A stretch of 64,000 nt of DNA from an uncultured Gammaproteobacteria bacterium (GTDB taxonomy: Bacteria; Pseudomonadota; Gammaproteobacteria; Competibacterales; Competibacteraceae): assembly GCA_963696515.1 (NCBI GenBank), contig CAVOKM010000007.1, positions 2,541-66,540 on the forward strand, read 5' to 3'. Shown here piece after piece: positions 1 to 64,000 of this stretch. How positions within the stretch are numbered: the stretch's first letter is position 1; each line of letters begins with the position of its first letter. The translations under genes and the position numbers were made by a program. The notes under the pieces are model-generated. The model saw only the letters and a list, made by a program, of their open reading frames with translations. It did not search any database and was not told the DNA's origin.

Positions 1-3
1 GCC

Positions 4-933
4 GTGATCGATCAATTTAGGCCGGACGTGGTCCATGCGCATTCGCCGGTTCTGGTTGGACTTCCGGCCTACTTCGTCGCTAGACGGCGCGGATTGCCGT
101 TGGTCTATGAGGTTCGGGATTTGTGGGAGAATGCGTCTGTTGATCGAGGCAAATTTGCGGTCGGTTCGGTTCCCTACCGCGTAGCTCGTGGCCTGGAAAC
201 CTGGCTCTTGCGGCACGCGGATGCCGTGGTCACCATTGGCGAGACGCTCCGTGATGAACTCCAGAGGCGCACAGGGCGCAACATCACGGTTACATCGAAC
301 GGTGTCGATCCGGATCTGTTCCGACCGCTCGAACCCGACCCGGAGTGGCTCAGACAGTGGAATCCTGATGGGCAGCAGGTGATCGCCTATGTCGGGGCGT
401 TCCAGCCCTACGAAGGATTGGATGTTCTCGTGAAGGCCATGTGCCTGATCGTGGCCCAGCAAGATCGCGTTCACCTGCTGATCGTTGGCGGTGGTCCCGA
501 GCGGCGCGACCTTGAGACGCTTGTGGAAGGGGAAAAACTCCAGGCTCATGTGACGTTTGCGGGGCGCCTTCCGCATGATCGGGTGAAGGAAATCTATGCC
601 ATTGCCGATCTGCTGGTCTACCCGCGAATCGCGACGCTCACCACGCGGCTTACGACCCCTCTCAAGCCGCTTGAGGCGCTGTCGATGCGGAAGGCCGTGC
701 TGGCCAGCGATCTTCCGGCGATGCGCGAACTCATTTCCGATCAGGTGACCGGTATGCTGTTCGAACCTGGAAACCCCGGGGATCTGGCGGAGAAAGCGCT
801 CAAGTTACTGAGCGATCCTTCCCTGAGGAGCAAGCTTGGTGGTGAAGGCCGTTCTCGAATTCTACAGGAGCGGTGTTGGGATTTATCGGTTGCCAAGTAC
901 AAGCCGATTTACCTCAAGCTGCTTGCTGAATGA
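4..933 (+). CDS. GT4 glycosyltransferase (EPS/exosortase-associated type), probably 5'-truncated by the window edge
   Basis: VVHAHSP, YEVRDLWE, YEGLDVL and PLKPLEA(L) GT-B/GT4 motifs. Confidence 0.85.
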   Translation: MIDQFRPDVVHAHSPVLVGLPAYFVARRRGLPLVYEVRDLWENASVDRGKFAVGSVPYRVARGLETWLLRHADAVVTIGETLRDELQRRTGRNITVTSNGVDPDLFRPLEPDPEWLRQWNPDGQQVIAYVGAFQPYEGLDVLVKAMCLIVAQQDRVHLLIVGGGPERRDLETLVEGEKLQAHVTFAGRLPHDRVKEIYAIADLLVYPRIATLTTRLTTPLKPLEALSMRKAVLASDLPAMRELISDQVTGMLFEPGNPGDLAEKALKLLSDPSLRSKLGGEGRSRILQERCWDLSVAKYKPIYLKLLAE

Positions 934-1055
934 GTGGTGTACCGCTAACCTGTGTTCCGCTAACTCTGCCATGTACCACTTCATCGTAGCCGACCGCAAG
1001 ACCGATTATCTGCTGCCTTTTTCGTTGAACGACTCGCTCAAAGTGGCAAATTCAA

Positions 1056-2697
1056 CAGCAATTCCCGGTCTCTTGAAAAGTTCTATATAATCAATGTACT
1101 ATAAAAGGTACTTCTTGACTTCGATTTTGAGTTTTTAGAGGTTTTGGATTTAAAATTTATCAGGTATGGTTTGATCATGAAGAAATTAACTTCTCCCCCT
1201 TCACTAACCTCTTTAAATAAATACGTATCAGCGCCTGCCCTGCTCAATCAGGTTCGGCGGTCTTTTGAAAGGATCCCTGATCCACGCCGTTATGGTCAGC
1301 AATTTTCATTACCCGATGTCCTCATGTCAGGTTTGGCCATCTTTGGCTTGAAATATCCATCCTTGTTGAAGTTTGATGAACAACGTAATGAGGAGCGAAT
1401 TCGGGCGAATCTAAAATCATTATATGGTGTTGAACAAGCCCCTTGTGATACGCAACTTCGATCCGTCCTTGATCGGGTCAATCCAGCAGAACTTCGGGCG
1501 CCATTCATTCAAATTCACCAGAAATTGTATCGTCAAAATTTTTTGGAAGGTTTTCGTTATTTAGATAGTTTTTTAGTCAGTATTGATGGGACGGGGCAAT
1601 TCTCTTCATCACTCGTTAGTTGCCCAGAATGTTGTGTTCGTCATCATAAAAATGGCCAAGTGAGCTATTATCATCAATTATTAGGGGCTGTTATCGTTCA
1701 TCCGGATCGGGATCAAGTCTTACCCCTCTTTCCTGAAGCGATTACGCATCAGGATGGTGCGACCAAAAATGACTGTGAAGCGAATGCGAGTAAACGCCTG
1801 TTGAAACAGCTTCGCGAAGCCTTTCCCACCTGGCCTTTGCGCGTGGTCGAAGATAGCCTATCAGCGAACGGTCCTCACATTAACTTATTGAAAGAATTGA
1901 ATATTGGTTATATTATTTCAGTAAAGCCCGAGGGTCAAGAATCTCTATTTCACGAGGTTAGAAATCGCGTCCTGAAGGGTCAAAGCGAAGAATTTGAGGT
2001 GTTGGGAGAGGATAAGATTCTCCGTGGTTATCGGTGGATTAACGAGATTCCTTTGAATAAATCGCATCCCGATTTGCTGGTCAATTTTCTCGACTATTGG
2101 GAGATTCGCGATGGCAAAGAATTTAACTTTTCATGGATTACCGAAATAAAACTCACTGCCGATAATGTTCACTTAGTGATGAAAGGAGGTCGAAGTCGCT
2201 GGCATATTGAAAACCAGACGTTTAACACCCTGAAAAATCAAGACTATGAGTTTGAGCACAACTACGGACATGGGGAACAACATTTATCGACGGTTTTCGC
2301 GATGTTGATGATGCTGGCTTTTCTAATCGATCAAGTGCAGGAATACGGCTGTGCTTTTTTCCAAGCAGCTCGTCAGCGTTTTCATTCGCGTACCTCGTTA
2401 TGGATCAAAATCAAAGGACTCTTTAAAGAGTTCTTTATTAAAAATTGGGAGTCACTATGGTATGCAATTATTTATGGACATTGTGGTGGATTCTTACAGC
2501 CCAACACTTCTTAGTCTCTCGATGATCTGTAGGCTGTATTCTATTTCTTTAGTCTGAAAAGCAGGGTGGTCTTTATTATAGTTGATTGGGCGTTCCTGAA
2601 CGCGTAAGGGTGTTTTTGTCTTTATTATTGGATTGTTTTATAATTACCAACGGCCCTATTAAAAAGCAGGCCTAAATAAAGAGAGCGGGAATTGCTG
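1056..2697 (+). mobile_element. Intact IS element (DDE; ISNCY/IS4-superfamily-like)
   Basis: 19-bp TIR CAGCAATTCCCG(G/C)TCTCTT with 1 mismatch; 9-bp TSD CAAATTCAA at 1047-1055 and 2698-2706; lower GC than the flanks. Confidence 0.9.
1177..2514 (+). CDS. DDE transposase
   Basis: IPDPR N-terminus; SIDGTG, VEDSL and GRSRWHIENQTFNTLK motifs; ORF track starts at 1144, first in-frame ATG at 1177. Confidence 0.88.
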   Translation: MKKLTSPPSLTSLNKYVSAPALLNQVRRSFERIPDPRRYGQQFSLPDVLMSGLAIFGLKYPSLLKFDEQRNEERIRANLKSLYGVEQAPCDTQLRSVLDRVNPAELRAPFIQIHQKLYRQNFLEGFRYLDSFLVSIDGTGQFSSSLVSCPECCVRHHKNGQVSYYHQLLGAVIVHPDRDQVLPLFPEAITHQDGATKNDCEANASKRLLKQLREAFPTWPLRVVEDSLSANGPHINLLKELNIGYIISVKPEGQESLFHEVRNRVLKGQSEEFEVLGEDKILRGYRWINEIPLNKSHPDLLVNFLDYWEIRDGKEFNFSWITEIKLTADNVHLVMKGGRSRWHIENQTFNTLKNQDYEFEHNYGHGEQHLSTVFAMLMMLAFLIDQVQEYGCAFFQAARQRFHSRTSLWIKIKGLFKEFFIKNWESLWYAIIYGHCGGFLQPNTS

Positions 2698-2708
2698 CAA
2701 ATTCAAAC

Positions 2709-2842
2709 GGGCGTAACCAGTCGAGCGCACCCCTAAATTATTGAAAATACTTGAGGTGTCCGTTTTGAAACCTCTAATCAGGCATTTTTTCGCCTTCCTA
2801 ACCCTATGATTTTCAAGCCTGAGCGCTCGACTGGTTACGCCC
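2709..2842. mobile_element. 134-bp MITE, copy 1
   Basis: 20-bp perfect TIR GGGCGTAACCAGTCGAGCGC; 9-bp TSD AATTCAAAC at 2700-2708 and 2843-2851. Confidence 0.9.
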
Positions 2843-2851
2843 AATTCAAAC

Positions 2852-2947
2852 AGATGCTGAGTTCCAAGCCCAATGCGAGCGTTGGATGGCCAAAGGCTAT
2901 ACCTCTACTGTTTGCCGTGTTACTCACCAGAGTTGAACTTAAATTCC
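2852..2947 (+). pseudogene. IS630-family transposase remnant
   Basis: Reads AEFQAQCERWMAKG / LYLYCLPCYSPELNL across a frameshift, matching the IS630 LPxYSPELN motif. Confidence 0.6.
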
Positions 2948-5131
2948 ATGAAGCAAGTTATCCGTAAAGGCTTAAAAGAGATCATCGTTGACGAGGTGGC
3001 TGATCCTGTGGTGACACCGCATCATGTCTTGGTTCGTCCTATTTATTCGCTCATAAGCGCAGGGACTGAGACCGCAGATATACATTCTGACAACATCGTC
3101 AAGGAAGTCGCAGAAAACCCTTCCCATCTCAGAACAGTCTGGGAAGTGATGAAGCAGGTGGGGCCACTCAGTACCATCGCTGAAGTCCGCGCGAAGTTCA
3201 GCGAGTATGCTGTGCTTGGTTATTCTGGTGCGGGCGTGGTGATTGACAAGCACGAGACTGTGGCCGATTTGGAAATTGGTGATCGCGTCGCTTACGGTGG
3301 TGAAGGCACTGGACACGGTGAGACAATCTTAACCGGGCGCAATCTGGTCGCCAGAATCCCAGCCACAGTTCCCTTTGTACATGCCTGCTTCACCACGCTC
3401 GGCAGCATAGCGATGAACGCCGTTCGCATTGCTAACATCAGTGTGGGCGATGTCGTCGCGGTAATAGGTCTAGGGCTGATAGGCCAACTCGTTTCGCAGT
3501 TAGTCCGCGTGCAGGGCGGCGTGGTTTTGGCAATTGATGTGAAACCAGACCGCGTAGAGATTGCTAAACAGGCTGGTGCAGATCACGGACTCATCGGTAG
3601 CGAGTCAACTCTGCAGCAGGTTCTAGCTCTAACAGAAGGCAGAGGCACGGACTGCGTGATCGTTGCGGCTGCGTCCAAGTCTCCGATTCCCGTACAGCAG
3701 GCTGTCCAGATGAGCCGTGACCGCGGGCGCGTAATCATCGTCGGGGCTGTCCCGCTGGATTTGCCGCGCGACCAAATGTACATCAAGGAACTACAGGTTT
3801 TGATGGCTCGTGCTTACGGGCCAGGTAGCTACGATCCCGATTATGAAAAGCGCGGGCGTGATTATCCGCTGGCTTACGTGCGCTGGACAGAAAACCGCAA
3901 CATGGAAGAGTTTCTCCGCCTCATGGCAACTGGGCGCATACAGATCACACAGCTCATCAGCCACGAGTTTCCGCTAGACGAAGCAGCAAAAGCTTATCAA
4001 ACGATTATAAATCCGCAGATGAACAGTCTTGCAGTTCTGCTACGGTATCCGGCTGCGGACGCGCCAAAAGAAGTCGCTGTGGGTTTTACGTCCGTACGCA
4101 AAGTGGAAACTGGCAAAGCTAGTGCAACGGACAAAGACACTTTGCGGGTCGCGTTGGTCGGTGCGGGTAATCTGGCGAAATGGGTGCACCTGCCCAACCT
4201 AAAGAAGATTTCCGGCGTGGCGTTGCACGCTGTCTATTCCAACCATGGAGCGCGCGGCAAGAGTTATGGGCTGCGTTTCGGCGCGGTTTACAGTTGCACG
4301 GACTACGAAGAAATCCTGCACGACAAGAATGTCGACATTGTGTTGATTGCCAGCCGTCATCAGTATCACTGTGAGCAGGCTGTGCAGGCACTGCAGGCGG
4401 GCAAACACGTCTTCCTGGAAAAGCCTTTTGCAATAACACTGGAAGAATGCCGCCAGCTTTACTGGGCGACACAAGCGACAGATAGGCAATTGACAGTAGG
4501 CTTTAATCGCCGCTTCTCACCGTACTATGTAGAGATAAAAAAACTGTTGATGCAACGCACCGGCCCAATCGTCATCAACTGTCGCATGAATTCGCCGGGT
4601 CTGTCGGGAGACTTTTGGGCCGCAGACCCACAGATAGGAGGCGCGATTATCGGTGAAGGTTGTCACTTCGTAGACCTGTTGTACTGGCTACTGGAAGCAG
4701 AACCTGTCAGCGTCTTAGCATATAGTCTGCCCATCGGCAAGCAAGACCCAATTGGCGAAAACAACATCGCTGCCACATTTCGTTTCGCAGACGGTTCAAT
4801 CGGTAATCTTACTTACTGTACGGTTGGAAGCAAGACATCCGGCGGGGAGCGGCTGGAAGTCTTCGCGCCCGGTATAGGCGCCGTAACGGAAGATATGAAA
4901 CAACTCACGGTCAAAGCGGCTAAAACAAAGGCACGCTCGCGCTGGTTCCCGGAGAAAGGCTATATGGCCCAGATGGAAGCGTTCATTCACGATTTGCGGA
5001 CTGGTAACCGGCCTAACGTGACAGCACGTGATGGTGCACGTGCCACCATCGGTGGCTTGCTGATGCTCGAATCCGCGCGAACTTTGCAGCCGTGCATGTT
5101 TGACCTTAATGCGATCTTGGAAGCCCAATAA
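2948..5131 (+). CDS. Bi-domain oxidoreductase (Zn-ADH-like plus Gfo/Idh/MocA) for nucleotide-sugar modification
   Basis: SLISAGTE, GLGLIG, YGPGSYDPDYE, YVRWTENRNM, VFLEKP, VGFNRRF; ATG 2948 chosen because the upstream in-frame codons are IS630 remnant. Confidence 0.88.
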   Translation: MKQVIRKGLKEIIVDEVADPVVTPHHVLVRPIYSLISAGTETADIHSDNIVKEVAENPSHLRTVWEVMKQVGPLSTIAEVRAKFSEYAVLGYSGAGVVIDKHETVADLEIGDRVAYGGEGTGHGETILTGRNLVARIPATVPFVHACFTTLGSIAMNAVRIANISVGDVVAVIGLGLIGQLVSQLVRVQGGVVLAIDVKPDRVEIAKQAGADHGLIGSESTLQQVLALTEGRGTDCVIVAAASKSPIPVQQAVQMSRDRGRVIIVGAVPLDLPRDQMYIKELQVLMARAYGPGSYDPDYEKRGRDYPLAYVRWTENRNMEEFLRLMATGRIQITQLISHEFPLDEAAKAYQTIINPQMNSLAVLLRYPAADAPKEVAVGFTSVRKVETGKASATDKDTLRVALVGAGNLAKWVHLPNLKKISGVALHAVYSNHGARGKSYGLRFGAVYSCTDYEEILHDKNVDIVLIASRHQYHCEQAVQALQAGKHVFLEKPFAITLEECRQLYWATQATDRQLTVGFNRRFSPYYVEIKKLLMQRTGPIVINCRMNSPGLSGDFWAADPQIGGAIIGEGCHFVDLLYWLLEAEPVSVLAYSLPIGKQDPIGENNIAATFRFADGSIGNLTYCTVGSKTSGGERLEVFAPGIGAVTEDMKQLTVKAAKTKARSRWFPEKGYMAQMEAFIHDLRTGNRPNVTARDGARATIGGLLMLESARTLQPCMFDLNAILEAQ

Positions 5132-5272
5132 TAGTTCACCTCTAGCAGTATTCGCTAACAAGGGATCTAACGTCAATAAGTCAAAGGACAAGACATTGGC
5201 TTTTGTTCTTTCCTGTTAGTTTTCGCCCTGCAGTCTCTATAGTTATTTCAAAATTTCGAACATAACGATCCA

Positions 5273-6316
5273 ATGAGAGTTTTGCAACTTGGCCCCTATC
5301 CGCCGCCGCATGGTGGAGTTCAGGCAAATTTATCAGCTATTCGAAAGGCCTTGCTGGCGCGCTTTGAGGAGTGTCCCGTTATAGTATTATCACGATCTAT
5401 GGATACTGACGCGGATGACTCTGATGTATATCGTCCAAAAAGTATGTGGCAGCTTTTTCGGATACTGCTCGGCTTGCCTTGTGACATAGTTCATCTACAC
5501 ATTGGTGGCAATCTCACTTTTAGATTGTTGGGGCTCACGCTGTTGTGCAGTCTGTTGCCGGGATGCAAATCGGTGCTAACGTTTCACTCTGGAGGCTATC
5601 CGTCTTCGCCTGCGGGCCGAACGGCTGGGCCAATGACTTTACGCGGTTTTGTATTTCGTCGCTTAAGCAGAATTATTGGCGTCAACACACAGATAGTCGA
5701 GATGTTCCACCGGTTTGGCGTGGCTGCAGACAAAGTGCAGCTCATTTATCCCCACGCCTTTTCCCCACCTTCGCCCGACACAATTATCCCTAAAAACCTG
5801 CAAAGCTTTCTGCAAGCGCACGAGCCCGTAATGATTTCTGTCGGACTTTTGGAACCAGAGTATGATCTTGCGCTGCAAATCGAAGTACTGGGGATGATAC
5901 AGGAGGAGTTTCCGCATGCTGGTTTGATAATGATTGGCTCTGGCAGTCTGGAAAGCGACCTGCGGACGCGCATTGCAGAAAAGCCCTATGTCAAAGACAT
6001 ACTGCTTTGCGGTGATCTAAATCACGATGTAACTCTGCGCGTGATTGCCGAATGTAATTTGATGCTCAGAACTACTTTGTATGACGGAGATTCCATCTCG
6101 GTGCGTGAGGCTCTACACTTAGGCTTGCCTGTCATTGCCACAGACAATGCCATGCGTCCCGAAGGCGTTGAATTAATTCCTGCCGCAGACCTCAAGGCGC
6201 TTCACACTGCTATCAACCGTATTTTGACGCAAGGCCGCCCGCAGCAGTCTGAATTCACCTACGACGGCCAAGCAAACATACGTAAAGTGTTAGAGCTTTA
6301 TCAGGAACTTTTGTAG
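5273..6316 (+). CDS. GT4 glycosyltransferase
   Basis: GPYPPPHGGV; DGDSISVREALHLGLPVIATD. Confidence 0.88.
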   Translation: MRVLQLGPYPPPHGGVQANLSAIRKALLARFEECPVIVLSRSMDTDADDSDVYRPKSMWQLFRILLGLPCDIVHLHIGGNLTFRLLGLTLLCSLLPGCKSVLTFHSGGYPSSPAGRTAGPMTLRGFVFRRLSRIIGVNTQIVEMFHRFGVAADKVQLIYPHAFSPPSPDTIIPKNLQSFLQAHEPVMISVGLLEPEYDLALQIEVLGMIQEEFPHAGLIMIGSGSLESDLRTRIAEKPYVKDILLCGDLNHDVTLRVIAECNLMLRTTLYDGDSISVREALHLGLPVIATDNAMRPEGVELIPAADLKALHTAINRILTQGRPQQSEFTYDGQANIRKVLELYQELL

Positions 6317-6488
6317 CTGATGAGCCTCAGCAGATAGCTTGCACCAGCAAAGCTCTAATAAAATACCTCCTGTAAATTTTCCTGTGATCCGAACTATGGG
6401 TCGGGCGAGCATAGTGCGTATAACTCAGCAAGATCAATGAGTTAAATTATGGTCGATGATCTGGCTCGTGCTGCGAATCAGCGCCATC

Positions 6489-7810
6489 CATTGTACAGGA
6501 CAAAAATAACTTACTGAAAATTAAGATAAAAAATTGCAACTATTTTGAGAGCAGCAGGATCGGAAGGTTTGTGTTATCATAATTAATTGATTAATAACAT
6601 TAATTTCCTAACAGGCGAGGTTAATTCCGTGAATCCCCCCCTTTTTAATACCCGGCACTTTGCAGAAATGCTTCACCATCATTTTCACTGGAACCGCGCT
6701 CGTATCTATTGCATTATCTATTTGATCATCGGAATCATCCAGATGGGAACAGTCAATCTCGCAAAGATCGCCACCACTTTTCCTGGAAATGCACAACCCT
6801 CCTCTAATTACAAACGCCTTCAACGGCTTTTTGGTCAATTTTCTCTGGACCTGAATCAGGTAGCTCGGTTCATTGCCGGTCTCATTCCTTTACTTCAGTT
6901 CAAATTGACGCTCGATAGAACCAATTGGAAATGCGGTGACGCTAATATCAATTACCTCGTTTTGGGAATCGTCTATCGCGGATCCGCTTTTCCTATATTA
7001 TGGGTCGCTTTAGATAAAAAAGGCAACTCAAATACCCAAGAAAGAATCGAAATAATCACCCGATTTCTAACGATCTTTGGCGCTCAAACGATCGCCTGCT
7101 TGTTTGCGGATCGTGAGTTCGTCGGGATCAAATGGTTTGGATATCTTATTGAAAATAATATTAAATTCGTCATACGCATCAAGAAAAACACGCAAGTCTC
7201 TAATTCCCGAGGCGTCCTCGTTCCTGCAGAAAATCTCTTTCGAGGCCTACCACGCGGCGGCGCGCTCATTTTATCGGGTCAACGAACAGTATGGGGGCAC
7301 TCTCTTTATGTCATTGGCCTGAAGATGCCCGACGGTGAATTCGTCATTATCGCTACGCAAGAACAACCGGAAACCGCTTTGGAAAATTATAAGGAACGCT
7401 GGCCCATCGAAACGCTTTTCATTTGCTTGAAAACCCGAGGTTTCGATCTGGAATCCACCCATATGACCGACCCTCAGCGACTTGAAAAGTTGATGGTCTT
7501 TCTCGCTATTGCCTTCAGTTGGGCGCACATTATTGGTGAATGGCGCCATGAAGTTAAGCCGATCAAAATCAAAAAACATGGCCGTCCTGCCCAAAGTCTT
7601 TTTCGGTATGGATTAGATTACTTAAGAGGTTGTTTATTCCACCACCAGGAATCTGCCCGGCAATACACTTTTCATCAGGCGCTGGAGTCGCTCTTTAAAC
7701 GGGTGGGATGGAGCCCTCAAAATCGCTGTTCTCCACCTCTAATGAGTACGCTGCCGGGTAAAGATTTAACATTTAATTCATTGGGTTAGCCGATTTTGTC
7801 CTGTACAATG
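6489..7810 (+). mobile_element. IS4-family element
   Basis: 17-bp TIR CATTGTACAGGACAAAA; 9-bp TSD AGCGCCATC at 6480-6488 and 7811-7819. Confidence 0.9.
6587..7789 (+). CDS. IS4-family transposase (start may be GTG 6629 or ATG 6668)
   Basis: LDRTNWK, FADREF, YKERWPIETLFICLKTRGFDLE (YREK signature). Confidence 0.9.
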   Translation: MINNINFLTGEVNSVNPPLFNTRHFAEMLHHHFHWNRARIYCIIYLIIGIIQMGTVNLAKIATTFPGNAQPSSNYKRLQRLFGQFSLDLNQVARFIAGLIPLLQFKLTLDRTNWKCGDANINYLVLGIVYRGSAFPILWVALDKKGNSNTQERIEIITRFLTIFGAQTIACLFADREFVGIKWFGYLIENNIKFVIRIKKNTQVSNSRGVLVPAENLFRGLPRGGALILSGQRTVWGHSLYVIGLKMPDGEFVIIATQEQPETALENYKERWPIETLFICLKTRGFDLESTHMTDPQRLEKLMVFLAIAFSWAHIIGEWRHEVKPIKIKKHGRPAQSLFRYGLDYLRGCLFHHQESARQYTFHQALESLFKRVGWSPQNRCSPPLMSTLPGKDLTFNSLG

Positions 7811-7849
7811 AGCGCCATCACAGAAAAATTTACAGGAGGAAACAATGTC

Positions 7850-8219
7850 CGGTTATCAATTAGCGGGACTATATTAGCTGGACTATATTATGATTATGCC
7901 GATATCGATACTGGAAGCTTACGCAAATGGACTGGCCGTGGTTACCACCAACCCCGGCGGAATTCCCTATATCGTCGAGGATGAGCTCAACGGAAGGCTG
8001 GTGGGGTGCGACGATGACGCAGAGTCGTTGGCCAAGAAGGCATTTGAGGCCGTCGGTCACCCGGCCCTTTTCACGGAACTGACGCGGAATGGGTATGCCG
8101 AGTGCCCGAAATCACTTGGGACTCGGTGAAATTAGGATGGATGGCAATTTATTCGGAGGTGACGCAGCAGAGACGTTGTAATTTTCCAAAAGGAACGTAT
8201 GGGTCAGGATCGAGTTGAT
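7850..8219 (+). pseudogene. C-terminal remnant of a GT4 glycosyltransferase
   Basis: MPISILEAYANGLAVVTTNPGGIPYIV, then a frameshifted TWDSVK; the 5' part is missing next to the MITE/IS4; limits approximate. Confidence 0.7.
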
Positions 8220-8237
8220 TTGACAGAGGAATTAGAT

Positions 8238-8753
8238 ATGGCTACTTTAAAGGTGAACGGTGGAATACTTTTCTTTTATGGAACAACAGGGCGTGGCTTG
8301 ACCCTGCAGACGAAGAACCTCATGGCGACATTCGACCTTGGGGACACGGGAAGTTTTTCCATCCCAAGCGGCCCTCATCAGTCAGGTGAGGTAGTTGATA
8401 TTTCCGGAAATCTCGCTGGAGACCAAACTCTGCGCTCCGGCCCCGCATACCATAAAGGGAAGAAATACCCTAAGCTGTGGTACGAGGGATCGCTGGAGTT
8501 CAGCGCCGTACCGCTTACCGTCCCGGGCGATTCGGCTCGGCCGGTTGCGGTTCGCACCCGTTTCACGTTCCAGGGAACGCTCAAGTCTTTCTTATCCAGC
8601 AATATCTCCGGCCAAGGTGGTCCAGCCGTATTCGACATGGCGTTGACTGGCGGTGGAACGGCCACCGCATTTTTTTCCGCTTCTCATTCTGCGGGAGCCA
8701 ACCTGCTCGTTCGAGATGTGTTGGCCCAATCTTACTCCTTCACGAGCCGTTGA
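8238..8753 (+). CDS. Hypothetical beta-rich protein
   Basis: GAGGA RBS before ATG 8238; 171-aa Gly/Ser/Thr-rich ORF. Confidence 0.6.
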   Translation: MATLKVNGGILFFYGTTGRGLTLQTKNLMATFDLGDTGSFSIPSGPHQSGEVVDISGNLAGDQTLRSGPAYHKGKKYPKLWYEGSLEFSAVPLTVPGDSARPVAVRTRFTFQGTLKSFLSSNISGQGGPAVFDMALTGGGTATAFFSASHSAGANLLVRDVLAQSYSFTSR

Positions 8754-8806
8754 TAACCGCTATTTCTGAGTTTATTTGAAAATTATAAACATAGCCATCG
8801 TGGCGC

Positions 8807-11309
8807 TTGTTCCGGCGGGTGTTGCGAAAGCAAAGGCATCAAACTCAATTGCGTAATATTACCCTCCCGGAACTCTTTGACCGTACTAGGCAGGCACTGC
8901 TGGCGAGAGCAGAGGGCGTTTTTTGCTTTCGAAAATGGGTACTGCCAAACGCGGATAAGTTTTTTATAGATGGTGCTCATCGCCTCGTAGCATTCGCCCG
9001 GCTTTCCGACCTCCTGCCGTTAGGCCCCGTGTCGGAAACGCCGGGCGATTCCGTTTTTGCCGAGTGCTGTCTGCAAGACGAGCTTTGTCGCGATGCGGAT
9101 CAGGCTCTCGAAGGCAATTTCAGCCTGTTGGGGTTCGAGCGATTGGAATTCGGATACCCGATCAACTGGCACCTCGATCCGATCAAGCGGTCGTAAAATC
9201 CCGCTAGCGCCATGGAAGCGGCTGGATTCGTTGGATCCGTCCGTGACGGGTGACAAGAAGGTAGTTTGGGAAGTCAACCGACATCAGTATCTGCTGACGT
9301 TAGGGCGCGCTTTTCTGCGCACCGGCAATCAGCGCTACGCTGTGGCTATCGGGGAACATATTGCTTCATGGATTCGTGAGAATCCTGCCGGATTGGGGAT
9401 CAACTGGGTTAGCAGCCTCGAAGTCGCGTTTCGATGCATAAGCTGGCTCTGGGCGATTGCGCTGGTCCGAGCCTGGACAAGATGGTCAGTCGCTGCCTTT
9501 GTTGGACATCGAACGATCCCTGTACCTCCACGGCTGCCATATCGAAAAATACCTGTCGACATACTCCAGCCCCAACACCCATCTGACGGGTGAAGCCCTC
9601 GGCCTCTACTACCTCGGCACCTGTCTGCCCGAACTGAAGCGCGCCGAACGATGGCGCAACCTCGGTCGATCGATCTTGCTCGAACAACTCGAAATACACG
9701 TCCGACCCGATGGCGTTTATTTCGAGCAGTCCACTTGGTATCACCGCTACACGGCCGACTTCTACCTGCATTTCATCCTGCTGGCCGAGCGTGCTGGTGA
9801 TCCTCTACCGACACACGTCCAGCGAGCGCCTCGCCGCGCTCTTGGATCACCTAATGTGGATCACGAGACCCGACGGGACGTCGCCCTATATCGGAGATGA
9901 CGATGGCGGCAAACTCGTGAAACTGGAAGATCGCGCGCCTAACGACTGGCGAGCCGTCTTGTCCAACGGCGCGGTCATGTTTGGGCGCGGCGACTACAAG
10001 CACGTTGCCGGCGAATTTGCCGAAGAGACCTATTGGCTTTTTGGGCCAGATGCGAGGGAGAAGTTTGAGCGCATCCCCGCCAGACCGCCCACCTTGACCT
10101 CGCGCGCCTTCGTCGATGGTGGTTTCTACGTGATGCGCGAGCGGGTGGTGTCCGGATTCGAACTATCTGCTCATTGATTGCGGTCCCCACGGCGTCATGA
10201 ACTGCGGCCATGCGCATGCGGATGCACTTGCTATTGAGGTGGCTGCCCTGGGTGCGACGGTCCTTGTCGATCCGGGAACATTCACGTACACGGGTTCGGC
10301 TGAGTTGCGGGATTTGTTCCGGTCTACAGCCATGCACAATACCCTCACCATCGACGGTCTCTCATCGTCGGTCCCGGCTGGACCTTTCAAGTGGAAACAT
10401 GTCGCCGAATGCACCCTGCATTGCTGGCACGATCATCCGGGATTCACTTTCTTTGAGGGTAGCCATGATGGGTACAAGCGGTTGCCGGATCCGGCAACCC
10501 ACACGCGGACCGTACTGTTCGTGGGTCGAGAATACTGGTTCATGCTTGATCGCGTGGATGCCAAGGCGAACATGAGTATGCGGTACACTTCCACATAGCT
10601 CCAAACATCGAGACGATCCTAAGCACCAGGAGACTGGTCGCTTGTCGGCGCATTGCTGCGTTCGGCAACATTGGATTTGGTCTATCTTGAGGATCACGGC
10701 GCTTGGCATTGTGATGAGGGCTGGTTTCGCCATGCTATGCTGCCAAAATGCCTGCTCCGCATGGAATATATTCAGTGCGGGCGAAGGGGCCGGTGGCGCT
10801 GCTTTCGGTTCTATTTCCGAGGGTTCCGGATCAGCTACCGCCGGAAATCCGGAACCTCGACTCAAAACAAGGGAAAGGGTTTGAGCCTCGACGACGACGA
10901 ACCATCACGATCTTGTTGTTTGGTCGGGGGAGGCCGTTCCTGAAGAGGGCTTCTCCAGAAACTGATTTCGAGTGGGTATGGATGCGCCGCGCCTTGATTG
11001 ATCATGGCGCTCTAGAACGTGCCGTTTTTCTTCACGGGACAACGATTTCTCGCTTCGGATCTTGAGATAGCTGCAGAACGTCCGCTTGAGTTCGTTTCAG
11101 TTTCAGTGAAAGAAGGGGTGCTCTCGATCGATCTGATGCCTCTGCCGGGATCAGGGTCCGGCCACCGCCGGCAGTCGGCCGTATCGTCGTCAATGGCCGA
11201 AATGCATTCTGTGGTTTCTGCCGAAGCGCTCGCGCTCTCTGCGGATGATGTGCCGGCCTTGACGGTATTGCGGGACCAGACGGAGCGTTGCAAACATGTG
11301 CGGCATTAG
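8807..11309 (+). pseudogene. Heparinase II/III-family protein, multiply frameshifted (possibly assembly errors)
   Basis: Consecutive fragments: DKKVVWEVNRHQ, NWVSSLEVAFR, SPNTHLTGEA, EQSTWYHRY, IGDDDGG, GHAHADAL, VDPGTFTY, RSTAMHNT. Confidence 0.85.
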
Positions 11310-13195
11310 CGGTATCGCCCTCTCCCGCCGACGTGGCTACGATGTGAACGAGGCGATCCTCGTCCGCATGCGGGATATCCTGCGGCACCGTGGTCCGGAC
11401 GACGCGGGCCTTTTCATCGAAGGCCCTGTCGGTCTCGCGCATCGCCGCCTCAGCATCGTCGATGTGGCTTCGGGCCATCAGCCCATGTCCAACGAGGACG
11501 GATCGCTTCAGATCGTCTTCAATGGGGAGATCTACAACCACGCCGATCATCGACCCGGCCTTGAGGCGCGGGGCCACGTATTCGCGACGCGCTCCGACAC
11601 GGAGACGATCCTGCATCTGTACGAGGAGTATGGCGACCGCTGCGTCGACCACCTCAGGGGCATGTTTGCGTTCGCCATCTGGAATCGGCGCACGAAGGAG
11701 CTGTTCATCGCGCGTGATCGTCTCGGCGTGAAACCGCTCTATTACGTTCACACCGACGATGGGTCGCTTTTTTTCGCCTCGGAGATCAAGGCGCTTCTGG
11801 CCGCCAACGCGCTCCGCCCGGAACTCAACCTCGCCGCGCTGCCCGATTACCTGGCCAACCGCGCCACCTGCGACGACACGACATTGTTTGCCGGGGTGCG
11901 ACGACTTCCGCCGGGGCACACGCTGCTGTGGAAAGATGGGAAGGTCGATATCGAATGCTACTGGGATGTTCATCCTGGAGACGCAGTTGAAAACCATCCA
12001 CGGTCTGCCGACCGAATACGTCGACGAGTGGCGGGAACTGTTCCAAACCTCCGTGAAGCTCCGGCTAATGTCGGACGTGCCGCTTGGTATGTTTCTTTCG
12101 GGCGGCATCGATTCATCGGCCATCGCCGCTGTCATGAGCCAGATGGTCGCGGAGCCGATCAAGACGTTCTCCGTGGCCTTCAATGTTCCCGAGGCCAACG
12201 AGCTGGATTACGCGCGGCTGGTGGCGCGGGCTTTCCGCACCGATCATCACGAGATCATGGTTGAACCATGCTGATTTCGCGGCGGCCCTCCCTCATCTGA
12301 TCTGGCACGAGGACGAACCGCTCGCTCACTCGGCCAGCGTCGCCCTCTACTTCGTGTCGCAGCTCGCACAGCGATACGTGAAGGTGGTTCTGACGGGTGA
12401 GGGAAGCGACGAGCTCCTTGCGGGTTATTACCGCTATCGGACAACGCTGCTCAACCTTTCCGCAGGGCGGATCTACCATCGATTCTCGACGGATGGCATC
12501 CGGCGCTTCGTCCGTGGTCGCGGCATCCGGCCTCGCGCCTGATTCACTCCGACGCAAGCTGCCACGGACGTTCCTGTGGCGCCCACCCGATGTGGATGCC
12601 TTGTACTTTGACAATTTCGCGGTGTTCCCGCGCCACATGCAGCGGGATCTGTTTTCGAGGGATTTCTGGGAGCAGATCGAGCACGTAAACCCTTACGCCG
12701 GCATGCGCCGCTACTTCGACGCTTACCCATCGGCGACCCTGCTGCAGCGGCTGCTGTATGCGGACTTAAAGACCTACCTGCACGAACTGCTGATGAAGCA
12801 GGACCAGATGAGCATGGCGGCATCGATTGAAAGCCGGGTGCCGTTCCTGGACCACAAGCTGGTCGAGTTTTCAACGGCGCTGCCGGACCGACTGAAGCTC
12901 CACGGTTGGACCACCAAGTACGTGCTCCGCGAAGCGATGAAGGGCCTGCTCCCGGAGACGATCCTCAAGAGGCCCAAGATGGGATTCCCCGTTCCGCTCG
13001 GGCGCTGGTTCCGTGGGGCTTTCCGTCCGCTGCTGGATGAGTTCGTTGTCGGCGAACGTACGGTCGCGCGCGGTCTCTTCCAGCCTGATTTCTTACAGCG
13101 ACTCGTGCAGGAACACTCGATGCGGCACTGCCGATCATACGGAGCGGCTGTGGACGCTGCTTAACTTCGAGATGTGGCAACGTCATTTTCCTTGA
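11296..13195 (+). CDS. asnB: Asparagine synthase (glutamine-hydrolysing) family amidotransferase, frameshifted
   Basis: MCGISG, HRGPD, HRRLSIVD, FNGEIYN, LSGGIDSS, TGEGSDEL, ESRVPFLD, KMGF spread over several frames. Confidence 0.9.
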
Positions 13196-13347
13196 TGGTG
13201 AGTCTCCGCAGGGCACCCTCCCGCAAGTTGCGGAGGCAACGGTCAGGAGGTGATTTATGTCGGAATGCGCCGGTCCATCCTTGAAGCTTTTGAATTCGAG
13301 CTTGCCCGTTACCGAATAAAATCGGAAATGGGTGACAGCTCATTGCA

Positions 13348-14796
13348 TCACCGATCTTTGCAGCAATCGTCGAGCAAGGAAGAATAACGTGCTCCAAGCC
13401 TGTCCCAACTATACTCGTCACGAGCACTAGGATAGTTTGGCAGTTGTCGGGTCGACACCTCTTCCTTTTGAAGAAATTCCCTATACCAAGAGGTGATCGC
13501 GTCTTTGGCACCATCTCCATCGTCCGGGGCAACCACCCGCCCTAGACCAACGCGTCGTATAAGATCTGCAGTTACCCCCTCTTCTATAATTGCCAGAATA
13601 GGCTTCCCAGCAGCGATATATTCGTAAACCTTGGCTGGGATTGAATGACGGTCCGTTCCTGCCCCTCCCAGCAAAACCAGCATGCTAGAACGGAGAGTCT
13701 CCCTCAAAGCTTCGGGTCTCGGAACAAAGCCGACAATCTCGACAACGCCGTTAAGCCCACTTTCGGCGATCAGCTCCGCCACGGATCTGCCGCCCGCATG
13801 TTGGCTAGGGCCAACGAACCTGACGGCTATGTTCTGCCTCTCAATCCTTCCCTCCGCAATCAGTTCTGCAACGGCTCGTAGTAGAACAAGAGGGGTACGG
13901 GAATAATCAAAGCAGCCGACGTAGCTGAGAGTGAAAACGTCCGGCTGTTCTACAGAACCCAGAGCTGCGAACTCATCTAAGTCATAGCCGTTGGTAATCG
14001 TAGCCCACTTGTCGTCACCCACATCTGGATACAATTCCCGATACCGATCCGTTATTATGGGTGTCACGCATACAATTCTGTCGGCAGATTGCATAACCCT
14101 CTTCTCGAGGGCCAGGTTTATACGGTCAGATGTTGTGCTGATTATGTCGGCAGGCAGACCCTCACGCCACGACCAAGGATCTCGAAAATCTACTATCCAT
14201 TTCGTGCCACGGATTTTCTTCAAAACCAAGCCTACTAAATGGGATGTGAAAGGAGGTCCCGTGCTGATTACGCACTCTGGTCTATAGCGAGTCACAACTC
14301 GAAGGGACGCGTAGAGGGCAAAGGGGAACCACCCTAGGAATTCATCCGGCGTATAGAACAAGGAGAGCAAGGCCCGCTTTAGCGGGCCGGAGACAGGTCG
14401 TGCAAGATCGTGTCTTTCGTTTGAGGGTATCTTATCGGCCTGTGCTACGGGAGGGTTGATAGCCAGTCGACGAATCTTTGCTAACAGATTCTTTACCCAT
14501 AGGTACCCTTGGCGAGGATTTGGTAGGCAGCGCGTCCGAATGACGAGAGCCGAATCAGTACCAGCTACACCGGCAGGATTCTGGAGTTCGTAATAATGTT
14601 CCCGAACAGTGACAATAATAGGTTGCCATCCCAAGCGAGCCAGTTGCCGGGCCAGATAGACGGGGCGCACTGCGCCCACGTTCGCATCTGGCGGCCAACT
14701 ATGTGCCAATATCAGAACGGAGCGCAAGGTAATGGAATCTCTGATTTGGCTAGATATGTGTCTTGCTTGACTCGGCAATTTGAAGGTCATAAGCAC
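13348..14796 (-). CDS. GT4 glycosyltransferase
   Basis: ISTGPPF, DFRDPW, ITNGYD, IPAKVYEYIAAGKPILA; start uncertain. Confidence 0.85.
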   Translation of the reverse strand: MLMTFKLPSQARHISSQIRDSITLRSVLILAHSWPPDANVGAVRPVYLARQLARLGWQPIIVTVREHYYELQNPAGVAGTDSALVIRTRCLPNPRQGYLWVKNLLAKIRRLAINPPVAQADKIPSNERHDLARPVSGPLKRALLSLFYTPDEFLGWFPFALYASLRVVTRYRPECVISTGPPFTSHLVGLVLKKIRGTKWIVDFRDPWSWREGLPADIISTTSDRINLALEKRVMQSADRIVCVTPIITDRYRELYPDVGDDKWATITNGYDLDEFAALGSVEQPDVFTLSYVGCFDYSRTPLVLLRAVAELIAEGRIERQNIAVRFVGPSQHAGGRSVAELIAESGLNGVVEIVGFVPRPEALRETLRSSMLVLLGGAGTDRHSIPAKVYEYIAAGKPILAIIEEGVTADLIRRVGLGRVVAPDDGDGAKDAITSWYREFLQKEEVSTRQLPNYPSARDEYSWDRLGARYSSLLDDCCKDR

Positions 14797-14872
14797 CTAG
14801 TTTTGCTTGCATGGAATGAATTATAGTGTTGCCAATTATGATCTATACATTGCTAATAGTGTAGATTGATTT

Positions 14873-15006
14873 GGGCGTAACCAGTCGAGCGCTCAGGCTT
14901 TAAAAACAACAGGTTACGAAGGCCAATAAACGCCAAATTCCGGGACTCAAAATGCTCACCTTATTATTTTTCAACAAGTTAGGGGCGCGCTCGACTGGTT
15001 ACGCCC
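14873..15006. mobile_element. 134-bp MITE, copy 2 (inverted relative to copy 1)
   Basis: Same 20-bp TIR as 2709-2842; 9-bp TSD GATTGATTT at 14864-14872 and 15007-15015. Confidence 0.9.
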
Positions 15007-15030
15007 GATTGATTTAGTGGTTAAAAATTA

Positions 15031-15438
15031 TAGGGGTATTCCCTTGGCTCCAGTGGCCACTATATGTAGTATCCTGAAGCATGGAGGAATATCCGAAAAC
15101 CCTGGCAGAGTTTGAACGCGAATTGGCTACCGAAGAGGCGTGTGCGCACTATCTTTCCTTCTGAAAATATTCCTTTGATAGCAGGGGTCCGTCGCATGAA
15201 CCAGGCCATAGCTAGTTATTTAAGCATTTGTTTTATCGATTAATTCGCTACGTGCTCACCCAGCTTTCGGCTCGGGTTACAGGAAATTTTACAGCAGAAA
15301 CTCTTTATCTACGGCTTATGCAGCAAGCCGTAGCATTTGAGCCTGTCCTCCCGCACGCTGCGTTGATCAAACAGGTGAGAGGGCAAAACCTAAGAACCAC
15401 AAGATATAGTAGTTACTGGAGTCAAGGGAATACCCCTA
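15031..15438 (+). mobile_element. Internally deleted IS1595-family element
   Basis: TIR TAGGGGTATTCCCTTG(G/A)CTCCAGT; 8-bp TSD AAAAATTA; retains transposase N-terminus MEEYPKTLAEFERELATEEACAHYL and C-terminus RLMQQAVAFEP. Confidence 0.8.
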
Positions 15439-15564
15439 AAAAATTATAAAGTTAGCATTAAAATAATGTACTGAACTGAATTAGGAAGACTATAGTACCA
15501 CTGGTTAACAGCCTTATTAGAATACGCTGCAAGCGTCTTAGCGGCAACAAGTTTATATGCCGTC

Positions 15565-15613
15565 AAAAAAACCGTCAAATACCACTCGTATTGTCTGGGG
15601 TATTTGACGGTTT
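15565..15613 (-). terminator. Probable intrinsic terminator
   Basis: 15-bp inverted repeat AAACCGTCAAATACC/GGTATTTGACGGTTT running into a T-tract on the minus strand, downstream of the 15734 stop. Confidence 0.55.
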
Positions 15614-15733
15614 CGTGGGACATTGAGTGCTTGAGCAAGCCGTGGGGCATCTACCTAAGCAGTACGGTAGGCACCATAATAATTACGAGCTATGCTCATA
15701 GTGTCATCCATCCAAGTGATACCCATGCCTATG

Positions 15734-17359
15734 TTACTGAACAATTTTTAGGGATTGGGGAGCCGCAAGACTATTGCTCCCTCCACCCCCTCCACCACTA
15801 GAAGCTGCGGCAATCGCATCAATATCCGCACCAAGATCCTTACCATCAGTTCCTGCTTTCTTGTAAGGGCTCGAAGCAGACAGGCGATAATCTTCTCCTG
15901 AATAGTTTACAAACCCTACTGTACCAGCATCCACCGGGAAAAAGTTATTGGCGGGATAATATGTCGAGGCCCCACCGATAATGGCATTTTTAACAAATTG
16001 CCAATTAGAATAGTAGGTACTCAGAGTGTTAATTGCATTTCCTGAACCAGTTCCCGTAAAACCATAACTAGCTTCTGTAACAATATTATTACGAAAATCG
16101 AATTGATCTACTTTGGGACTGTTTTCAGAAAATCCGAATGCTGAAGTACAAAATCCGGTATTGTGATCGATGGTGACATCTGTCGGACCCTTTAAAATTT
16201 GGAGCAGGCGGCCCCCAGAACTGCCAAGATTAGTCACGCTAATAACATTATTTTGAACCAAAAGACGCTTTGTTCTTTGGCTTGGGTGAATATTATCTTC
16301 GGCAGATATACTTATTCCTTGACCTAAATTTTTAAAGATATTGAGTCTAATAGTAATGTCTTGCGTAATGCACCACGGGCAACCGCCATTCTCATTACGC
16401 GGAGTCACCAGCAACGAAAATCCATTTTGCGCTGCGGCCCAGTTATTCTCAAAGCGGTTCCCCTCAACTAAAATACGCTGCGCGTTCTTAAATTCGAGGA
16501 GATTCTTTACTGACCATGAGGAACCCCGCCATGTAAGTGGTTTGAAAAAATGATTGCGTCGAATTTCGATATCGGAAGGAACGACGTTTGATATTGCTGG
16601 ATCAGCTCCACCGAACATCACGTTTTCACCCGCCGCCTCAAGATAGTTATTGACTATCTTGAGAGGTCCCGGAGTGCTATGCGCCCATAGGGCTTGAGTA
16701 TCAGCGCCACTTTCTTTGAAATCAGAAACGTAAGAATCAATAACAGAAATATAAGTACCATCCATCGCGACACCGCGCCGACCCCCGACAGAAGGGTCAC
16801 CATGAATGTAGCAGCGATCAAAGACGATATTGTTGGGAAGTGTTCCAGTAGATGCCTCCCTATTGCCAATGTTAATCAGGTTGTAGATAAAATTACCTAC
16901 CACCGGCTTAAATTCAATCCCGACAAACCGGTAATGGTGCGAGTTGGCCACGGTTGTGACAGTGGTTCCGCCGCTGGCTGTTGCGACGATCTTTGGCATA
17001 TTAGCGGCATCGGATGGGCCGACCCGACTGCCAGGAGTGGGAAGGCTGGAATGGTTGCTCGAACGGATGTAAATCCAGCCTGAACCCGACGTTTTGTTCG
17101 GCAACGTAAACGGACCTGTATATGTCGTCCCCGCCTGCAAGACAATCGTGCTGTTGAGCGCGGCATTATTCAGGCACGTTTGAAAGGCGGAACTGTTGGC
17201 GGCCGTACAGGTGGCGCCGGTCGGTGCGGAATAGGTTGTATCAATATAGACTTGTGGAAGCGTCGGTAACGTCGCCGCAATGCCTGATATCGGCCAAAAG
17301 GACAGCGACGCAACACCCAATAGGGAGGAAATAAGGAAGCCTTTGAACTGAATTGCCAT
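15734..17359 (-). CDS. Secreted right-handed beta-helix protein
   Basis: Signal-peptide-like N-terminus from ATG 17359; Asn-rich repeats (IVNNYLEA, IRRNHF, VEGNRFENNW, IDHNT); DGKDLGAD motif; Gly linker and LAAPQSLKIVQ tail. Confidence 0.75.
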   Translation of the reverse strand: MAIQFKGFLISSLLGVASLSFWPISGIAATLPTLPQVYIDTTYSAPTGATCTAANSSAFQTCLNNAALNSTIVLQAGTTYTGPFTLPNKTSGSGWIYIRSSNHSSLPTPGSRVGPSDAANMPKIVATASGGTTVTTVANSHHYRFVGIEFKPVVGNFIYNLINIGNREASTGTLPNNIVFDRCYIHGDPSVGGRRGVAMDGTYISVIDSYVSDFKESGADTQALWAHSTPGPLKIVNNYLEAAGENVMFGGADPAISNVVPSDIEIRRNHFFKPLTWRGSSWSVKNLLEFKNAQRILVEGNRFENNWAAAQNGFSLLVTPRNENGGCPWCITQDITIRLNIFKNLGQGISISAEDNIHPSQRTKRLLVQNNVISVTNLGSSGGRLLQILKGPTDVTIDHNTGFCTSAFGFSENSPKVDQFDFRNNIVTEASYGFTGTGSGNAINTLSTYYSNWQFVKNAIIGGASTYYPANNFFPVDAGTVGFVNYSGEDYRLSASSPYKKAGTDGKDLGADIDAIAAASSGGGGGGSNSLAAPQSLKIVQ

Positions 17360-17474
17360 AGGTGTATCCAGGCGGCTTGTGGTTTTCCAGCTTGAGAGAT
17401 AGGTATATTCAGTGTTCATAGTATTACACCTTTTCGATTTGATCCAGCATCACCGGTTTTGATACGGCGCTTTA

Positions 17475-17498
17475 GGCCACCGCCTTTGGGCGGTGGCC
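17475..17498. other. Intergenic GC-rich hairpin
   Basis: GGCCACCGCC-TTTG-GGCGGTGGCC with no U-tract. Confidence 0.55.
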
Positions 17499-17514
17499 GT
17501 TCGTCAAAGTTTGA

Positions 17515-19724
17515 TTAATACCCCGCCCCGTGTCCCGACAGCGGACCGTTGGCGGAGACCGTACCGGTCGACCAGGTGCTCGGCAACCTGGTCAGCGCGG
17601 TGCTGCTAGTCTCGCTGGGTTGCGCGATGCTGCCCACCTTATCGCGGAACTTGAGCGCGCCGCTCGTGCTGAGAATCGCGGTCCAATACTTCGTGCCGGC
17701 ATTGACCTTGGTCGCGGGCAGAAGCACCGTATTCCAGCTTCCCGCCTTGGGCGAACTCAAGGTTGCCGTGGCCAGCCGAGCGCCCGGACGGCCGTTGCTG
17801 TCAGCGTAGAGGCCCACAATCAGATTGGTGGAAGCCGAACCCGTATCCACGTACACGGGAAGGCTGGTGATCTGCCCGGTGACCGAAGCCGTGGTCTGGA
17901 ATGCCGCCGCCGTGCCCTGCTGGAGGGAATCGGACACCGAACCGATCACCTGCTCGCCCAGCAACCGCTTGGGCGGCGAGGAGGTCGCGACCGCCGCGTT
18001 CATGTCGGTCTTGATTTCGGTGGCGCTCAAGGCCCGGTTGTAGATGCGGATCTCATCCAGGGAGCCGTTGGTCGGTTGGTTCCCGATGTGGTCGAGGCCG
18101 ATACGTAAGGGGTTCCCTTTGGCTTGGATGCTAAACGTGCCAGGGGTGGTGAACTTGAGCACGCCATCCACATATCCTTTCACATTGGCGCCGTCATAGG
18201 TGAAGGCGATGTGGGTCCAGACTCCTAATGGAGCGGACATATTGTACGTTTTGGAAGAGCCGCTGGTATCACCCAGATAAAGGGTGAACATCTGACTGCT
18301 GGCGGTGAACTCGACACCGTACTGATAATACGGAGCGGGAAACGAGGTGGCATTCCATGGCTTGTCGATGAGGACCTGGTCGCTGCCGGTATTGGTTATC
18401 TTCGCGAAGAAGGAGAGGGCCAGACCAGTGCCGCCGATGTCCAAGGAAGAGGAGTTCGGAACCGTAAGGTACTTCGTGCCCCCAAAAGTCAGCGCGTTGT
18501 CAAACTTGCCGCTGGTCCTGCTGGTCTGCGTGGTGCCAGAGATCATGCCGTGATTGCCCTTGCCGGAGGCATCGACCACGGTCGCGCCGCTGGCTTCCGC
18601 AAAGTTGTAGGCAGCCACCGGTCCACTACCCGCCGCGCTGGGCGCAGAAACCGTGATGCTGCCGGTCTTGGTGCTGGGCGTGGTGCCACTGGCGCCGGTG
18701 GCGGTCAGCGTCACGGTGTAAGTGCCCGGCGTTGGCATAGGTGTGCGAAGGGTTCTGCGCGGTGCTGGTGGTGCCGTCGCCGAAGTTCCAAGCTATAGCT
18801 GACGATGGTGCCGGTCGAGGTATTGCTGAACGTCACCGGCAGGGGAGCCGTTCCGGAGGTGGAACTCGCAGTGAAATTGGCCACCGGCGCCGTGGCGGTC
18901 GCCGAAATAGTCTTGCTCGTCGTGCTGCTGCCGCCTGAATTGCTGACGTTTAGCTTCACGTTGTAGCTGCCCGCCGAGTTGTAGGTTTTCGCGACGCTCT
19001 TAGCGGTGCTGGTGGTACCGTCGCCCAAATCCCAGGAACGGCTTGAAACAGTGCTGGTCGTGGTATCGGTCAAGGTCACCAACAACGGCGCCGTCCCGGA
19101 GACGGGGGTAGCGGTGAAACTGGCCACCGGCGCCGTCGCCGAGGGGGCGTTCACCGTAATGGTCGGTTGGTCGCCGGTGTTGCTGCCGCCCGGCCCGGTG
19201 ACCGCGAGCGTGACGGTGTAGGTGCCAGCGCTCGAATAAGTCTTGGAAGGGCTTTTGGGCGGTGCTGGTGGTGCCGTCGCCGAAGTTCCAGGACCAGGCC
19301 GGTCGCGGTGCCCGTCGAACCGTTGGTGAATTGCACCGCTCAGGACGTGGCAACCGTCGTTTTGCTCGCGCTGAAACTTGGCGATCGGATTATTGGTCTC
19401 GTTGGTGTAGCTGACTTTCTTGGAAGCCGCTGCTTCCTGGCGCTACCGCATAAGCCTTGACCGCGAAATAATAAGTGACTCCGTCGGGGATGGTTAGGCG
19501 GCGTATGAGTCGTATTGGCTCCGGCATCCACGTTTGATGGAGTAGCTTCCACTGGCCGTCCCGTAGTAGACGCGATAGCCAGTTGCGCCGGTACTCGCAT
19601 TCCAGGCCAGATTGATTGTGGCAGCCTGGGCCGTCGCCACCGAGATCAAAAAAAAGACCGCCAACATCGCCACCGAATAAACGGCTTTGGCTAGGTTAAG
19701 CGGTTGCAGGGTATTGACAAACAT
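17515..19724 (-). CDS. Secreted FN3 + 3x PKD + LamG-domain protein (adhesin/matrix-like), frameshifted
   Basis: GGAGG RBS; signal peptide ending AQA; LAWNASTGATGYRVYYG; repeated W(N/D)(F/L)GDGTTST; WTHIAFTYDG and GSLDEIRIYNRALS. Confidence 0.82.
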
Positions 19725-19805
19725 TCAAAACCTCCCAAAATTCGTGGTGCCCTGCGAAAGGCACAGCACGGGGGAGGTCACAAACATCCCGAGGCACTGT
19801 GTTCG

Positions 19806-19897
19806 CCTGGCGGTTCAGCAACCATATCTCGCACTAAATAACGAGAATTAGGCCGGAAACTTTGCAGTCGCCACTTTTCAGTGACTTTGCCTTTATT
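19806..19897 (-). ncRNA. c-di-GMP-I (GEMM-I) riboswitch
   Basis: Minus strand AAAGGCAAA-GTCACT-GAAA-AGTGGC-GAC(T)GCAAAG-TTTCCGGCCTAA...TATGGTTGCTGAACCGCC: GAAA tetraloop with CTAA/TATGG receptor, in the 5' UTR of the PKD gene. Confidence 0.8.
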
Positions 19898-20021
19898 CAG
19901 ACGCTTGACAGATCTTTAAACTATGATCGCCCTCTTGATGAAATTCGGACATTGCGATACCGGTCATTGAAAAATTTAAGGCCTGCTCGTTGGGGCATGG
20001 CCTGTTCTGGAGTCGGTTTAG

Positions 20022-20037
20022 AGCAAGATGCGGGCCA
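20022..20037 (-). promoter_or_regulatory. Sigma54 (-24/-12) promoter
   Basis: Minus strand TGGCCCGCATCTTGCT (GG-N10-GC); IHF-like AATCAA-TAAA-TTA at 20138-20150 in the AT-rich upstream region. Confidence 0.6.
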
Positions 20038-20335
20038 GAATGAACCAGCGATTCCCGGTTGATTTTTATTAAATGTTTGATTTAAAAAGATATTTTTTCA
20101 AGATCGCGCCATAATCGTCGCTAAAAAAATCATTATAAATCAATAAATTATAACATGTTGATTTTTGTGACAAAAATGACGATAAGGGTCACTGACTGAC
20201 AATATAACGCTGATAAGTGCTAATTTTTGTCATGTGTAATGTATAAACTACAACACTGTTAAAAGCGATTGCTGCGATACCTCTGGTTAGTACTTATGCG
20301 ACGTTGAAGCACTGTATAACAGCCAAACTGTCATC

Positions 20336-21601
20336 TTAATAATCCACTCCTAACCCGCTGAACGGCAGATAATCCACCGCATCGCCGGGCGCGACCCCAG
20401 CGCACGCCTCCGGCAGTTCCACCAGCCCCTCGGCCCAGGCCAGCGACGACAGCGCCCCGGAACTGTGAGTGTGGTAAATGCTCGCCAGCGGCCCCCGCTC
20501 ATCATCCAACCGCAACCGCGCCCGCAGCCACTCGCGCCGACCCGGTTTGCGGCGAAACGCGAAATCCGCCACCGCCCGCAGCCGCAACGGCTCGCCCGGT
20601 TCCATCCCCATCAATGTCCGCAACAGCGGCCGGGCGAACAGCAGAAAGGCCACCATCACCGACACCGGATTACCCGGCAGACCCAGCACCAGACAATCCC
20701 CGATTCGCCCGAAGGTCACCGGCTTGCCCGGCTTGACCGCCAGCCGCCAGAACTCGATCCGCCCCAATTCGGCGATCACGTCCTTAACGAGGTCCGCCGT
20801 CCCCACCGACACCCCGCCCGACGTCAGCAACACGTCGTGGCGCGCCGCCGCTTCCCGCAACGCCGGCAGCACCACCGCCCGGTCATCGCGCAAAATCCCC
20901 AAATCAGTCACCGCGCAGCCCAGTCGCCGCAACAGGCCGATCAGGGTGTAGCGGTTCGATTCGTAAATCCCTCCCGGCGGCAACGCAACCTCCGGTTCGA
21001 ATAGCTCATCACCAGTCGACGCCACCGCCACGCGCGGTTGCCGCACCACCTCCAGCGCGGCGATGCCCTGCCCGGCCGCCAGCGACACATCCTGCGGCCG
21101 CAACCGCAACCCGCGCGACAACAGCACCGTGCCGACTTGCACATCTTCGCCACAGCGGCGAATGTTCTCACCGGGTTTAAGCCGTGCGGCCACCGTGGAA
21201 TCGATCTCGATCCCGCTTTCATCGGGCGCGATCCGACACTGCTCCTGCATGACCACCGCATCCGGCCCGTCCGGAATCACGGCGCCGGTGGTAATTCGCA
21301 CCGCCGCGCCGCGCGGTACGGTCCCCGCATACGGATGACCCGCCAGCGCCTGGCCAACCACCGGCAACCGGGTCGGTTCATCCGCTCGCAAATCAGCCCG
21401 ATACAGCGCGAAACCGTCCATCGCCGAATTATCGTGCGGCGGCACGTCGAGCCGGACCGGCACATCGGCGGCCAGCACCCGACCGTAGGCGTCGAGCAGC
21501 AGCGCGGTTTCGGTATCACGGATCGGCTGGACGGAGCGCAGAGCGGCGGTGATGGCTTCGGAGAGCGTCAGCAGGCGGTCGTCGGAACGGAGGTCGGACA
21601 T
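20336..21601 (-). CDS. moeA: Molybdopterin molybdotransferase
   Basis: PPHDNSAMDGFA, STGDEL, TSGGVSVG, KPGKP, GLPGNPVS. Confidence 0.95.
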   Translation of the reverse strand: MSDLRSDDRLLTLSEAITAALRSVQPIRDTETALLLDAYGRVLAADVPVRLDVPPHDNSAMDGFALYRADLRADEPTRLPVVGQALAGHPYAGTVPRGAAVRITTGAVIPDGPDAVVMQEQCRIAPDESGIEIDSTVAARLKPGENIRRCGEDVQVGTVLLSRGLRLRPQDVSLAAGQGIAALEVVRQPRVAVASTGDELFEPEVALPPGGIYESNRYTLIGLLRRLGCAVTDLGILRDDRAVVLPALREAAARHDVLLTSGGVSVGTADLVKDVIAELGRIEFWRLAVKPGKPVTFGRIGDCLVLGLPGNPVSVMVAFLLFARPLLRTLMGMEPGEPLRLRAVADFAFRRKPGRREWLRARLRLDDERGPLASIYHTHSSGALSSLAWAEGLVELPEACAGVAPGDAVDYLPFSGLGVDY

Positions 21602-21810
21602 GATTCACCTTGTGAGTACATAGGGGTATCGGGCTACCACATCAACTAAAACTCTACCAAACTTCAAACATACAAGGGGAGTTTTTGTCCAGACTATAAG
21701 GAGAGGAATACGATGGTTTAATTCCACCGATCGATGAGGCTCCAGCAGTCCTGCCCTTGCCAAAGGGGGTGGCGAAGCCAGAGGATTTGTCGAGCGACGA
21801 AGGAGGCGCA

Positions 21811-22776
21811 ATGACCGATTACGATTCGCCGTGGAAGACGGTGCTGGAGCGGTACTTTCCGGATTTTCTGGCCTTTTTCTTTCCAGCGGCCCATGCCGGG
21901 ATCGACTGGTCGCGGGGCTATGCGCTGCTGGACAAGGAGTTGCAGAAGGTGGCGCGGGACGCAACGCTGGGGCGACGCTGGGCGGATGTGCTGGTGCGGG
22001 TGACGGGGCGGGATGGGGTAGAGGACTGGGTGCTGGTGCATGTGGAGGTGCAGGGGGAGCACAAGACGGATTTCGATCAACGGATGTTTGTCTACAACTA
22101 CCGGCTATACGACCGCTACGCCCGGCCGGTGGTGAGTCTGGCGGTGCTGGGTGAGCCGTACCCGGCCGATTACGGCGAATTCGGCTACGAACGCTGGGGG
22201 TGCCGGCTGGGGTTGCGGTTTCCAGTGGTGAGTCTGGCGGCCTATCGGGAGCGGTGGGCGGAATTGGAAGCGTCGACCAATCCGTTTGCGGTAGTAACCC
22301 AAGCGCATTTGCAGGCCCAGGAGACGGCCGGGGCGGTGGGCGCGCGCTATGCGGCCAAGCTGACGCTGGTGCGCAGCCTGTACCGGCGGGGCTATTCGCG
22401 GCAGGATATTCTGGAGTTGTTCCGGTTCATCGACTGGGTGCTGGCCCTGCCGGAGGCGCTGGAACAACAGCTCTGGACGGAAATCCAACAGTTCGAGGAG
22501 GAAAAGCGGATGCGGTATGTGAGCAGCTTTGAACGAATCGCTCAACAGAAAGGGATGGAGAAAGGGATGGAGAAAGGGATGGAGAAAGGGATCGGCCAAG
22601 GACAGATCAAGCTGTTAAATGTGTTGCTCCGGCAGCGCTTTGGCGAGGTGCCGGCATGGGCGGTGACGCGGTTGCAGGAGGCGGAGCCGGCGCAGTTGGA
22701 GACTTGGGCATTGCGGGTGCTGGAGGCGGGAAGTCTGGAGGAGGTATTTGAGGTAGGGCATGAAATACCGCATTGA
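21811..22776 (+). CDS. Rpn-like PD-(D/E)XK protein with DUF4351 C-terminus
   Basis: MTDYDSPWK, ADVLV...HVEVQ, RMFVYNYRL, (KGME)3 repeat; AGGAGG RBS. Confidence 0.85.
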   Translation: MTDYDSPWKTVLERYFPDFLAFFFPAAHAGIDWSRGYALLDKELQKVARDATLGRRWADVLVRVTGRDGVEDWVLVHVEVQGEHKTDFDQRMFVYNYRLYDRYARPVVSLAVLGEPYPADYGEFGYERWGCRLGLRFPVVSLAAYRERWAELEASTNPFAVVTQAHLQAQETAGAVGARYAAKLTLVRSLYRRGYSRQDILELFRFIDWVLALPEALEQQLWTEIQQFEEEKRMRYVSSFERIAQQKGMEKGMEKGMEKGIGQGQIKLLNVLLRQRFGEVPAWAVTRLQEAEPAQLETWALRVLEAGSLEEVFEVGHEIPH

Positions 22777-22814
22777 TCCCGATGCCAGGGGGATAAGCCG
22801 TTGAATCGCAAACT

Positions 22815-23001
22815 CTCTCTCCCGCTCCCTCTCCCGCAAGCGGGCGAGGGAGCGAACGGTTATAGTGCTTCAACCTGACAACCTGACAAACGGGTTTCTC
22901 TCCGCCGGTCAAGGGGGGTGGTCCGAAGAGCCAGGGGGTCTGCTCGGGCGATCAAACCACCCCGGCGCTTCGCGCCACCCCTCCTTAGCCAAGGAGGGGA
23001 A
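22815..23001. repeat. Cluster of REP-like palindromic elements
   Basis: CCCTCTCCCGCAAGCGGGCGAGGG and CACCCCGGCGCTTCGCGCCACCCCTCCTTAGCCAAGGAGGGG hairpins. Confidence 0.6.
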
Positions 23002-23040
23002 GTGTTGTGGTGTCCAGTTATACCGCGAGAGACCATTACG

Positions 23041-23170
23041 TCCAGCCACTGCGTATTCGATATGTTTTCTGACTTCAGGGGACGGAAGGCCAATACAATG
23101 TGCTCTTTCGGGATACCTGCCCGGATCAGTTCCGGAGCCACGCCGTGTTCGTTGCCATCGCGTTGGATCT
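23041..23170 (-). pseudogene. XisI-family C-terminal remnant
   Basis: IQRDGNEHGVAPELIRAGIPKEHIVLAF / PEVRKHIEYAVA across a frameshift. Confidence 0.65.
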
Positions 23171-23297
23171 AAATCTTGCCGTGAAACACCGCAGGTTGGG
23201 CTGAGCTTTTTAAGCACAACATTATGATTATTTTGGCTTATTTCTCGAAATGTTGGGCAACGCTACGCTTTTGCCCAACCTACAAATCAGGTTTCGG

Positions 23298-23840
23298 TCA
23301 GGCGCTAAATGGTACAGTCTGTCGAGCTGATTGTTCGATAAAACCGATCACGAACCGCGCGATCGCCTCCACGTCGTTCAGCGGCAGCGCCGGCAGGCCG
23401 GGCAGGCCGTAACGCGCCGGATCGATCAGCGGATCGCTAGCGACGGCGATGATGCTCCGGTCATCGGGAAAGCGCGGCGGTTTGTCTTCGTCCATCGGCC
23501 GCCAGATTTCCAGCTTGGGGTAATTCCCCGTCTTCCAACCCTCCACCAGTACCAGGTCCACCGGCTGCAGATGGGTCAGCAACTCGGCCAGCGTCGGTTC
23601 CGGTTCCTCGCGCAGTTCGCGCAGCAGCGCCCAGCGCCGGCCGGTCGCCAGGATCACCTCATGCGCGCCGGCCTCGCGATGCCGCCAAGTGTCCTTGCCC
23701 GGAGTGTCCAGGTCCACGTCGTGATGCGCGTGCTTGAGGGTGGATACGGTCAGACCCTGCGCCCGCAGTCGGGGAATCAAGTCGACGATCAGGGTGGTCT
23801 TGCCGCAGCCGCTCCAGCCGGTGATGCCGAGAACCTTCAT
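23298..23840 (-). CDS. mobB: Molybdopterin-guanine dinucleotide biosynthesis protein B
   Basis: GWSGCGKTT, KHAHHDVDLDTPGKDTWRHREAGA, DLVLVEG. Confidence 0.95.
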   Translation of the reverse strand: MKVLGITGWSGCGKTTLIVDLIPRLRAQGLTVSTLKHAHHDVDLDTPGKDTWRHREAGAHEVILATGRRWALLRELREEPEPTLAELLTHLQPVDLVLVEGWKTGNYPKLEIWRPMDEDKPPRFPDDRSIIAVASDPLIDPARYGLPGLPALPLNDVEAIARFVIGFIEQSARQTVPFSA

Positions 23841-23845
23841 TCCCG

Positions 23846-24604
23846 TTAACGCATCACCGGCGAATCGGCGCCCAGCAGATCAATACCGCTGATGTCGGCG
23901 CGGCCGATCAGCAGGGACAAGTACTGACTGATGGCTTGGCGCTGCACATGTTCGCGCAGGTAGGCGGCAATGCGGTCGCGCACCATCTGGTATTCGAGTG
24001 GCTGGCCTTCAGTTTTCCGGTGCAACTGGATCACATGAAAGCCAAAACGGCTTTCCACCGGCTGGCTGGAGGTCTCGCCTTCTTGCATCGCGAACAGCGC
24101 CTGCTCGAATTCCGGCACGGTCTGCCCTGGGCCAATCTGGCCCAGATTGCCGCCGGTCTGTTTCGACGGGCAGTCCGACCATTGCGCCGCCAGTTCCGCG
24201 AACTTCCCGCCATCGGCCGTTAATTGACCGATGGCGCTCTCGGCGCGGGCGCGGGCGGCTGCGCGCGCTTCGGAATCGTCTGGCGGCGCGGCGCACAGAA
24301 TGTGGGAGACCTCGAACAGATCACCGCTACGCAAGCGCGGGCGATTGGCCTGGAAAAACCGCCGACAGTTCTCTTCGTCCGGCTCCGGGGTCTTAACCTC
24401 ACGCTCGATCAGCGCCGCGATCCGCGCGTCCTCATCAACGTCGGCAATGTCCAGCCGGGCCGCTTCCTGCAACAGCAGTTCCTTGGCGACCAGCGCCAGT
24501 TTCGCCGAATATTCAGTCACTTCCCGCGACGGTGCGGGGTGGTGTTGCATCTCGGCGTGAATGGCGGCGTCGGTGATTTCGACGCCGTTGACGGTGAGGG
24601 GCAT
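23846..24604 (-). CDS. PpiC/parvulin-type peptidyl-prolyl isomerase (nitrate-reductase-associated/NifM-like)
   Basis: SHIL, SDCPSKQTGGNLG, VPEFE, ESRFGFHVI. Confidence 0.88.
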   Translation of the reverse strand: MPLTVNGVEITDAAIHAEMQHHPAPSREVTEYSAKLALVAKELLLQEAARLDIADVDEDARIAALIEREVKTPEPDEENCRRFFQANRPRLRSGDLFEVSHILCAAPPDDSEARAAARARAESAIGQLTADGGKFAELAAQWSDCPSKQTGGNLGQIGPGQTVPEFEQALFAMQEGETSSQPVESRFGFHVIQLHRKTEGQPLEYQMVRDRIAAYLREHVQRQAISQYLSLLIGRADISGIDLLGADSPVMR

Positions 24605-24707
24605 GAAGGGTCTCCACCAACAAACAGGGCAAAAGGGAACAGGTCAAATTTGATGCCCGATCAAGCGAAACGCTCGACTGCTGTATTTGATCGACTATCA
24701 AGTTTTT

Positions 24708-24915
24708 CCTCCAATAAATTTTCCTGTGGTCCGAACTGAGGGCCGAGCGAGCACAAAGACGCCTGCCCTGCAGTGATGCCGTAGCGCCTCAAAACCCGCA
24801 GGATGCTGACATGCAGAAGCAACGGCCAGAGCAGTTTACTGCATCTGAACATCCACGATAATGCGGCCTGTTTGTAACCGCCTAAGCCTACCCGTTCAAA
24901 CTCCACCCAACGCAC
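24708..24915 (-). pseudogene. Transposase fragment (IS701-like) joined to a TIR related to the 6366 MITE
   Basis: WVEFERVGLGGYKQAALSWMFRCSK...LRRYGITAG; 24708 CCTCCAATAAATTTTCCTGTGGTCCGAACT resembles 6366 CCTCCTGTAAATTTTCCTGTGATCCGAACT. Confidence 0.55.
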
Positions 24916-25141
24916 TAACGATCATTGACTCGTTGGCCGCCCTCGTGGCCGCCTGCTGCATCCTGCGCACGCTCTATTATTCGACGAAGGGGGCTATTTT
25001 CTGGCGCGGGAGGGAAATCAAGCTGCGAGGATGAACCGGCGTCTGGGGAGTACGCTCTAAGTTTCGATTTGTATATGTATTGTCTAATATTGTTAGAGCC
25101 GCGGCCTCCGCCATCTTCGCCGGCTCAAATCAGGAGAGATC

Positions 25142-27573
25142 ATGACCATGCCGCTTGCCGTCGATATTCCGGAGGGCGTCGCCGAAGCCTGGCGCGACAA
25201 TTTGCGCGGCGAACTCGACGCGGAACTCATTGGACCCCGTCCCGCATGGTGGTGGACGGGCCGGTCGCCGCAGGACTGCCCCGGCCGCCAGCCGGACGGC
25301 GTGCTCACTTCGCTGCCGTTGCCCAACCTGGCGGTCTGTACCCGCCAGCAGACGCTGGATTACTTCGACAATAGTTGGACATTGACCGAGGTGTTGTTTT
25401 CCGGCCTCCGGGGCGAGGAAGCCTTTTTCCGCCCGCCCTACCATCGCCTGCGCCACCCGATGCTCTTCTACTACGGCCATCCACCAGCGCTGTACGTCAA
25501 CAAGTTGCGGATCGCCGGCTTGATCGAAAAGCCCCTGAATCCGTACTTCGAGCGGCTGTTCGAAACCGGCGTGGATGAAATGCGCTGGGACGACCTGTCC
25601 AAGAACGAAATGCGCTGGCCGCAGCCTCCAGGAGGTTCACGCCTATCGCCAGCAGGTGTATCGCATCGTCCGCGACCTGATCGAAACCCATCCCGACCTG
25701 GCGCCCGGCCATCCGCCCATCACCCCACAGCATCCGCTGTGGGCGCTGTTCATGGGCTTCGAACACGAGCGGATTCACCTGGAAACCTCCTCGGTGCTGA
25801 TCCGCGAACTGCCGTCGAACCTGGTCCAGCGCCCCGCCGAATGGCCGCGCCTGCATCCTTCGGCCACGCGGGCGCATCCGCCAACCTTCCCGCCGCACGC
25901 CGGGGTGGACTATCCACCGAACGAATTCATTAGCGCGCCCGGTCAGTCGGTAGCGCTCGGCAAGCCGGCCGATTGGCCTTCCTACGGCTGGGACAACGAA
26001 TACGGCCAGCGCGAGACCGCTGTCCAGCCGTTCCAGGCCAGCCGCTGCCTGACCAGCAACGGCGAATTCCACGCCTTCGTGGCCGCCGGCGGCTATCGCG
26101 AGCAGCGCTACTGGTCGGAAACCGGCTGGGCGTGGCGCTCGTTTCGCAACCTCAAATGGCCAACCTTCTGGGTGCCGGACGGCCCCGCCGGCCTGCACCG
26201 CTACAAATTGCGCACCCTGTTTGAAACCATCGACATGCCCTGGGACTGGCCGGTCGACGTGAACTATCACGAAGCCAGGGCTTACTGCGCTTGGCGCGCC
26301 GAGCAGGATGGAGCGTCGTCCTACCGGCTGCCCAGCGAGGCCGAGCATCAGGTGCTGCGCGCCGCCCAGCAACGGGAAGCGGCGACCCTCGGCGTCGCGG
26401 CCGATCCGGTAATGCGCTTCGACGGTGCGACCCTGGCGCGGGAATGCGGCTGGAATCTCAACCTGGCCTGGAGTTCCTCCTGGCCGGTCGCGGCGGGACA
26501 ACCGACCGAGGCTGGCTTTCACGATGTGTTCGGCAACGTCTGGCAATGGCTGGAAGACCATTTCAACCCGCTGCCCGGCGCCAAGGTCCACCCGTATTAC
26601 GACGACTTCAGCACGCCCTGCTACGACGGCCAGCACCAGATGATCCTCGGCGGTTCCTGGGCGTCCACCGGCGACGAAGCCAGCCTGTGGGCGCGGTTCC
26701 ACTTTCGCCCGCACTTTTTCCAGCACGCCGGGTTCCGGCTGGTGCGAAGCGACAGCGATGGCGGCGCGGTGCGGTTGGACCAGGCCGGATCGCCGGGCCA
26801 AGTCTACGAAGACCCGCAAATCCTGAACGAATATCTGCTGTTGCACTACGGCGCGCCCCGGGAGCAGATGCCCTACGGGTTCGGGCCAGGGGATGCGGTG
26901 GAATTCCCGGTGCGCTGCGCCCGCTGGCTGCTCGACGCCGCCCGCGAGTACGGCGTGCCGACCGCCACGGCGCTGGATGTGGGCTGCGCGGTGGGCCGGG
27001 CCAGTTTCGAACTGGCGCGAGATCTACGACCGCGTGCTGGGCGTGGACCTCAGCCGCGCCTTCATCGACGCAGCGGATGCCCTGCGCCGCGACGGCGAGC
27101 TGCGCTATTTCCGCAAGGACGAGGGCCGGCTGGGCGCCACGCTGAACGCGATGATCGATCCGGCGATTGACCGGAGTCGGGTGAGTTTCCGCCAGGCCGA
27201 CGCCTGTTCGCTACCGGCCGAACTGGCGAATTTCGACGCCGTGCTGCTGGCCAATCTGCTGTGCCGGCTGCCCAGCCCCAAGGCGCTGTTGGGACGCTTG
27301 GGCGGTCCGCTGGGGCTGGTGAAGCCCGGCGGTCTGCTGGCGATCTTCTCGCCGTATAGTTGGCTGGAGCAGTTCACTCCACCGGAAGCGTGGCTGGGCG
27401 GCTACGAGCAGGAGGGGAAACCCGTCACCAGCGCGGCGGCGCTCGGCGAGTTCCTGCGGGCGGAGGGTTTCGAGCTGCTGCGCGAGGCCGACGTACCGCT
27501 GGTCATCCGCGAACATGCCCGTAAATACCAATACATCGTGACCCATGCCACTTTGTGGCGGCGGGTGGGCTGA
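25142..27573 (+). CDS. ovoA: 5-histidylcysteine sulfoxide synthase / N-methyltransferase (ovothiol biosynthesis); 2 frameshifts
   Basis: LRHPMLFYYGH, GVDEMRWDDL, EHERIHLETSSVLIR (HxxxHxE), FGE-sulfatase domain, FRPHFFQHAGFR, ALDVGCAVGR, IREHARKYQ. Confidence 0.88.
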
Positions 27574-28253
27574 TGTGCTTCAAGTCCAGATTCTGTTGGC
27601 TGTGGCTGGCCGGCGGTCTGCTGCTGGCGGGAACGTCGATCGCAGCCGATCTTCCGGCCTGTCTGACCCGCGCGGCGGGCGAGACCACGCGCACCGCCAT
27701 CATGAAAACCGGGCCGGCCGATCAGGAACTGCTGGCCCGGCTGGCCTACGCCGAGGGCCGCTCCACCGGCTTCGCCGACGATCCCCGGGTCTACCAGGGC
27801 ATCGCCTGGGGGGTGATGAACCGGGTGCGGCTGAGCGAGATTTCCGCCGCCGCGCGCCGCCAGTATGGGAGCGGGATCGCCGGAGTGGTTTTTCAACCGC
27901 GACAGTTCAACCCGGCGGTCTCGCTGCGTTCGCCGTTCTCGAAGGACTTCCTCTGTCCCCAAGACCCCGCCCACTGGCGACTGGCCGTGGACGCCGCCGG
28001 GGTGGCGTTGCGCGGTCAGAACAATCCCCTGATCCAGACCCCGTGGGAACGGCGATACGGCCGGTCGCTGGTGGTCAATTTCTACTATCCCCAGTCCTCC
28101 CAGGCGCGCGGTTCCCTGGCGCCCTGGGAAGGCAGTCTCGCCCTGCGTTTCATCGGCGATCCGCCCCCCGGCAGCGGCCTCCCGCCGGCAGAGCGGATCC
28201 GCTTTTACCGGCTTGCCCAACCGCCAAACGAACCGCGCGTCCCGGCCCGCTAA
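27573..28253 (+). CDS. Secreted cell-wall hydrolase (SleB/Hydrolase_2-like)
   Basis: Signal peptide; LARLAYAEG, VMNRV, VVFQPRQF; TGATG coupling to ovoA. Confidence 0.7.
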   Translation: MCFKSRFCWLWLAGGLLLAGTSIAADLPACLTRAAGETTRTAIMKTGPADQELLARLAYAEGRSTGFADDPRVYQGIAWGVMNRVRLSEISAAARRQYGSGIAGVVFQPRQFNPAVSLRSPFSKDFLCPQDPAHWRLAVDAAGVALRGQNNPLIQTPWERRYGRSLVVNFYYPQSSQARGSLAPWEGSLALRFIGDPPPGSGLPPAERIRFYRLAQPPNEPRVPAR

Positions 28254-28342
28254 AGGTTGGGCGGATTCGGGACCCGCTCCTACAGCACGCCGGGTTCTAT
28301 ACTTGGCGCCATCCCCCTCACGGCGTCACCGGGAGAATCGTG

Positions 28343-31300
28343 ATGCGCACCGGCAACCTGTCCCTCTCAATCCTCCTTGTCGCGCTCTGCCTGTTGGTAC
28401 TGGGATGGACCGCGCCACCCGCTCGCGCCGCCGACCCGTCGGTGACCGCCAACGCGCTGGCGCGCGTCCCGTTGGCCTTGCAACCCTGGATCAGCTGGGT
28501 GTTGCGCGAACCGGCCGACTGGCACTGTCCGGTAGATTACGCCGACCCGAAACAGCGCCGCTGCATCTGGCCGACGGCGCTGAGCCTGAATCTCGACGCC
28601 CGGGGCGGCAACTTCAGCCAGCAGGCGCGCGCCGACGCCGAAAGCTGGCTGACCCTGCCCGGCGACCGCCGCCACTGGCCCCAGGAAGTGCGGTTGGACG
28701 AGTTTCCCGCGCCGGTGCTGGAACGGGACGGGCGGCCGGCGCTCAAGGCCTCCGCCGGCGATCATCGGATCACCGGCCGGTTCTTCTGGGGCGAACCGCC
28801 GGAAGCGATCCGCGTTCCCACCAACGCCGCCCTGCTCGATCTGCATCTGGAGGGGAAGCCGGTTCCACTGCCCCGCTTGGAGGATGACGGCGTCCTGTGG
28901 CTGCGTCAGCGCCCGGCGGCGACGGCCCAACAGGATCAGCTTGAAATTCAGGCTTTCCGCCTGCTGAGCGATGGGATTCCATTCACGCTGACCACCCGGC
29001 TGGAACTCAGCGTCTCCGGCCAGGCGCGGGAGGAAACACTCGGTCCCGTGTTGCCGCCGGGTTTCCTGCCGCTGGCCTTGGACAGCCCGCTGCCGGCCCG
29101 CCTGGAACCCGATGGCCGGCTGCGGGTGCAATTGCTGCCGGGGAGTTGGACGATTAGCCTGATCGCCCGCCATCGTGGCCCGCTGGACGCACTCGCCCTG
29201 CCCACGGTTCCGGCGACCTGGCCCACCCAGGAAATCTGGAGCTTTCAGGTGCAAAACGCCCTGCGGGTGGTTCAGGTGGAAGGTGCGCCGGCGCTCGATC
29301 CAGCGCAGACCAACCTGCCCGAGGACTGGCGATCATGGCCCGCCTATCTGTTGCAAACCGGCGGGGAACTGCGCTTTGTGACCCGCCAACGTGGCGACGT
29401 CACCCCCGCCCCGGAGCGCCTGAATCTGGAACGCACGCTCTGGCTCGATTTCGCCGGCGGCGGTTACACCGCGCGGGACCGCCTGAGCGGCAACCTGAAC
29501 GCGACCCGGCTGGACGCCGTTCCCGAGCTGCGGCTGGGTCGAGTCGCCATCAACGAGGAGGATCAGTTCATCACCACTCAGCCCGGCGCGGAAGCGGCTG
29601 GCGTGGAAGTCCGGCAACTGAGCAACCTGCAACTGGTCGCCGACAGCCGCCTGGAACCGGCCGCCATCAGCGATCTGCCGGCGGTCGGCTGGCGGATCGC
29701 GCCGCAAAGCATCCAGACCACGCTCAACCTGCCGCCCGGCTGGCGCTTGCTGGCGGCGACCGGGCCGGACAGCGCCGGCAATGCCTGGCTGTACGCCTGG
29801 AACCTGCTCGACCTGTTCCTGGTGCTGATCATCGCCTTCGGCTTCGCCAAACTGTGGGACTGGCGCTGGGGCGCGGTAGCGCTGGCCGGCATGGCGCTCG
29901 CCCTCCACGAACCCGACGCGCCGCTGTACGTGTGGCTCAACGTGCTGGCGGCCATCGCCCTGCTGCGGGTGCTGCCGCCGGGTCGGCTATACACCTTGGT
30001 CGACGCCTACCGACGGCTGGCCCTGCTGGCGCTGCTGGTCATCGGCGCACTGTTCGCCATCCAGCAGGTCCGCAGTGCGCTCTATCCGCAACTGGAGCCG
30101 CTCGCGGCCGGGTCCGCGCGGGTCGCGCCCGACCTCATGATGCGGGCCAATGCGCCGCTGTCCCAGGCGCTTGATGAAGCGCAAAACTACAGTCGCTCCC
30201 GACTTCCGGCCAGTCAAGAGCCCCCGAAAAAGGGAGAGCGCCTGCAAAAGCTCCAGCAACAGCAATACGCGCCGGACATCAAGGTGCAGACCGGTCCGGG
30301 CCTGCCCGACTGGCGCTGGCAAAGCGCCACCTTGCGCTGGAGCGGTCCGGTCGCCGCCGACGAGCGGCTGCGGCTGTGGCTGTTGCCGCCGTGGGGCACG
30401 CGCCTGCTGTTGCTGGCCGGGCTGGGCCTGCTGCTGGCGATGGGGGCGCGGCTATTCATCGCGGGGCGGCGGGGAATCCCCCCGTCCTTCGGACATCCCC
30501 CTTCGCCAAAAGGGGGCGAGGGGGATTTGAGACCGGCGGAACCGGGAATTTCCTCATCACTGGGCGCGGTGGCGCTGCCCGTGCTACTGCTGGGATTACT
30601 GCTGGCCGCGCCGTCCCCGGCCCGCGCTGATTTTCCCTCGCCGGAACTGCTCCAGGAACTGCGCACCCGGTTGACCGAAGCGCCGGACTGTCCGCGCTGC
30701 GCCGATCTGGCGGCGCTGGCGCTGACCGCCAAGGGCGACGACCTGCGGTTGCGGCTGACCCTGCACGCCCAGGCGGATGCCGCCGTGCCGTTACCGCTGC
30801 CCCGCGAGGGGCTGATCATCCGAAGCATCGAACTGGACGGACAGCCGGCGCTGCTGTTTCGCGACGCTACTCACCTGCTGTGGCTGCGGCTGCCGGCCGG
30901 CGTACACGAAGCGACCGTTACCGCCACCGCGCCGGAGACGGTCGCCACCCTGCAACTGCCGCTGCCGATGGCGCCGGGCCGGATCGAACTGGATGCCGAG
31001 GGCTGGCGGGTGGAAGGTTACGTCGAGGGCCGCGCCGACCGGCAATTGCAACTGACCCGCCAGCGTCCGACCGCCGGCAGCCCGCTTCAGGCCGGCGTCA
31101 TGCCGCCGTTCGTGCAGGTAGAGCGGGAGCTGATGCTGGACGTGGACTGGCGGGTGGAAACCAAGGTGCGGCGGCTGAGTCAGGCCGATTCAGCGGCGGT
31201 GGTGGAAATCCCCCTGCTGGCCGAGGAGCGGATCACCACGCCCGGCATTCGGGTGCGCGACGGCCGGGTGCTGCTCAACCTGCCCCCGGATCAGGCGGAA

Positions 31301-32474
31301 ACCGGTTGGAGTGCGGCCCTGAACCGAACCGATGCCCTGACCCTGCGCGCGGCGGACAGCCAGGACTTCGTGGAAGTCTGGCGGCTGCGCGCCGGCCCGC
31401 TGTGGAACGTGCAAACCGCCGGCATCCCGCTGGTGCAGCGGCTCGACGTCGAAGGCGAATGGACCCCGGAGTGGCGGCCGTTGGCCGGGCGAGAGCATCA
31501 CCCTGAGCATCAGCCGGCCGGAAGGCGCGCCCGGCGGCACCGTGACCGTGGATCAGAGCCATCTGCGGCTGAATCCGGGTCGGCGGCTGAGCGAAGCCAG
31601 CCTGGAACTGACGCTGCGCGCCAGCCGGGGAGCCGAGCGAATTGTGACCCTGCCGCCGGGCGCGACCCTGACCGGCGCGCGGATCAACGAGGTTCCGCAA
31701 CCGCTCCGGCAGCAGGGGCAACAGGTGGTTCTGCCGCTGACGCCTGGCGTGCAAAAGGTCGCGCTGACCTGGCGCGAGGAGGAGGGCGTCAGCGCCCGCT
31801 ATCAAACGCCGCCGGTGGATCTGGGTGGACCCAGCGTCAACGCTCGCCTGAGCGTCGTCCTGCCGCGCGACCGCTGGCCGCTGTGGGTCGGCGGACCGAC
31901 GTTGGGACCCGCCGTGCTGTTCTGGGGCGTGCTGCTGGTCATCCTGGCCGGCGCTATCGTGCTGGCCCGAGTCGGCGGCACACCCCTCCGCGCCCATCAC
32001 TGGTTTCTGCTCGGCGTCGGCCTGAGCCAGAGTCACATCGTGGCGACGCTGCTGGTGGCGGGCTGGCTGGTGCTGTTGGCGCGGCGCAAGACGCTGGCAA
32101 CCGGGGCCATCGGCAATTTCCGCTTCGACCTGTGGCAACTCGGGCTGGCGGCGTTGACGTTGGCGGCGCTGGCTGCCTTGCTAGCAGGTATCGAACAGGG
32201 TCTGCTGGGCGCGCCGGAGATGCAAATCGCTGGCAACGACTCCAGCGCCTATCAGCTCAACTGGTATCAGGATCGTAGCGCCGGCCCCATGCCGACCGCG
32301 TGGGTGGTCTCCGCGCCGATCCTGCTCTATCGCGGCCTGATGCTGGCCTGGTCGCTGTGGCTGGCGTATGCCCTGCTCCGGTGGCTCGGCTGGGCCTGGG
32401 AATGCTTCAGCGCCGGTGGCCTGTGGCGACCCTTGCGCTGGCGCAAGGGATCGAGCGATGAAGTGCGGCCTTGA
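28343..32474 (+). CDS. Large uncharacterised multi-pass membrane protein (about 1370 aa; frameshift near 31490)
   Basis: GGAG RBS; signal peptide; two internally similar extracytoplasmic segments, each followed by TM bundles; continues in ORF 31542-32474. Confidence 0.75.
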
Positions 32475-32566
32475 ATCAGCGGGTGGGCGGCCATACCAGC
32501 GTTCGGACTGTGAGTATTAATCATCGGGTTCACCCTCCGCGCTGAAGCGGGAACGCTGGACAAGCG

Positions 32567-34115
32567 CTACTGGGTCTCCACCTCGAACCCCACCACGGTG
32601 CGGGTTTCGCGGCTGAACTCGACCCCGATCAGATGGATCGGCTCGCCTGCGGCGCGGTACTTGTCGGCATAGCCCCGGTCCTTGATCTGCTGCAGCGCCC
32701 GCCCCTCCGGCGCCAGTTCCACCACCTTGAACTCGAACAGATAGAGGTGGCGGTTGAACCGCACCGTCATGTCGAGCTGGCCGTGGTGGGTCGCATCTTC
32801 CAGGGTGATGGGCAGGCCCAGGGCGGCGAAGTAGCTGTAGAACACGCTGGCGTAATAGCCTTCGTATCGGGCGATGGGGTTGTTGCGATGCCAGTCGTGG
32901 GGGATGCTGGCGAAAAAGGCCTGGAACAGGGCCTGGAGCCCGGCGCAGTCGGCGCGGGTTAGCAACTGGAGCAGGCGCAGGCGGTTCTCGAAGGCCCGCT
33001 GGCCATCGGCGCCGTAGCCGATCAGCAGGGCGGCGTTGAGGCTGGTTTCCACTTCGTGATTGGGATAACCCAGCGTATACACCCAGTAGCCGAGCAAGGG
33101 CTCCTCGACCTGATGAATGGTGAGATACCCGGTCTGGAACAGCAGGGCGTCGCTGTTGATCTGTTCCACGTCGAAGGTGGACAGCAGTTCCAGGCTGGTT
33201 TGCCGCCGCGCCAGGTCGGGGGTGAAAAAGCCCCGCTGGGCGAGCAGGTCGACCAGGAAGGTCGGAGTGCCGGTTTCAAACCACCAGGGCTTGAACTGGC
33301 GTTCCTTGAACAGCAATAGTAGATCGAAGGGGTTGTAGACCGCCTCGCCGGTCCAATTGTAGCCGTTGTACCACGCCCGGATCTGCGCACGATCCAGTCC
33401 CTCCAACTCGGCGGCGAACACGGTATCGACATCCGCCTCGGTATAGCCGCAAATCGCCGAATAGCTCGCGATCCACCGTGATGTCGTTCAGGTTGTTCAG
33501 CCCGGAAAACAGGCTGACCTTGCTGAATTTGGACACCCCGGTCAGAAAGGCGAAACGGAGGTGGGCGTCGGAATCCTTGATTACCGAATACAGATTGCGC
33601 AGTCCCTCGCGCATCTCGCGGGCGATGTCCGGCGCGGTCAGGTTGTCCAGGATCGGCTTGTCGTATTCATCCACCAGGACGACCACCCGTTCTCCGGTGG
33701 CGGCGTGGGCGTTACGAATCAACTCGCCAAAGCAACCGGAAATCGTCGGCTGCTGGCACCGGATACCCAACGCCGCCTGATTGATGTCGAGCAGTTCGCG
33801 GATTTTCTGTTCCAACTCCGGGCGGCTCTTGAGCACCCCGCCGCCGAAGCTCAGCCGGAGGACCGGCGATGACTTTGACCAGTTCCAGCGGTCCTGGGCG
33901 TACAGCCCGCGAAACAGCGGCTCGTTCCCGGCGAACAGTTCCGCCAACGTGTCCAGAAACAGCGACTTGCCGAACCGGCGCGGCCGGGAGAGGAAATAGT
34001 ACTTGCCTTCCTCGATCAGCTTCAGGGCAAAGGCGGTCTTGTCGACGTAGTAGCAGTCGTCTTCACGAATCTCGCGGAAGGTCTGGATGCCGATGGGGAG
34101 TTTTTTGCGGGTCAT
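32567..34115 (-). CDS. AAA-ATPase-like plus PD-(D/E)XK_9 nuclease protein (frameshift near 33470)
   Basis: LPIGIQTF, YYVDKT, RPRRFGKSL, DEYDKP, TGVSKFSK, WYNGY, LFEFK, ALQQIKDRGY. Confidence 0.9.
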
Positions 34116-34249
34116 GAGTGGGTAACCAGGCCGGTCGGGAGGGTAGGGGATGATGCTATTGTAGCGCCGGGCAAATAGCGCTGGGGCGAGATCGCCGTTC
34201 AATCTCCACATCGTTCGGCGGCCGCGTCGCTTGCCAAGGCGGTCATTGT

Positions 34250-35386
34250 TCAACGACGGCCTGCAAGGAAAGCGCGCACCGCTTGTTCGGTGGTGGCGGC
34301 CAGATAGTCGCCGCCCGCCGCCAACGCCTGCTCCAGGCTTACCGGTCCCGGACACAGGCTGAAGACCGCGCTGATGCCCAGCGCGTGCAGCGAATCCAAA
34401 CCGTCGCCGATGCCGCCGGCGATGGCGATGCAGGGCACGCCGCGCGCCTGGGCGCGCTCCGCAACCCCTGCCGGCGCCTTGCCGAAGGTGGTCTGCGCAT
34501 CGATCCGTCCCTCGGCGGTGAGTACGAGATCCGCGCCGCACAGATGTTCGTCCAGCCCGACCAGATCCAGCACCACGTCCACGCCGCGCCGCAATTCAGC
34601 GCCGAGAAAAGCCCTCAATCCCGCGCCCAGGCCGCCCGCCGCGCCAGCGCCCGATAAATCGCGCACGTCCAGCCCAAGGTCGCGTTCGATCACCCCCGCC
34701 AGGTTGGCCAGACCAGCGTCCAGTTGCCGCACCTGTTCGGGCGTGGCGCCCTTCTGGGGACCATAGACCTGGGCCGCGCCGCCTACCCCCAGCAGTGTAT
34801 TGTCCACATCGCAAATCGCTTCGATCCGGACCCCGGCCAGCCGGTGATCGAGACCGCTCAGGTCGATGCGGCGAATCGCCGCCAGCGCACCGCCCACCGG
34901 CTCCACCGTCGTGCCGCCGGCGTCCAGAAATCGCCCGCCCAGCGCCGTTGCCATGCCTACTCCGCCGTCGTTGGTGGCGCTGCCGCCGATGCCGACGACC
35001 AGATGGGACACCCCCAAATCCAGCGCCGCTGCGATCAGTTCGCCGGTGCCGAGGGTGGTAGTGAGCAGGGGGTTGAGAATGCCTCGGGACAACAATGCCA
35101 GACCGCTGGCGGCGGCCATTTCAATGACCGCCAGCCGGCGCGCGGGGACGTGGCAGAACGAGGCTTGCACGGGGTCGCCGCGTGGGCCGGTGACGGTTGC
35201 CGACCGTTTTTCGCCGTGTAGGGCGTCGACCAGCACCTCGGCCAGCCCATCGCCGCCGTCGGCCACGGGCAAGAGCACGATGTCGGGCGCCGGGCAAGCC
35301 CGGACCACACCGCGCGCCATGGCATCCGCCGCTTGGGTGGCAGTCAGACAACCCTTGAGGGCATTGGGGGCAAGCAGGATTTTCAC
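34250..35386 (-). CDS. glxK: Glycerate kinase
   Basis: PVADGGDG, IGGSATNDGG, YGPQKGA, GAGAAGG, EGRIDAQT. Confidence 0.92.
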   Translation of the reverse strand: MKILLAPNALKGCLTATQAADAMARGVVRACPAPDIVLLPVADGGDGLAEVLVDALHGEKRSATVTGPRGDPVQASFCHVPARRLAVIEMAAASGLALLSRGILNPLLTTTLGTGELIAAALDLGVSHLVVGIGGSATNDGGVGMATALGGRFLDAGGTTVEPVGGALAAIRRIDLSGLDHRLAGVRIEAICDVDNTLLGVGGAAQVYGPQKGATPEQVRQLDAGLANLAGVIERDLGLDVRDLSGAGAAGGLGAGLRAFLGAELRRGVDVVLDLVGLDEHLCGADLVLTAEGRIDAQTTFGKAPAGVAERAQARGVPCIAIAGGIGDGLDSLHALGISAVFSLCPGPVSLEQALAAGGDYLAATTEQAVRAFLAGRR

Positions 35387-35472
35387 AATCTTCCATTTCT
35401 CCAGGGCGACCCGTTGTTAATTACCTAGGTAAGTTATGGTTTTTTGTGTTATGCTATTTACCGTTAAACGAT

Positions 35473-35556
35473 TCAGGACAAGGCCGAACCTACCGTGAGA
35501 TAGGGGCGGAAAGTCGCGGATCCTGGAACAGTTTTCAGGACAGCCGGACTGCCGGA
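35473..35556 (+). ncRNA. c-di-GMP-I (GEMM-I) riboswitch, GYRA-loop variant
   Basis: ACAAGGCCGAA-CCTA(CC)-GTGA-GATAGG-GGCGGAAAG-TCGCGGATCCTG...CAGGACAGCCGGACTGCC; C21-G46 covariation in Vc2 numbering. Confidence 0.75.
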
Positions 35557-35638
35557 GACGACACCGTCAGGGTCGCCGAGGGCAGTCCGGTTTATTTTTA
35601 GGAAGATGCAGATAGCTGTAGAGAACGGGAGATGTGTC

Positions 35639-35917
35639 ATGTTGACCTACGAGGATTGCGTCGGTTTGACCGACTTGGACGAAGAGGAAATCGAGGCCAT
35701 CGCCCAACACGAGCATGTGCCGGAAATTGTCGCCGCCGAGATGGGTTGCTGGCTGGCTCACAACCCTGGCGGTGAATCCACCATCGAACATATCATCGAA
35801 GATGATATCGAAATGGCCACGAGTCATGGTCACCCACAGGAAGCTCGGCACTGGAAGGAAGTGCTGAATCACTTCGCCGTGAATCACCCCCATTTGTGGG
35901 AACGCGAAGCCGCCTAA
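35639..35917 (+). CDS. Conserved hypothetical small acidic protein
   Basis: GGGAG RBS; MLTYEDCVGLTDLDEEEIEAIAQHEHVPEIVAAEMG. Confidence 0.75.
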   Translation: MLTYEDCVGLTDLDEEEIEAIAQHEHVPEIVAAEMGCWLAHNPGGESTIEHIIEDDIEMATSHGHPQEARHWKEVLNHFAVNHPHLWEREAA

Positions 35918-35922
35918 CGGCA

Positions 35923-37299
35923 TCAAACAACCCCCGCCCCGCGGGGGTTGTTTATGGGTCGCCATGCCGAGGGGCAGGGCAACACCGCCTCGGCGAGAAA
36001 ACCGCCCAGGTCCTCGGAGCGGCCCAACCGCAAGGTCCCGCCGTATTGCGCGACGATGTCGTCGGCGATGGCCAGCCCCAAACCATGACCGGCGCGGGAT
36101 TCGTCGATCCGCGTCCCGCGTTGCCGCAATGCCTCCAACTGGTCTGGCGGACAACCTGGTCCATCGTCCTCGATCCGCAACCAGAGGCTCGCCGCATCCA
36201 CGCCAGCGGTCAGCCGCACCGCGGTTTCCGCCCACTGACAGGCGTTGTCCAGGAGGTTGCCCAACAGTTCCAGCAGGTCGTCGCGATCGCCGGCAAACCC
36301 GCTGCCCGGCGGGACTTGGGCTTCAATGGCAATTTCCCGGTCGCGGTGAATGCGGCCCAGGGTCTCGATCAGGTCGGCCACTTCCCCGTCGAGCAGCACC
36401 CGCTGGCCGGGCGCACCCCCACCCGCGATGCGCGCCCGCTTGAGTTCGCGTTCGGTCAGGGCGCGGATGTGTTGCAGTTGCTGGCGCAAATCCCGCCACC
36501 AACTGCTTGCGTCGCCGGACGGAGGAGGTTGTTCGGCGAGTTGGGTCAGGGCGGTGAGCGGGGTCTTCAACGCATGGGCGAGGTTGCCCAGGGCATGGCG
36601 AGAACGGCGCTGGCGCTGATTCAGCAATTCCAGCAATCGGTTGAGTTCGGCGATCAACGGCCGCACCTCGGCCGGCGCTTCCAGGGAAAGTTGCGGAATT
36701 TCCCCGCGCGCCAGCCGGGGCAACTCGCGGCGGATCTGCTCTAATGGTGCCAGGCCGCGGCGTACGATCAATCTTTGCAGCAGCAGCAAGGCACCGAACA
36801 ACATGACGGCGATGAGGCTGAATTCCACCAACAGGCGCCGGAGACCGGTACTCACCGGGGTGAAATCCTCGGTCACGGCGATGGTGACCGGATGATTCTG
36901 CACCCGGAAGGCGCGACCGACCAACAACAACCGTTGCTCCTGAGGGCCAGTAACGAAGGCCCGCGTTACCCGGTCGGCAGCGAGAGGCGGCAACGACAGG
37001 TCAGTGTCCCACAACGAGCGGGAGCAAAGTTCGCCGCTGGCGGTTTCGATCTGGTAATAGTGGCCTGAATAGGGTTGGCGGAAATTGGCGCCGATTCGGT
37101 CGGCGGCCAGTTGCGGCTGACCGCTGGCATCGAAGGTCAGGGCGGCCAGGACGGTTTCCAGATCGTGCTCCAGTCGGGCCGCGACGAAATTCTCGGCCAT
37201 TTGGCGCAGCGAATAGCCGCCGATGGCGACCGCCAGAACAGTCAGCACGGCCAGCGTGAAAATCAGGCCGGTGAACAGCCGGCCTTGCAGCGAAGTCAT
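35923..37299 (-). CDS. Sensor histidine kinase (PhoQ/CarS-like)
   Basis: Two TMs; [29 protein letters not shown]. Confidence 0.93.
35925..35953. terminator. Bidirectional intrinsic terminator
   Basis: AAACAACCCCCGC-CCC-GCGGGGGTTGTTT where convergent genes meet. Confidence 0.65.
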
Positions 37300-37967
37300 C
37301 CGTTGTCGGCTCCGAAGATGTAACCCTGGCCGCGCCGGGTGGCGATCAGTTCACGGCCGAACTTGCGGCGTAGCCGGTTGATGTAGACCTCCAGCACGTT
37401 GCTGTCGCGCTCGGCGTCGAAATCGTAAACGTGCTCGGCCAGACGGCTTTTGGATAGCACCAAGCCGGGATGGCGCATGAAGTAGCGCAGCAGGCGAAAT
37501 TCGGTCCCGGTTAGCTCGACGGTTTCGTTCGTGGCGAGCACCCGCGCGGTCTGGGTCTCCTCGTCCAGCTCCAACCCGGCGGTTTGCAGCGGACCGTGCG
37601 GCCGGGCGACACCGCGTCGCAGCAACGCCTGGAGCCGGGCGAGCAGTTCGGCGACATGGAAGGGTTTGCTCAGATAATCGTCCGCGCCGGCCTTGAAACC
37701 GTCCACCTTTTCATGCCAGGCATCGCGGGCGGTCAGGATCAGCACCGGCACCGGATGACCGGCCGCGCGCCAGCGACGCAGCACATCCAGCCCGGAACGG
37801 CGGGGAAGGCCCAGGTCCAGCACCACCACGTCATAGGGTTCGGATTCGCCCATGAATTCGGCATCCACGCCGTCGGCCGCCACGTCCACCGCGAAGCCGG
37901 CGCGTTCCAAATCGTTCCGCAGACGACTGCTAAGCAGGGCATCGTCTTCGACCAGCAGCAACCGCAT
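37296..37967 (-). CDS. OmpR-family response regulator
   Basis: [39 protein letters not shown]. Confidence 0.95.
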
Positions 37968-37969
37968 CC

Positions 37970-38281
37970 CTAGTTCCGTTCCACCTGCCACAGTTCGCCG
38001 CTGCGGGCATCGTATTCAAATTCCCGCACCACGCCATCGTCGCCTAGCATCTTCAGTTCGTAAACATAGCGGTCCTGCTCGAATTCCAGCTCGGCTTCCA
38101 ACAATTGACCGCCGGGATGTTGGCGGCGGTGGTTGGCGATGATGCTTTCCAGCGACAGAATTTGACCAGCGCCGCGCAGTTGCCGGACCTGGTCGTGATC
38201 GAGGTCGGCCAAAGCGGGGGCGGCGTCAAGCAGACTCCCTACCAGGGTCAGAACAGTGACGAATCCAGCAGGACGGTACAT
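37970..38281 (-). CDS. PepSY-domain protein
   Basis: Signal peptide; LLEAELE...YVYELK...YDARSGE. Confidence 0.85.
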
Positions 38282-38309
38282 GGCTTCCTCCTGGCTGGCG
38301 AAGACCGAC

Positions 38310-38912
38310 TCAGACCCGCTTGCGACCGGTGATCATGGCATGGGCCAGGTTTTCGCGGTGCAGCAGGCTTTCCCAGATCACGCCGATCAGGTGCCCGACC
38401 ACCAGAATCACGGTGAAGTTGGCGAAGAATTCGTGGACCTCCTTGATGGTGTCAATGGTGCTGTCACTGCTGTCAACCAACAGGCCGGCCAGCGGACCCA
38501 GGCCCTTGTCGGCGCCGTACAGCATCAATCCGGCGAGGACGGTGACGGTCAAGCTCAGCAGTAGGATGACGATCATCGCGCCGCCGGCGGGATTGTGCCC
38601 CAAATAGCGCGGCGCTCGCAGGGTCAGCACGTCCCTGACATACAACAGGGTTTCGTGCGGACCGCGAACGAAATCGCTAAAGCGGGCGTGGCGCGTACCC
38701 GCGAAGCCCAAGAACAGGCGGAACAGCAACAGGACGACGATAGTATAGCCCGCCCAGACATGGATCATTTGCAGCCACTTGCCGTCCAGTAGATCTTCCA
38801 ACGGTCCCTCCTGGCTGAAATAGGCAAGGACGAAAGCGACCGCCAGAGTCCAATGGAACAGGCGGACGGCGGGATCCCAGACAGTGATTTCGGTTGCGGT
38901 GCGTTCGGTCAT
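38310..38912 (-). CDS. Cytochrome b/b6 (Ni-hydrogenase cyt b-like) membrane protein
   Basis: WDPAVRLFHW, HVWAGY, GHNPAG, HEFFAN, HRENL..MITG. Confidence 0.9.
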   Translation of the reverse strand: MTERTATEITVWDPAVRLFHWTLAVAFVLAYFSQEGPLEDLLDGKWLQMIHVWAGYTIVVLLLFRLFLGFAGTRHARFSDFVRGPHETLLYVRDVLTLRAPRYLGHNPAGGAMIVILLLSLTVTVLAGLMLYGADKGLGPLAGLLVDSSDSTIDTIKEVHEFFANFTVILVVGHLIGVIWESLLHRENLAHAMITGRKRV

Positions 38913-38993
38913 GAGTCAAATTTTCGGTGGCCTCTCCACCTGGGCGACGGCGCCGCGGTGGAGGTGGGATTGTGGATGGAGACTTCTCAGTGC

Positions 38994-39317
38994 TTACTTG
39001 CCTTCTTCGGCGACCAGTTCACCGGTTGCGATCTCGTAGTACACCTCCCATTTTTTGCCGTCGTTGCCCTTGATTTTAACTTCCCAGGTCTTCTTACCCT
39101 TCTTGGTGTCCTCGTAAACCTTGGTGACTTCGCCCGGATGCGCCTGAAGGGCCTTCTCGGTCGCCTGTTCCTTGGTGATGGCGGTTTTTGCTGGAGTGGT
39201 GACAACCGTAGCGGGTGCTGGAGAAGTGGGGGATTCGCTAGCGGCGAAGGCTGCGGTTGTGGCGATGGTGGTTACCATGGCAAGCGCGACGGTACTGAGC
39301 AGATTATGCAGGTGCAT
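38994..39317 (-). CDS. PepSY-domain secreted protein
   Basis: Signal peptide; ITKEQA..KAL..HPGEV...WEVKI...TGELV. Confidence 0.85.
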   Translation of the reverse strand: MHLHNLLSTVALAMVTTIATTAAFAASESPTSPAPATVVTTPAKTAITKEQATEKALQAHPGEVTKVYEDTKKGKKTWEVKIKGNDGKKWEVYYEIATGELVAEEGK

Positions 39318-39645
39318 TCGGATTGACCTCTCGGTTGAATTGGAAATGTTGAAATCATGTTCGGTTGTGGGTTCCGTCGAGTTTGTTCGCCGGAACCACA
39401 GCAGCCTTGAGGTGCGACTTTAAAGCGCTTGCCTTAAGCCAAGATGAATTATGGGTATGCGGGGAAAAAGATGGGGTGGCGGGGTTCTAACCGTAGTTTT
39501 AATAAAAAACAACAACAGCCATTTTTCCAGGATCCAGATCCAGCCAGGCCGGCGTTGTTGTTGTTATCTTTATCTTTGTTAGTAGTATTAACTACAATTA
39601 AGGGGATGAAAAAATTCATAAATATTAGTATCTTACAAGACAATG

Positions 39646-40035
39646 GTGGGGGAAGTGAGGGGAGTAATGTGGGGGTTGCGCGGGGAGTTAAGTGGGGGAA
39701 GTGAGGGGAGTAATGTGGGGGTTGCGCGGGGAGTTGTTCGGCTAAAGTGGGGGAGGTGCGGGGAATATTTTGGCCTAAAGTGGGGGAGGTGCGGGGAGTC
39801 ATCGATCCTAAAGTGGGGGAAGTCAGGGGAGTTATTAGCCTAAAGTGGGGGTTGCGCGGGGAGTTATCGACCCTAAAGTGGGGGAAGTCAGGGGAGTTGG
39901 ATGAAGGTGGCAGCGAGGACGGGGAGCGATAAAGGCCCCAGGAACGGTCGTCGCGGCGATTTGGATTGGGCGTTGGAGGGGAAATAAAGGGGCGGCGGCG
40001 GGCCAGTCCAGCGAAAGTGGGGGAAACGCGGGGAG
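39646..40035 (+). repeat. Iteron array / plasmid-type replication origin
   Basis: Ten 19-bp repeats GTGGGGG-N6-GGGGA(G/A) at 39646, 39669, 39692, 39715, 39747, 39780, 39813, 39845, 39878 and 40017; AT-rich tract about 39495-39640. Confidence 0.8.
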
Positions 40036-40056
40036 CAAAGTGGGGGGGATATGCGA

Positions 40057-40085
40057 TTGCAATCCCCCACTTTATGGCTTATAAC
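40057..40085 (+). promoter_or_regulatory. Sigma70 promoter of rep, overlapped by an inverted half-iteron
   Basis: TTGCAA-N17-TATAAC; the spacer contains CCCCCACTTT, the reverse complement of AAAGTGGGGG. Confidence 0.65.
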
Positions 40086-40118
40086 TTTCGGGGAGGATAC
40101 TCAGCCACGAGGTACGCC

Positions 40119-41519
40119 ATGAGTCCCGACATCACCGATCTGCTTGGCAACGACGTCAGGAAGCCCACTGCGCTGGTTCATTTCGAACGGGATATGTCGC
40201 TCACCGAACAGAAGGTGATGACGTTGATCATATTCCACTGCCAGGTTGCCGACAAGGATGATATCGGTTTCTACCACATCCGCAAAAGCTTCGTGCGCCG
40301 GTTCCTCGGCTGGGAGGACAGCCACAACTATCCGCGCATCTACGAAGCCTTCGAGAAAATCTTCGACAACACGATCCGCTGGAACCTTCTGGGCAAGGAC
40401 AAGACTTTTAAGAGTCTGAAGTGCAAGTTGATCGTCAGTCTGCTCGAACCGACCGAAACTGGCCCGTTTATCGGGTTCAAGCTCCATCCCGATCTGGAGC
40501 CGGCCATTAAGGACCCCCGGCTGTTCGCCCGGATCAAGCTCATCATGATGGCGATTCTGGCCAAGCCCAAGTACGCCTTTCCGCTGTATGAAATTCTGTC
40601 CGACTGCTACTCGCGCGGCGAACGGGTCGCCCGGCTTTCCCTGCGGGAACTGAAGGAATCGCTGGGCATCGCGGGGCCCTATTACGATCAATTCATTGCA
40701 TTCAAGAAGGAAGTCCTTCGGCCGAATCTGGCGGCTATCAATCAGAACACCGACTGCCATGTCGCTTACGATACCTATCGGGAGGGAAGAAAAGTGGCTG
40801 GGGTGGTGTTCACCATCGACAAGCAGGCATGGCATCCTCCCCTGCTTGAGGAGCATCTGCGCGAGCTTCAGAGCTACTACCGGCCTGTCACCGTCGATGT
40901 GCCAGCATTGAGCGCGCCGCCGGTTCCCAACACCGACGAACAGGCGTTTCTGGACAGCGTGAAGCCCTATCAAGTCAACGAGTCTGACGCGATGCAGGCG
41001 ATCCGTACCCATGGTCTGGGGGGCGCGCGGGCGATTCGCGATTACGCTCTGCGCCAGGCGATGCGCAGAAAGGGATCAAAGGATCAGGTTCGGGATCTCG
41101 GGGCTTATATGGCGCGCTGCTTCCGCGAGGGCTACGGCCGGTGGGAGGAAAAGGACCAACCGAACACGGAACGCGCCGAGACCCCGAGCAAAGAGGTTCA
41201 GCCCGCGCGGGAATCACCGTCCGAGTCCGAGCAGCTTGCATCCGAGATAAAAACCGCGTTCCGGGTATATCAGAGTCAACTCGTGGAGGAGCGGCTCGGT
41301 CGCATGTCGGCGGAGGAGCGGGCGCAATTCGACGACGAATTTGCCGCTCGCCATGCGATTTGGGCACGGAAGTTTCGCGAGGTCGGTCTCACTACTCCCC
41401 TGTTGCGTTCCGCATTCCAGGCGTTCGCCGTGGAGGGGCTCCTCGAACCTTGGCAAAAGGATATCGTCACCTTTGCCAGGGACCGCGCGGCGCCGATTGA
41501 GGTTATTGAACGGTTGTAA
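40119..41519 (+). CDS. Replication initiator protein (Rep_3/RepB family)
   Basis: MSLTEQKVM, KYAFPLYE, LRELKESLG, FKKEVLRPNLAAIN, REGRKVAGVVF; adjacent to iterons. Confidence 0.85.
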   Translation: MSPDITDLLGNDVRKPTALVHFERDMSLTEQKVMTLIIFHCQVADKDDIGFYHIRKSFVRRFLGWEDSHNYPRIYEAFEKIFDNTIRWNLLGKDKTFKSLKCKLIVSLLEPTETGPFIGFKLHPDLEPAIKDPRLFARIKLIMMAILAKPKYAFPLYEILSDCYSRGERVARLSLRELKESLGIAGPYYDQFIAFKKEVLRPNLAAINQNTDCHVAYDTYREGRKVAGVVFTIDKQAWHPPLLEEHLRELQSYYRPVTVDVPALSAPPVPNTDEQAFLDSVKPYQVNESDAMQAIRTHGLGGARAIRDYALRQAMRRKGSKDQVRDLGAYMARCFREGYGRWEEKDQPNTERAETPSKEVQPARESPSESEQLASEIKTAFRVYQSQLVEERLGRMSAEERAQFDDEFAARHAIWARKFREVGLTTPLLRSAFQAFAVEGLLEPWQKDIVTFARDRAAPIEVIERL

Positions 41520-41681
41520 CGGACAACTTGAAAGCGTCCGGCCTATAAATCTCCCCAATACCCTCAGGCCGGCGAAGGACCCTGATCCCGCCAGTAATCC
41601 AGCCCCTGTGCGTTGAGTGCGATATTCAACTCCAGCACCGTGCGCCGCTGTTCGATGTAAACCCCCGCAATCTGCCCATTC

Positions 41682-44600
41682 ACGACGATCCCTTCTTCAT
41701 CAGGGCAAGGTTTCAAAGAGTCCGGTAAGTCAATCCCAGGTGTGGAGAGCGTCTTAATCCCTTCTTCATCAGGGCAAGGTTTCAAAGCTCACCAATTACA
41801 GCAACGAACGAGATTGTTTTGGTCTTAATCCCTTCTTCATCAGGGCAAGGTTTCAAAGCTGGAGATTTACTGCCAGTTGTTTGACCGTTATAGTCTTAAT
41901 CCCTTCTTCATCAGGGCAAGGTTTCAAAGCTTATGGATTTCATGCATAAGGGTATGCTGTCGGTCTTAATCCCTTCTTCATCAGGGCAAGGTTTCAAAGC
42001 ATCTGCTCGAGCGGCGTATCACCGTTACAGCCGTCTTAATCCCTTCTTCATCAGGGCAAGGTTTCAAAGGTCTCTTCGGAGAGTACTGCCTGATGAGCTC
42101 TGTCTTAATCCCTTCTTCATCAGGGCAAGGTTTCAAAGGACGCTGGGCAAGTACATCAACCAGTTGGAAGGTCTTAATCCCTTCTTCATCAGGGCAAGGT
42201 TTCAAAGCAGGGGCAGTGAAATCATTGCAAGCTGCCGAGAGAGTCTTAATCCCTTCTTCATCAGGGCAAGGTTTCAAAGATCCGGCACTTGCCGGATACT
42301 TATGGAATGACTAGGTCTTAATCCCTTCTTCATCAGGGCAAGGTTTCAAAGCAGGGGCAGTGAAATCATTGCAAGCTGCCGAGAGAGTCTTAATCCCTTC
42401 TTCATCAGGGCAAGGTTTCAAAGATCCGGCACTTGCCGGATACTTATGGAATGACTAGGTCTTAATCCCTTCTTCATCAGGGCAAGGTTTCAAAGACTGC
42501 TTGCAAGGGATGTTGCAATCGCCGCTGATAAGTCTTAATCCCTTCTTCATCAGGGCAAGGTTTCAAAGCTCACCAATTACAGCAACGAACGAGATTGTTT
42601 TGGTCTTAATCCCTTCTTCATCAGGGCAAGGTTTCAAAGCTGGAGATTTACTGCCAGTTGTTTGACCGTTATAGTCTTAATCCCTTCTTCATCAGGGCAA
42701 GGTTTCAAAGGTAACAAAAGTGTTAGGTAACGCGGCCCTCAAGATGTCTTAATCCCTTCTTCATCAGGGCAAGGTTTCAAAGATTTTCAAACGCTAAGCT
42801 TGAATGGTTGATGGGGTCTTAATCCCTTCTTCATCAGGGCAAGGTTTCAAAAACCCTTAACGAAGTAAACCGAAATGACCACTCCGTCTTAATCCCTTCT
42901 TCATCAGGGCAAGGTTTCAAAGGTGAACTCCGTAAAGATCGAGCTGAACTCGCGGTGTCTTAATCCCTTCTTCATCAGGGCAAGGTTTCAAAACACTGGT
43001 AGGCTCAAACCCATACGTTGCTGTAGGTCTTAATCCCTTCTTCATCAGGGCAAGGTTTCAAAGGAATTCATGGTCAAAGGCATGGCGGCGAACTCGGTCT
43101 TAATCCCTTCTTCATCAGGGCAAGGTTTCAAAAAGCCGGAAAATTCAATCAGCTATTGCTATTAGTCTTAATCCCTTCTTCATCAGGGCAAGGTTTCAAA
43201 AACGCATTGAAAGGACTGCAATAAAAGGAATGGAGTCTTAATCCCTTCTTCATCAGGGCAAGGTTTCAAAGATTGCGGAATTAGACATTCCGAAAGATTC
43301 CGAGTCTTAATCCCTTCTTCATCAGGGCAAGGTTTCAAACCAGGTGCATGAATGAAACGCAGTCGTTCACTCCCCCCTGACTACCCTGACTTTGACGGGG
43401 CAGAATGGAGAAAGAGAACAAAGGTAAAAGAGATGAGTTTACCGATTTCATGCACCTGAGAGATCACAGACTGCGACAGATAGATGACGCCTACGTCCGG
43501 TCATAGGAAAAGGAGGAGTTGCGCGGGCTGTAGTTGCGGCTGTTGGCGGATCTCAAGGAGGAGCGGGAGCGGTTGAACCAAGGGCCGACCAACAGCTCGC
43601 GCAAGCCGAGCAGTCGGGCGCCGTGGGACCGGGGCGAGACAGTGTCGAGCCCGACGAGGCCGAGGTGTGCTCGGCGGTGGCGGCAGAACCGGACGAGGCG
43701 ACCGCCACCACGGGCTAATCGGCGGCGGTCGACACCGCCGCCCCCCTGGCGGCGGTGAAAGCGGAAAGGAAAGTGGGAAAGCAGAAAGGAGAGAAGGGGG
43801 TGGGAAGGACACAGGTCTTCAAGGCGAAGGAGGAGATACCTCACTATACCGATGTTTGCGCCGGCTGCGGACAGGTGCTGGCAGACCCGGTAGGGGCGGT
43901 AGCCATACCGGTTTACAGGCGGTGGACCTGCGGAGGGGAGAGGCGGAAGAGATGGGGTTGAGACTGTGGGTGGTGGAACACCGCTATTATGAGGTGCTCT
44001 GCGCCTGCGGGCATCACTCCCGGGCGACGGCGGGTAGGGGTGAAGTCGATACGCTGCTGGCCGGGGTGGAACTGAGCGAATGGCGGGTGGTAGGAAAAGG
44101 CTTGGCGGGGTTGATCGTAGAACTGAGACTGCGGTTAAGGCTGTCGCGGGCGCGAATTAAGGAATTACTGAGAGAGTGGCTGGGGGTGGAACTGAGCATC
44201 GGCACGATCCACCAGACGCTCCACGAAGACGCCGCCGAGTTGGCCACGGCGGAAGAAGAGTTGGTGGACGCAGTGCTGGACAGAGGTCTGCTGCACGACG
44301 ATGAAACGTCCTGGCTGGAGCGGGGACAGACGCTGTGGCTGTGGGTGTTCACCGCTGCCACCGTCACCCTGTACTCCGTAGATGGCTGGGGCAAGGAACT
44401 GGTCGAGAAAGTGCTGGAGGGCTTCACCGGCTGGCTGATGAGCGACGGCTGGGTCTCCTACCGACACTAAGAGAGGCGGTTGAGCTGCTGGGAGCAACTG
44501 ATATGCAAGGCGAGAGGCTTGGCTGAAAGCTAAGATAGAGAAGAGCGGGACTTTGGCTGACAGGTGCTAGACACCCTCAACGCCCTGGTGGCGGCGGTGT

Positions 44601-45212
44601 ACGCCGCGCGGGAAGGCCCGCGACGAATGCAGACCCAACATGCGCCCCTCCTGGCCGAGCTGCGCGCCGCCTGCGAGCAGCACCAGGGCCACCCGCACGC
44701 CAAGACCCACGCTCTGGCGGTGGAGTTGCTCAACGACTGGGACGAGATCTTCCAGGTCTTGCACCATGCTGAACTGCCGCTGACCAACAACGACGCGGAG
44801 CGGGAGCTGCGGCACTGGGTGATCGCCCGCAAGATCAGTCACGGCACCCGCACCGCCACGGGCTCGCGGGTCTTCGCTCTGCTGGCCAGCGTCATCGACA
44901 CTTGTCGGCAACGCGGCCACTCGCCCTGGCTCTATATTGAAACGGCTATCGCCGACCGGCGCGCCGGCCTTCCTCTCGCACCTCTGCCGCAGCCGGGGGG
45001 GTGAACGACTGCAATGAAACTATATATCGGAAATGGTCTTAATCCCTTCTTCATCAGGGCAAGGTTTCAAATCTAACAACCTGGAGTATAACTCTGAAAC
45101 CACGAGTCTTAATCCCTTCTTCATCAGGGCAAGGTTTCAAAAAGGTTATATCCTAGTCACCGGAGATTATGACGGAGTCTTAATCCCTTCTTCATCAGGG
45201 CAAGGTTTCAAA
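41682..45212 (-). CRISPR. CRISPR array, 27 repeats / 26 spacers; repeat (C)TTTGAAACCTTGCCCTGATGAAGAAGGGATTAAGAC
   Basis: 36-nt repeats with about 32-37-nt spacers; CCCT/AGGG stem followed by 8-nt ATTAAGAC handle; truncated trailer repeat at 41682; leader towards the cas genes. Confidence 0.98.
43359..45012 (+). mobile_element. IS66-family single-ORF element inserted in a spacer; transposase degenerate
   Basis: TIR GCAGTCGTTCAC; 8-bp TSD AATGAAAC; NSSRKPSS, H(D)DETSW, SDGW, LPLTNNDAERELR motifs with several stops. Confidence 0.92.
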
Positions 45213-45360
45213 GCCCTCGTTGCCAAAAAACAATTCAAAACAACTACTTGAAAAGGTGGTTGCCAGAATTTTCGTTGTTTGAAAAGTTATCTTTTTTGCC
45301 ATGGCGCAACAGCGTTGCTTTCGTGCAAAAACCGGCAGCGAAGAAATCAAAACTTGACTG
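45213..45360 (-). promoter_or_regulatory. CRISPR leader
   Basis: AT-rich non-coding region next to the last intact repeat. Confidence 0.65.
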
Positions 45361-45422
45361 AGCGTAGCAGAAAATTAAACGGTGGTTGATCTATCGTTCG
45401 AGGGGCGGGATGCCTGCTCGGT

Positions 45423-45989
45423 TCAGGACGCCTCCAACACCCCCTCATAAACCTCCGCGATGGCCAAGTCCAATCCGACGCTGCGCAGGTTAAAATTCCC
45501 CTCGGTTTCATACACCTCCAAATCCCAGCCGGTCTCACGCCGGTACACCTCCACCCGCCGCACCTCCTGCGCCACCAGCACATACTCCTCCAAACTCGGC
45601 AAGCGGCGGTACGCATAAAACTTGTCCGAGCGGTCGTCGCGTTCGGTGGAATCCGACAGCACCTCCACGACCAGCTTCGGCTGCTCGACAACATACGGAT
45701 CGGTGTCGCCGGTTTCACAACCAACCACGACATCCGGATAATAAAACCGCTCGCGCCAGTCCCAGGCCACGTGCACCTTGACATTGCCAATAAACACCCG
45801 GCAGGGTGTATTTCTAAGATGCCCATGGAGAACGCGAGCCATATTGAACGAGATCAGGTTATGCGCCTTGGTTCCACCCGCCATCGCATAGACATCGCCA
45901 TCCACATACTCATGGCGGACCCTGGCCGCCTTCTCGCCTTCCAGATACTCAGCGGGCGTAACAGAATGTTTAGGCGCCAACTCAACCAT
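45423..45989 (-). CDS. Uma2 (DUF820) family endonuclease
   Basis: RHEYVDG..YAMAGG, YYPDVVV, VEVLSDST, EYVLV; GGAGG RBS. Confidence 0.92.
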   Translation of the reverse strand: MVELAPKHSVTPAEYLEGEKAARVRHEYVDGDVYAMAGGTKAHNLISFNMARVLHGHLRNTPCRVFIGNVKVHVAWDWRERFYYPDVVVGCETGDTDPYVVEQPKLVVEVLSDSTERDDRSDKFYAYRRLPSLEEYVLVAQEVRRVEVYRRETGWDLEVYETEGNFNLRSVGLDLAIAEVYEGVLEAS

Positions 45990-46102
45990 AACCACCTCCA
46001 CAATAACGAATATTTCCAACATGTTATACCGCTCGAAGCGCATCAAGCTCCAATCGCGCGACGGGAAGTAGCCGTTCGAGGGGATAAGTCTTTGAAACTG
46101 CG

Positions 46103-46139
46103 GCCCTCACCCCCAACCCCTCTCCCAAAGGGCGAGGGG
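46103..46139. repeat. 37-bp REP-like element, exact reverse complement of 48714-48750
   Basis: GCCCTCACCCCCAACCCCTCTCCCAAAGGGCGAGGGG. Confidence 0.8.
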
Positions 46140-46148
46140 AGAGAACGG

Positions 46149-46506
46149 TTACGTTACGAACAAATCCTCCTGCTGGATCGACCGCGCCGCCTCCGCGCCC
46201 AGCCGCAGCACGTTATGCCCGTCGCGGATCAGCAAAATATCGTCGGGAAACATCTGCGGCCCCAGCAACACTACCTCCGCCCGCTCCGGCAACGGATAGC
46301 AGCGCACATCGTCCTTGCGTGGATCGATGATCCGCTCCAGACCGCGCAACACTCCTTCCAGCGAATGCTCGAAGAACGCGCCCACGAACACCGAGTACTG
46401 CACCCGCCAGGCAAACTTCTCCAAATACCGTGCCACCCGAGCTCAACCGCTTCGGGTCCTCGGCAATGTCGTAGCAAATCAGATAAAGCCGCCGTTGCCG
46501 CGCCAT
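46149..46506 (-). CDS. cas2: Cas2, second copy (1-nt frameshift near 46440)
   Basis: YLICYDIAEDPKRL / VARYLEKFAWRVQYSVF...DDVRCY. Confidence 0.85.
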
Positions 46507-46509
46507 GAT

Positions 46510-47320
46510 TCAAGTCTCCAGCCATTGTCCCAAGCGGCCCAGCAACATCCGCCCAAAACGGAACATCTCCTCCCGCCGCGTCTCGACCAGCGCCACCAAA
46601 TCCCGGTCATCGCCCCAGATCCGGCCCCGCCTCGTCCCGGCGCCGCGCCGCGGTCAACACCGGCTCCGCCAGCGCCCAACCTAACAACTCCGCCAAATCG
46701 TCCACCAGATGCAACGGCTCCAGATGCGCCAACCGTTCCGCGTTCAACCCCGCCTCCACCAGCAATTGCGCGCTCAACCCTGCCAGCAACCCGCGCAGCC
46801 GCCGCATGACCGCTGCATCCGGCGCCGCGACAGCCGCCCGTGGCCCGACTGGCGCCAAACCGCGCCATGCCAGCACCGGACCCGTGCAAACACCCACCTG
46901 TTGCAACTGTTGCTCCAGCGCCCGCCGGGCGTGGCCCGCCATCATCCGCCGCCAGTCCGCGTACCGGCTCAAACCGTCGGACCGGAGCAGGCAGGCGCGC
47001 AACCGCAGGTACAGCCCAGAGTCGCCGGACGATGGCCCGAACAGATAACCCCGCACGCCGCCGTCCCCATCCAGGAACGTTACCGGAACGCCGGCCTCGG
47101 CGCAGGCCAGCAAGGCGTCGCAGCTCCAGCGCACTCCGCCCTTGCTCAGCACCCGCGCCAGCCGCGCCAGCGGATAAAACACCGCCGCCCGTTCCGGCTG
47201 CCGGACCCGCAGCGCTGGCCCGTCCAACTCCACCTCCAAACCATTCCGCCCTTGCAGATACAACGGCTTGCGCGAACCCTCCGCGTGCTCTTCCAGCAAA
47301 CCGTGAAATTCAGCTCGCAT
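46510..47320 (-). CDS. Degenerate Cas1 paralogue (about 270 aa; frameshift near 46620)
   Basis: Cas1 N-terminal beta domain (PLYL...LDGPALRV...PLARLARV...AGVPVTFLD..G) and eroded AGLN...DLAE; lacks LEGxAA and RRPPxDxxN. Confidence 0.7.
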
Positions 47321-48281
47321 CGTCTCCGCCCTCCGGCAACGCCGGCGCTCGCCCGCTCAGCCAATTCGCCAGCCGGTAGCACTCCCACCGCAGATAGCGG
47401 CGCAGCGGCGGAACCCAGAACTCGTAACCGGCGTAAAAGGTCTGCCGGCCCGGTTTGTCCAGCAAACAGGCTCCCTTGTCGAACAGAAAATCCTCCGCCC
47501 GCAGCCGCCGCTCGCGGAATAGCGCCCACACCCAACCGTCCAGCCGGGGCCGCAGCGGCTCGATCAGATCGCACGCCAGCGATTCGCGGCCATAAGCGGG
47601 TTCATGAAAAAAACCGAGCAAGGGGTCCAGCCCCGCGCCGTGCGCGGCGCGCACCGCCTCGAAATGCAACAGCGTGTAACCCAGCGACAGACAGGCGTTA
47701 ACCGGATCGCGCGGCGGGCGACGGTTGCGCCCGGTGAAGTTCAGCGACGGTGGGAACAGCGCGGTCAGACCCCCGTAATGCGCCGCCGCCCCAGCACCTT
47801 CCAGCCCGAGCAGCACATCCCGATCGGCCGCACCGCCCACGTCCGGCAGCAGCCGGCGCAGGGTTTCCAGCGCATCGTGCAACGGCTTGCGGACATCGGG
47901 CCGCTGCCCCAGCGCGGCGTCGAGCAGGCGGATTTGCGCCCGCAGCTTGCCCGCGATCAACTGGCGGGCCAGCGGCAACCGGGCTTCCGGATCCAGCGCC
48001 AGTTGATATTGCGCCAGCCGGCGGCGAGCGTCGCCGTGGCCAGGACCGAGCACAATCGCGGTGCGCCGGCTGTGCCGGGCGCTCAAGCACACCACGCTGG
48101 TTCCCTGCTCAGCCAGCGCCCCCAGCACCCCGCTGTCGAACCGCACCAATCCGCGCAGCACCACCCGCTCCAGCAACGCCAGCGGCACCCCGCGCGGCCG
48201 GGCTTCCGGCTCCTCAATCACCAACCGCTTGCTATCCAGCCGCAAATTCAGATTGCGGCGATCCAGATAGAGCGTACCCAT
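47310..48281 (-). CDS. cas1: Cas1 integrase
   Basis: LLGLEGAGAAAHY, RNRRPPRDPVNACLSLGY, GFFH, LACDLIEP. Confidence 0.96.
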   Translation of the reverse strand: MGTLYLDRRNLNLRLDSKRLVIEEPEARPRGVPLALLERVVLRGLVRFDSGVLGALAEQGTSVVCLSARHSRRTAIVLGPGHGDARRRLAQYQLALDPEARLPLARQLIAGKLRAQIRLLDAALGQRPDVRKPLHDALETLRRLLPDVGGAADRDVLLGLEGAGAAAHYGGLTALFPPSLNFTGRNRRPPRDPVNACLSLGYTLLHFEAVRAAHGAGLDPLLGFFHEPAYGRESLACDLIEPLRPRLDGWVWALFRERRLRAEDFLFDKGACLLDKPGRQTFYAGYEFWVPPLRRYLRWECYRLANWLSGRAPALPEGGDDAS

Positions 48282-48347
48282 GTTGCACCTCGCATGTTTC
48301 ACTCCCCTCGCCCTCTGGGAGAGGGGGCCGGGGTGGGGGAAAAATAC

Positions 48348-48632
48348 TCACCCTACGTAATAGAACTCCGGATCGCTTGGCCGAACCGCGATGCCCAGCC
48401 CGCGAATGCCCCGGTCATCCGGCAGCGGCAGCAACAGAAAACGATCCTCGCGCGGCTCGAGCACCTCGCGAATCGCATCCAGCAGCGCCAGCCGTTCGCG
48501 GGCGGTCAGAAAGCACTCGAACACCGACTTCTGCCCGCCGCAGGCGTAGCCTTTCAGCACCCGCAGCGCCGCCTGCAACCGATCGGGATCGGTCACGTCG
48601 TAGGCGGCGAGGTATAAGAGACGGGCGGACAT
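48348..48632 (-). CDS. cas2: Cas2
   Basis: YLAAYDV, QKSVFEC, EDRF. Confidence 0.92.
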   Translation of the reverse strand: MSARLLYLAAYDVTDPDRLQAALRVLKGYACGGQKSVFECFLTARERLALLDAIREVLEPREDRFLLLPLPDDRGIRGLGIAVRPSDPEFYYVG

Positions 48633-48695
48633 CGGTGTTCTCCGGCGATCAACCTGGCCATGGTTATACGCCGGCGCGAGCGAATCGGCGGGAAC

Positions 48696-48707
48696 GGCAA
48701 GCTTGCC
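48696..48707. promoter_or_regulatory. Palindromic operator candidate upstream of cas2-cas1
   Basis: GGCAAGCTTGCC, 27 nt before TATAAC on the minus strand. Confidence 0.6.
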
Positions 48708-48713
48708 AAGACA

Positions 48714-48750
48714 CCCCTCGCCCTTTGGGAGAGGGGTTGGGGGTGAGGGC
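48714..48750. repeat. 37-bp REP-like element (degenerate third copy at about 48304-48339)
   Basis: CCCCTCGCCCTTTGGGAGAGGGGTTGGGGGTGAGGGC. Confidence 0.8.
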
Positions 48751-48753
48751 GCT

Positions 48754-49053
48754 TCAATCCAGCCGAACGGCTGTCACCCGATATTCTTCCAGCCGCGCCC
48801 CGAAGCGGCGCAGATCGGCGGCGGACAACTCCCGCCCGCGCCATTCCGGTGGCAGTTCCAGGCTCAGGTGCAGATAGCGCCCGCCGCACTGGCAAACCCG
48901 CGCCGCCAGGTGGATCGGCAGGGTGCCGATCACCACATCGCCGGGCTGGATGGTATCGGGATCGAGATGAGCGAGCCGCGCATTCACGGCGATGCCTTCC
49001 CCGGCGGCCCAGTCCAGCGCGCCGGGATGGCGGGTGACGAAGAGGGTGGTCAT
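48754..49053 (-). CDS. csx16: CRISPR-associated Csx16 (putative ring nuclease)
   Basis: FVTRHPGALDW, GDVVIGTLPIHLAA, RGRELS. Confidence 0.9.
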   Translation of the reverse strand: MTTLFVTRHPGALDWAAGEGIAVNARLAHLDPDTIQPGDVVIGTLPIHLAARVCQCGGRYLHLSLELPPEWRGRELSAADLRRFGARLEEYRVTAVRLD

Positions 49054-49442
49054 GCGAGCAACCGATCCTGCAATTCTGGGTAATGGTGAAAAACCCCGTC
49101 CAAACTGATCAGCGCCGCGTCGTGGATCAGCGTGGTCGCGATAATCATCCGGTCAAAGGGGTCGCGGTGAATCGCCGCCAGATCCACGGCAAGGCTGGCG
49201 ATCTCCGGACTCAGCGGTAACAATCGGATTCCCGAGGGTTCCAAAGCCTCCGCGAACCATTGTGAGGTGGCGCATGGTAGCAACAGACGGCCGCGCTGGG
49301 CCGCCAGCGCGACCTCATAGCAGGACACCACCGATACGCCCAGCGACTCGCTTTCTTCCAATGCCGTCCGCATCGACGCGGAGAAAAGGTGATGTTCCAA
49401 GTTGATCCACCAGAACCAGACATGGGTATCCAGCACGATCAT
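49050..49442 (-). CDS. vapC: VapC/PIN toxin
   Basis: MIVLDTHVWFWW, HRDPFDRMIIAT. Confidence 0.9.
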   Translation of the reverse strand: MIVLDTHVWFWWINLEHHLFSASMRTALEESESLGVSVVSCYEVALAAQRGRLLLPCATSQWFAEALEPSGIRLLPLSPEIASLAVDLAAIHRDPFDRMIIATTLIHDAALISLDGVFHHYPELQDRLLA

Positions 49443-49669
49443 TTGAGGCAATCCCAATCTTCCTCCGGCACGATCGGCGCGATCAGATCGCCTAGCGTCT
49501 TGCCTTTCCCGGCGATGCTGGGCGCGGGGCGGCGCTTCGCCGGTGACGGCAACACCGGTTCGTCCAGCACCAAAAAAATGGCTTCCACCCGACGGTTGGG
49601 CGGCAGCGTGGGCAGGGTTTTCAATCGGCCCTGCGGATCGGTTTCCAATAGCATTTTTTCGGCGTACAT
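49439..49669 (-). CDS. Putative antitoxin
   Basis: 76 aa; ATGA overlap with vapC; GDLIAP...EDW tail. Confidence 0.75.
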   Translation of the reverse strand: MYAEKMLLETDPQGRLKTLPTLPPNRRVEAIFLVLDEPVLPSPAKRRPAPSIAGKGKTLGDLIAPIVPEEDWDCLK

Positions 49670-49721
49670 CTCAGCCTTACTCCAAAGCGCGATGAAGAGT
49701 GGTCATGGTTTCGATATTCCG

Positions 49722-50927
49722 TCAGGGCAGCAGGCGTTCGAGCAGATCATCCAGAAATGCCCGCAACTGCTCCGCGCTGGCCAGCGCCTTCTGGATTTCC
49801 GCCTGTGGCGACATATTGCCGTGCGCCAAGTGATTGCGGAGATCGCGCAGCAGGCAATAGCGCTCGTATTCATCCTGGCGTGGATGAATGGCCTTATTCC
49901 GCGCTTCATACTCCTTTTTGACGGTTTCCCGCTGCGTCCAGTTATCCGGATTGGTCATGCCCTGTTGCTGCATCAGCCGGGTAATGAACGCCTCGAAGCC
50001 CAACAGCGCGGCTCGCAGAAAGTCGCCGTGTTCGAGATAGAGGCGCGCCAGCGCCTGTTGCCGCAGATAAAGTCGATCCTCTCGATGCCACGACAGCCGG
50101 GCGCGCAAGGTCGGCGCGAACAAAGAACCGATTCCGGTGAGAGGTCGCCGATCAAACAGGGCGTCCAGTTCGCGCAGTTTGCCGCGGGCCTGGCCGGGTC
50201 GCGTGATGCGCTCGTAGAACGCCGATTCCCGCAACAGGCCGGCCGCCGCCGGCGACTGCTCCCGCATCAGTGTGGCGAACACCCCGTAATCGCCGTCCTT
50301 GTCGAAGGACTGCACCGCGCCGGTCCAGTCGGCGATGTCCAGCAAACCTTGCAGGTTCATGACCGGCGTCAGGCCATCGCGGGTCATGTCCAGCGCGCCA
50401 TAGTAGAGGCCGCGAACTTCGACGTTCTTTACCCGGCGCAGGTACAACGCGCTCATCTGCGCCAGCATCGGCAAATGCCGCAGGCCATGCGTCACATCCA
50501 GCGTCACCGCGTCGCCTTCGGCGGTGTCCAGAGCCATTCGCTGCAAAATCCCCACCTGCTCGTCGGTGTCGCGGCCGTATGGAATAAGGCGCAATACGAC
50601 GAGGAGCCCCAGTCGCTCGCTCACTACCGAACTCAAACGATCCAGTTCCTCTGGCGTGGTCCGATCGGCATCGGCGGATTCCGTCAGCGCCAGCAACGCC
50701 TCGTCGTGTTCCTGACCGAGCCCCAACGAGAACAGCAGCACGTCCCACATGCTGCCGGTGGTGCCCAGAATCAGCAACCGATCCGGCCTGATTTGCCGGG
50801 TGAGGCCGAGGCCAAAAAACTCCGTGGTTTGCTGTTGGCCAGCGCCGAATACATAGGTGGCTTGGCGATAACGCTTGCCTCGGTCGGGGTTGCCACGGCC
50901 GAGAAAGGAGATGAGGGTGTGGGTCAA
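49722..50927 (-). CDS. csx1: Csx1-type CARF-HEPN ribonuclease (TIGR02221-like)
   Basis: LISFLG, LGTTGSMW, LDVTHGLRHLP, YYGALDM; HEPN RNHLAH; TTG start with GGAG RBS. Confidence 0.88.
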   Translation of the reverse strand: MTHTLISFLGRGNPDRGKRYRQATYVFGAGQQQTTEFFGLGLTRQIRPDRLLILGTTGSMWDVLLFSLGLGQEHDEALLALTESADADRTTPEELDRLSSVVSERLGLLVVLRLIPYGRDTDEQVGILQRMALDTAEGDAVTLDVTHGLRHLPMLAQMSALYLRRVKNVEVRGLYYGALDMTRDGLTPVMNLQGLLDIADWTGAVQSFDKDGDYGVFATLMREQSPAAAGLLRESAFYERITRPGQARGKLRELDALFDRRPLTGIGSLFAPTLRARLSWHREDRLYLRQQALARLYLEHGDFLRAALLGFEAFITRLMQQQGMTNPDNWTQRETVKKEYEARNKAIHPRQDEYERYCLLRDLRNHLAHGNMSPQAEIQKALASAEQLRAFLDDLLERLLP

Positions 50928-50961
50928 TAAGTAGCGCTCCAAAAGCCAGGGGATTGTGGAT

Positions 50962-51396
50962 TCACGCGGTTGCCAGGGGATGCCGCCAACGCAAACCCGG
51001 ATATCGGGCAAATCCTCTATCGGTTGTGATCCAATCGCTGTCGGACTCTATCGCCATCGCGGCCAGGTAAGCATCGGGGATCGAATTGCCGGTCGCGGCG
51101 GCAGCGCGACAGAGTTGATCGAAAATACCCCAGTGACGCGGGCCGGGTTGCACGATCACGCATCGAGGATGCGCGCGAATCTGTTCCGCGAAGGCGAAGG
51201 CCACATCGAGCGGCGTGGGGGCGCGGAATATCCTCGGATGGGTCACGATGCGCAGAAACCCGCTCAAAACCAGTTCCGCAACGCCAAAGGATTGGCCTCG
51301 GGTCTAGACGTCCTCGAACCAGTTGCGATAAAGACCGTGATCTGGCGTATCCTGACGATGAGCGTAAACCAGCACATTGACATCAGGCAGGATCAT
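50962..51396 (-). pseudogene. vapC: VapC/PIN toxin with an in-frame TAG at codon 31
   Basis: MILPDVNVLVYAHR...EDV*...GFLRIVTHPRIF...PDAYLAA...TTDRGFARY. Confidence 0.85.
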
Positions 51397-51625
51397 CGGC
51401 GTCGTCCATGATCGCGAGTAAAGCGGCGGAATTATTCAAGTCTACACCGGGCAGGAGTCCGCCTTGGCCATAAGTGATCAAGCGCACCGATGGAACGGCT
51501 TGTTGTCGCGCCAACCAGTCACGCAACGCCTGTTCCACGATTTCGTTCACATCATGATGCGTAGCGGCGGCGATATTTTCCGTTGCCTTCAACAAATCGT
51601 CGGGTAGTTGAATGGTCGCTGGCAT
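51383..51625 (-). CDS. vapB: VapB-like RHH antitoxin
   Basis: TIQLPDDLL...IVEQALR...GLLPGVDLNNSAALL. Confidence 0.8.
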   Translation of the reverse strand: MPATIQLPDDLLKATENIAAATHHDVNEIVEQALRDWLARQQAVPSVRLITYGQGGLLPGVDLNNSAALLAIMDDADDPA

Positions 51626-51664
51626 GGAATTTCCTCCTACCAAAGAATTGAAGCCGGATATGGT

Positions 51665-52831
51665 TCAAACGATTTCAACGATCCGCCAGTTATTGCCGCC
51701 GATCCGCTCTACGATCAGTGTCGCCGTAACCGCCTTGCCCTTGTCGAGCTTGTTCCGTTGCTCGGCGCTGAGTTTCTCGCGCAGGTCCATCCCTTCCTTG
51801 CCGCCAGCGAATGCCTTGCCCTGAGCAGTCGCGCTGTACAGTTCCCGCTTGCCCTTATTCCAGGACAGAGCCGCGTTTTCCCAGCGCTGCGGGCCTGTTT
51901 CGGGCGCGGTTATGGCGCTGCCTTGGATTTCGCTGGCGGCAGGCGCGGATTTCTTGGTCTCGTCCGGCTTCGAGCGCTGTCGGGGAACGGTCTCCACCGT
52001 GCGCATCGCTCCGTAACCCACCGCCGTTTTCGCGCCGAACCCCAGCCAGTCGAAAGCGTGCCGGAACGCGGATTCCAACAGGGTTTGCCAAGAATTCCCA
52101 AGCGATTTCGGCAGCATGGCGGGATCGCATTGCACGAAGAACTCAAAGCGACTGCCCGGCGGCACGGTCAGGAACAGGATCGGATTGGGCTGGCCACTAT
52201 CATGCGGCGTGGTGTTACCCTGGTAGTAGTCGCCGTAATGCGGGGTCATGATGTCCACGGCCAACTGGCCACTGGCGGGTTCAGGAATCACGTCCCAGAA
52301 CATCAACGCGCCCCGGTTGCGATTGGTTTCATTATCGCCTGATGCCGTTTCCCGCCCAAATAGCGCATCAATGATCTGCTGGCTCCAGCCTTGAGTATCA
52401 CCGTAATCACCACAAACCAGGTTTTCTGCCGCCTGCCGCAGTACGCCCTTGACGCCGCTGCCGGGGAGATAGGGAATCCCATACGGGTTGAGAAAGGCAA
52501 AACCGTTTTCCAGCGGATGCTCGTTGCCCAGGCCGGTCATGAACGGGGCGACGGATTGCGCGGGCAAGCGCCAGACCGAATCGCCGAGGACGTCGGCCAG
52601 CGCTTTCTGTCGGTCGAGCAGGCTACTAGCCATTCGCCAGGCATCATTGCCGAAGGGAATGATTCGGCGAATCGCACCCTGTTTGCCCTTGTCTTTATCG
52701 TCCTTGCTATCGGCTTCCCGGAGCCAATCAGTTAGATTCCACAGTTGGAAGTACAGCCCGAAGCGATGTCCTGGGGGAGCCTCAGCAAAGAGTTCCTGTT
52801 TTACATAGCTTGGAACAGCGGCAACGGCCAT
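51665..52831 (-). CDS. cmr6: Type III-B RAMP Cmr6
   Basis: GLGNEHPLENG, PYLPGSGVKG, DIMTPHY, GFGAKTAVGYG. Confidence 0.95.
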   Translation of the reverse strand: MAVAAVPSYVKQELFAEAPPGHRFGLYFQLWNLTDWLREADSKDDKDKGKQGAIRRIIPFGNDAWRMASSLLDRQKALADVLGDSVWRLPAQSVAPFMTGLGNEHPLENGFAFLNPYGIPYLPGSGVKGVLRQAAENLVCGDYGDTQGWSQQIIDALFGRETASGDNETNRNRGALMFWDVIPEPASGQLAVDIMTPHYGDYYQGNTTPHDSGQPNPILFLTVPPGSRFEFFVQCDPAMLPKSLGNSWQTLLESAFRHAFDWLGFGAKTAVGYGAMRTVETVPRQRSKPDETKKSAPAASEIQGSAITAPETGPQRWENAALSWNKGKRELYSATAQGKAFAGGKEGMDLREKLSAEQRNKLDKGKAVTATLIVERIGGNNWRIVEIV

Positions 52832-52853
52832 ATCAAATCTCCTCGATCATCCG

Positions 52854-53066
52854 CTAGGCGTACATGAGCCGACGGCCCTTGGGAGCCGGGATAGACTCGC
52901 TCTGTTCGCGGGCGACATCAAGCCAGAACGCCATCGCGTCCCGCACATTGCGCAACGCTTCCTCATAACTATTACCGTGAGCCATGCAGCCGGGTAACTC
53001 AGGGGCCTCTGCGAGGAACGCCTGATCCTCGTTGCTCCAGTAGATGATGATCTCGTAATGGTTCAT
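52854..53066 (-). CDS. hicB: HicB antitoxin
   Basis: WSNEDQAF.AEAPELPGCMAHG. Confidence 0.9.
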   Translation of the reverse strand: MNHYEIIIYWSNEDQAFLAEAPELPGCMAHGNSYEEALRNVRDAMAFWLDVAREQSESIPAPKGRRLMYA

Positions 53067-53317
53067 GACTGATCTCCAAGCTTGTATTGAATGATCACGT
53101 TCCTGACTTGACGCACCTGATAGGGTTTGGCCTTGCCATCATCCCGTTGCAGGTTGATCTTTTCGGCAATGCCGGGTTTTGTGAACAGATGATGACTACC
53201 CCGTATCCGTTGCTCGAATCTCAGCCAGAGCAGGAGTCCACGAAGTTCGTCGAAGCCGATGTTGGCGTCGGACATTCCCCGTAAAATCTGCTCGAGCAAT
53301 CTGTCATGCTTGCCCAT
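53063..53317 (-). CDS. hicA: HicA toxin
   Basis: RGSHHLF, KAKPYQVRQV. Confidence 0.9.
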   Translation of the reverse strand: MGKHDRLLEQILRGMSDANIGFDELRGLLLWLRFEQRIRGSHHLFTKPGIAEKINLQRDDGKAKPYQVRQVRNVIIQYKLGDQS

Positions 53318-53319
53318 AC

Positions 53320-53760
53320 CTACCCCGGTGCCCTTGCTGCCGCAAACTGGCGAATCCAGCGTAATAGAGCGAGGGTTTCCTCGGTGGCGCGGCGGAAGAG
53401 TTCGGGTTTGGCGTTGTACAATGCCGGCATGACCGTGTTGAAATAAGCATCTTGCTCAGATGGAAAGTCATTACCGCCAAATTGACGACCCAACCAGCGC
53501 ATGAGGTGAGCATTCAGGGCGTGGTAACGATCCATGATGCTTTCTTTCGTTTTGCCTTTATCCTGATAGAAAGCCAGCGCTTGCATCAGCCCATTGTTCA
53601 TGATCAACGCCGGCGCGGCCTTCGCCAATTTGTCGTAATCCTTGGGGATATGCTGAACGCATTCCCAAGAATAGGCGGCTCGCTGTTGGTCGAGGCTGGT
53701 GGTTGACAGGGAGGCTTTGGATTTCAAGGTAATCGTCGCTTTGGGTGTGTAGTCGGCCAT
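53320..53760 (-). CDS. cmr5: Type III-B small subunit Cmr5
   Basis: LDQQRAAY, PALIMNNGLMQALAF, ATEETLALLRWIRQFA. Confidence 0.92.
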   Translation of the reverse strand: MADYTPKATITLKSKASLSTTSLDQQRAAYSWECVQHIPKDYDKLAKAAPALIMNNGLMQALAFYQDKGKTKESIMDRYHALNAHLMRWLGRQFGGNDFPSEQDAYFNTVMPALYNAKPELFRRATEETLALLRWIRQFAAARAPG

Positions 53761-53762
53761 GA

Positions 53763-54707
53763 TTATCTCTCCACCGCCTTGCATACCACTTGCCCACGTC
53801 CGGTCGTCGCATCACCGCCGATTTGCAGCAGCTTGCCGTCCAGTCCACCGAAACCATTACCGTCGCCCGCAAGCACAATTTGGAGTGCCTGCCCGGCATT
53901 GAAACGCATTTTGTCGCCGCGAATTTTGTCGGTGGAGCGTTCGGCCGACGCCATGACCGGCGCGAGCAACAGGCTTTCCGGCGGCAGGTTTTCGGTGTAG
54001 AACAGGCCACCATCATCCGCCGTCCCGGTCTCGTTATTGATCCGCACATGCGGTTCAACCACTGTGGCGTTACGGACGAAGTAGCTAAAATCCTCGTCGG
54101 ACAGCAGTACCAAATCCGTTTTCAACTTTTCGCGGAAAAAATCGTAAGCGGCATCCGGCGGCAGCGCGTGTTGAGAGAGCCATTCGGTGACTTTCATCAA
54201 CGATTGATCCATATGTGCCGTGAATTCAAATGCTTCCAAATGCAATTTATCGCCGTTCATCAGATTGTGATTAGCCAGTTTGCAATGTCCAGCCTCAACG
54301 GTCACTGTCGGCCAGTCGGAATTTGCCCCGACCAATGCCAAGGTTCTAGCGGTCCGCGCCAGCGCTGTCGGCGATGTGGCGTAAACAAAAGCGCCCTTGA
54401 CGCAACGCACCGGAAACGCGACCAGTTGCGCGTCGCCGAAGCTGACCGCGCCGGCGAATTCCGAAGCATCGGTTTCCGGCCCGAACAGACGGTTAAGCAG
54501 GTTGGCCTTGTCTTTGCGGCTGCTATCGTCCAACTGACTCCAAAAATGATGTCGCACCGCGCCTTTGAGCCCGGAACCGGCGATCATGGGATATTCGGTA
54601 TGCCGTTCCCGTTGAATGGGGTTGTCGATCAGGCCGATGGCCGTACCCGCCCCCATGTGAACCGGACTGACACAATAGATAAACAATGCTTTCGATGCTT
54701 CAAACAT
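53763..54707 (-). CDS. cmr4: Type III-B RAMP Cmr4
   Basis: SPVHMGAG, IDNPIQRERHT, GSGLKGA, LQIGGDATTGRG. Confidence 0.96.
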   Translation of the reverse strand: MFEASKALFIYCVSPVHMGAGTAIGLIDNPIQRERHTEYPMIAGSGLKGAVRHHFWSQLDDSSRKDKANLLNRLFGPETDASEFAGAVSFGDAQLVAFPVRCVKGAFVYATSPTALARTARTLALVGANSDWPTVTVEAGHCKLANHNLMNGDKLHLEAFEFTAHMDQSLMKVTEWLSQHALPPDAAYDFFREKLKTDLVLLSDEDFSYFVRNATVVEPHVRINNETGTADDGGLFYTENLPPESLLLAPVMASAERSTDKIRGDKMRFNAGQALQIVLAGDGNGFGGLDGKLLQIGGDATTGRGQVVCKAVER

Positions 54708-54716
54708 GACGGTTCC

Positions 54717-55142
54717 TCATTCCTTGACCGGATCAAGCGGATTGACAATTTGCAGGCGGTCGGCCGCCGCAGGTTTCAGGCGAAGATCGTTGGTCCAAAA
54801 CTCCGTGCAGCCGTGATGAATGGCGGCGGCCAGATGCAGCGCATCAGGGGTCTTGAGATTTTGGAAAGCACGCAACTCAGTGGCGATTTCAAAAACCTGT
54901 TCGTTGATCAATAGCCGACTTGTTTCAGGCAGGCTGAAAAAATTGTCGTATTCCTCCAGAATTCGTTGTTGCCCTTTGCGCAGTGGCAGCGCCCGGCATT
55001 CCAAACGGGTCAAGCCAGTGAAACACAGTTGTCCGCCACCTGTTTTACGTTTTGCCAGCGCTTGATAGCAAGTCTCCCGGAAAGGGTCTGTCCCCTCAAT
55101 CAAATAGATCACAATGCAGCTATCGAGGTAGATTGCGGACAT
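54717..55142 (-). CDS. vapC: VapC/PIN toxin
   Basis: IYLDSCIVIY, LKTPDALHLAAA, FWTND. Confidence 0.9.
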   Translation of the reverse strand: MSAIYLDSCIVIYLIEGTDPFRETCYQALAKRKTGGGQLCFTGLTRLECRALPLRKGQQRILEEYDNFFSLPETSRLLINEQVFEIATELRAFQNLKTPDALHLAAAIHHGCTEFWTNDLRLKPAAADRLQIVNPLDPVKE

Positions 55143-55386
55143 CATCACGCTCCCATGAATGGCGTTCTTCTTCGAGGTTGCGATCTATTTCTTCTTGGGT
55201 GCGACGGGGAATATCCGCTTCCTGCAAATGTTGCATGAATTCTTCGAGAGAGCGGGGTTGGCCGACAGCCGGCGTTTCGGGATACAGCACGATGACCTCC
55301 GCCATGCCGGGCGGCACATCGGCGGGTAATTGCAGACTCAGCGTATGTTCGGCGCTGATCTGGGCAGGCAGTTTAATAGCGCGCAT
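55120..55386 (-). CDS. Putative antitoxin
   Basis: GGAG RBS; LPADVPPG.AEVIV; RTQEEID..LEEER.SW; overlaps vapC. Confidence 0.75.
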   Translation of the reverse strand: MRAIKLPAQISAEHTLSLQLPADVPPGMAEVIVLYPETPAVGQPRSLEEFMQHLQEADIPRRTQEEIDRNLEEERHSWERDDVRNLPR

Positions 55387-55406
55387 GGGATGTTCTCCTT
55401 TCAGTT

Positions 55407-56606
55407 TCAAGCAGTTTTTGGCCACGCTGCAATCAAGATATTGTTAAAACCCTCGGCGCGGCGGCTGGGATCAAGGTAGTCGCCCATCGCCCAGAAACCT
55501 TCGGCGGCAAGCTTGCCGAGCGCTTCGGCCTTGCCCTGGAAATCGTCAAACCAGTACACCGAACCCACCGGTGCGACGCGCTGCGCCGGTTTCGGTTGCC
55601 ACTGCGCCAAATCCCAGCCGCTGACCGTATCGGCGCGATGGACCGCCGCCGCAACCAGCCGCGCCGTGCAACCGTCCGGGCCATGCCAACAGTTGTCCGC
55701 ATCAAGGCCGGGCAAGCGCCAGCCGTCGGCGAACAGGCCGGGCGTCGCCAGCACCAGCCGAAACCGGCATTCTTGTTCGATGCGCCGCCCGTCGGGAGCC
55801 GGCAGCAGGTTCTTGGGCGAGACCGCTTGCAGCGCCGCGCCGCGTCCGTCGCCGCCGAAGCGCAACAACCCGTTTTCCGGCAACAAGCCGCTCGCGCCGT
55901 CCACGCCGTCCACGCCGACCAGAAAACCCACATCCCGCAGTCGATTGCGACCATCGCGGTGGTTCAGAGCGACGGTCTGCGCGGTGTACAGCATTCCCTT
56001 GGCGACGGTGCGTTGCGCGCCGTTCAAGGCGATGCCGAGACGGTGATCGAATTGCCAGAGTTCGCCGCCGCGCAGCAGGTGTTCCTTGCCGAGTTGTTCG
56101 CCGTTGAGATACGCGCCCAGCCCGGCGGCGTTCAACCACAGATTGCCTTGCGGCTTGGCCGGATCAGCGGCGCGCAACAGCGGCGCTTGCGGGAGCGCGT
56201 AGCTGCTGGACAAGGCGGAGTGCGGCGCGGTCGGCTGGAGATACGTCGCGTCGTCCAGCGCCTTGGCCGTGACCACCACGTCCGATGGCAGCGGAAAACA
56301 CGGCTGTACCTGCCCCTGTTCCCGACAGGCCAGGGTGAACAGGCTGACCCGGAAATCGCCCGGCTTTTGCGGCGTGCCGAGGCAGGCGTGCAAGGCGTCG
56401 GACAGCTCCGGCAAGCGGTCGCGGGCTCGGGCGAAGGCGGCCAAGTCCACCTCGTGCGCGGCCAACATGCGGGAACGCAACGCGCCGGCGGCCAGCGACG
56501 GCCACGGCGGCATCAGCGCCTCGCCATAGCTGCCGGCGTCGCCAAACAGCTTGTTGCCGCGCAGATAAAGCACGTCCAGGGGTTCGATGAAACGGTATTC
56601 AGTCAT
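55407..56606 (-). CDS. cmr3: Type III-B Cmr3
   Basis: IEPLDVLYLRG, FGGDGR, SGWDL, PVGSVY, EGF. Confidence 0.95.
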   Translation of the reverse strand: MTEYRFIEPLDVLYLRGNKLFGDAGSYGEALMPPWPSLAAGALRSRMLAAHEVDLAAFARARDRLPELSDALHACLGTPQKPGDFRVSLFTLACREQGQVQPCFPLPSDVVVTAKALDDATYLQPTAPHSALSSSYALPQAPLLRAADPAKPQGNLWLNAAGLGAYLNGEQLGKEHLLRGGELWQFDHRLGIALNGAQRTVAKGMLYTAQTVALNHRDGRNRLRDVGFLVGVDGVDGASGLLPENGLLRFGGDGRGAALQAVSPKNLLPAPDGRRIEQECRFRLVLATPGLFADGWRLPGLDADNCWHGPDGCTARLVAAAVHRADTVSGWDLAQWQPKPAQRVAPVGSVYWFDDFQGKAEALGKLAAEGFWAMGDYLDPSRRAEGFNNILIAAWPKTA

Positions 56607-59572
56607 GGCGATTCTCCTTGTCGCTGTTCGCGCGGCCTTCGCGGGCCAGAAATTCGGCGACGGCCAGAAAATCGCGGATGAAGTCGGGGGCGGTGCCTCG
56701 GTCTTCCTCCGGCCTGGAGGATGAGGCCGCGAGCGTCACCGCCAACTTGCCGAGTCCCCGCCCTAAATCGGTGGCGCATTGCTTGTCATCCCCCTGGCAC
56801 TGCCGGGCGAACTGATAGGCCAGATTGTCGGCCAGCAGCTTTTCGTACAGCGCCGGATCGCTGAACTCGCCGGGCGGCGGCAGTTGCGGCAACCAGCTTT
56901 GCGCCAGATAGGCCACGCGCCGCGACAGTTGCGGGTTGGCCAGCGCCTCGCGCAAGCGCAGCAACATCCCGATGGGGGTGCTTTCCAAACCTTGTGCCGG
57001 TTCGAGACCGTCAAACCAATGGCTGACCAGTTCCACCATGCCGCCGGAACGCTTGAGCACGCGAATGGCAAACGCATTACGGCCGCCGCGGTTCTTGGCC
57101 TGTTTCTCCGCGTCCCGCAGTTGCCGCAATACCGCGCCCAGCGAGGCGGAATGATGAGCGACGACCGCGCCGGCGGAGGCGGTCGCTTCGCGGCCCATCA
57201 CCCGATATAGCCGGTCACGAAGCAGCACATGACCGCTGGAAATCTTCAACCGATTGTCGTCCACACCCAGCAAGCGCCAGGCATGATTGGCGGCATCGCC
57301 GGTTGGAAACACCCCGCTGTAGGCCAGTCGCAGCAGCGCCAGCGCCGGCAACAGATCATCCACCGACACCATCGCCAACACGTCATCGCCACCCGCGTAA
57401 ATCAGCTTGCCCTTGCAAACCGTCTCGACGATATACGGGGCCAGATGCAGCGCGAAGCTGTTGAGCGCCGAGGAAATGGCGATGTGGCGGGCGGGCGAAA
57501 CCGGGCGTTTGGCCTTGGCGTAACTCTGCAAGTCCGCTTGCTGGAATTTTCCGGCGATGGCCTGACGAATTTGCGGATGCCAGGTTTTCTGATACTCCAG
57601 AGCGTAAGCCTTTTCACCAGACAGCCACGCGCCCATGTTGTCGCCGTCCAGCATGATCAGCGCGTAATAGGCTTCGGGTTTCTGGCCGAGCACTTTCTCG
57701 ATTAAGCCGTTGACGCCTTGCAAAGCATCATCGTCAACGCTGTCTTCAGCTTCGCGCAGGGTGTCCAGCCAAGCCGGCAACCGTTCGGCGATACGCCGGA
57801 CGTGCGAGGGATACTGGCCCCAGCGCAATTCATCCGCGATTTTCCGGGGAAGCGTAGCGCGCTCGGTCGCCGCTTCCATCCGCGCCGCCAGCTTGCCCAC
57901 GTCCCGATCCATGATGTCGGTTTTACCAGAGCGGCCTTGCAGCCAATTCCATAAGCTGGTCGCCAGCGCCATCGTATGCGTGGAGACGACGTAGCGCCGC
58001 ATATCCTGATCGAGCTGGCCCTTGATTTCTTTAACGAACAGCGTCGGCCACAGCCGCTTGAGCGTACACGGGGCGCAGAGATGCTCGCCCTTCCGCGCCC
58101 AAGGCGATTTATCCTCGGCGATTACCGTCCAAAGCGTCTTGCGCTCGCCGGGCGGCAAGGCCAGTTGATCGCGGTCGGTGGTCAGCCATTCCCGCTCGCC
58201 GCACAGGGAGCAGCGATAGCCGGTTTGCTCCAGTTGCGCGAAGGGTCGCACCGCCTTGGCCGCCGCCTGCATCCGATCCAGCAGATCGTAAAGCGCGGGA
58301 TAAAGCACTCCAGCGTTTGGGTAATAAAAGCGTGCGCCATCGACCTTGATTTCCCGGCTCAACAATTTCCAAGCGTCCCCACCTAGAAAACCCTTGTCGC
58401 CAGGCCGGAATGGCGCTTGGGCCGCTTCAAGTTCCTTGACGTCTACCCCCGACCCAGTTTCCTGTACCAGCGGCGCGAACGGAACCAGCGCCCAATGAAC
58501 TTCCGGGAAATTTTCCAGTTGCGCGGTGATTTGTGCGTGAGCGTACAGGTTTGGAGCGTTGGTTATGTCGGCGGTTTTTAACAACTCCGTTAGTGCGGCT
58601 TCTGCTTTTTCCTTCACCCACGCCCGCACGTCAGCGGTGATTTGATGCGCCAGTTTCGCGCCTGAACCCGCCGGGACGATGGCGACAAACTTGTTGGGCA
58701 ACGCAGCGGCGAACAGCGGATTGGCGTCGGTTTGCCGGTTCAGCCAGTCCGCGCCGTCAAAGTAATGCTCCGGCAGCCCCATGTCCTTGAGCAACCACAA
58801 ATCCACCTGCGGCACGCCGCGCAGTTGCGGAAAGATCGCCGCATCCGGTCCCAGTTGCTCGCAAATCACCTTCAAGCCTTCCCAGGCCAGCCGGGACAGC
58901 AAGTGCGAACCCGCCCACAAATCGGAGGTGGTGCGCGCTTGGGCGATGAAATCCTGAACCGGCCCAAAGCTCATCGCCAGCAGCGCCGGGTTTTTTTGCG
59001 GATCGAGAGCAAAAGCGCTGGCAAAAGCAGAGGTCAGGTCAAGATGATTCCAGATCGTGTGATCGGGCACGCGGGTATCGGCGGGCAACAGTTGCCAGAG
59101 CGCGCCCAAATCACTGGCTGGCGACTCCGGCCCGAAGCGCCAAAACGCAAGCGCCGTATTTTTCCAGTCCACCGCTCCGTTATCCGGGACAATGAATCGC
59201 TGAAAGTGATCGGTGCTGATCGCTTTCAGTTGCGCCGGTTCCAGCTCCATTTTTTTCAGGTCATATTCTTCTCCGGTCAGCGGGTGACTTGAGTACCGGC
59301 TGTTCGGCAAAGTTAATCTGAGTCCATTTCTGATAGCGCCCGCCGTCCTGATCCTGCGGAAATTGCGGACGGTCGGCAGCAGCGGCCCAGCGATCCGCTT
59401 GGTGAATGTGCTGTTTGATGGCTGCGGGAATCCCATCAGGAAAGAGTTGTTGCCGCAACTTCCGCACGGTGCCGCCTTCATGGCCGGCGGGGTCGCGCAA
59501 CAGCACCAGCGCCTTTTCCGCTGGGTCGTGAATCCAGGCGGCAAGTTTGGTTTGCCAGAGAGAGTCAGTCAT
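56599..59572 (-). CDS. cas10: Cas10/Cmr2 (frameshift near 59280)
   Basis: WIHDPAEK N-terminus, PADTRVPDH, GPVQDFIAQAR, Zn finger, DGDNMG, intact YAGGDD cyclase motif. Confidence 0.96.
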
Positions 59573-59584
59573 TTCGTCAAATCC

Positions 59585-59812
59585 TTATGGTAAGGTCTCA
59601 AATGAACGGCGCGGTAGTCCGGATTGCCGGATGATGGATTGCAGGGTACCAATCCTTAACTCGGCATGATGGGGTACAGGAACAGTTGTCGTACCGTCAG
59701 GTGTTACTTTCTGCATGACGATATGGCTACCACGCCGCCTGACTTCGACGAAGCCATGGCTTCGCAAAATGGCACAGACCGCCTCACCTGAGAGCACCCG
59801 TAACTTGGCCAT
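59585..59812 (-). CDS. hicA: HicA toxin
   Basis: GFVEVRRRGSH, VPHH.EL.IGTLQSIIRQ. Confidence 0.92.
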   Translation of the reverse strand: MAKLRVLSGEAVCAILRSHGFVEVRRRGSHIVMQKVTPDGTTTVPVPHHAELRIGTLQSIIRQSGLPRRSFETLP

Positions 59813-60021
59813 CCGCCACCTCGATTTGCGTGATGTAAATCTCCCCGGAAACCCGCTGTGTTATTTCCCCCGGGGAGGGCACATTCCAAAAACAACTCAA
59901 CGGCTTCTTGCAAATTGTTTCGCGCCGAAGGGATGTCATCCCCTTGGCTTGCAATATCCAATTCCGGGCATAGGGCGACATAACCTGTTCCTTCCCGTTC
60001 GATGATGGCGGTCAGTTTCAT
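59784..60021 (-). CDS. hicB: HicB antitoxin (frameshifted)
   Basis: MKLTAIIEREGTGYVALCPELDIASQG. Confidence 0.85.
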
Positions 60022-60065
60022 GGTTTGAATTCCTGAATTGGGATCAATCAAAAAGAGGCTTTAAT

Positions 60066-61176
60066 CTACGACTTGCATTTAAGTGGCGATGTATGTTTTC
60101 CCAGATTTTCTGCTCGTTCTCTTCAATCCAAGCTTTCTGCTTCCCCCTCCAGATCGGTACTCAATTTATCAGGGAAACGGCAAGGTAAATGGAATACCAT
60201 ACCTCGTAACCGATCCTTAGTGTCTCTTACAACTTTGAAACGGAGTTGGCTTGCCAATCGCGCCTCTTTCCCGAGTTTACGAATCTCCCATTTGCCACCT
60301 GCTGGGTAACGGAGAAGATGAATTCCTCCAATACCGGACGGACCCTGGATGGTTTTTGCGCTGTACCTCACTTCAACTTTGATGTTTGCAAGACAGCCCA
60401 TAACGGCCCTCCAATCTGGTTTCGGCTCCGAAATCCAAATAAGTGGTTTTCCTTCTTCAGTGCCCAAGGCGTGCGGCCAATCCTCTTTAAGGCACTGTTT
60501 CCAAGGCCGACAAATTTGGTTGAGTATGACATCGTCAAGCTGCGGCAATACTGATAAAATCAGTTTATTTTCTTGAGCAGGTTCAAGCACAACAGACCCC
60601 CAACCGTTACGAGATCGACTTCCCAAGGATCCAAACCATTGGATCAATTGCAGAGCTGTCGAAATATCATCCTTTAATTTGTGCTCAAACCCCAGACATA
60701 GCTCTTTGGAATCTGTAGGGTTAATAGCGTTCCGAATCGTAATACGTGGGCGATTTTCTTTTTTGCTTGGAGGTATAACCGGCCCATATCCCATATAAAA
60801 ATCAGCACGAACTCGACCTTTGCCATCGCGTGTAGTCACAACATCATCAATTGAACCGCCCGGCCATGTATTGGATGAGAATCCACCCATGACATCCCAA
60901 TAGGCACGGCTGGTAACTGATTTAGCTCTCCTTTATTCCAACTACAATCGAGCCTCACTTGACATTTACAGAGTTTCATCCGCGGCATTCCCAAACAATC
61001 TCCCTCCGCTTCACGCAATCTGACGTGGTCGTATTGTGCTCTTTCGCCGCTGCCACCCGCCACCATTGCCGCAGCAGAATCTTGAACGGCGGGGTGCGCC
61101 AAGCCCCATTCTGTTCGGCATCGCCCAGAAAAGCCGGTGTGACAAAACTTACGGTGTAGAGTTGTTTAACCATCAT
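60066..61176 (-). pseudogene. cmr1: Cmr1, multiply frameshifted (3' limit approximate)
   Basis: FVTPAFLG, LLRQWWR, FGSLGSRSRNGWGS, RLASQLRF. Confidence 0.8.
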
Positions 61177-61268
61177 GCGTGCAATCTCCATGCTGTGTTC
61201 GAAATAGTGGCGGTTATATAGTCTTGCCAATGATTATCCGTGCATGTCTGACCTTCGATCAACCCTGT

Positions 61269-61294
61269 TAGGGGCGACCGGCCGGTCGCCCCTA
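61269..61294. repeat. GTAG-type REP palindrome
   Basis: Perfect 26-bp TAGGGGCGACCGGCCGGTCGCCCCTA. Confidence 0.7.
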
Positions 61295-61344
61295 CGGATA
61301 TCGATTGGGAAGTCTATAGCGCCCGGCAAAGGTCGTTGTCCGCC

Positions 61345-61360
61345 CCGGCAAGCTTGCCGG
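61345..61360. promoter_or_regulatory. Palindromic operator candidate upstream of cmr1
   Basis: CCGGCAAGCTTGCCGG; 12-bp core 28 nt before TATAGACT. Confidence 0.6.
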
Positions 61361-61361
61361 C

Positions 61362-62498
61362 TCAGTCCCCCTCCAAGCTGGCGAACCGAATCTGATGCGG
61401 TTCCAGGCCCAGCGCGTGGCCGGCGAGCCGCTGGGTCCCCTGGCGCTGGGGCGCGTAGCGCGCGGCCATCGGCGCGCCCAGCATCCGGCTCAATTCCCGC
61501 TTGAGCTTGCTGGTGCGCTCTTCGAAGAACGCCTTGCCGATGCCCTCCTCGCGCCGGGCCGCGATCAGCGGATGGTCGTCATCGGCCAGCGGATCGTTCA
61601 GCGCCGCCTTATGCTCGATCAGAAACGCCGTGACCTCGGCGTGACCGATCCGCTTCCAGTGCAGCGGCGGCAAACCGGCCAGCGCCCGCCGGGCGAACCA
61701 GGCCAGCCAGGCAAAGCTGATCGGGGTCAGCCGCAGCACGGTTTCCCCGCAGCCCACCCGGCAGGTCGCCACATCCAGGGTCAGGCTGGGCGAACCCAGG
61801 TTGCGCTGGGCCTGCCGCACCACCTGGCTGAAACTCGCGCCCTCGCGCAGCAACGATTCCTGCAAGCCGTCGCGCAGCCGCACGAACGGGATATCGGCCA
61901 GCATCACCTCGGCGTCGCTGGCGTCGAGCGGGCGCTGGTCGGGGCCATTGCCGAAAATTACCCGCTCGACCGGCGCCGGATAGAAGAAGTTGGGGTTGGA
62001 CTCGAACGCGTTGGACACCAGCACATGGGACAGCCGATCCTGCGGGCGGCCGAACAGCGACAGCGCGTAGCCGAGATAGAAACCCATGGTCTTGCGTCCG
62101 CCGGCGATGGAGGCGTGTACCACGCTGTCCGGGTCGGCGGTCAGCGCGCGCACCGTGGCGGTGATGGCGTCGGCGATGGCTTCGTTGTCGGCCACGCCGC
62201 GAATGTCGTTGAGCAGGCGACCGTCGGCGGCGCGGAGAATGTGGATCGTGTCGAGGGTAAAGCGAATTTCGGGCAGGCCGTGGTCCCGGCGCAGCCGGTG
62301 GAACCAGCCGGGCTCCTCGCTGAGCAGGGTCAGCCGCGCCCGTTGCGCACCCTCGGCTGTGGTGAGCAGGTGGATTTCGGTCGGCACGAAGCGGGGCTCG
62401 CCCGTGACCGTCAGGGCGTACAGGGTCTCGGTGACGATCTGCGGCGACAGGCCGGCGACGCACAGCAGGATACGGCGGGGGAAATTTTCCGGGTTCAT
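61362..62498 (-). CDS. NE0113-family CARF protein (Csx14/Csm6-annotated) with C-terminal winged-HTH-like domain
   Basis: GLSPQIVTETLYAL, SIAGGRKTMG, QDRLSHVLV; C-terminal LTLD...V...LRLTP..FAWL...SKLKREL; no HEPN RxxxxH recognised. Confidence 0.85.
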   Translation of the reverse strand: MNPENFPRRILLCVAGLSPQIVTETLYALTVTGEPRFVPTEIHLLTTAEGAQRARLTLLSEEPGWFHRLRRDHGLPEIRFTLDTIHILRAADGRLLNDIRGVADNEAIADAITATVRALTADPDSVVHASIAGGRKTMGFYLGYALSLFGRPQDRLSHVLVSNAFESNPNFFYPAPVERVIFGNGPDQRPLDASDAEVMLADIPFVRLRDGLQESLLREGASFSQVVRQAQRNLGSPSLTLDVATCRVGCGETVLRLTPISFAWLAWFARRALAGLPPLHWKRIGHAEVTAFLIEHKAALNDPLADDDHPLIAARREEGIGKAFFEERTSKLKRELSRMLGAPMAARYAPQRQGTQRLAGHALGLEPHQIRFASLEGD

Positions 62499-62566
62499 GG
62501 CAGCGTCCTCAATTCAGTATAGTGCAAACGCAGCAACAGTAAACCCGGAGAGACAAAATTACCGCT

Positions 62567-62582
62567 TCGGCAAGCTTGCCGA
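62567..62582. promoter_or_regulatory. Palindromic operator candidate upstream of the CARF-wHTH gene
   Basis: TCGGCAAGCTTGCCGA; core 27 nt before TACTGT. Confidence 0.6.
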
Positions 62583-63554
62583 TCAATCCATGACCAATCG
62601 ATACCGCCCCAGCCCCATGACCGCGCCCTTGCCGGCATGGGTCCACTGGCCGAGCCAAAGATACGGCCAAAATGGCTCCAACCCAGCCCCATCCAATTCG
62701 ATTTCGCCCAGCAGCCCGCCCATTTGCAGCAGCGTGTCCTGGCGCGAGGAATAGCGGACCCATTCGTGCCAGCGCAAGCGCGCGGCTCGATGCTGGATTG
62801 TCCAGCCGGCCCGGTTCAGCGCGGCGAAATCGACAACCAACGGAGTGTCGGTATGGAAGGTGGTCAGCAACGAAATCCGCCGCAACAGGTTGGCGAACAG
62901 CGCGCCGAACTCGAACGCCTCCGGTCCCACCAGCTTTTCGGCCTGTCGCAACCGCAGCGGTGTTTCCAGACACAACGTCATCCGCGCCGGACAGGGCGGC
63001 GGTTCGGGAACCCTCGGCGGCAAGGGTTGCAGGGACCCGCCAGGATGGTAAATGACTTGCCATTCTCCAGTCGGCGTTTGCTGAGCGACCTGGGCCAATT
63101 CCAGCAGGCCATCGCTCTGGCCGATGCCGCGCCGGCCCGCCTGGTCGAAGGCGTGCAGTACGTAGGGCAGATGCCGGTTGCCATGCCCGAACAACACCAC
63201 GTCCACGCCGACCGACGCCCCGACGATGTGCGCTCCCCCTTCGCCTGGCCGCAGCAGATACGGGTGCGGAGCGGTGGGGTACTTGCGCAGCTTGCCGGCA
63301 GTCGGGTCGGGTGGGGTCTCGAACAGGTAGGGATAAACGCAGGAGCGGTACAGCAGGCAAGCCGGACAGGCCGGTTCGCGGGTGACGCAGACTAGCCGCT
63401 TGAGCGCATGGCCGAACACCCCGCGCCAGGCGGACCCGGCATAAACCGGCAGGCGCAGCGGCCCCAGAGCCGTGAAGCGCAGTTGGTAGCGGGCCACCGG
63501 CAACGGCGGCACAGCGATGGGGGCCGGATAGGAACCGGCGAGGGGAGCGGGCAT
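62583..63554 (-). CDS. cas6: Cas6 crRNA-processing endoribonuclease
   Basis: GSAWRGVFG, Cys cluster CxxxxxxCxxCxxxxxCxY, GKGAVMGLGRY; alternative start 63587. Confidence 0.92.
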   Translation of the reverse strand: MPAPLAGSYPAPIAVPPLPVARYQLRFTALGPLRLPVYAGSAWRGVFGHALKRLVCVTREPACPACLLYRSCVYPYLFETPPDPTAGKLRKYPTAPHPYLLRPGEGGAHIVGASVGVDVVLFGHGNRHLPYVLHAFDQAGRRGIGQSDGLLELAQVAQQTPTGEWQVIYHPGGSLQPLPPRVPEPPPCPARMTLCLETPLRLRQAEKLVGPEAFEFGALFANLLRRISLLTTFHTDTPLVVDFAALNRAGWTIQHRAARLRWHEWVRYSSRQDTLLQMGGLLGEIELDGAGLEPFWPYLWLGQWTHAGKGAVMGLGRYRLVMD

Positions 63555-63612
63555 GGGCGCGATCCTGATAGGAAACGACGGTATCATGCCACGCCCGCCG
63601 GCGAGGGCGGGA

Positions 63613-63628
63613 CCGGCAAGCTTTCCGG
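63613..63628. promoter_or_regulatory. Palindromic operator candidate upstream of cas6 (1 mismatch)
   Basis: CCGGCAAGCTTTCCGG; core 26 nt before CATGAT, with a TGn extension. Confidence 0.55.
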
Positions 63629-63667
63629 CGACGGGATCGGGCGGGATTACGGAAGCTGTTTCAGTCC

Positions 63668-64000
63668 TCAGGCATGAACCACCGCCGCTGCCTGTTCGGC
63701 CTCCCGGTCATGGGCGTGGTCCTTGGCCAGCAGCATGTACAGCGCCGGCACGACAAAAATGGTGAACAGCGTGCCGACCGCCATGCCACCGACCAGCACC
63801 AGACCGATGGAATTACGGGCAGCGGCGCCGGCGCCGGTCACCAGGGTCAGCGGCAGATGCCCCGCGATCGTGGCGGCGCTGGTCATCAGGATCGGGCGCA
63901 GCCGGATTAGCGCCGCCTCATGCACCGCCGCCAGCTTGGCGAGACCGCCCCGCTGGAGCTTGTTAGCGAACTCCACGATCAGAATGCCGTTCTTGGAAAT
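63668..64000 (-). CDS. RND efflux permease, C-terminal part (truncated by the window edge)
   Basis: SKNGILIVEFAN, RLRPILMTS, GTLFTIFVVP. Confidence 0.93.
   Translation of the reverse strand: MSKNGILIVEFANKLQRGGLAKLAAVHEAALIRLRPILMTSAATIAGHLPLTLVTGAGAAARNSIGLVLVGGMAVGTLFTIFVVPALYMLLAKDHAHDREAEQAAAVVHA

Follow-up and report, generated by a model that had tools for sequence, protein, structure and literature searches.

Results

Gene content of the III-B locus

The window, by which we mean the whole 64,000-nt stretch of DNA analysed, carries a III-B CRISPR locus whose genes are listed in Table 1 together with the CRISPR array and five copies of a palindromic box. An earlier interpretation made without database searches (the sequence-only reading) had named cas2-cas1, cmr1, an NE0113-family gene, cas6, and cmr3 ahead of vapBC-cmr4. 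These assignments hold: cmr1 is frameshifted, the NE0113 gene matches TIGR02584, and downstream of cmr3 comes a PIN toxin gene with a small ORF ahead of it. Cas10 carries an intact GGDD motif (ORF residue 718). In an RNA contig from a relative, one additional G follows window position 61033, within cmr1. Translation of cas6 probably begins at the in-frame ATG (63552-63554), since the listed ATG falls within the −10 hexamer; homology among cas6 relatives begins around residue 33. In seven RNA runs just 5-7% of words recurred, and they did so in contigs from relatives of 90-95% identity that carry neither transcription starts nor strand.

Table 1. Genes, CRISPR array and palindromic boxes of the locus, in window coordinates
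Feature	Position	Strand	Remarks
cas6	62583..63587	-	PF10040 at 3.4e-16
NE0113-family protein, 378 aa	61362..62498	-	PF09623 at 5.4e-47; candidate regulator
cmr1	60123..61233	-	spread over three reading frames as assembled, with one frameshift near 61033
cas10/cmr2	56599..59544	-	PF12469 and PF22335; intact GGDD cyclase motif
cmr3	55407..56606	-	PF09700 at 2.3e-57; box 4 in 3′ end
vapB-like ORF, PIN toxin, cmr4, cmr5, orf84 and HicB, cmr6	51665..55425	-	all downstream of box 4
Csx1-type CARF-HEPN effector	49722..51011	-	TM1812 family; TIGR02221 at 188 bits; DxTHG, RNHLAH
cas2	48348-48632	-	PF09827
cas1	47310-48302	-	PF01867
CRISPR array	41751..43339	+	37-nt repeat
Box 1	63615..63626	-	upstream of cas6; GGAAAGCTTGCC on coding strand, 1 mismatch; −10-like CATGAT at 63583-63588
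Box 2	62569..62580	-	upstream of NE0113 gene; −10-like TACTGT at 62536-62541
Box 3	61347..61358	-	upstream of cmr1; −10-like TATAGA at 61313-61318
Box 4	55506..55517	-	within cmr3 3′ end, encodes G-K-L-A; −10-like TACCTT at 55473-55478
Box 5	48696..48707	-	upstream of cas2-cas1; −10-like TATAAC at 48663-48668

A rare palindrome recurs at five positions of the locus

The box is a 12-base palindrome, GGCAAGCTTGCC, with the core CAAGCTTG and the full form CGGCAAGCTTGCCG. The five copies described in the sequence-only reading are all found where it placed them, boxes 2 to 5 being exact and box 1 carrying one mismatch. By chance 0.38 copies would be expected in the window, and none of 100 shuffled sequences held five. 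That reading had called for a genome-wide motif scan, which found the box to be rare: the 2.64 Mb assembly contains five exact copies of the 12-mer, four of them within the 15 kb CRISPR locus. The only exact copy outside the locus (C1:58300) lies within a 713-aa ORF and a −10 at the right spacing was looked for there and not seen; being intragenic and without a −10, it was ruled out as a member of the regulon. Within the locus, no box was found in front of the Csx1-type effector gene. Box 2 is a candidate autoregulation site and has a further −10-like hexamer, TATACT, at 62516-62521, and box 4 is a candidate internal promoter site for vapB-PIN-cmr4-cmr5-cmr6.

A half-site had also been noted in the CRISPR repeat. 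The half-site, GGCAAGGTTTCA, is indeed present in the repeat, but it is not conserved among related arrays: the GGCAAG stretch occurs only in the genome of the window and in one close relative (L045), and we therefore reject it as coincidental.

The box stands at a fixed distance from a −10-like element

On the coding strand, the −10-like hexamers follow the end of the 12-mer by 27 (TATAAC), 28 (TATAGA), 27 (TACTGT), 26 (CATGAT) and 27 nt (TACCTT), matching the spacing of 26-28 nt first reported for them. Of 164 non-redundant related sites, 35 have a TAnnnT element beginning at offset 28 and a further 15 have one at offset 29 (50/164 in total), the remaining offsets having ~0-4 sites each besides a minor peak at offset 48 (9 sites). 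On the mirror side of the core there is no TAnnnT at 28-29, so the −10-like element lies on the gene side only, and a search for a −35 signal across the 164 sites gave no −35 information. The proposed absence of a −35 is thus borne out across related sites, together with a fixed, one-sided spacing of 28-29 nt between core and −10.

This arrangement, with a −10 present, a −35 absent and a site abutting the −35 position, matches the layout of activator-dependent (class II-like) σ70 promoters. The centre of the box lies ~33 bp ahead of the −10, which would place it at about −45 if transcription starts ~7 nt after the −10. Two other promoter assignments were ruled out on spacing, namely a σ54 promoter (9 bp vs the 12 bp needed) and the use of the TTGCC half as a −35 (a 26-nt spacer).

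Box and NE0113 gene occur together across phyla

The core occurs in ~100 related loci from several phyla, before cas6, NE0113, cmr1 and cas2 and within the 3′ end of cmr3. We surveyed 80 loci found via NE0113 (45-87% identity; Gammaproteobacteria, Accumulibacter, Nitrospirales, Acidobacteria and others), the relatives among them not being independent. Across the 80 loci, 65 boxes lie upstream of NE0113, most often 66-83 nt ahead of the ATG, and 18 sites in these loci fall within cmr3, with the −10-like element in matching register. Boxes precede cas6 in 14 related loci, cmr1 in at least 16 and cas2-cas1 in six. The five equivalent positions thus recur in NE0113-bearing loci across phyla, and NE0113 is present in 18/19 genomes with a close Cmr3. 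Besides NE0113, no other DNA-binding protein was found to be conserved across the loci. In cmr3, the box codons AAG-CTT occupy the same position in 18/22 genes, while CTT accounts for just 7.9% of Leu codons in cmr3 genes; the box is under DNA-level constraint within the coding sequence. The separation between whole genomes is modest among the matches listed, with ~3.5 copies of the 12-mer per NE0113-positive genome vs ~1.8 in the rest. In some genomes in which NE0113 was not found, the 12-mer is dispersed in 12-24 copies among the matches listed; the word thus occurs outside the NE0113 system as well.

The AT-rich genome L096 encodes a 31%-identical NE0113 homologue, and a search of 12.5 kb of its sequence found no cmr genes. 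It carries three copies of TGACAAGCTTGTCA (0.21 expected), before NE0113, an OMP/TPR operon and ssb, showing that the box accompanies the NE0113 gene even without nearby cmr genes. The OMP/TPR and ssb boxes are 28 nt ahead of GATAAT and TATAAT. The spacing was compared at these two boxes.

III-B loci without a full NE0113 match number three in 400 genomes, two of which are too distant (one with a truncated NE0113 remnant). The third, G195, has boxes before cmr1 and inside cmr3, with Cad1 at the NE0113 position, and searches of this 99%-complete genome with TIGR02584 and with the winged-helix profile gave no match. Its cmr3 carries an in-frame stop, and the boxes may therefore be relics.

NE0113 is predicted to join a CARF domain to a winged helix

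The NE0113 protein is a family member by score (TIGR02584, 237.5 bits vs a cut-off of 80.65; PF09623, 160.7 bits vs 23). In its predicted layout, a CARF domain spans residues ~1-235 and is followed by an OmpR/PhoB-type winged helix (residues ~238-375). Foldseek matches the former to the CARF domains of Cad1, Sso2081 (Crn1), Csm6 and Can2, with Cad1 the most similar. The family's NCBI name is "ring nuclease Csm6", and Csx20 was ruled out as a family name, Csx20 being a small Csx16-related protein (PMC8284326). From the Cad1-like CARF and the GGDD Cas10, we infer that the NE0113 CARF binds cyclic oligoadenylate (cOA).

The C-terminus had been described as winged helix-turn-helix-like, and structure prediction of its ~145 aa agrees, giving an OmpR/PhoB-type winged helix at pLDDT 92 (strands 8-25; helices 28-42, 55-69 and 91-109; hairpin 120-131). 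The best 25 VIA matches are all OmpR/PhoB effector domains (Z 5.3-8.3, covering residues 6-142), headed by BaeR (8.3), CadC (8.2) and GlnR (8.0). Profile comparison with the PDB gives marginal matches (E 0.003-0.05) to a Deinococcus response regulator (3q9v/3q9s) and to the KdpE, RstA and PhoB DNA-binding domains; Pfam models, Trans_reg_C included, recognised none of 43 such C-terminal domains. A symmetric dimer modelled through residues 98-235 scored 0.71 vs 0.00 for the best control, against a mark passed by 20/30 solved homodimers and 1/23 single chains, with contact agreement between runs of at least 63% and partner pLDDT of at least 84. This pass of the model may reflect likeness to CARF dimers already solved. 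By eye, box variants (AACCTT centre, A/T outer positions) showed no covariation with recognition-helix residues.

Discussion

A probable cOA-gated regulator of cas promoters

Taken together, the scarcity of the box, the conservation of its positions and of its distance to the −10, the constraint in cmr3, the two folds and the joint occurrence of box and gene lead us to read NE0113 as the regulator acting at the palindrome. The sequence-only reading had proposed this link, and each of the computational tests that it called for favours it; the general idea that NE0113 proteins are transcription regulators had already been put forward (Makarova et al., 2014, PMC4012209). On balance we find it fairly probable that NE0113 is a cOA-sensing CARF-winged-helix regulator, presumably an activator, of cas promoters that lack a −35. 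In the mechanism that we propose, the palindrome would be the operator of the locus-encoded NE0113 protein, which would act as a two-fold symmetric dimer with a CARF sensor and an OmpR/PhoB-type winged helix in each subunit. The operator would sit directly upstream of the would-be −35 at five σ70-type promoters without a −35, those of cas6, the NE0113 gene, cmr1-cas10-cmr3 and cas2-cas1 and the cmr3-internal one for (vapBC)-cmr4-5-6, and the dimer, once bound, would activate by recruiting RNA polymerase. On recognising a target, the GGDD-intact Cas10 would make cyclic oligoadenylate, whose binding to the CARF domain would alter DNA binding or activation, and infection sensing would then retune the processing, interference and adaptation genes jointly.

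The same protein and operator could serve repression, with an apo-dimer on the box blocking the −35 region and upstream contacts, keeping cas expression low until cOA releases it, or NE0113 could be a dual regulator. Since the 14-bp palindrome ends ~28 nt short of the −10, a dimer bound to it would lie over the −35 position, and the box ahead of the NE0113 gene fits negative autoregulation equally well. We nevertheless hold repression or a dual role to be rather unlikely: promoters without a −35 consensus are typical of activator dependence, at no site does the operator extend into the −10 or the presumed start, and OmpR/PhoB-type domains adjoining the −35, as in PhoB and OmpR, are usually activators. 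More doubtful still is that another factor, a host regulator or a second protein of the locus, binds the box, leaving NE0113 as a cOA sensor or ring nuclease with a purely structural winged helix. That G195 keeps its boxes without NE0113 speaks for such a factor and against the operator reading, as far as these boxes are not relics; the NCBI family name and the abundance of the 12-mer in some genomes in which NE0113 was not found (among the matches listed) point the same way. Two further points count against the operator reading. CARF ring nucleases that are not known to bind DNA (Crn1) can bear winged-helix extensions too, and OmpR/PhoB domains normally bind direct repeats ~10-11 bp apart, whereas the half-sites of the box abut, with centres ~7 bp apart, a geometry that such docking does not account for. 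Against a separate factor, NE0113 is the sole gene found common to the III-B loci and L096, where box and spacing recur, and no other conserved DNA-binding protein accompanies them.

A role of the palindrome in RNA, as a small hairpin (terminator-like, a processing site or a Cas6-related site in read-through transcripts), appears very improbable. The palindrome could fold into a stem of 5 bp capped by an AGCU loop, several copies come directly after the preceding gene's stop codon, and the stem of a type I CRISPR repeat in one genome holds the same 12-mer. However, the 8-bp core is invariant in sequence, beyond what mere pairing would ask for, and one-sided changes of the outer positions are common (A..C at 18 sites and G..T at 8, vs symmetric A..T at 4). 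Copies before the operon-first genes cas6 and cas2 would not be transcribed, and a strict one-sided spacing to the −10 is a property of DNA. Chance or compositional repetition without function, for which one might cite a short word with a HindIII site and dispersed copies in other genomes, we regard as having practically no likelihood, given the shuffling result, the positions conserved across phyla and the codon-level constraint.

Implications for type III signalling

On a bolder reading, which we hold to be less likely than not, the regulator would link cOA in III-B islands with the processing of crRNA, with interference and with spacer acquisition, in part via a promoter inside the cmr3 coding sequence, and other lineages would have moved the switch onto non-CRISPR genes (ssb, envelope proteins, toxin-antitoxin modules). 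Type III signalling would then reprogramme host transcription, beyond the activation of collateral nucleases. The known outputs of this signalling are nucleases, proteases and deaminases; a bacterial transcriptional output has been predicted, with no operator or regulon described in the literature searched, where we also found no description of the box. On the bolder reading, NE0113 proteins would be widespread infection-signal-gated transcription factors with a near-invariant operator, the core placed 28 nt before the −10, and a modular regulon that includes non-CRISPR genes, the spread of which the intragenic promoter and the reuse of the box before such genes would show. The locus offers a conserved DNA site, a defined promoter geometry and a candidate regulator with two recognisable folds, so that cOA control of cas expression and adaptation is directly testable.

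Comparison with known systems

Like NE0113, the Crn1 enzymes Sso2081 and Sis0455 are small CARF proteins of type III loci with a matching CARF fold; they degrade cA4, an activity that the NCBI family name would imply for NE0113 too, and we know of no operator for them. With PhoB, KdpE, BaeR and GlnR, NE0113 would share the effector fold, in which an N-terminal β sheet is followed by three helices and, at the C-terminus, a hairpin wing, and its candidate site, like pho boxes, adjoins a missing −35. It differs from OmpR/PhoB response regulators in having a CARF domain in place of the receiver domain and an insertion of ~40 residues between helices, and its predicted site is a compact inverted repeat of 10-14 bp where theirs are tandem direct repeats.

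Cad1, a CARF-adenosine deaminase of the CARF5 clade (PMC12669630) that responds to cA4 and cA6 (PMC12669630, PMC12825302), has the closest solved CARF domain and takes the locus position of NE0113 in G195; its effector is a deaminase, whereas that of NE0113 is a predicted DNA-binding domain. The nearest functional parallel is with the CARF-winged-helix transcription factors Csa3a and Csa3b of Sulfolobales and Csa3 of Thermus (PMC8699464, PMC8844856). NE0113 does not belong to the Csa3 family (TIGR01884), the NCBIfam scan giving just TIGR02584 and two sub-threshold matches. Both are encoded in cas loci, and NE0113 is predicted to share with Csa3 a CARF sensor joined to a winged-helix DNA-binding domain, the known or expected binding of cA4, and palindromic sites at cas promoters, those of adaptation genes included. 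Unlike Csa3, NE0113 is bacterial and lies within type III-B, with a Cad1-like CARF, an OmpR/PhoB-type DNA-binding domain and a predicted regulon of cas6, cmr and cas1-2 that includes an intragenic promoter.

A Conserved Palindromic Box Precedes −10-like Elements in the Type III-B Locus

The palindromic 12-mer GGCAAGCTTGCC is present in the window as four exact copies and, ahead of cas6, as one copy with a single mismatch, as the sequence-only reading had it; these five matches compare with 0.38 expected, and none of 100 shuffles reaches five. A scan of the surrounding assembly (2.64 Mb, 28 contigs, 61% G+C) shows the box to be rare, with only five exact copies, four within the CRISPR locus and the fifth (C1:58300) within a 713-aa ORF, where no −10 lies at the appropriate distance. 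In coding-strand orientation, the locus boxes lie upstream of cas6, NE0113, cmr1, cas2 and, from within cmr3, vapB-PIN-cmr4, and the −10-like hexamers proposed 26–28 nt downstream were confirmed at all five. All genes of the locus are on the minus strand, and Competibacteraceae encode close homologues of its NE0113 protein.

Features of the window, with the box that precedes a gene and its −10-like hexamer (window positions)
Feature	Position	Strand	Box	Hexamer
cas6	63587-62583	-	63615 (one mismatch)	CATGAT
NE0113/TIGR02584	62498-61362	-	62569	TACTGT
cmr1	about 61233-60123	-	61347	TATAGA
hicB/hicA-like pair	59585-60060, between cmr1 and cas10	-		
cas10 with GGDD	59544-56599	-		
cmr3	56606-55407	-		
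vapB-like ORF + PIN toxin	54717-55425, after cmr3	-	55506 (within cmr3)	TACCTT
cmr4, cmr5	after PIN toxin	-		
orf84 + HicB	52854-53317, between cmr5 and cmr6	-		
cmr6	after orf84/HicB	-		
TM1812-type Csx1 with RNHLAH	51011-49722	-		
cas2, cas1	after Csx1	-	48696	TATAAC
CRISPR array, 37-nt repeat	41751-43339			
G-rich tandem repeat block	39646-39898			
c-di-GMP-I riboswitch aptamer	35473-35556	+		
c-di-GMP-I riboswitch aptamer	19806-19901	-		

The ATG listed as the cas6 start forms part of the −10 hexamer of that gene, so the in-frame ATG at 63554 is the likelier start, in agreement with homology in relatives beginning near residue 33. The cmr1 gene is split into three reading frames, versus a single ORF of ~345–400 aa in relatives; an RNA contig from a relative carries an additional G at one of the breaks, near 61033, and unless the assembly is in error here, the gene is a pseudogene. 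Three toxin-antitoxin-like pairs (hicB/hicA-like, vapB-like/PIN and orf84/HicB) sit within the cmr operon, the vapB-PIN pair directly behind the cmr3-internal box, a layout shared by two related loci (L021 and L060). Elsewhere in the window, the two riboswitch aptamers score 55.2 (minus strand) and 52 bits (plus strand), above the Rfam gathering threshold, and the G-rich block, ~2 kb from the CRISPR array, is made of units of 23, 33, 46 and 65 nt based on GTGGGGG...GGGGAGT.

The Box and Its Promoter Geometry Recur in Relatives

NE0113 has thousands of full-length relatives, and eighty related loci were fetched through it (45–87% identity), from Competibacteraceae, Chromatiaceae, Accumulibacter, Thauera, Methylococcales, Nitrospirales and Acidobacteria. 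Cultured organisms among the NE0113 carriers include Thauera aromatica LG356, Ectothiorhodospira shaposhnikovii DSM 243 and Thiocapsa sp. KS1. The fetched loci have the box at the same five positions: the 10-mer [G/A]CAAGCTTG[C/T] is found at 65 sites upstream of NE0113 (mode 66–83 nt from the ATG), also precedes cmr1, cas6 and cas2, and occurs at 18 sites within cmr3, 91–109 nt before the gene end, with flanking bases extending it to CGGCAAGCTTGCCG. Among 164 non-redundant sites, TAnnnT starts at offset 28 from the box in 35 cases and at offset 29 in a further 15. The remaining offsets have about 0–4 sites each except for a small peak of nine at offset 48; there is none at offsets 28–29 on the mirror side, and no −35 signal. 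By sequence, this pattern is that of a putative factor site just upstream of the missing −35.

In Competibacteraceae NE0113 promoters, a second −10-like element (TATACT, 62516–62521 in the window) lies ~48 nt downstream of the box, 20 bp past the first, and corresponds to the small second peak of the spacing histogram. Accumulibacter-type loci have a further box, with the same −10 spacing, before a gene starting M-x-I-N-L-A after an AAGGAGA ribosome site (L034:15044, L047:11373, L052:15051, L066:14991, L073:15111 and L040:8704).

Within cmr3 the box encodes x-K-L-A/V. AAG-CTT is kept there in 18 of 22 cmr3 genes although CTT makes up only 7.9% of their leucine codons, and therefore the constraint acts at the DNA level; downstream, in the same register, there is a −10-like element.

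As a palindrome, the box might instead act as an RNA hairpin. This is unlikely, since the core sequence does not vary, the outer positions change on one side more often than symmetrically, and the −10 spacing holds on one side only. The half-site suggested in the CRISPR repeat was not borne out: the GGCAAG stretch is limited to the window and one close relative, and other III-B repeats of the type differ there. Separately, a type I array (L101, G403:C1:270927-272032), in a Nitrospirales genome that also holds one of the related loci (L078), includes the full box in its repeat stem (CCGAGGCAAGCTTGCCTCGG, 16 copies) and neighbours a Cas4-Cas1 fusion and a Cas3 whose HD domain is C-terminal; this may be coincidental, or the regulator may be linked to a further array.

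Association of the Box with NE0113 and with cmr Genes

The box could belong to the regulator or to the cmr genes. Of 400 sampled genomes of the class, 39 have NE0113 and 19 have a close Cmr3; 18 of these 19 also have NE0113, and therefore the two are difficult to tell apart within III-B loci. The locus that best dissociates box and NE0113 from cmr genes comes from an AT-rich genome (L096, G373:C54) and has a 31%-identical NE0113; no cmr genes were found within the 12.5 kb fetched. It has three copies of TGACAAGCTTGTCA (2182, 5681 and 7388) versus 0.21 expected, preceding NE0113, an OMP/TPR operon and ssb; the boxes of the operon and of ssb lie 28 nt ahead of GATAAT and TATAAT. Downstream of its regulator gene are a PIN and an ORF6N gene.

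One genome (G195) is a counter-example: its III-B locus (L081) retains boxes upstream of cmr1 and within cmr3, but a Cad1-type adenosine deaminase gene (G195:C6 10924-11682) lies upstream of cmr1 in place of NE0113, the locus being otherwise syntenic, and searches of this 99%-complete genome for TIGR02584 and for the winged-helix profile found neither. Its cmr3 has an in-frame TGA, so these boxes may be relics. Furthermore, the 12-mer SGCAAGCTTGCS is dispersed in four genomes (G238, G353, G293 and G307; 12–24 copies, control word 0–5) in which NE0113 was not found; the box word is not exclusive to the NE0113 system.

NE0113 as a Candidate CARF-Winged-Helix Regulator

The N-terminal part of NE0113 is a CARF domain, whose best solved relatives are those of Cad1, Crn1 and Csm6; Cad1 has been placed in the CARF5 clade and responds to both cA4 and cA6 (PMC12669630, PMC12825302). 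Pfam gives no match to the last ~145 residues. A profile of 43 diverse C-termini matches response-regulator DNA-binding domains at E 0.003–0.05 (a Deinococcus response regulator, 3q9v/3q9s, KdpE, RstA and PhoB). The C-terminal model (pLDDT 92) upholds the wHTH-like fold suspected by the sequence-only reading, its 25 best structural neighbours being exclusively OmpR/PhoB effector domains (Z up to 8.3, residues 6–142). Modelled as two copies, NE0113 forms a symmetric CARF-mediated dimer (score 0.71 versus 0.00 for the best control; at least 63% of contacts shared between runs, partner pLDDT at least 84), passing a mark that 20 of 30 solved homodimers and 1 of 23 single chains also pass, although this may reflect likeness to already solved CARF dimers.

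NE0113 proteins were predicted to be transcription regulators (Makarova et al., 2014; PMC4012209). We found no description of the proposed box operator, regulon or cmr3-intragenic promoter in the literature searched. The best-supported reading of the cis-element and domain folds observed here is that NE0113 is a CARF-winged-helix regulator acting on the box; we infer that it would bind at the five promoters lacking a −35, where it would probably act as an activator, and that cOA from Cas10 would modulate it. The predicted symmetric dimer fits a palindromic site. OmpR-type domains normally read direct repeats one helical turn apart, whereas the putative NE0113 site consists of abutting half-sites.
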